Shown: positions 1 through 36,348, numbered from the stretch's first letter. The stretch is 36,348 nt of DNA from Octopus bimaculoides (GCF_001194135.2 NC_068990.1:76904350-76940697), one strand, 5' to 3'. The notes: generated by a model from the sequence alone, not told the origin. Numbers and translations: made by a program.

Positions 1-243
1 GCACGTGTTTCATTGAGACATCGTGCATAGGAGGACCTGTGCTTTGTATTGCAGTGAAATTTCATTTTTTAAGAATAAAAAATATAAAAAAAAAAAAATT
101 ATCTTCGTTAAAAGACCGCTTCCTTCAAATCTTCCACCGGTTCTGTTGCCTAATTCCATCGATGTTATTGGATTAGATATGTTTTTGTATAGGGAGCCCG
201 GTGTAGCACATCCATGTTGTTATTCAGCCCGGTGCTGCTCTCC

Positions 244-244
<1 letters not shown>

Positions 245-274
<30 letters not shown>

Positions 275-930
275 CATTGTTATTGATTTGACTCAGGTTC
301 GTTCTAATTCCTGGTAGAGTTTCTGTGGGTAGCAGGTTACTACTTCTAACCTTACGTACACACTAGCTTTCAATAGTCTTTCCAGTGCTTAGAATCTTCT
401 TGATAATCTTTCCTGTCCCTAAGAGGCAAAGTTTCTGTAGAAGCTCTACAGGAATTCTGTTCCAATCTTTTCCAGCCATTTGTCTATATCTTTACTTACA
501 GTTCCTAATGCACCAATTATTAGAGGCACAACCTTTACAGTTTTTATATTCCAAACTTTTGTAATTTCAAAGTTTAAGGGATTATATTTTTTTGTCTCTC
601 ATCCTCTTTCTTTACAATACTGGAATCAAACGGACATGATGGATAAATTAATAAACAGCTTCGCTTTTCAATGGCTATTATTGTTATGACTAGTCTGTTA
701 TTTTCTAGCTTCTTATCCGTTTGAATTGGAAAACCCCGAAAAATTTTGCATTTCTCCGACTCAAGCTCTCTTTCAACCCGATCGATGATCATATCATTCA
801 CATCCAGCTTCAAATATCCATTTCTGACAAAGCTTCCAGTGTAAAACCCTCACAACTTGGTCATAACACCATTTCGTATATTCCCAACGCACCGATTAGT
901 ATAGGCACGACCTATAGTGTTCGCATGCTC
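245..930 (-). mobile_element. Decayed 3' end of an R4/Dong-like non-LTR retrotransposon (restriction-like endonuclease region) with (TAA)n tail
   Basis: Minus-strand peptides VLHWKLCQKW, EKCKIFRGFPIQTDKKLENNR...CLLIYPSCPFD, VPLIIGALGTV; frameshifts and stops. Confidence 0.8.
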
Positions 931-959
931 CATTATTCATTTAACTAAGGTTTTGTCAA

Positions 960-1580
960 CTTGCTCTAGCCTTGCATTTGTAGCGGGCTTGCTACTTACT
1001 GGCTATCGTGCCAAGCTATCTAGTAATTTTCTTATGAATCTGGCTGTGCCAAGGAGACAAAACTTTTGCAAAACATCTACTGGGAATACTATTCCCATTT
1101 ATTTTATATTCCTCTTAATACTTTCTGTTACTGTCCCCAAGGCCCTTATAATAAATGACACTATCTTCAACTTTTTCATCTTCCACAGCCGAGCTATCTT
1201 GTATTTATGAGGATTGTATATGTCTACTTTTTCGCCTTCCTTCTTAACTATTCGTTAGGCAAAGGTTTACACAACATCAATAATAGAGTGCATATGATCC
1301 ACCTTGTCTACCGCCACTAGACCCGGTGTGTTGTGCTCAAGGACCTGAACAATTTGGATTGGAAAATTCCTCAGGATTTTGCAAGTCTCCAACACAACTA
1401 CTATCTGTGGTTTGTCTTCGTACCATGTCTTGCCTTTCCTAACCCCACTTTTCACAAAGTTTCCAATGCAGCATTTTTGCTACCGCATCATATTGCCACA
1501 GCTTATATTGTTTGGGGCAAGTCGTGGGCATTCATTCTCAATATAGGCAACGGCTTCATCAAATCCATTAAAAATTCAGC
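960..1580 (-). mobile_element. Second tandem R4/Dong-like REL retrotransposon fragment
   Basis: ECPRLA...MLHWKLCEK, WYEDKP..ETCKILRNFPIQ..LEHN, IIRALGTV, LQKFCLLGTARFIRKLL. Confidence 0.8.
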
Positions 1581-1629
1581 ACAATGGAGACATTTGTTTA
1601 TTTCTAAGTTCGCCCCTCCAATTGATGGC

Positions 1630-3720
1630 CTTTGCTTGTTCATGCACTGTCAGTATAGTACATGGTCTCTCCGACGCATACTCATACGATTTCATTTATG
1701 AGATTTCAACCGCAGTTCTTTGGTCGACGGAGACGTCGATAGAAAACAGTCGCGGAGAAAACAGTGGAACTGAACCGGAAATCATGGTTTGAAGCGAACT
1801 CTGTAATCATCAATACGTGCGCTTACATTTAAATATAAAGGGTTCGTAACAGAACATAACCAATAATATAAAACGTACCACCCATCTTTGTGTCGGTGGT
1901 CCGTCACCTCGTAATTAAAATTATTAAAGGATACTGATTTGGATTACAAGAGCCAGCTAGCACAAAACTCCACGTATTATGTTTCTCGTCTAACGGAAAG
2001 TCATGTGACATTATATGTTGCAGAAAATAAAAAAGGGTAAATATATATCTACGAATAAAACGGTCATATAAATATACACTGCGTCCCACATTATTAGGCA
2101 AATCAACCTTGTCTCAATAAATAAATATGTATTCGCTCAAAACCAGTTGTTTCCCCACTGACTGTTGGCAACACCTATCTGCACACACAATGTTAAAATA
2201 AATCGGATCTGCGCAAACGAAAACAAACGATGGCCATTATTGTGTAGCAGCAACATTTCTGATATCCCAAATTATTAGGCAGATGCCCAACTTAAGTGTC
2301 TTAAGTGATCTTACCTCGAATGAGAAGTTTGCCATCGTATCAGAGTTTTGAAAAGTTAAAACAACCATAGAAATATCAAAATACTGGGAAGAGATCACCG
2401 AAGAGTGAAGAAATTTGTGCAATCTCCTATTCCTGTTCGGTCGAGGGCAGATAAGGGTAAGTCGAGGGTTGCTTTGAATCTTACTTTATCACGCGTGGAA
2501 AGGGAAGTTGTGCGGAACTTATGTCTGACAAATAGAGAAATCTTCAAAAGTTGTGGCAGGGAAGACGTATCGAAAATTACCAGGTGTCGTCTATTGTAGC
2601 AGGTAGCCAGGAATGTTAAACCTGTCATAAGCAGAAGAGTCTGAAATGGGCAGAAAAATACATTAAGATAGATTTTTCAACAGTTTTGTTCACTGACGAA
2701 TGCCGTGCTACTCTTGATGGATCAGATGGCTGGAGTAAAGGTTGGGTATCAATCAGCGGGAGCCGTTCTCATCGTTTGAGACGCCAATTAGTGGGAGGGG
2801 GTCGGGTTATGTTTTGGGTTGGCATCATTGGTGATATGATGGTCAGGCCACGGAAAGTCCCAGATGGCATTAAGATGACTTCGAAAACACATGTTAACTT
2901 CTTAAAGGACAATTTCCAACTGCAGTTCAAAAAGCAAAAATTTTCGTTCAAGAGAAAGTTGGTCTTCATGCAAGATAATGCACAGTCTCATGCAGCGAAG
3001 AATTCTAGAGAATACCTGCAGCAAATAGGCTTCTCTGGAGGTCTTTTGATAGAGTAGCCACCTTGTTTCCTTGACTTTAACCCGATCGAGAACCTGTGGA
3101 GTGTCTGAAGAGATGCGTTTATCAAGATGGACGGCAGTTTTCAAGTAAAGTTGCCCTCTGGGGTACTATTATAGATGGTGCTCAAAGCATGACACAAGAG
3201 GATATCATCACCTTGACAAATTCAATAATAATTTTTTGTTAAACCTTAACCGTTGAATTAAATAAATGTTTGCTTTGACTCAGTCATCATTTTTATTATA
3301 CTTGCCTAATAATTTGTGACAGTGAAAATGTTGCCCAATCACAAAAATGGGCGCCATATGTTGGCGTCTGCACAGATCCGATTTACTTGAACAGAATGTG
3401 CGCAGATAGGTGTTGCCAACAGTCAGTGGGAAAACAACTGGTTTTGAACGAATATACATTTATTTATTGAGAGAAGGTTGACTTGCCTAATAATGTGGGA
3501 CGTAGCGTAGGTTTGTAATCAATAAAAGCAACGATGTGCATCAAAGCACTTTGTGTTCATTGATGTATTTACTTGACTTAACAAGATGAAGGTTATGAAA
3601 AACAGTAACAGAGTGATGTCTTTGATTTCGGTACAAGTCTTGTTCATAAGACTAACGAAGTGTTCACATGATGTAGTAGATGGTTACTAAAATACGTCTG
3701 TACATATAATTCAGTGAATG
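1630..3720. repeat. Fragmented further copy of the unit (1630-2070 and 3515-3720) split by the Tc1-like element
   Basis: 1688 atttcatttatgagatttc...ttggtcgac...tagaaaacagt...gtggaactgaacc resembles 5730-5830 and 21080-21180; 3540 catcaaagcac...ttcattg...acttgac.taacaagatg resembles 6140-6190. Confidence 0.7.
2077..3507 (+). mobile_element. Tc1-like DD37E (TRT-type) DNA transposon, both TIRs present, transposase inactivated
   Basis: ~170-bp TIRs (cactgcgtcccacattattaggca... / ...tgcctaataatgtgggacgtagcg), TA on both sides (2075-76, 3508-09). FTDECRATLDG, MQDNA and NPIEN with 37 residues between D2 and E; in-frame stop at the W of WPP. Confidence 0.92.
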
Positions 3721-4089
3721 AAATATGTTTCAACTGTGTTATCTATTACGAAATTATGTTATCTAAATCTATATCAATAAAAGCGAAATTCTCTCTGTAT
3801 CTCTGGAGCCCCTGTATCTCAGTTTACATTTGCTCTACATATTATACCAGAGACATATTATAGAGACATATTATACCATTTTGGAATCAGGATGATCCCG
3901 GGATTGAAAATATGCCCATTATTTGGTTCTTGAACATCCAGCATTAGGATCTGATTTAAAAGCATTTGGGTTGTTATTTCTAGAAGGTAAAGCGACCGTA
4001 TCAGGTTTCATTGCCATGGTATTACTGACATTGGAGACCAAGAGTTACCTCCCTCAAATTAAAGTTTTATTAAAAAAATTATTGGTTCT

Positions 4090-4290
4090 TTCACCTTATT
4101 TAGTCATCGGACTGCAACCACGCTGGGGCACTGCCTTGAAGAATTTTAATCGAAAATAATCGACACCAATTCTTTCTTTTTTCTGCCAGGTACTTTTTTT
4201 ATTTTCCTCTTTTAACGAACTGCTAAGTTACGTGAACGTAAACACACCAATACTAGTTATGAAGCAGTGGTGGGGGACAAACACAGACAC
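4090..4290 (-). mobile_element. SINE family B 3' portion
   Basis: Reverse complement resembles 18930-19130 (tgtccc..accaccgctt..ttggtgtgtttacgt..cgtaact). Confidence 0.7.
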
Positions 4291-4319
4291 NNNNNNNNNN
4301 NNNNNNNNNNNNNNNNNNN

Positions 4320-4359
<40 letters not shown>

Positions 4360-4369
4360 TATATATATT

Positions 4370-4987
4370 CTATGATAATAACTACTGAGTTTCTTAACTC
4401 TTTGGATCCTCCTAGAATGTCTTCTCACAAACTGACATTGAAGAAAGGAGTTCCAAAAATGCTTTTGAGAAATCTGGATCCCACATAGCAGTGCAATAGA
4501 ACAAGCAACTGCAACCACATCTGGACGAGGAAAGGGAGAAAATGAGTTTATTCAAAGAATTCCACTGATTCCAGCAGACAAGTCCTTTAAATTCAAGAGA
4601 CTTCAATATCCAGTAAGAATTTTGCAATGTCAATTTACAAGAGGACAATCGCTGAAAATTGTTGGACTTCACCTCATGCAGCAGTGCTTTTCCCATGGTC
4701 AGGTCTATGTTGGTTGTTCCAGAGCTGGAAATGGCAACAATCTCTTCATATTCACACCAAATGGTAAAACCAAGACTATTATTTATCCTGTTGCTTTACA
4801 GCAATCTCTAAATATCACAGTGATACAAAATTCTCCAGTTGTGATTCTCTGTGATATAAATGTGAAATGGTAGGATACCAATATACGGTTTATTAGTATT
4901 CTGCCCCGTAGTTTTGGGCCGCAGGTTTCATTAGCCCTCTATAGGAGCTATCCTAAAAGTCCGCACGGAGTACGGCTTTTAAGCTAG
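4370..4987 (+). mobile_element. Helitron 3' fragment (Pif1-type helicase C-terminus plus 3' hairpin and CTAG)
   Basis: EFLNSLDPP..HKLTLKKGVPKMLLRNLDP; GQSLKIVGLHL..CFSHGQVYVGCSR; hairpin ccgcacggagtacgg 4961-4975, then CTAG 4984-4987 followed by T. Confidence 0.88.
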
Positions 4988-5039
4988 TATGAAATATAAG
5001 TACAGTACAATATTTAAAATATCTGTAACTAAAGAGTAT

Positions 5040-5086
5040 ATGCTTGAATGCGTTTGGGCGTGATTGCGAGTGTGTTTGTTTGTTTA

Positions 5087-5163
<77 letters not shown>

Positions 5164-6330
5164 GTGTGTTTATATGCAGATGTATTTGTGTTTGTAAATA
5201 AAAATAAACTTACCTGTTGTAGGTGCTGTAGTAGGGACTGAAAAATATAACGATAGCAATTATTTATAATATTTCAGTGTTGGAGTGATTTTAGAAAAGT
5301 TATTTATTTAAATTATACATTGTAGAATGTTGCTATTATTGTTTGAAACTCATGACTACGGACTGTTTCACAACAGTCAACACGTATAGCTAGTTTTGCA
5401 AGGACTTTATGACAGGAAGGTGAGACACGAGTGACGGAGATTGGGTGAATACTCTATTCTGAAATGGTTTCTATATCTTTTTGTGGCCCCGAAATATTCA
5501 GTTTAATAGAATTCTAATTCTAGCAAATAGAGAAATAAGAGAAATAAGAGAACTACGACTCCTTGTGGTGCTTTTGAGACATGTGCGAAGATGACCAGGT
5601 GATTCAAATGTTTGCAACAAATGTGATCCTGCTAAAGTCTCCGTGGGCTTCAATAAAGCTTTCATCCAGAGTACAGACTAAATACACAAATCAAGTGAAA
5701 TGGATGTTACCTCCAAAGGGTTTTTTTACGCAGTTTCATTTATGAAATTTCCCTGATTGGTCGTTGGTTGTTCCGAGGTTATAGTAGAAAACAGTTGTCC
5801 AGGGTGCGATGGAATGGGATTGAACTGGATAACATTTTGTGAAGGGAACTTCGTTTATTTACGAGTATACAAATGACCTACTCAATGGTATGTCACATCA
5901 ATATTCGTCCTCAGTGTATACTGGTTAATATTTAGGGCCATCGTCAGCATTCTCATGTAGTACCCATCCACCATCTGAGTGAGTTTCTTTCAGACAAATG
6001 CAACAGCACAGACACCACAGCAGCAACAAAGAGACAAATCTTCAGTCTTTAGGAAGATCCGACTTTCATACAGATCTCAAACTGTGGCATGCCGCCCAGG
6101 CTTTGCTCTTCCTCTCAACTATAACAGCAGTAATGTACATCAAAGCACTCCATCTTCATTTGAATCCAGACTTGACATAACAAGATGGATGTAATGAAAA
6201 CTAGTTACACAATGATGTAGATTCGGTATATGTCTTATTCATAAGATGAGTGCAGTGTTGAAATATTGAAGTATATTTTCACTAGAATACATATGTAAGA
6301 CCGTGACTTGCGTTGCACATTATAAAGTGT
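5040..6330. repeat. Dispersed complete copy of the micro-exon unit
   Basis: Same motif order, e.g. 5401 aggactttatgacaggaaggtgagac, 5440 gattgggtgaatactct, 6149 tccatcttcatt...aagatggatgtaatgaaaac, 6231 tgtcttattcataagatgagtgcagtgtt. Confidence 0.9.
5214..5237 (-). CDS. Thr-rich micro-exon H (24 nt, phase 1-1): PTTAPTT
   Basis: tatatttttcag|TC CCT ACT ACA GCA CCT ACA ACA G|gtaagttt; flanks homologous to the 19.5-27.1 kb units. Confidence 0.85.
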
Positions 6331-6429
6331 GTTTCAACATGCATGTGCGCTCGCGTGTGTGTGCACGCACGCGTGCGACCGTGTTTAGGCATGTGTGTGT
6401 ATCTGAGATGGTGCAGTCGTAGTTTCAGG

Positions 6430-8210
6430 TGTTGCGGAAGCTGGCGACGCTGAGGGAATCCCACGAGAGCTGGGATGTGGGACGAGCGTGTCTGCATACG
6501 CGGACGACGTCACCGTCATAGTGTCGAGCCAAAAGCACATCGAGCTGGTCGACGAGAGACTAAAAGAATACGAAGCGGTAACGGGAGCAAAAATTAACCG
6601 GGATAAGTCAGTGGGCTTGCGGCTCGGCACCTGGAGAAGCAGGCCCATGCCGTCAAACAGCGTCTCCACTGTGGGACGCTGGATCGACGGGCCGGTTAAA
6701 TTGCTCGGAGTCTGGTTCGGTCCGGACCTCCAAATGGAGAAGAACTGGGGCGAAATAACGATTAGGGTGATCACTCACACCCAGCAATGGGCCGAGAGGA
6801 AGCTATCCCTAAAAGGTCGGGCGGAAGTGGAGAACGCGTACATCGCATCCGTCATCGAATACCGTCTGACTGTCGTGCCTTGTCCCGACCCTACCATCAC
6901 CAAACTGGAACGCATACTCTTCCGCTTCTTGTGGAAGGGAAGCGTTCCGATGGTTAGGCGATCCATTTGCTGTCAACAGCTGCTAAATGGAAGGCTGGGT
7001 ATGCCCTGGTTGATGATGCGCAGACATGCGCTGAGACTGCGACATCTCCGGCGCTTGATAGAAGACGGTTAACAGGTGTGGTCGCCGTTTGTGCGGCGCG
7101 CTTTACCGCAGCTCGTCTCCTTAACCGAACTGCAGTCGTGGATTAAACAGAGACCTAGGCTAGGTGAATGGNNNNNNNNNNNNNNNNNNNNNNNNNNNNN
7201 NNNNNNNNNNNNNNNNNNNNNNNNNNNNNNNNNNNNNNNNNNNNNNNNNNNNNNNNNNNNNNNNNNNNNNNNNNNNNNNNNNNNNNNNNNNNNNNNNNNN
7301 NNNNNNNNNNNNNNNNNNNNNNNNNNNNNNNNNNNNNNNNNNNNNNNNNNNNNNNNNNNNNNNNNNNNNNNNNNNNNNNNNNNNNNNNNNNNNNNNNNNN
7401 NNNNNNNNNNNNNNNNNNNNNNNNNNNNNNNNNNNNNNNNNNNNNNNNNNNNNNNNNNNNNNNNNNNNNNNNNNNNNNNNNNNNNNNNNNNNNNNNNNNN
7501 NNNNNNNNNNNNNNNNNNNNNNNNNNNNNNNNNNNNNNNNNNNNNNNNNNNNNNNNNNNNNNNNNNNNNNNNNNNNNNNNNNNNNNNNNNNNNNNNNNNN
7601 NNNNNNNNNNNNNNNNNNNNNNNNNNNNNNNNNNNNNNNNNNNNNNNNNNNNNNNNNNNNNNNNNNNNNNNNNNNNNNNNNNNNNNNNNNNNNNNNNNNN
7701 NNNNNNNNNNNNNNNATTAGAGACGAAAACCTACCTCTCTGGTCAATCGCTCATCAACTTTTTCAAGTATCACTTGAAAAGGAAGGTGAGAATAGAGAGG
7801 CAGGTTTTGTCTCGTGAAAGTTTCATTAAAAGGTGGGTAAATGTAGCAAAGATGGTGCGTGCGAGTGACGATACCTCTTTGAGCATGATCCTGTAAATCG
7901 AGAAAAATAAAAAGAGAGAGAGAGAGAGAGAGCACCTTGCTCTCATGTGTCTATTCCCTGGTGAGGTTACCGTGGTCTTTTTCCGTAAGCTTTTCTCTCC
8001 ATGGATAAACCTAATGTTACCCCATTGTTACACCATTGATATTTTCTGTGATATACGATCCCATTTGATCCTTTTTTCTTGTTTTTTTCATTTTTCTCTT
8101 TACTACCGATCCCTTTTGATCAAATTTCTTTTTCTTTTTTTCTAAAAGAAAAGCTTTTCAATTGTATTTGTCCCCTCTGTGTACAACCCTGTGTGGCTAA
8201 TAAAAGAAAG
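6430..8210 (+). mobile_element. 5'-truncated Tx1/L1-clade LINE (RT C-terminal half, gap, 3' UTR)
   Basis: SAYADDVTV, YEAVTGAKINRDKSVGLRLG, KLSLKGRA, GRLGMP (ORF 6488-7072); GC-rich versus flanks; stop at 7070; gap 7172-7715; ends near aataaaagaaag before a tetranucleotide repeat. Confidence 0.88.
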
Positions 8211-8285
8211 TTATCCATCCATCTATCTATCTAGCTAGCTATTTATCTACATATATTCATACATGCATAAATACATAAATACACA

Positions 8286-8341
<56 letters not shown>

Positions 8342-8435
8342 CGTGTTCACACATACATGCACGCAGACAGAACTATATATATAATTTTGGCCCACTTTTC
8401 CATTTGAACAATGGAAACGAAACTGTATATTTGTA

Positions 8436-8483
<48 letters not shown>

Positions 8484-8557
8484 TGTGTATGTGTGTGTGT
8501 GTGTGTGTGCGTGTGTGCATGTGTGAATGTACATAGGTATCAATTTATATACAGTAC

Positions 8558-8675
8558 CTGTTGTTTTACAACCTTTCTCGTCGCTTCCATCGGAACATTC
8601 TACTTGGCCATCACAAATCGTCGCACATGTGACGGAATCCCTACACAACATCTTTCCAAAAATTGTACAGGAAGA
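8558..8675 (-). CDS. Exon: LDLa repeat with short C3-C4 spacing (118 nt, phase 0-1)
   Basis: tatatttgcag|TCT TCC TGT ... ACA ACA G|gtactg; SSCTIFGKMLCRDSVTCATICDGQVECSDGSDEKGCKTT; within ORF 8373-8681. Confidence 0.9.
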
Positions 8676-8884
8676 CTGCAAATATAATTGGTAATTTTAT
8701 TACTCAGAATATAACACGACATTATGTTGAATGCTTTAGTTTGTACATGGGGTAGTAATCATTGATCTACACAATATCTTTTCGTGATACACACAGAAGA
8801 CAGTACCAAAAACAAAAGCTAAATAATTTCGTCCAGGTATGTACCTTGTTCGTGTACGTTTCCTGTTATTCTGCTGTCGTATTA

Positions 8885-9203
8885 TTATTGAGTGAGAGAG
8901 CAGAGGAATGCATGCCATCAAAGTGACACTGGGGTACAAATATACGAAGCCCAATATACCCACCATGACGACCCGTCTGATGAGGGTACACCAGGAACAT
9001 GCATCACAGCCATATGTGCGCTACATGGTGATCTCATATCAAAATAAACAATGCATTTCATTCGTGTTTGAGTTATCAGTTCAAATTCCGCTGAGGTCAA
9101 CTTTGCTTGTCATCATTTCAGAGTCGATAAATTTAGTACCAGTCGTTGTGATCGACTTACCCATTCCCCACAAATTTCAAGCCTTGTGCCTATTGTAGAA
9201 AGG

Positions 9204-9259
<56 letters not shown>

Positions 9260-9515
9260 GTTGTTGTTTTTTCTTGTTTCTTCAAATTTTCTTCCATTTC
9301 TCGCCGAGTGTTTTCCGTACACCTAGGGCAGGGAAACTCATTGTATGCATTCCCAGTTTACACACGCAAATTCATGTTTTGATGTTGTTTTCACAGCGAT
9401 AATGCTCTTCTCAGTACATGAGTCATTCCAGTTAACACGATTTTTTGCACTTCCTGTATTTGCATTTTCAAATAGGTTTCAGTACCTTTTTTTTTACCTT
9501 TTTTTTTTCAGTACC

Positions 9516-9550
<35 letters not shown>

Positions 9551-9930
9551 GTTATTATTATTATTATGGTGACGAACTGGCAGAATCGCTAGCACACCGG
9601 ATTAAATTCCGCCGAGGTCGACCTTGCTTTTCATCCTTTCAGGGTCGATGAAATATGTACCAGTTGAGTACTGGAGTCGATGCAATCGACTTGTTCCGTT
9701 TTCTGAAATGGCTAGCCTTGTGCTAAAATTTGAACTTATCATCATCATCATCATCATCAACATTGAGTGAGAGAGCAACGCATGTCATCAAAATGACACT
9801 GGGGGTACATATATACGAAGCCTAATATACCCATCATTACTACCCGTGTGATGAGGGTACACCAGTCACATACATCACAACCATATGTGTGTGACATGGT
9901 ACCTCAATATCAAGGTAAACAGAACAAGTC
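8885..9930 (+). repeat. Two copies (8885-9055, 9763-9925) of an interspersed repeat
   Basis: Shared ttgagtgagagagca..gcatg.catcaaa.tgacactggggtaca.atatacgaagcc.aatataccca..gatgagggtacaccag. Confidence 0.8.
9065..9735 (+). mobile_element. SINE family A copies (9065-9205 5'-truncated with (ATT)n tail; 9567-9735 internally deleted)
   Basis: gttcaaattccgc.gaggtc.ac.ttgc..tcatc..ttc.g.gtcgat core; head ggtgacgaactggcagaatcgctagcac. Confidence 0.8.
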
Positions 9931-10149
9931 TTTGCAGAATGGGTCCAGTGAGAATTTTCTTCGGGTCGAGCTGCCCATCCTGTTCAAAAGGTCCCTGAAT
10001 AAGGATGATGAGCAAAACACCCATGTTTCCAGAGGTGAATTATTCAAATACCAAAGGATTGTTATGATGCTCCCCCACTACTTCTGCTTGTGAACAGAGA
10101 TGCACTTATCAACCACTAAGAGACATGTTCAACTGGCACAGGTCAAATA

Positions 10150-10536
10150 TCTATTATTATTATTGTTCAGTAGTTTTATTTTTATAACGTGCTTCCACTT
10201 CACTACCGAGCGCAGCTCTGTGTGCCTTGGGTATGTGCTGTGGTTTGCTGTGATGCTCTTATGGTTACTGTATTGAAAGTGTTTTGCGTAGGATGTGTGC
10301 AGTGCCCAGTAGTGCAATTTTCTGTATGTTATATACATTTGTAAGTCCTGGTATTTTTGGTATGTATTTGTCTGAATATTTTTTTTTATACCTAAGGCAC
10401 CTACTATGATAGGAATTGTTTCTGTTTTTAGATTCCACATTCGAGTTACCTCTATTTCTAGGTCTTTGTATTTTGAAAGTTTTTCCATTTCCTTTAGAGA
10501 AACGTTGTCATCTGCTGGTATTGATACATCAATTAA
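10150..10536 (-). mobile_element. R4/Dong-like REL retrotransposon 3' end, truncated by gap
   Basis: LIDVSIPADDNVSLKEMEKLSKYKDLEIEVTRMWNLKTETIPIIVGALG (PD-(D/E)xK nuclease C-terminal part) with (TAA)n tail near 10150. Confidence 0.88.
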
Positions 10537-11527
10537 NNNNNNNNNNNNNNNNNNNNNNNNNNNNNNNNNNNNNNNNNNNNNNNNNNNNNNNNNNNNNNNN
10601 NNNNNNNNNNNNNNNNNNNNNNNNNNNNNNNNNNNNNNNNNNNNNNNNNNNNNNNNNNNNNNNNNNNNNNNNNNNNNNNNNNNNNNNNNNNNNNNNNNNN
10701 NNNNNNNNNNNNNNNNNNNNNNNNNNNNNNNNNNNNNNNNNNNNNNNNNNNNNNNNNNNNNNNNNNNNNNNNNNNNNNNNNNNNNNNNNNNNNNNNNNNN
10801 NNNNNNNNNNNNNNNNNNNNNNNNNNNNNNNNNNATGCACATACGCACATAATAGAGAAAAATGAAACAAATATGGACGACTTGCTCCGAAACACCACCG
10901 AGTGGGGAACGCTTCTCAAAAATAACTTGCAGTTGTTTCCTTCAAAATTCCTACATGCTCGAAATGTACATACATCAAGGTATATTTGTAGAAAATTTCA
11001 CGAAAAAACTTTAATTTTCCTGGAAGTTAAGAAGAATTTAAGTGGACTCTGTTGGAATTTCCGAAAATTGTCCCCCACCCCCATTCCAAAACACTTTCAC
11101 CGGATTCTACATAGTAAATACTATATGCATAGAAAATTTCATTAAAAAATATTCATTTTTCTGAAAGTTATGACCTCCCAAAGTCTGGTGGGTAAAACCC
11201 TGTAGTTATGCCGGCTAGGAGCCAACGGGATATTAAGATTTAGTGCAATGTAAAATTTGACTAAGAAACAAAACGATTTTATTTTTGGAGTAAATGTGAC
11301 TATATATAAGGATTATATAAGTATTGGCCTCGACTTGGGTCAATGCGATTTTAGGCTACAGGCCAATGCAACCTTCTAATAAAAGATACAGAATGGAGCA
11401 ATGTGATTTTAAGTTCGATCCAGTACAGCTTCTTTTTAGACGGGAGAATATATTTTATGCTAACGATCCAATTCTATATTATAAGAATAGAGTGTTGCGT
11501 CATTTTAAGTTAAAAAAAATGACTTAC

Positions 11528-11565
11528 TGTCGTCATTGGTATCGTGGTTGTCGATTGAATAAGAT
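11528..11565 (-). CDS. Thr-rich linker micro-exon (38 nt, phase 1-0): LIQSTTTIPMTT
   Basis: cttttattttcag|AT CTT ... ACG ACA|gtaagtc; supplies exactly the 1-to-0 phase change needed between 16563 and 8675. Confidence 0.85.
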
Positions 11566-13981
11566 CTGAAAATAAAAGAAACAACAGAATATTACAGATT
11601 TATTTAATCAAATATTTAGTTATTGGTAAATGTTTGTTTAGCAAATACCTACTTAATATAGTTAAAGTTAAGTGCAAGTAGATTGTTAAGCAGCTCTTAT
11701 CTTAATAAACAGTCCTTAATACGGTCAGGTTCTGTTACACTGTGTAACACGATTTTTGTCCTTGGATAATAACTGTTATTTCCTATTTGCTTACCCCTAA
11801 AATGTATGAAAAAATGGCTATTTCTTTCAAACTTTGCTTTTGTTACGTTTATTCTAACCCCAAAGACTCTCTTTCAACAAATGGCTGTGATGCTCTACCA
11901 CTACTCCTGCTCATGATCAGAGATGCTCATATTGTCAACCACTTAGGGACATGCTGAAGTGGTTAGGGTTAAGCAACAGTGATATTGAGCAGTATATTTG
12001 CTTTCATGATATTTCTGATTCAGCAATTCAGCAATGAGTCTGTCTGAAATGTAATGGGAAATAAGTCATTTAAAAAATTATCGGTCGCCGTTGTGTAGAG
12101 AACTTTCCATGGACGCTATGTTGCAGCAAATTTGGCGCATGAACAAAACACATACACTATGTGCAATCGATGATCTATCTATCTATCTATCTATCGTCTG
12201 TCTGTCTGTCTATCTATCTATTTATCTCTCTCTCTGTCTCTCTCTCTTTATATNNNNNNNNNNNNNNNNNNNNNNNNNNNNNNNNNNNNNNNNNNNNNNN
12301 NNNNNNNNNNNNNNNNNNNNNNNNNNNNNNNNNNNNNNNNNNNNNNNNNNNNNNNNNNNNNNNNNNNNNNNNNNNNNNNNNNNNNNNNNNNNNNNNNNNN
12401 NNNNNNNNNNNNNNNNNNNNNNNNNNNNNNNNNNNNNNNNNNNNNNNNNNNNNNNNNNNNNNNNNNNNNNNNNNNNNNNNNNNNNNNNNNNNNNNNNNNN
12501 NNNNNNNNNNNNNNNNNNNNNNNNNNNNNNNNNNNNNNNNNNNNNNNNNNNNNNNNNNNNNNNNNNNNNNNNNNNNNNNNNNNNNNNNNNNNNNNNNNNN
12601 NNNNNNNNNNNNNNNNNNNNNNNNNNNNNNNNNNNNNNNNNNNNNNNNNNNNNNNNNNNNNNNNNNNNNNNNNNNNNNNNNNNNNNNNNNNNNNNNNNNN
12701 NNNNNNNNNNNNNNNNNNNNNNNNNNNNNNNNNNNNNNNNNNNNNNNNNNNNNNNNNNNNNNNNNNNNNNNNNNNNNNNNNNNNNNNNNNNNNNNNNNNN
12801 NNNNNNNNNNNNNNNNNNNNNNNNNNNNNNNNNNNNNNNNNNNNNNNNNNNNNNNNNNNNNNNNNNNNNNNNNNNNNNNNNNNNNNNNNNNNNNNNNNNN
12901 NNNNNNNNNNNNNNNNNNNNNNNNNNNNNNNNNNNNNNNNNNNNNNNNNNNNNNNNNNNNNNNNNNNNNNNAAATCCAATTTAAGATAAGAGTATCTTAT
13001 TATTATCTCCCCTTAAATTCAACCTCTCATGAAATTAGTCTTAACAAATTTTTTTTAGAGTAGTGTATTTTATTCCCATAATACTTAGCACAGGACAGAA
13101 GGTGCAGCCATTTGTACAGGTTAAAGAAGGAGTAAATATGCAGATAAGTATTCTCCCTTTGTTAACTGTGGTAAATAGTTTCATTTACTAGTTTTATTCA
13201 AGAAATGTATAACATATATAGAGGTTTTTTACTGTTTAAATATTATTAACTTACGTTTGACATAATAATAGTAATATATACTTGTATTTATAGGGGTAAA
13301 TTTAACAATAAATTATTAATTCCCGTAAAGTTTATATAGATAGGCGGTTTAATTTGACGTGCTTATAAAAAAAAGTCGAAGAGGGTTTCTTTAATGTTTA
13401 GCACTTTATATATATATCACCATTGTATTTTTAAGTGTTTAATTTTAATAAATTTTTATGAATTTTTAAAATTTTATAATTATCTAATTTTTAAAATCTT
13501 TTAAAATTTTGTAAAAATATATTAGGAAGTTATATATATATATTTATTTTTATTCTTATTTTTAATGAAGATATCTTAGAATTTGTAGGATTAAGTTGGA
13601 TCCGTTAATAATAATAATAAAGAGAAAATAGCCTGAAGACGCACTGGCGGATTTATGCATTAGGTATAGCCTAGTAAAACAAACCACCAGGACAGAAACA
13701 CGTGTAGTGTTGATTAATATTATCTTCTTTCCCCACAAACTAATAGCAGGTAAGGTATATATTTATATTTTTTTAAAAATATGTTTGAATAATTTATAAT
13801 TAATTCTAATGTACTTTATTCTTATTGTATGTTACAGTAGGCTTTAAAATGCTTACATTATTAGATTAGTATTTTGGATATAACTTTCTATGTGTACTCC
13901 AGAAAATAAGGTTGTCTTGAAATTGAAGTTGTGGTCCTATTGGTAAAATCCCAAATTTGTAATAATAATAATAATAATAAT

Positions 13982-14016
<35 letters not shown>

Positions 14017-14098
14017 AGTGTCTGTGTGGTAAGAAGCTTGCTTCCCAACCACGTGATTCTGGGTTCAGTCCCACTGCGTGGCACCTTGNNNNNNNNNN

Positions 14099-14137
<39 letters not shown>

Positions 14138-15254
14138 CGGAGGTGTACTTGCAAGGCAGGTAATTTTATCTGTATGTTAACACTAAGCCAATTTTTGCGT
14201 GGAATGCACATATGAACCATTCGAAAACATAAAGACTTACATAAAACATTTATCATTTATTTTTTTGGGTCAATATTTTCCTCAAACGAACTGCGACCTG
14301 GTCACTGACATGATTACACCAAATGATAAATAATAAGTTTTTAAGTGAAGCTAACAGTTTTTATCTTTTAGAACGGCTGTCTTATATGCTGCATTGTCAT
14401 AATATGTTCATATATATGCTCTCTTTATCTTTTTGTTTTTATATATTTACATATACACACGCTAATACACGACTTATAATACCCAATCCTGTTCATACAA
14501 CGACTGGGGCAAACTAATCGGTATACAGCACTTNNNNNNNNNNTCATACAACGACTGGGGCAAACTAATCGGTATACAGCACTTACTCGGTATTACCTGT
14601 ATCCTCCTGGGTTTGGTTAAATCCAATACCCTCCTCAACCTTATATATATATATATATATATATGTTTATCAAGTCCTTGATGGCGTTAAGATATTTCAT
14701 TAAGGACGCACCCATTTATCATTTTTTTAGGCAAGCTTTGAAAAACTTTGAGAACTTTGTGTTTTTTACATTAGAGATAAGTAGATTCTAAGGCAAATTG
14801 TGTTGTTCTATCTGGGGCCAGAAAAATATCAACCTCTGGTAGCTTCAGCGCATTTGTCTATGTCTTAATTAGTATATACAGTTTGTGAGGATGCTGAAAA
14901 TATGCCTACTTTTCATTTCTGTTCTAACGCTGTGTTGTGATTCTATGAATTTATTAAATGTTACCAAATCTTGAAATGCTATCATACACACTAGACCAAC
15001 CAGTTTTATTTAAAGTTTAATCGCATACTTATTGGTCGATACCAGTTTAAAAGTAAAGTTGATTTTAATCTTTACGTAGCGCGAGAAAGTTAGATTTATG
15101 TTTCATCAATATACTTATGTTTCAACAGATGTAAAATGGACCGTTACTATTAATTCATAAACAGATATTTAGCGAATGAATCTTGATTTCCGTTCTAACA
15201 GCAAGGGATAGAGTTAATATGAAAACTTTACGAAAATGCATATACATAATATTG

Positions 15255-15786
15255 AGTTCAAATTTTGGCACAAGGCCAGCAAGTTCGGCGGAGGAGTAAG
15301 TCGATTACATGAACTCTAGTATCTAACTGGTATTCAAAAGGTAAAATAATCCTTTCTACTATTGGCACAAGGCCTGGAATTTGTGGGGAGTGGGATGGTC
15401 AATTACATCGATCCTAGTACTTGACTGGCACTTCTTTTGTCGTCCCCGAAATGATGAAAGGCAAAGTCGACCTCGGCGGGATTTGAACTCAGATCATAAA
15501 GACGGACGAAATGCCGCTGGGCATTTTGTCCGGCGTGCTAACGATGCTGTCAGCACGCCGCCTTTGAAAAAAGTAAAATAATCCTTTCTACTATAGGAAC
15601 AACGCCTGGAATTTGTGGGGAGGGGGATAGTCGATCACATCGACCCCAATACTTGAATTTATCGACCCCGAAGGGATGAAAGGTAAAGTCGACCTCAGCG
15701 TTATTTGAACTCAGAACGTAAATATGGACGAAATGCCGCTAAGCATTTTGTCCGGCGAGCTAACGATTCTGACAGTTTGCCGCCTT
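15255..15786 (-). mobile_element. Three head-to-tail SINE family A copies
   Basis: Repeated aaaataatcctttctacta..ggcacaaggcctggaatttgtgggga...cggcgg.atttgaactcaga..gacg aaatgccgct..gcattttgtccggcg.gctaacgat at ~15340 and ~15575; partial copy at 15255. Confidence 0.85.
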
Positions 15787-16149
15787 ACACATGCATAATA
15801 ATAAAAGTAAATATTCCTGGATAATTGTCTCTACAAAACGCTGAAGTAGTATCTGAGAGCATATTGTATAACTGCAAACGCACCCGGAGTCTGTCTATAT
15901 CGATCTCCATATCCCTATAAACAAGTCTTCAACAGGGTATTTTGAGCGAAGAATGCACTGTAAAGGTGCTTTATTACCAACACAGTTCAACAAATAGCTT
16001 TCATTTATATGGTTTAGTTGAAGCGTTTGACCTGTTATACTCGTACCATGCGGGATATATATATATATATATATATTCAGTGCTATGTTGAAGGCAAGCA
16101 TTCAGAATGTATTTTAAAGAACACTACAATAATAATTTGTTGTTGTTGT

Positions 16150-16525
16150 TGTTGTTGGCACTCCGTCGCTTACGACGTCGAGGGTTCCGATCAACGGAAC
16201 AGCCTGCTCGTGAAATTAACGTGCAAGTGGCTGAGCACTCCACAGACACGTGTACCCTTAACTTAGTTCTCGGGGATATTCAGCGTGACACAGTGTGACA
16301 AGGCTGACCCTTTGAATTACAGGCACAACAGAAAACAGGAAGTAAGAGTGAGAGAAAGTTGTGGTGAAAGAGTACAGCAGGGTTCGCCACCATCCCCTGC
16401 CGGAGCCTCGTGGAGCTTTAGGTGTTTTCGCTCAATAAACACTCACAACGCTCGGTCTGGGAATCGAAACCGCGATCATATGACCACGAGTCCGCTGCCC
16501 TAACCACTGGGCCATTGCGCCTCCA
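16150..16525 (-). mobile_element. tRNA-derived SINE family C
   Basis: Minus-strand head ggaggcgcaatggcccagtggttagggcagcggactc..ggtttcgattccc (A/B boxes); 3' domain shared with 35560-35880. Confidence 0.85.
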
Positions 16526-16562
16526 CACAATAATAACAAATAAAAAGTATTTAACAACTTAC

Positions 16563-16713
16563 CGAAAGGCATATTGCAGATTTTTAAAAACAAGTTGTCC
16601 ACAATGAGGTTTCTCTGCGGTATCGGTGAAATTTTTAGTTTTAGAGTCCTTACTTTTGTACCATCAGGCGTGCTGAACAAGATGTTTTCCTGTCCTTGAA
16701 TCCCCTTTTTCAC
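16563..16713 (-). CDS. Exon: C-terminal part of the discoidin-like domain (151 nt, phase 0-1)
   Basis: ctgctttaag|GTG AAA ... CCT TTC G|gtaagtt; VKKGIQGQENILFSTPDGTKVRTLKLKISPIPQRNLIVDNLFLKICNMPF; phase matches the preceding exon; terminal Cys could pair with the N-terminal PC. Confidence 0.88.
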
Positions 16714-16939
16714 CTTAAAGCAGAACAGTACACACAGTTATTGATTTCCAGGTTATATAAAAAAAAACAAACAATATTTACGTCCATTTAAAAAAAAATT
16801 CCCACCGATGCGTATTGTTTAATCCAAGGCCAACAATCATTATTCAGTTTAATTTAACTAGCGAATTACTAATATTAAGAAAACTACACATAATAAAATT
16901 ATAAAAATGACCTGAGCGCAAGGGTTTCTAGAATAGGAA

Positions 16940-17350
16940 AATGGCCTTAAACTTTAGGGAAGGAGACTAGTCAATTACATTGATTTCAATGTGAAAGTGG
17001 AATTTATTTTACAGATCCCGAAAGGATGAAAGACAAAGCGAACTTCGGCGGAATTTGAACTCACAATGGAAAGGCGGGCGAAATGCCGCTAGGTAGTTTG
17101 TCCAGCGTGCTAACGATTCACCCAGCTCACCATCTTTACAAGGATGTGTAATATAGGTTAAACACCTGAAATTTGGGATAGGTGGGGGCGTTGGGTTAGT
17201 CTATTACCTCGACCTTCAGTACTTGATTGATATTTTTTTATTTCATCGACTTCGAAAACACGAAAGACAAAGTCAACTTCGGCGGAATTTGAACTCAGAA
17301 TGTAGGGTCAGAAGAAATGTCACTAACAATTCTGCCAGCTCGCTGCCTTA
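16940..17350 (-). mobile_element. Two SINE family A copies
   Basis: aaagacaaag.c.aacttcggcggaatttgaactca core at ~17030 and ~17265. Confidence 0.8.
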
Positions 17351-17469
17351 ACAACAACAACAACAAGAAGAACAGCAGCAGCAACAAGAACAACAACAAC
17401 AACAATGTAATTTTATAATTAGCCACTAGTACTAGAATACGTACAAAAATATGAAACTTTCAATAGGAA

Positions 17470-18260
17470 GCGAATGAGAAGTCGACACATACTAAAACAA
17501 TTTCCTGCCACCCAGCCATACTATTCAGGGACCTATTGAAGGTTGGCAACCAAAAACTCTCCAGCCTGTCTTCAAGTAAAGAGAATTTCGATGCGGCTGA
17601 CATAGCACCACAATGAAGCTCTGGCTGCCAGCGGTTATAAAGATTATATAGGTTACATGCCTGACTCTAATCCCATCAAGGGGAAACGCCATCAGAAATT
17701 GTTGTGGTTCACACTCTTTCAGCGGAAGCGTAAAACTTGAGTAGGTTACATGTTCCTTAGCTTAGTGAATAATCATTTTTCCCGCACGAATAGGTTCCGC
17801 AAAATATTTAACACTTTAAGAGTTTCTATTAGTTGTGTACTCAATATAAAGGAAAATATCAGTAGGTAATCCCACGTCTGAGACAAAGACAGAATGCTCA
17901 TACAGAGACAACACCACATGTCTCCTTAAGGCCACTACAACAAAAGAAAGTCGAGTTTGAGGCAGACGTGGTGTGAAAGGAGGACCCCTGCGAGTAGTCA
18001 AATGTGCGAGGGTATGTGTGCGCGACGGAAGATCCTTTCAAGAGCAGATTTAGCAACCATATATTCTCTTTTATATCCAAGAGAGACACAATGTTACAGT
18101 CTTGGCCAGTCGTTGACGGAAAGCGCCATGGATTACAACATCAAGTGGAGAGTCCAGGAGAAGCACAAACCTCACTTTAACAGCAATAGAATGTATAAGT
18201 TATGCTCGACGGAGAAAAGAAATAAGTTTATAGCTCACATTTGGTTAACAATGACAACAA
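17470..18260 (+). mobile_element. Decayed Penelope-like element (RT C-terminus to GIY-YIG region)
   Basis: Frameshifted peptides LSSSKENFDAA, NEALAASGYK, KRHQKLLWF, HFP..NRFRKIFN.LRVSIS, DYNIKWRV..KLCSTEK resemble PLE C-terminal motifs. Confidence 0.72.
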
Positions 18261-18353
18261 CGACAACGATGAAAACAAAACAAAAACAATTATAAGAATA
18301 ACAAAAATATTAGATATTATGCAAGCGTTGGAGACAGGAAAAAGTTATCTTAC

Positions 18354-18616
18354 CTTTGTATCAACCACTATATCATTTTCTTTGACATAATCCAATTGAA
18401 AGCTGAGGGCGTTGTCTAAAACGAAACCTATTCCTAAAACTGTTACGTCATATTTTGTTTGGAAACTAATTTCTAACCATGAATTCGGTTCGCTCTTAGC
18501 GACCCAGTTCTTGTACGATCCTTTTAAAACATCGCGTGGCGGGGTAATAGAACTTGAAGTTGTAATTAATACTTCAGCTGAATTGTAATCGAGTGTTATC
18601 GCATCACACGGCGCAC
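18354..18616 (-). CDS. Exon: N-terminal part of a divergent discoidin/F5-8 type C (galactose-binding-like) domain (263 nt, phase 1-0)
   Basis: tctttgctatacag|GT GCG CCG TGT ... ACA AAG|gtaagat; stop-free APCDAITLDYNSAEVLITTSSSITPPRDVLKGSYKNWVAKSEPNSWLEISFQTKYDVTVLGIGFVLDNALSFQLDYVKENDIVVDTK. W..SEPNSWLEISF..VTVLGI..SFQLDY resembles the F5/8C pattern W..WLQVDL..VTGV..SF.L.Y. Absent from the ORF track. Confidence 0.88.
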
Positions 18617-18687
18617 CTGTATAGCAAAGAGATTGAGTAGAAAAAAAATGTAATATAATTTTATCTAACTGTAATATAATTTTAACA

Positions 18688-19145
18688 GGCGCAAGCGTAG
18701 CTATTGTGATAAGAAGTTTACTTCTAAATCACAACGTCCCAGGTTCAGTCCCACTGTGAGACACATCAGGTAAGTGTTTCCACAGCAGCTAAGGTGGGAA
18801 CCAAAGCCCAGTGAGTAGATTTGGTAGACAGAAACTGATAGAAGTTCGTCGTATATGTATATGTACAAATACGCACACACACACACACACACATGTATAT
18901 ATATGAATGTGTGTGTGAGTGTGTGTATGTTTGTATTTGTCCCTCATCACCGCTTGGCAACCAGCGTTGGTGTGTTAACGTCCCCGTAACGTACCAGTTC
19001 GGCAACAGAGGCCGATACCATAAGTACCAGACTTTAAGAAAAAGTAAGTATTGGGGTCGATTCGTTCGATTAAAAAACACTGAAAGATGGTACTCCAGTA
19101 TGATCGCAGTCTAATGACTGAAACAAGTAATAGATAAAAGATAAA
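18688..19145 (+). mobile_element. tRNA-derived SINE family B with internal microsatellite (partial head also at 14013-14088)
   Basis: Head gcgtagctattgtgataagaag..ggttcagtcccact; 3' end gactgaaacaagtaatagataaaagataaaag. Confidence 0.8.
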
Positions 19146-19594
19146 AGAGTTATATTGAATAAATAAATTCCCAAATGTATTTGTATCCAAATTTTATCGT
19201 TCGCATTTCCCAAGCATGCAGGAGCCTCACTTATGACACGTAGTTCTCTATCATTTTGTGTCATAATCTATCCCCCACGGTTCCATATGCTATACCGTAA
19301 TTTATTGCCCGTGGTTAACTAAAACATTATATCATGATCTTCCACCTGCTGTTTCTTTGTTTTTTGAAGTTAGGGGGGAAAAAAAAAAAAATCAAACCGC
19401 ATGGAAGACAACCTAAGATCTGCGGCTTTCAGAATCATGAAGACATGAGGTTACCTCTCGCAATAGCAGCAAAAAGACGTATAAACGATGGGAGTTACGG
19501 TGTCCGGCTGGCAGGAATGAAGAGCTGAGTAAATGAGAATGTGTGTGTGGGTATGTTTCTGTGTGGTGCATGTGTGTGTGCGCGCATTTGTGTA

Positions 19595-19633
<39 letters not shown>

Positions 19634-19645
19634 ATAAAATCTTAC

Positions 19646-19675
19646 CTGTTGTAGATGGTATGGTTGTTTTAGGAG
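19646..19675 (-). CDS. Thr-rich micro-exon A (30 nt, phase 1-1): PKTTIPSTT
   Basis: tatatttttcag|CT CCT AAA ... ACA ACA G|gtaagattt. Confidence 0.85.
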
Positions 19676-20164
19676 CTGAAAAATATAATGATAATATGTT
19701 TATTCATAATAAAGATTTCATGACGAGAAGGTTAGAAACGACTGTCGGAGATTGGGATAATGTCCGCATCTAAAATGGAGACTGAAATAATTTCTATCAC
19801 TCTTTCCAGGGTCGTTAAAATCTTAGGGTAGGAAAAAATTCCTTCTTTGTAGAATTCTCTCAATATTTATAACAATTAACAATCTTTAATAAATAGACTA
19901 TAATGGCTGAGAGGAATAAAAGCGGAACCACGAAGCTTTACGTGCTCTTGAGGAATGTGGAAGGAAATGTACGGGAAACCGTGAAATTTGAATGTTTGAA
20001 ACAGAAAGGACTTTTGTAAAGAGGCCATAGGCTAGATTATGGTGATAAAATAGGGAACTGATTAAATTTACCATCCCCATGGTAAAACTCATCTGATATC
20101 AAATGTACTTGTATAGAAAAAATGTAGACATGTGACCACGAATATAGCAGTCTTGTAGAATATA

Positions 20165-20345
20165 GGTTTAAGATTAATCCTTTCTACAGTAAGCATCGAC
20201 CAATGCTCAGCTGGTACTTAATTAATCGACTATGAAATTATGAATTTCAAAGTCAATCTCGGTGGAATTTGAACTGCGCACGTAAAGACAGGCAAAACGT
20301 CGCTAAGTATTCTGTTTGGCGTGCCCACGATTCTGCTATCTGACC
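20165..20345 (-). mobile_element. SINE family A copy inserted in unit A
   Basis: aaagtcaatctcggtggaatttgaact..cgtaaagac..ggcgtgcccacgattctgc. Confidence 0.75.
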
Positions 20346-21793
20346 GATATGTTGTGTTGTAATTAATAAAGCAGCGATTTACACGAAAGCATTCCATGCT
20401 CATTTATGTGCTTACTCGAGCTAACAAGACAAATGTAACCAAAACCGGTGATACAATGATGTCTGTGGTTTCTGAGCATGTCTTATTCATGAGATGAGTG
20501 CAGTGTTCACATGCAGCAGTACATATGTAGTAAAACACAGGTGCATATATGAAATATATGAAATATTCTAATTATATTCTATTTATATGATTTATAAGCA
20601 CAATATTTAAAACAACTGCAATAAAAGAATATAGCTAGTTGTGAGATCTAGTGAAATCTAGCTAGGATTTCATGACAAGAAGGCGAGAAGCGATTAAAGG
20701 AAATTGGTTATTTCTCTTAATCTGAAGTGGTGTATGAATGGTTTCTATTACTCATTCCAGGGCCGTGAATAATTTAGCTTGCGAGAATACTCTTTCATTG
20801 CGCAATATTATCACTACTTATAAAAACGAACAGTGTTAAAGAAATAGATTCTAATGGTTTAATTTGGGGACTAAAAGTAGAACTACAACTGTTTTCGGTA
20901 TTTTCGAGATATAGGGAAAAGAACTATCCAGCAGACTGGTGACATAGTAATTCGAATATTTGTAACAAAGGAGATTCTGCTAAACAGACCACAAGCTAGA
21001 TTGCGTTGGTAAAATAGGGAGCCGATTAAATTTACTATTGCCATAAACTAGATGGTTTCTCCGAAGAATATTCGCGAATTTTCATTTCTGAAATTTCAAT
21101 CATAAATCTTTGGTCGACCTGAGGTTTTGATAGGCAACAATAGAGGATAATGAAACAGAGTGGAATTGAGCCAGAAATCAAGCTATGAAGCGAACTTTTT
21201 AGACATACATCCTACACGCACCCTTATTTACACACAGTGGGTGCATGACTGACCATTAGAAATGATATGAAACGTACCATCAATATATTGGACGCTTATC
21301 CGTCGCTAAGTATGGAAAATCTTAAAAGGTATTTCCTGAGAAGAATTAGACAGAGCTGATGTTAAACCCCAAGTATAATGTTTCCCCTTTAATGGAAAAT
21401 CACCAGACTTTACAAGTTACAATATAGAAATACTTGTAAATATATATCCACGAATGAAACAACCTTGTAAAATATAGAGTTATAATTAATAAAACACTGA
21501 TGTACAACAAAGTACTCCATCTTCATTGGTGTCCGGACTTGACATAACAAGATGGATGTAAAGAAAACGAGATGCTCAATGGTGTCTGTGCTTTCAGTGT
21601 CTTATTCATAAAATGAATGCAGTGTTTATATAGTGTAGTATATTTTTACTAAAATACATATATGACAGTGAATTGCGTTGCATATGTATTTAAATATGAC
21701 AGATAAGTACAATATTTCAAACGTCTGTAACTATAATATTTGTGTGAGATGTGTACATGAATATGCGTTTGTATCTGAGCAAAGAATGTTTAC

Positions 21794-21859
21794 ATGTCTG
21801 TTTTTTCGTTGTTGCGAATGTCGTCGTTGTTGTGGGCGTTGGTGTAACAAAATCAGGGT
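21794..21859 (-). pseudogene. Micro-exon C (66 nt, PDFVTPTPTTTTTFATTKKQT) with acceptor CAA instead of CAG; donor GTAAAC retained
   Basis: ttattttgcaa|AC CCT GAT ... CAG ACA T|gtaaac versus sister G atattttgcag|TC CCT GAA; open frame, 22 codons; no AG in the 60 nt upstream. Confidence 0.7.
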
Positions 21860-22409
21860 TTGCAAAATAAAATACAAGGATAATGCGTTGATGTGTAATA
21901 ATTCAGTGGTTGAGTGGTTTCATAAACGTTTGTTATTCCTATTGTACAATGTAGACTGTTGAAATTATAGTTTTAATCTCAGTCAACACGTGTAGGCAAT
22001 AAGAACGAGCTCAAGTCTTCTATGTTGACAAGACTACACACGACTGATGAAGATTGGGCGGATATCCTAATCTGAAGCAGTGTCTGAAATGTCATCCATC
22101 ACTCTTTTTTGGGTGTGAAGGATTTAGTTTATAAAAACACTCGTTCATTATACAATACGCCCACTGCTCATAACAAGGGTCAGTGTTTGAAAAATAGATT
22201 GTAATGTCTTGTATGAATGAATAAGAGCAAGAACAAGAATTCTGTTTGGGTACTTCAGGAGATGGAAAAAGAACTTATTCATAGATGGGTGACTTGTTAA
22301 TTGGAATGTTTGCAAGAAAGACAATTCTTCTGAAGATTTCATCGACTTCAAGTGATAAAAATTGACCTGAAAACAGGGGCCATATCAAATTTGACATTTC
22401 GATTGATTG

Positions 22410-22593
22410 GGTGGTGTTTGCATGTGTAGCTGTGCGTGTGTGGGTTTGTGTGTGTTTGTATATGCGTGTTCGTGTGTCTTTGTATGTGTTTCGGCGTGCC
22501 TATGTGTTTGTGTGTGTGTGTGTATGTGTGCGTGCGTGTTTCGGCATGCGTATGTGTTTGTGTGTGTGTGTTCGTGTGTGTGTATGTGCGTTC

Positions 22594-22660
<67 letters not shown>
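22410..22660. repeat. Compound (GT)n/(GA)n microsatellite; other long tracts at 5090-5168, 8295-8340, 8435-8525, 9205-9258 (ATT), 19600-19630, 24530-24574, 25933-25980, 36305-36348
   Basis: Directly visible. Confidence 0.98.
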
Positions 22661-22664
<4 letters not shown>

Positions 22665-22682
22665 TGAAAGAAGTAAACTTAC

Positions 22683-22715
22683 ATGGTGTACGTGTTTCAG
22701 TAGTAGATTCAGGTC
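22683..22715 (-). CDS. Thr-rich micro-exon D (33 nt, phase 1-1): [10 protein letters not shown]
   Basis: tatatttttcag|GA CCT GAA ... ACA CCA T|gtaagttt; canonical sites in homologous unit position. Confidence 0.8.
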
Positions 22716-23352
22716 CTGAAAAATATAATAATATAACGTTTTTTTTTTGTAAATATTCAATGAATGAATGATTTCAGAAGCGTTATTCACAATTCACATT
22801 ATTATTGCTATTGTTGCTTGAATGCCATACTCATGGACCATTGTATTCGTGACATATGAGGGAGAAAAATAGTCATACACGGGAGACCTGGCAATTCGAA
22901 TGATTGTAACAAAGGGGATTCTACTAAATTTTCCATAGACTAGATTGAAGCATTAAACCAGGGCACAGATTAAATTTACCATTGCCTGAAGTGCTATGTT
23001 ACCTCCAATGACCGTCCTCGTAGTTTATTTTATGAAATTTCACTCACGAGTTAGTGGTCGACTCAAGTTCATCGTAGAAAGCAGTTGTCCATGTGGCGAT
23101 GCAGTGGAATTGAGTCGCAAAGTATGATATGAAGTGACATACGTAAAAGTACAGCCATACATTCGCCCTTATTTACATATAGAGTGATCGTGACAGACAA
23201 TACCTAATGGCATGAAAAATATCATTGATATTGGTTCTTGTTATTTGTCACTGTGTCTTCGAAATTCTCAAAGGATATTGATATGAAGAATAAAACACCG
23301 CTGACGCTAAAATCCAAGCATTATGTTTTCCCTCTAAAATAAAAATCATATA

Positions 23353-23399
23353 GCAGTACATGTTGCAGTACATGTTGCAGTACATGTTGCAGTACATGT
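23353..23399. repeat. 12-bp minisatellite (GCAGTACATGTT) x ~3.9
   Basis: gcagtacatgtt gcagtacatgtt gcagtacatgtt gcagtacatgt. Confidence 0.95.
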
Positions 23400-23796
23400 A
23401 TATGTATATATACTTACGCAATGTAAATATATAGCTACGCATCAAACAGCCTTTCAAAGCATAGTGCTGCAATAAATAAAAGCAGCATTATCAAACCACC
23501 CCATCTTCATTGGTATAATCAAAACTAGTGACACAACGATGTCGGTGGTTTCGGTAAATGTTTTATTCACGAATGCAATGCTAACATATGGTTGTACATT
23601 TTAACTACAATACATGTGCATGTATAACATATTCCACGAACTCTCTTACAAGAACTGCGATGCACATTACAAAATATGTTTTCTTAAATATGAAATATAT
23701 GTATAAAATTACAAATATCTGTGACAACTATAACTAAAGAATTAGTGTTAGTGTTAGGGTGTATGTATGCGTGTGTATGTGTAAAGAAAATCTTAC

Positions 23797-23871
23797 CTGT
23801 TGTAGTTGGTACGGAAGGAATAGTTGTTGCAGGGGAAGTAGTTGTTACAAGAGTAGTAGCTGTAGTTGTAA
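23797..23871 (-). CDS. Thr-rich exon E (75 nt, phase 1-1): TTTATTLVTTTSPATTIPSVPTTT
   Basis: gttatattttccag|TT ACA ... ACA ACA G|gtaagattt; lies within ORF 23684-23887. Confidence 0.9.
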
Positions 23872-24527
23872 CTGGAAAATATAACAATACGTTATTTGTA
23901 TTAATTTCTAGGCTGGAAATTCAGAAATGTTAATAATTCTCACCTAACTCTGTAAATTGTTGCTGTCACAATATGAAACTCATGTCAATGGACTATTACA
24001 TAGCAGTCTACAAGCGTAGCCTTTGCTAGATTTCGCACAAAGATTTTAAGATGAGAATGCTACAAATGATTGACGGAGATTGGGCGAATACTCTAATCTA
24101 AAATGGTGTCTGATATGGCTTGTATCCCTCTTTCCAAGGCCGTGAAAATCTTAGCTTGGGAAACATTCCTTCTTTATGCAATTCTATCAATAGGTATAAG
24201 AATGAACAGTGTTTAACAAGTAGATTGTAATAGATCGTAATGACCGAATTAGAAGAATAAAAGTAGAGCCACGACTCTGAACAGTGTTTTCAAGGAATGT
24301 GGAAAGGAGAAATTGTTTATCGTCTGAGATGGTCGTGCTTGGGAATCCAGCCAGAAAATATAATGACGAATGCTTCTGATAGATCCTAAGGAGGAAGTGC
24401 TTGAGAATTATATGCCCACGATCCTCTCAAGAATAGAGGGTGGAGAACTGGATGGCTGGCCATTTCAAATATTTTTAGCTGAAGAATATATGTGTTAGTG
24501 TACTTCTAAGTGCGTGCGGGAGCGCAC

Positions 24528-24575
<48 letters not shown>

Positions 24576-24603
24576 CTCCGTGTGTTTGTAAAGGAAAACT
24601 TAA

Positions 24604-24633
24604 CTGTTATACTTTTTGTAGTAGTTCCAGTTG
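24604..24633 (-). pseudogene. Degenerate micro-exon F (30 nt, TGTTTKSIT) with both homologous splice sites mutated
   Basis: Aligned to sister units the acceptor reads gatttcgCAA (not CAG) and the donor TTAAGT (not GTAAGT); frame still open. Confidence 0.7.
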
Positions 24634-25930
24634 TTGCGAAATCTAATGATAATACGTTTATTTTTTAATAATTCAGTGTTTGTGTGGGTACAGAAACGTT
24701 AGTTATTTACATTATATACTGTAGACTATTGTGCTTTTTGTTTGAAACTCATGGACATGGACTATTGCACAACACTCAATAGGTGTAGCCAGTTGTTTGA
24801 TCTAGAACAATGATTAATGACGAGCAAGCTACAAACAATTGGCAGAGATTGGGTGAATACCCTTATACGAAGTGGTGTCTAAAATTGCTTTTATCACTCA
24901 TTTCGTGGCTATCAAAACCTCAAGTTACGAAAACGTTCATTTTTTATGCAATAATCACACTACTTACATGAATGAACACTGAATAACAAATAAATTGCAA
25001 TAAATTAGTATGGGACTAAGAGTAGAGGCACAACTTATTACGGTACTTTCGAGAAATGTGGAAGGGAAATATACACAGGCCGGAGACCTGGAACGTTTGA
25101 AACAAAGGAGATTCTGTTGAAGTCTCTATGGGCTAGAATGAGGTGTTAAATCGGTGGACAGATTAAATTTACTAATCCTTTAAAAAGGATCCTACCTTCG
25201 AGATATAGTCATGCAGTTTCATTTATCAAATTTTACTGACAAGTAAAAATTAGAGCGCGAAGGGATAGGATTAAACCGGTTAACATATGGAGCGATCTTC
25301 GTTGTCATACCGTCACGCATGCACCGAAATTCATATAACGGGACCATGGAAGGCTATACTCAATGGAATGGATGTATCATAGATATTTGGGTTGATAATC
25401 CATTATTTAGGTTTTGAAATTCCTAGAGGATCTTGATATCAAGAATAAGGCACAGCTGACGTGAAAATCCAAGCATTATGTTTTTCTTCTTTAGTAGAGT
25501 TATCTGATTTTATATGACTCTGTATAGAAAACAGGGTAAATGTCCCCGGCCCATATTCCTGCTCATCGCTATCGAGATAGAGGTAGCTGTCTGCAAGTAT
25601 GCACCCCCTGATTCAGATTGGCTGTTTTAGTGCATCTCTCTTGCCATCCTCCAGAGTAGTTCCTTTTCCCCTTTTGTCTGCTGGCGCCAGGGAGGAAACT
25701 TATGAGAACGTTTAACCGCAGGTTTCACGAGAGAGCTTATATATAAAATAGTGTAGATATATATCTACGAATAATGTCATGTAAAATATAAAGGCTGAAA
25801 TGGATAAATGCAACGGTGTTCATTAAATCACTCCATCTTCGTTGGTGTACGAATCTGACCTAGCAAGATGGATATAATGAAAACCAGTTTCACAATGATG
25901 TCAGTGGTTTCGGAACACATCTTATTTACA

Positions 25931-25976
<46 letters not shown>

Positions 25977-26005
25977 CGTGCGTGCGCACGTAAGTAAAAA
26001 CTTAC

Positions 26006-26047
26006 CTGTTGTGCCTTTTGTTGTGACTTTTGTTGTAATTTCAGGGA
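26006..26047 (-). CDS. Thr-rich micro-exon G (42 nt, phase 1-1): PEITTKVTTKGTT
   Basis: tatattttgcag|TC CCT GAA ... ACA ACA G|gtaagttt; canonical sites, in frame, inside repeat unit. Confidence 0.85.
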
Positions 26048-28418
26048 CTGCAAAATATAACGATAGTAATTTTTTTTTTGTAATATTTCAGTGTTTGAGT
26101 GGTTTCAGAAACATTACTAAGCTACCTTATACATTGTAGACTGTTGCTATTATTGTTTGAGGCTCACAGCTATGAACTATTGGATAATTGTCAACTCATG
26201 TAGTCAGAAATTACATCTAATGCCAGGATTTTATGACTAGAAGGCTAGAAACGATTAACGGAGCTTGAATGAATACCCTAACCTGAAGTGCTGTCTGAAG
26301 TGGCTGTCATTGTGCTTCTAGTGGCCTTGAAAGCTCAGCTTATGAAAAGTATCGTTCCTTTTGATATATTCCCACCACTTATACCAATGAACTATGTTTA
26401 ACAAGTAAATTTTAATGCCTCAGTTTGAGTAATAACAGCGGATCTACGATTCCTTTCGAGGCTTACGAGAAATTATTCATAAGTCGGGGACATCGGATAA
26501 ACTCCTCCACGGATAATCACGCAGTTTGTTTCATTCATCCATTTTCACTGACAAGTGGTTGGTCAATCCAAGTTTATGGTAAAAAAAAACAAACAAAAAA
26601 AACAGTTGTTGAGGGTACGATACTGTCCGATTAAACCCGATAACATGTGAATCGCATTTCATTACTGTATATGCGCAGAAATGTACCGATAACTTGATCG
26701 TGATAGATCAAATCCAATTGTATGAAACGCACCTTTCATCTTTGGATTGATGACCCGTCACCTCGTCTTCGAAATTCTCAAATGATACTGATGTCAAGAA
26801 CAAGGCACTGTTGACGATAGACTCTAACTATTGTGTTTTTTTCTCTTAACATGTCGCAGTATAGAAAGCAGCAAATATTCACGAACTCAACAGCAAAATA
26901 TAAGGTTGTAATAAATAAAAGCAACAATATACATCAAGCCACCCATTCTTCATTGGTGTATTTACTTAACCTAACAAGATGAATGTAGTCAATATCAGTT
27001 ACGTAAGGATGTCTGGTTTCGGTGTATGTCTTGTTCATAAAACGAGTGCTGTGTTCACATGCAGTAGTACCTTTTTATTGAAATACATGTGTATATATAA
27101 CATATTCAAGGAACTATGCCGCAACAAATGTGCAGCAGATTACCAATTTTTACCCTTAAAATATGAAATATAAGTATGATATATCAACGTTTCTCCTCAC
27201 TGCTTTAGAAATATAATTATCCAATATGCTAATATAGTTTTTCTCACCGCACGTATACTTTGAATGAATCAAAATATTTTGGTTCACTACTTTTAGTACG
27301 TTTGTCCCCTTCTTAACCATTTGCTTTTGTGTGTAATAGACTACCACAGGTAATTTTCCCTATTCATATATTCGCCTTGTTATACCTGTTATTGCTAATG
27401 CAGTAAAAAGTTTTATATCACTCTGTTATCTCTGTTCATAAAACTACTGGCGCTATCATGTTTTGCCTCAGAGTTACAAAAAGACTGAAGCATGTCTGAT
27501 GTTTGTCACCATACTTACCAATGACCAGAATCACTCCACAATACTTGCACTAATCTAAGTGTCAATTAATTTAATCATTTAAATTATATCGAATCACTGT
27601 TTCACAAATTAATTAATGAATTGATTTGATTATATAAAATATAAACGAAATTATCTGCTTTTCTTGATCAGAATTTATTATTAAGTTAATAATTGTTTCT
27701 TCGCTACTGTTTAAATTTTAATTAATTAAAATATTTCAGTTCTCTTCGTTAATATGTAACTCACTGGGCTAAATTTTATAACATGTCTATTTACCAGAAA
27801 TGGGTTCTCTTTGTGAGGAAATATGCGTTGTACTAGATAACCTATGCTCTACATCACACTAAATTACAAACCCTGTGATATATATTGTAAACTGTATTCT
27901 ATATCGGAAAATCTTTCTGTATATGTTACTATCGATGCTTTACAGATATAATGAAACCCGTGCTTAGGTGTCAAAATCTGTACTCTAAAAAAAATGATGT
28001 ATACTATGGAACAAAAACAATTATATGCGTTACGCAAATGTATGAAATAGGTACTTACATGGAGGTAATGTTGCTGTAAAGTAGAAGAGTTTCAGGAGTT
28101 AATGTAAGAAAATATAAAAAAAAAATAAACGAATAAACAGTAAATAAGAAAATAAAAAATACAATAAACATTGAAAATAAATAGTTAAGAAGCGGCTACA
28201 ATGCAAATGTGGCTACAAACAACACTTCATAATATATTGGGTAGCATACTCCTACACAACAGGGTGAAATGGACAGAATCGTTGACGAGAAACAAACCGT
28301 TTTAATGTCGAATAGTGGACGACCATGCTTACATAAGGGTTGCTTTCCATATGTATCCAATGGGGAAGAATTCATTTGACTGTATGGATACTGCGGTACT
28401 TTTACATATATAGATGCA

Positions 28419-28453
<35 letters not shown>

Positions 28454-29089
28454 ATCGCTAAGATAACATATGCTATCCGAATTATAGTAGCTGGACACCA
28501 AAAGTTTGGCAAAATTCTTTAACTTTGCGCTTGAACGCAGTATATTACTGGTATATTAGAACCTATGTACCAGATATTCAATTAACGGAGCTGTCTACTC
28601 ATTCAATTGTGATATAAGAAGCCGAGTATACCAAACACACTTCTATTCTTCAAGTAGTTTTCACGCAGAATCGGCACGACAGAGTATGTAACAAGGTCAT
28701 GTCTTTGAATTCCTGGTGCAGTCCATTCGACGGACTTTTCTACATAGCTTCCGCGTACGAAATTTTCCGTTATATCTTTTTGCGTCAACCAGATGCTAAT
28801 TTAAAGAATACCTGTCTAAGATAAGGAATAAACTGCAACTCATTGGTTGATGCATCGGTAACGGCACACCAGAACATCCTCAGATTTAATCCAAATACTT
28901 GAGACATAATAAATAAGAAGTGCTTTCTAGTTAAAAACATTTTGAGAAGTGGCAGTTATAAATGTCCTAGATTATTGAAACTTTAATATATCATTACTAT
29001 TCATCTAATAAGCTGACTGACCAACTTTTGTTTTTCTAAATTGAAGGAGACACCCGAAACAGCATTTTGAACATAGCCTACTGAACACT

Positions 29090-29710
29090 GCTTGTCACAG
29101 CTGACTAGTCTGCAGAATGCAGTCCCGACGTGAAGACAATTTCGAAACACCCTAAGCAGTAACGTTTTGAGTTAAACTGGGCAACAATACCACAGAAATT
29201 TATGAAATGCTCCAGATTGCTCATCGATTAACTTGTGTAGACTAAGCATCGGTTTTTCGTTGACACGGGAGGTTAAAAGATGATGGAGAGGAGGTAAAAG
29301 ACGATGAAAGGGATGGGAGATAGGGGGACGTCAGAATATCAGAGTGTGTTGAGAAAATTCGTGTGTCTATAAAGACAACAAGGAGATAGTGTAGCGACTG
29401 CATACAGAATTATTTATGAAGATCTGAACATGCGCTTAATTTGTGCAAAATTTGTTTCCAAAATGTTCAGTGATGAACAAAAGGAAGGACGCATTGGTGA
29501 CTGCAGGGAGATGGTTGTGCTCATTACCTCCACCCCAAAAGTACTTGAGTCTCTGATGACCTGTGACGAAAGTTGGATCTACTGCTATGATCCAAAGACC
29601 GAGAGACAAAATGTCCAATGGAAGCAACCTGGCTCCCCCAGACTTAAGTAGGCCAGGCAAAGCAAATCCATCGGGAAGCTCAAGATGATACCCTTTTTCG
29701 ACAGCTAAAA
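29090..29710 (+). mobile_element. Decayed mariner transposase, N-terminal half
   Basis: KLGNNTTEIYEML, VKDDERDGR, DLNMRLICAKFVSK, MTCDESWIYCYDP (first catalytic D), QWKQPGSP. Confidence 0.85.
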
Positions 29711-30039
29711 TTTTCTGAGGGAAGTAAAATTTCACACTATACTGTTTAGTGCAATAAAGTGCAGTCTGACTAGATGATGCACATTTAATTCTGTTTTTTA
29801 GTGTGAATGAGCGATGCTTAATTAACCTTCTGTGATGCAATGTGACTGTTTTGTTTTCATGTAACAATGTCATGGAGAGAGGCTGAGTTTTCAGTTATGC
29901 GATTGAGTAATTAACAATAAATAGTAAAAAATTGGGAGATGTACAGTTTGGAGTTGTGCTGTGCAATTAATTCATATAGAATTTGCAGCATTATGAAGTG
30001 CGATTGAGTGATAGTGCTATCTAGCTATTAATATTCTCT

Positions 30040-30300
30040 GCTCACTATTCCTGGAAGAGTCGTAGAGGTAGAGTTTTCAGGCTCCTCTTCCATAGAGCTT
30101 TACCAGAAGCAACCGTCATTAGACTTTCCGGTTGGATTCCTGAGCGTGACCAAGCAAGTCTACGAATGTTATCCAAGCAACTCATTCTTGGTCTACCCCT
30201 AGATGTCCTGCTGGTTGGCTCTCGAATTGAAAGATTTGTCAAGCGATTCTTTCCTGTGACATTCTAATCAACTGTGTTACAAGGTGTGAATATTAGGTGT
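30040..30300 (-). mobile_element. RTE-clade LINE 3' end fragment
   Basis: SRGRPRMSCLDNIRR...ASGKALW resembles the RTE C-terminal RGRPR..W.DNI...A.DR..W motif. Confidence 0.7.
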
Positions 30301-30354
30301 ACAGTTAATTCTAAGTTATACGGTGAAAGGGAGAGAGGGAGAGAAAGTGAGTGA

Positions 30355-30404
<50 letters not shown>

Positions 30405-31139
30405 GAGAGAGAGAGACAGTGAAAAAGAAAGAGAAAGTGTGAAATTTTGCTATAAAGCCTAAGTGCTCAATCAAACCGGCAGTGTGCAACGTCGTGAGAG
30501 TTTTGAAATGTTCACGCAAAATGATGCGTACATTGGGTTCTGTGTTGCAAAATGTGCTATAAAAGATGCGAACACTTACGTTGAGTTTGCGGTACTGTAA
30601 AAAGAGATTGTGGCAAGTAGTTTTTCATTTTATGTTTCATGTAAAAACGAAAGTGCAGAACAAACTGAAAGTTAGTATGAATTATTGTTGTGCGTACATA
30701 TATACGTGAAATATAAAACGTGTACAGAGTTTCACGTAAGCGATCATCAGACATTATACACATACATACATGCACACATGTAAACATATGAACACACACA
30801 CACATTTACATACACCTACATGTACATACATGTATGCATAGTACATGAACATAGACACACACATACACAGAGAAACAACTGAAAGTCAGCATAAATTGTT
30901 ATACGCATGTATCTATTATATATATTTGTATATATGAAATATATGTATANNNNNNNNNNNNNNNNNNNNNNNNNNNNNNNNNNNNNNNNNNNNNNNNNNN
31001 NNNNNNNNNNNNNNNNNNNNNNNNNNNNNNNNNNNNNNNNNNNNNNNNNGGATAAAAAATTAGAAAGGAAGAATGAGCAAGCAAAACATGTGGTATCACT
31101 TTAGCGCATGTAATTTATAATAATATTTTTTTATAATAA

Positions 31140-31352
31140 TAATTCCAAATTTTTGCCATATGGGCAGCTTAGGGGAGGGGATTAAGTCGATTACATCGAT
31201 CCCATTGTGTAAGTGGTACTTATTTAATCGATCCCGAAAGAATGAATGGCAAAGTCAACCTCGGCGGAATTTGAACTCAGAACGTAGTGGCAGACGAAAT
31301 ACCGCTAAGCATTTCGCCAGGGGTGATAACGATTCTGCCAGCTCACGACTTT
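31140..31352 (-). mobile_element. SINE family A copy
   Basis: ggcaaagtcaacctcggcggaatttgaactcagaacgt..gacgaaataccgctaagcatttcgcc..taacgattctgccagctc. Confidence 0.85.
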
Positions 31353-33177
31353 AATGTTTATTTATGATAATACTTAACTAAAATAATACTTACTAGATCC
31401 ATCGTCGGGGGTGAGTAAGATTATAATCTTTCTTATTCTCTCATTGATCTGGTAAGTACTATTGTACTAAGGATATTCCTTAATTATTCGATGATGGGAC
31501 TGATAACTTCTAATATTCTTTAGTATTGGTATTCCTTAATATTTCCTCTCTGAAGATGGAATAGTTAGCTTATATGGAAGTATTTACTCAATGACCTATG
31601 CGCCATATGCACAGCTATTCTAGAAACAGCTGTAAGAAACTATGCATTATTTCTTACTCCCTTATTTACTACATATATGCATCTGTATACATATGTAAGA
31701 TTGTAAGATGCATATTTACTCTGTCAACTCTGCAGTTATGCTTGAATTATAAATTACTTGCTCTAAAGTGATAGCACATATTTCCTCATACATATGTATA
31801 TANNNNNNNNNNNNNNNNNNNNNNNNNNNNNNNNNNNNNNNNNNNNNNNNNNNNNNNNNNNNNNNNNNNNNNNNNNNNNNNNNNNNNNNNNNNNNNNNNN
31901 NNNNNNNNNNNNNNNNNNNNNNNNNNNNNNNNNNNNNNNNNNNNNNNNNNNNNNNNNNNNNNNNNNNNNNNNNNNNNNNNNNNNNNNNNNNNNNNNNNNN
32001 NNNNNNNNNNNNNNNNNNNNNNNNNNNNNNNNNNNNNNNNNNNNNNNNNNNNNNNNNNNNNNNNNNNNNNNNNNNNNNNNNNNNNNNNNNNNNNNNNNNN
32101 NNNNNNNNNNNNNNNNNNNNNNNNNNNNNNNNNNNNNNNNNNNNNNNNNNNNNNNNNNNNNNNNNNNNNNNNNNNNNNNNNNNNNNNNNNNNNNNNNNNN
32201 NNNNNNNNNNNNNNNNNNNNNNNNNNNNNNNNNNNNNNNNNNNNNNNNNNNNNNNNNNNNNNNNNNNNNNNNNNNNNNNNNNNNNNNNNNNNNNNNNNNN
32301 NNNNNNNNNNNNNNNNNNNNNNNNNNNNNNNNNNNNNNNNNNNNNNNNNNNNNNNNNNNNNNNNNNNNNNNNNNNNNNNNNNNNNNNNNNNNNNNNNNNN
32401 NNNNNNNNNNNNNNNNNNNNNNNNNNNNNNNNNNNNNNNNNNNNNNNNNNNNNNNNNNNNNNNNNNNNNNNNNNNNNNNNNNNNNNNNNNNNNNNNNNNN
32501 NNNNNNNNNNNNNNNNNNNNNNNNNNNNNNNNNNNNNNNNNNNNNNNNNNNNNNNNNNNNNNNNNNNNNNNNNNNNNNNNNNNNNNNNNNNNNNNNNNNN
32601 NNNNNNNNNNNNNNNNNNNNNNNNNNNNNNNNNNNNNNNNNNNNNNNNNNNNNNNNNNNNNNNNNNNNNNNNNNNNNNNNNNNNNNNNNNNNNNNNNNNN
32701 NNNNNNNNNNNNNNNNNNNNNNNNNNNNNNNNNNNNNNNNNNNNNNNNNNNNNNNNNNNNNNNNNNNNNNNNNNNNNNNNNNNNNNNNATATATGTATAT
32801 ATATATAATGAGTGTACTAGAGGGTACCCAAAAGAAACCAGAATTTTGCAATATTATTCACTTAGTGTTCAAAATATTCTCCATTTGAAATATATATATA
32901 TATATATTCTTTTATTCTTTTACTTTTTTCAGTCATTTGACAATTATACAATTTCGGCTCTCTTCTTCACAGTTGAGGGCTTGACTAACAATCAATAGGT
33001 ATCCATATTGAACAAAAAATTGCAAAGTGTTTATATATAAATTTTGAAATGGTTGGATTTGAATGCAAATGACAAGGAATGATTTAACTCGAAGCACATC
33101 AAGCTATAAATATTGACATGTAAATAAAACCAACAACAGTAGAAGTAAAGCTAGTTATAGTATTTTGTGATACTTAC

Positions 33178-33291
33178 AAATTTTACAGTAAAGTTCATCA
33201 GAACCGTCTGTACAGTCTTTTTTATCGTTGCATTTCAACTTCGAATCGATACACTGTTTGTTGTTACAAGTAAATTCATCTACAGAACATG
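33178..33291 (-). CDS. Exon 2: canonical LDLa repeat (phase 1-1, 114 nt)
   Basis: gctgtttcag|CA TGT ... AAA ATT T|gtaagta; CSVDEFTCNNKQCIDSKLKCNDKKDCTDGSDELYCKI, 6 Cys plus DCTDGSDE; lies within ORF 33155-33391. Confidence 0.95.
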
Positions 33292-33779
33292 CTGAAACAG
33301 CGACAATAGAGAAAGGACATGAAATGGAAGATATTACCATTTTACAGATTTCAAATACCATGGAAAAAAATCTTATGCTTTTATGCAACATAAATTATTT
33401 AATTTTCACTGGGTTTTAATCTACTAGCCCTTATGGTTTACAATGAATGTATATTACTTCTATTTATAAAGATAGTAAAACGCAAAGCTAAAGGCCGTAT
33501 TGGCTGCGGGTGAGGATAAGTCTACGAATCAGTTGTAGGAAAGAAGAAAAGAAGTGAAGTGACAAATGAATGATACAAGGTTTTATATGCGTGTGTCTAT
33601 CTATCTATCTATCTATCTATNNNNNNNNNNNNNNNNNNNNNNNNNNNNNNNNNNNNNNNNNNNNNNNNNNNNNNNNNNNNNNNNNNNNNNNNNNNNNNNN
33701 NNNNNNNNNNNNNNNNCTTCAAACCAATTTAAAAGTTCCTGTCTTTCAGATTCCCTATGACAGATATAATTATAACGCA

Positions 33780-34830
33780 AGAAATGCAAAGACATGAATT
33801 CATTCTTGTCATGTGTGCGGAGCCAGCGATTTAGAAATGATCACCTTCCTAAATGTGGGAAACTCTTTTGCATTCAAAGTTGGGGTAAAATTGGAAACCT
33901 CTTTTGAGAATGTTTCCATAGAGAAAACGTCATTCTAAACGTTCGGACACTATAAGGACACCGTAATTCATCAATAGAGTTCAAACATTGTTGATGATTA
34001 TCCCGAAAGTCTATGGGGACCATTGATAAAGAACTTCAGGTGTCAGAATGAACTATCAGGACTTTGGTGTATGAGGACATTCGCTTCAAGTCTATGAACT
34101 GAGGTGAGGCAAATTCATGTCCGAAAAGACACAAAACAACCGTTTGATCTGTGCTAAGCAGTCGTTTAACAAGGTTAAAAACACTCACAAACATGGCACG
34201 CTTTAGTTCTTTGAGAGAAAATTTTGTCCAAAACCAAAGTCTAATAGTCAGTTATGTGCTGGGCCGTTCTGATGTCCACAGAGTGATGCACACTTAGTTT
34301 CCAGCAACTGTGATGGCTTTAAGAGTGGTAAGTAAAGAAGGTCGTTACGCCATCTCACATCTTTCCTCGAGGATTTAGAATTGACGTTACTGGATATATT
34401 GAGTTGGTGGAGAAAGTTGTTCAGCCTCGTATAGTTGAAGTACTCAGTAGATACAACACCTTCTCATCCAGCGCACATGACCCAAGAATGGACGTCAAAC
34501 AATATTTACAATCATGTAACACCAAACTCGTGGCCCCCAAACTCGTCAGATTTAAATCCCATGGACTACTACTTGTGAAGCTTTGTTGAAAGGGAGACTA
34601 ATCTACAACCTAACAACACCATCGATTCACTGAAAGCTGCAATGGCCTAGGCATTGTACGAAGTGAATAATAACCAATAAATGCGGGCATGTCAACGATT
34701 CTACTCCTGCATTGAAGCAGTTATCGAAGCTGAATGTAGATTCAGAGAACAATCTTATAAGAAAACTTATCGAGATGTGCACAAAAATTAGTTTTAATTA
34801 AATTTAGGCTTAGCTAGATTAGAGTTGTTT
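33780..34830 (+). mobile_element. Decayed DD37D (maT/Bmmar1-type) Tc1/mariner transposon
   Basis: D-TTPSHPAHMTQEWTSNNIYNHVTPNSWPPNSSDLNPM-D (37 residues between D2 and D3), then DSLKAAM, RACQRF..CIEAVIEA; stops and frameshifts; TIRs not identified. Confidence 0.8.
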
Positions 34831-35088
34831 TATCAGATTATAATATATGTCCTCAAATACTACTATATACACGCGGGCGCGCGCGCACACACACAATATA
34901 TTTATCAGAAATACAGAGTGACGGTGAACTTGAACTTCCGCTGATCGAGCAACCTGGCTAGCCGTTGCCGGTGGAACATTGTTACTCAATCCCGCTATAC
35001 TTCTGATTAAAATAATTATTTAGAATACACACATGTATCAAATCCTTTTTTTTTCTATTTTAAGGACACTTAAATCAAAGATGTAGAC

Positions 35089-35281
35089 CAGTGGTTCCCA
35101 ACCCGTTTATTTAAATAAGTTTTCTCCCGGACCCTTTTAATATTCTTATCCTTATATATGTATATATATATATATATACATATGTGTGTGTGTGTGTGAA
35201 ATTTTGAATTTGGTCCATGGACTCCCAGTACTATCTTTTCGGACCACCAGGAGCCCGCGTACTCCAGGTTGAGAACCATTA
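35089..35281. mobile_element. hAT-type MITE (193 bp) with perfect 8-bp TSD
   Basis: TIRs cagtggttcccaacc / ggttgagaaccatta (3 mismatches); TSD atgtagac at 35081-35088 and 35282-35289. Confidence 0.88.
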
Positions 35282-35559
35282 ATGTAGACATACGCAAGCT
35301 CATGCATGTATATGTAACTATTTCAGTTTTTCAACTACCTCACATAATGTCGATCAGATTATATCGTATCACGAATATTATGTCGACGGCCAAGATATAT
35401 ATAGCTCTCAAATGGAGTAGTCTACCTAGCTATAGAGTGCCATAAGGGAAACAGCTAACTCAGAGACGTTTACTGGTTGTGTATAAATGAGTAGGTTTGC
35501 AAGTATGTTTCTGTGTATGAATGTGTAAGTCTATATGCGTATGTGTATGTGTGAATAGT

Positions 35560-35880
35560 AAAGGTGCGAGGATTAGTGGTTAGGATATTCGGCTCACGAC
35601 CGTCAGGTTGTGAGTTCAATTCCTGGTGATGCGTTGTGTCCTCGAGCAAGATATTTTATTGCATGTTGCACTAGTTCACTCAGCTGGCAAAAATGAGTAG
35701 TACCTATATTTCAAAAGGCTGGCCTAGTCACATTCTGTGTCTTGCTGAGTCTTCCTGAGAACTACGTTAATGGTACACGTGTCTGTGGAGTGCTCAGCCA
35801 CATGCACGTTAATTTCATGAGCAAGCTGTTCCATTGATCGGATCAGCTGGAACCCTCGTCGTCGTAAGGGACGGAGTGTC
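35560..35880 (+). mobile_element. tRNA-derived SINE sharing its 3' domain with family C
   Basis: Head ggattagtggttagg..gtgagttcaattcc; 3' gtacacgtgtctgtggagtgctcagccac.tgcacgttaatttca.gagca..ctgttcc.ttgatcgga matches the reverse complement of 16150-16260. Confidence 0.82.

Positions 35881-36348: not shown

Follow-up and report, generated by a model that had tools for sequence, protein, structure and literature searches.

Building a protein linker from tandem copies of small exons is an already known design, e.g., in human CD46, DMBT1 and titin, and the Ser/Thr/Pro (STP) exons of CD46 are about 45 nt long. The STP-A, STP-B and STP-C exons of CD46 are short, similar to one another and arranged in tandem; they encode an O-glycosylated spacer, and their variable inclusion yields the BC and C isoforms (PMC7709105). 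The SIDs of DMBT1/gp340 are Ser/Thr-rich O-glycosylated linkers of 20-24 residues that lie between globular domains in duplicated genomic units (PMC3100851). In titin, the PEVK region is encoded by short, repetitive, symmetric exons that were tandem-duplicated; their differential inclusion determines how long a flexible spacer becomes, and standard predictors often miss them (PMC6469411). Schistosome micro-exon genes (MEGs), as described in 10.1101/2023.06.21.545858, have short symmetric exons with long introns between them.

Here we analyse a window of 36,348 nt of Octopus bimaculoides DNA (GCF_001194135.2 NC_068990.1:76904350-76940697), part of a draft assembly with nine N gaps in the window. 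The initial annotation had described a mucin stalk assembled from an array of symmetric micro-exons, set it against the usual design of mucins and likened it to schistosome MEGs. The contrast fades in view of the close precedents of the CD46 STP exons (PMC7709105), the DMBT1 SIDs (PMC3100851) and titin PEVK (PMC6469411), and the likeness to MEGs is superficial, as the mini-exons form a 60-residue linker in a mosaic protein. We propose, with a probability of roughly 70%, that the window contains a minus-strand animal gene for a mosaic extracellular (secreted or cell-surface) protein, whose first STP linker is built from four mini-exons, which arose through ancient duplication of a larger unit and are included by default.

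Results

The linker is flanked by domain exons on the minus strand. LDLa exon 1 (36068-36175; 108 nt, phase 1-1, acceptor ttttcag and donor gtaagt) and LDLa exon 2 (33178-33291; 114 nt, phase 1-1) each encode six Cys and an SDE motif and match Pfam Ldl_recept_a with E=8.4e-8 (32.8 bits) and E=1.3e-11 (45 bits), respectively, both above the PF00057 gathering cut-off of 24.1 bits. The final base of LDLa exon 2, a T, joins the mini-exons. LDLa exon 3 (8558-8675, minus strand; 118 nt, six Cys, SDGSDE) gives a partial Pfam LDLa match (E=0.004, 17.7 bits) and terminates in AAA ACA ACA G before the gt of its donor, followed by (CA)n.

Downstream of the linker, the first exon of a discoidin-like (F5/8 type C-like) domain is located at 18354-18616 of the minus strand (263 nt, phase 1-0). 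Compared with PF00754, the domain scores 12.8-12.9 bits (E=0.12-0.13), below the cut-off of 28.2. A phmmer search of 1.8e9 proteins matched the exon to the repeated domains of XP_074658701.1 from Tubulanus polymorphus (E=1e-11) and XP_071944560.1 from Antedon mediterranea (E=7e-5), the only detectable relatives of this domain in the searched collections; XP_071944560.1 itself has F5_F8_type_C (PF00754) with E=8e-30, and neither protein gave a Pfam match for LDLa. A three-frame Pfam scan of the minus strand from 18360 to 14130 for the rest of the domain returned nothing; a tentative second exon (17533-17755, minus strand; 223 nt), which has weak splice sites and ends in LYLKTGWRVFGC, came from the homologue alignment. 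The BLASTP alignment to XP_071944560.1 spans the junction of the two exons, the C-terminal L.G..VFGC motif aligns, and Cys3 and Cys157 are present. PF00754 is matched by five of the six members of the discoidin-like alignment, and a profile of the window domain with its homologues matches factor VIII C2 over nearly the full domain (E=0.0018). By way of these homologues, the downstream exon is judged to be related to F5/8 type C domains. The AlphaFold model of the domain is of low confidence (pLDDT 50, pTM 0.54), and its best Foldseek matches are all galactose-binding-domain-like folds (among them factor VIII, CBM32, IFT25 and APC10; TM 0.45-0.5); a single-sequence model was set aside as uninformative (pLDDT 41). 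The tentative second exon ends in phase 1 and LDLa exon 3 starts in phase 0, which is a mismatch, and further exons could be hidden in 27118-33178 or 8675-17533.

The 221-residue spliced product was absent from a collection of 15 billion proteins, in which it gave a single weak LDLa match, and neither this collection nor that of 1.8e9 proteins contained a near-identical or orthologous protein. The absence from the larger collection suggests that the gene may be unannotated, as had been suspected.

In the stretch from the LDLa pair to the discoidin-like domain, where the initial annotation had placed the mini-exons, the minus strand from 19540 to 27118 consists of seven head-to-tail units of 0.6-1.4 kb with a block order common to all (1061, 1193, 637, 1311, 789, 1400 and 1188 bp). 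The units are 57-81% identical. Self-BLAST of the window and comparison of a full unit with the window gave same-strand colinear matches between all seven, at 65-81% identity over 80-480 bp (E to 1e-56), and independent repeat finding recovered the ordered motif families D4-D17 in the array. The seven units with ordered intronic motifs and the homology between them, for which a dot-plot had been suggested as a check, are thereby confirmed. The introns flanking the mini-exons are likewise homologous and colinear on one strand, indicating that the entire unit, exon and intron together, arose by tandem duplication as originally proposed. K2P distances in the shared distal intron block are 0.33-0.67 substitutions per site between units, so the units are ancient and the array is not a young, VNTR-like one; at such an age, variation in unit copy number between individuals is not expected.

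Unit 7 (25931-27118, minus strand) comprises the intact mini-exon E1, a (CA)n tract and upstream intron blocks with colinear BLAST matches to other units, whereas unit 2 (20601-21793, minus strand) has lost its exon and retains intron blocks with a remnant ...ttattgcag near 20620. Unit 6 (24531-25930, minus strand; 1.4 kb) is full-length by BLAST and contains the pseudo-exon E2p, and partial units 3+4, and 5, resemble products of unequal recombination when a full unit is used in BLAST. Tracts of (CA)n, which read as TG on the plus strand, occur at 19540-19631 (minus strand), 25935-25972, 24531-24574, 22509-22614, 5091-5158, 8436-8509 and 35965-35986, and one lies 16-82 nt downstream of each mini-exon donor. 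Two candidate features of the introns were rejected. Pairwise values hinted that intron immediately upstream of the acceptors is better conserved than distal intron, but the window-by-window profile is only a slight gradient (0.68-0.70 versus 0.56-0.73), from which a conserved intronic element is not claimed. As for a snoRNA or other known RNA in the conserved intron block, Rfam scans at gathering thresholds and tRNA scans of the whole window were empty, and no box C was seen by eye.

In six of the seven units, an exon-like segment rich in Thr and Pro occupies the same position (42, 30, 75, 33, 66 and 30 nt), all in phase 1-1, with the number, sizes and phase first listed for them. The intact ones on the minus strand are E1 (26006-26047; 42 nt, encoding PEITTKVTTKGTT, acceptor ttgcag and donor gtaagt), E3 (23797-23871; 75 nt, encoding TTTATTLVTTTSPATTIPSVPTTT), E4 (22683-22715; 33 nt, beginning with GA and encoding 10 residues) and E6 (19646-19675; 30 nt, encoding PKTTIPSTT). 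All four have the splice context tatatttt(g/c/t)cag before and gtaag after the exon, and their sites match those of the flanking domain exons in strength. In the pseudo-exon E2p (24604-24633, minus strand; 30 nt, TGTTTKSIT) the acceptor CAA and the donor TTAAG are both dead, and E5p (21794-21859, minus strand; 66 nt, PDFVTPTPTTTTTFATTKKQT) combines an open frame and the donor GTAAAC with a dead CAA acceptor, so that the earlier count of four canonical exons was exact. Its observation on exon ends was likewise correct: E1, E4, E5p and E6 start xx-CCT, and E1, E2p, E3 and E6 end ACA-G.

The family extends beyond the interval 19540-27100 to which it had been confined. An additional full unit at 5090-6320 of the minus strand is homologous to the array units (BLAST identity 70-81%, E to 1e-47) and contains an intact exon, E7 (5214-5237; 24 nt, phase 1-1, encoding PTTAPTT, acceptor tttttcag and donor gtaagt), whose upstream 130 nt are 82% identical to the corresponding stretch of E1. 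A decayed copy, E8p (6403-6431, minus strand; CCT GAA ACT ACG ACT GCA CCA TCT CAG), is without a GT donor and has a reverse-transcriptase fragment inserted immediately upstream; both E7 and E8p are located after the third LDLa exon. A reverse-transcriptase fragment from the window had a weak partial match to a cuttlefish protein as its only named hit. The window thus contains five copies whose splice sites are perfect and whose frame is open, three that have decayed and one unit without an exon. The additional unit at 5090-6320 lies 14 kb off, past other exons, without being more diverged than the array copies, and the window is rich in other interspersed repeats and remnants of transposons. 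These observations would also be compatible with the 1.4-kb unit being a non-autonomous mobile or satellite-like element with splice sites, exonised after multiple insertions into the gene. We consider such an origin extremely improbable, because nine of nine copies in the window run head to tail in one orientation, every intact exon is in the phase required by the host gene, terminal repeats, target-site duplications and coding capacity were not seen, and the partial units 3+4 and 5 suggest unequal recombination rather than insertion.

Exon ends and flanks match in every copy of the alignment. The splice consensus, CAG before and GTAAG after the exon, is exact in five of the seven aligned copies (the six of the array and E7), while the flanking intron has diverged by 11-32% from the consensus. 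By our own calculation, at about 20% change per site some 17% of copies are expected to keep all eight bases, and the probability of at least five in seven is about 0.002. The broken copies have taken several hits each, and this bimodal pattern is the expected outcome for a mixture of functional exons and pseudo-exons. These figures bear on whether the Thr-rich segments are used at all. Were they relics of an old array in one long intron, LDLa exon 2 would be spliced directly to the discoidin-like exon, a junction that is in frame (T+GT, a Cys codon), and three of the eight copies can be shown to be dead. Preservation of all eight splice bases and the open frame in five copies, despite 0.33-0.67 neutral substitutions per site, argues against this, as do the PTS linkers adjoining the discoidin-like domain in the homologous proteins, and we regard disuse of the segments as very unlikely. 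The death of three copies in eight also means that constraint on any one copy is not absolute.

Exon length is divisible by 3 in all seven aligned copies at differing sizes, with the decayed E8p (29 nt) as the exception, and phase 1-1 is common to seven of the eight copies. Slippage in ACN codon repeats, rather than selection, could partly account for the multiples of 3. The Thr-rich frame is the only one open across all four intact exons and joins LDLa exon 2 to the next exon; when LDLa exon 2, E1, E3, E4, E6 and the discoidin-like exon are spliced, the frame is open throughout. When both strands were scanned for exons in phase 1-1 that are STP-rich and have a polypyrimidine tract, AG and GTRAG, five were found on the minus strand, against a mean of 0.4 and a maximum of 3 in 100 shuffles. 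The plus strand had none, and an exon reading of the segments there was rejected.

E1, E3, E4 and E6 together encode a linker of 60-61 residues, 66% of which are Ser, Thr or Pro (27 Thr, 5 Ser and 8 Pro, 40 in total), a high content as in mucin-type PTS regions, and the linker most likely carries mucin-type O-glycans. A long tandem peptide repeat within a single large exon was not found; the linker is divided among four exons, and no peptide in it is repeated exactly. The analysis located no transmembrane segment; the Thr-rich part is an inter-domain linker, and the stalk originally named is at most putative.

Discussion

In the mosaic gene that we propose, the order would be LDLa, LDLa, STP linker and discoidin-like domain, followed further on by LDLa and another STP linker, with the first linker made from the four mini-exons that are intact and in phase 1-1 (42, 75, 33 and 30 nt). 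An ancestral unit of about 1.4 kb, composed of one mini-exon together with its (CA)n tract and intron, would have been tandem-duplicated repeatedly and long ago, presumably through unequal crossing-over between (CA)n tracts. Birth and death would have followed, keeping some copies intact while others decayed and one exon was deleted. The exon bodies appear to have been altered mainly through in-frame insertions and deletions with their Thr/Pro-rich composition retained, which is expected if composition and not sequence is selected. The mini-exons are predicted to be transcribed and spliced, their consensus-strength splice sites suggest inclusion by default, and the putatively O-glycosylated linker would serve as an extended spacer from the LDLa pair to the discoidin-like domain.

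The initial annotation had gone further and envisaged the four mini-exons as cassettes skipped in 2^4 combinations, so that regulated splicing would set the length of the O-glycosylated spacer. As every exon is symmetric, most subsets could be skipped without a frameshift; with phase 1-1 throughout, 14 of the 16 are open and give linkers of 0-60 residues. The remaining two, in which E4 is retained without E1 and E3, create an in-frame TGA at the junction of LDLa exon 2 with E4, because the former ends in T and the latter begins with GA, and joining LDLa exon 2 or E4 to the discoidin-like exon introduces one more Cys codon (TGT). Defining exons of 30-75 nt is intrinsically difficult, but the splice sites here have a perfect consensus, and sites of consensus strength are more typical of constitutive exons. 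The (CA)n tracts within 16-82 nt of each donor speak for skipping, such tracts being described in PMC5959245, and in Hui et al. cited therein, as sites that are bound by hnRNP L in mammals and modulate splicing. For the Tubulanus homologue, the RefSeq model leaves out three of seven PTS exons, which are intact and in phase 1-1; this omission may, however, be an annotation artefact of near-identical repeats. Even with precedents in the CD46 STP exons (PMC7709105) and titin PEVK (PMC6469411), we find combinatorial skipping unlikely. Quite unlikely, too, is a wider proposal in which the array serves to set linker length under regulation, with symmetric Thr-rich cassettes that form a birth-and-death family and downstream (CA)n as an hnRNP L-type platform, tissue-specific inclusion setting the LDLa-discoidin reach, and a logic common to the [discoidin-like - PTS] family. 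The nemertean gene model with its omitted intact exons hints at cassette logic across that family.

The locus offers a clean case of how a disordered, probably glycosylated linker can grow when a symmetric mini-exon is duplicated along with its intron, and the survival and decay of copies, five live and three dead, are visible in one locus. Low-complexity exons of 24-75 nt are likely to be overlooked by predictors, and therefore gene models here and in similar invertebrate mosaic extracellular genes may lack linkers. If the exons were alternatively spliced, the locus would represent length tuning in an invertebrate comparable to that of CD46 or titin, a useful addition that would leave current understanding unchanged.

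Among the systems compared, schistosome MEGs share the symmetric short exons and long intervening introns. MEG micro-exons are mostly below 36 nt and form most of a small secreted protein, whereas here exons of 24-75 nt form only the linker of a multi-domain protein; the neighbouring exons of 108, 114, 263, 223 and 118 nt encode folded domains, LDLa and discoidin-like domains are present, and the gene does not belong to the MEGs. The Tubulanus and Antedon relatives are [discoidin-like domain - PTS linker]n proteins. In Tubulanus each PTS linker is a separate phase 1-1 exon of 84-159 nt, one per linker, and the repeats are young, as they are nearly identical; Antedon has two small PTS exons in tandem (129 and 150 nt) and one 636-nt exon shared by domain and linker. 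Titin PEVK is likewise an array of short symmetric exons from tandem duplication, but it is intracellular and unglycosylated, with about 100 exons and proven splicing. DMBT1 shares the short Ser/Thr-rich linkers between extracellular domains and the tandem genomic duplication, although its units include the domain exon and are similar enough for copy-number variation among people, while here the linker exon alone is duplicated and the copies are old. CD46 differs in that its splicing is documented and its segment is membrane-adjacent, whereas here splicing is predicted and the segment lies between two extracellular domains; in both, several short, homologous, frame-neutral STP exons stand in tandem after extracellular modules.

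Tandem units and their mini-exons

Self-comparison of the window revealed seven head-to-tail units of 637-1400 bp at 19540-27118, colinear and on one strand, and thus bears out the array of units with ordered motifs described in the initial annotation. Units are 65-81% identical in pairs over 80-480 bp (best E = 1e-56), with constant block order and strand. On the minus strand, a full unit consists of the mini-exon with its donor, then a (CA)n tract and intron blocks of about 1.3 kb, followed by the next acceptor. Three units (3, 4 and 5) are partial, and unit 2 has a remnant acceptor only, without a Thr-rich segment. The intron blocks common to the units diverge by 0.33-0.67 substitutions per site, and the flanks of individual copies are 11-32% off the consensus. 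The intron of unit 4 also holds a perfect 12-nt tandem repeat, GCAGTACATGTT, in 3.9 copies (23353-23399).

A Thr-rich segment lies at the homologous position in six of the seven units, always on the minus strand and of exactly the sizes first reported: E1 (26047-26006, 42 nt, peptide PEITTKVTTKGTT), E2p (24633-24604, 30 nt), E3 (23871-23797, 75 nt), E4 (22715-22683, 33 nt), E5p (21859-21794, 66 nt) and E6 (19675-19646, 30 nt). The earlier counts of four segments starting xx-CCT and four ending ACA-G were correct as well. E1, E3, E4 and E6 have the acceptor tatatttt(g/c/t)cag and the donor gtaag; the acceptor of E5p is CAA, and E2p has lost both sites (acceptor CAA, donor TTAAG).

Beyond the range first described, a further unit of the array type lies at 5090-6320 (minus) with the intact phase 1-1 mini-exon E7 (5237-5214, minus, 24 nt, PTTAPTT), whose upstream 130 nt match those of E1 at 82% identity. 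A decayed copy, E8p (about 6431-6403, minus), stands at the expected place of the next exon with a reverse-transcriptase fragment inserted immediately upstream of it, and more unit pieces occur at 3513-3727 and 1659-2076. This second cluster is preceded by a third LDL-receptor class A exon (LDLa3, 8675-8558, minus), so that the gene repeats a pattern in which LDLa is followed by Thr-rich mini-exons. In total, five mini-exons of the window are intact and three are dead. The acceptors of all three decayed copies (at 24633, 21859 and 6431) read GCAA in place of (G/T)CAG, and E2p and E8p have CGCAACA in common; either independent G>A transitions or the duplication of an already dead copy would account for the GCAA acceptors.

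The best-supported reading of the array is that an exon and its intron were duplicated in tandem, followed by birth and death of copies. Since a (CA)n tract lies at every unit boundary, unequal crossing-over at these tracts is a plausible route. Of the 12 clusters of (CA)>=5 tracts on the transcribed strand, seven are found 16-82 nt 3' of the donor of an exon or pseudo-exon (35965-35986, 25935-25972, 24531-24574, 22509-22614, 19540-19630, 8436-8509 and 5091-5158), and the other strand has just five tracts. Two of the donor-proximal tracts trail LDLa exons, which lie outside the repeat unit. The tracts may act as substrates for recombination, as splicing elements of the hnRNP L type, or in both roles.

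Sequence context of the gene

The array is situated between the second LDLa exon (LDLa2, 33291-33178, minus, Pfam E = 1e-11) and a 263-nt exon of phase 1-0 lying 3' of it (18616-18354, minus). Both LDLa2 and the first LDLa exon (36175-36068, minus, E = 8e-8) exceed the Pfam gathering score, are of phase 1-1 and have the acceptor ttttcag and the donor gtaagt. LDLa3 ends in AAA ACA ACA G before the donor gt and a (CA)n tract, resembling the mini-exons in this respect.

The window has a G+C content of 36% and contains numerous microsatellites and transposon remnants. The assembly is a draft, with 2791 bases of N in nine runs; gaps lie at 10537-10834, 12254-12971, 30950-31049 and 31803-32788, among other places. 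A SINE-like interspersed family of about 130-220 bp, with copies 71-82% identical, is found at 15336-15786 (a tandem pair), 16925-17338, 20211-20344, 31169-31353 and 9077-9142, one copy being inside array unit 1. The reverse-transcriptase fragment (6407-7069, plus) is GC-rich with a YADD motif (Pfam RVT_1, E = 5e-4); its top database match is 70% identical, and the sole named match is a cuttlefish protein. Frames at 2620-3054 and 29373-29648 (both plus), inside introns of the gene, resemble remnants of Tc1/mariner transposases on visual inspection; the former had no Pfam match, and at the latter the scan covered the overlapping minus-strand frame, likewise without a match. In the intron upstream of LDLa3, two direct repeats with 84% identity (8887-9050 and 9762-9921) lie about 870 bp from each other.

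Probable use of the mini-exons

Spliced in order, E1, E3, E4 and E6 connect LDLa2 with the 18616-18354 exon in a single open frame, and the Thr-rich frame is the sole one open across all four. When both strands and shuffled sequences were scanned for Ser/Thr/Pro-rich phase 1-1 segments with a pyrimidine tract, AG and GTRAG, the minus strand gave five candidate exons and the plus strand none, against a shuffled mean of 0.4. All eight bases of the flanking CAG and GTAAG are kept in five of seven copies, where about 17% of copies would be expected to keep them by our own calculation assuming about 20% change per site (P about 0.002). Each broken copy shows multiple lesions, and the lengths of the aligned copies are multiples of three. 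This division into intact and broken copies, together with the multiple-of-three lengths, is evidence that five copies have been under selection and that the rest decayed freely. From the sequence, we infer with a probability of roughly 75-80% that the four intact segments of the array are used as exons.

The predicted linker of 60 residues has 27 Thr, 5 Ser and 8 Pro, and is probably O-glycosylated and extended, judging from its composition and from known mucin-type domains such as the SIDs of DMBT1 (PMC3100851). The initial annotation proposed that combinatorial skipping of the four mini-exons could set the linker length, with 2^4 combinations. The symmetry of the exons does permit skipping, but the number does not hold, since the final T of LDLa2 and the initial GA of E4 form TGA and 14 of the 16 subsets are open; moreover, the splice sites of all four match those of the neighbouring domain exons in strength. 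Inclusion of all four as the default is therefore favoured from these sequence features, and regulated skipping appears unlikely.

The discoidin-like domain and linkers in relatives

On its own, the 18616-18354 exon matches the F5/8 type C family of Pfam weakly (E = 0.13). An exhaustive phmmer search among 1.8 billion proteins returned three relatives of its domain. Two of these are uncharacterised proteins, XP_074658701.1 of the nemertean Tubulanus polymorphus (E = 1e-11) and XP_071944560.1 of the crinoid Antedon mediterranea (E = 7e-5), and in both the domain alternates with Ser/Thr/Pro-rich (PTS) linkers. The label discoidin-like is reasonable despite a score below the Pfam threshold, because the Antedon protein matches F5_F8_type_C (E = 8e-30), a profile of the alignment with the relatives matches almost the entire factor VIII C2 domain (E = 0.0018), and the predicted structure, of low confidence (pLDDT 50), matches exclusively galactose-binding-domain-like folds. 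Alignment with the relatives also points to a probable second discoidin-like exon (17755-17533, minus), which has weak splice sites and ends in the family motif L.G..VFGC. The phase of this exon at its end (1) does not agree with that of LDLa3 at its start (0). Either one of these boundaries is wrong, or one or more exons are missing; they probably lie in the assembly gaps, at 10537-10834 or 12254-12971.

The domain of Tubulanus is split over two exons (273-276 and 171 nt), as is probable for the domain in the window, and each PTS linker has a separate phase 1-1 exon of 84-159 nt. Where the RefSeq protein lacks a linker between domains, all three introns harbour an intact PTS exon whose frame is open and whose splice sites are ttgcag and gtaagc (about 129, 84 and 159 nt, in regions 1937-2245, 4597-4868 and 5417-5755 of the locus on OZ123235.1, GCA_964204645.2). 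Of the seven linker exons that are intact and symmetric, three are thus left out of the annotated transcript, which may be real skipping or a model-building artefact in near-identical repeats. Antedon has each domain and linker within one 636-nt exon, and its 620-residue PTS region is a single exon of 1860 nt, the classical mucin layout; the 3' end of the gene has two similar tandem PTS exons (8310-8438, 129 nt, and 8956-9105, 150 nt, of the locus).

Comparison with known systems

The array was observed accurately and described well in the initial annotation, and its interpretation was right in part. The linker design itself is already known and not new, and is exemplified by the variable exons of CD44, exons 4-6 of CD45 and the muscle-specific domain of NCAM. 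In CD46, an O-glycosylated STP segment is built from short alternatively spliced exons (PMC7709105), and in DMBT1, SIDs rich in Ser and Thr separate the SRCR domains within tandem genomic units (PMC3100851). The PEVK region of titin is a short duplicated exon array in which inclusion sets the spacer length and whose exons are missed by predictors (PMC6469411). The proposed likeness to schistosome micro-exon genes (10.1101/2023.06.21.545858) does not apply: the gene in the window is not of that type, because its construction from mini-exons is limited to a linker.
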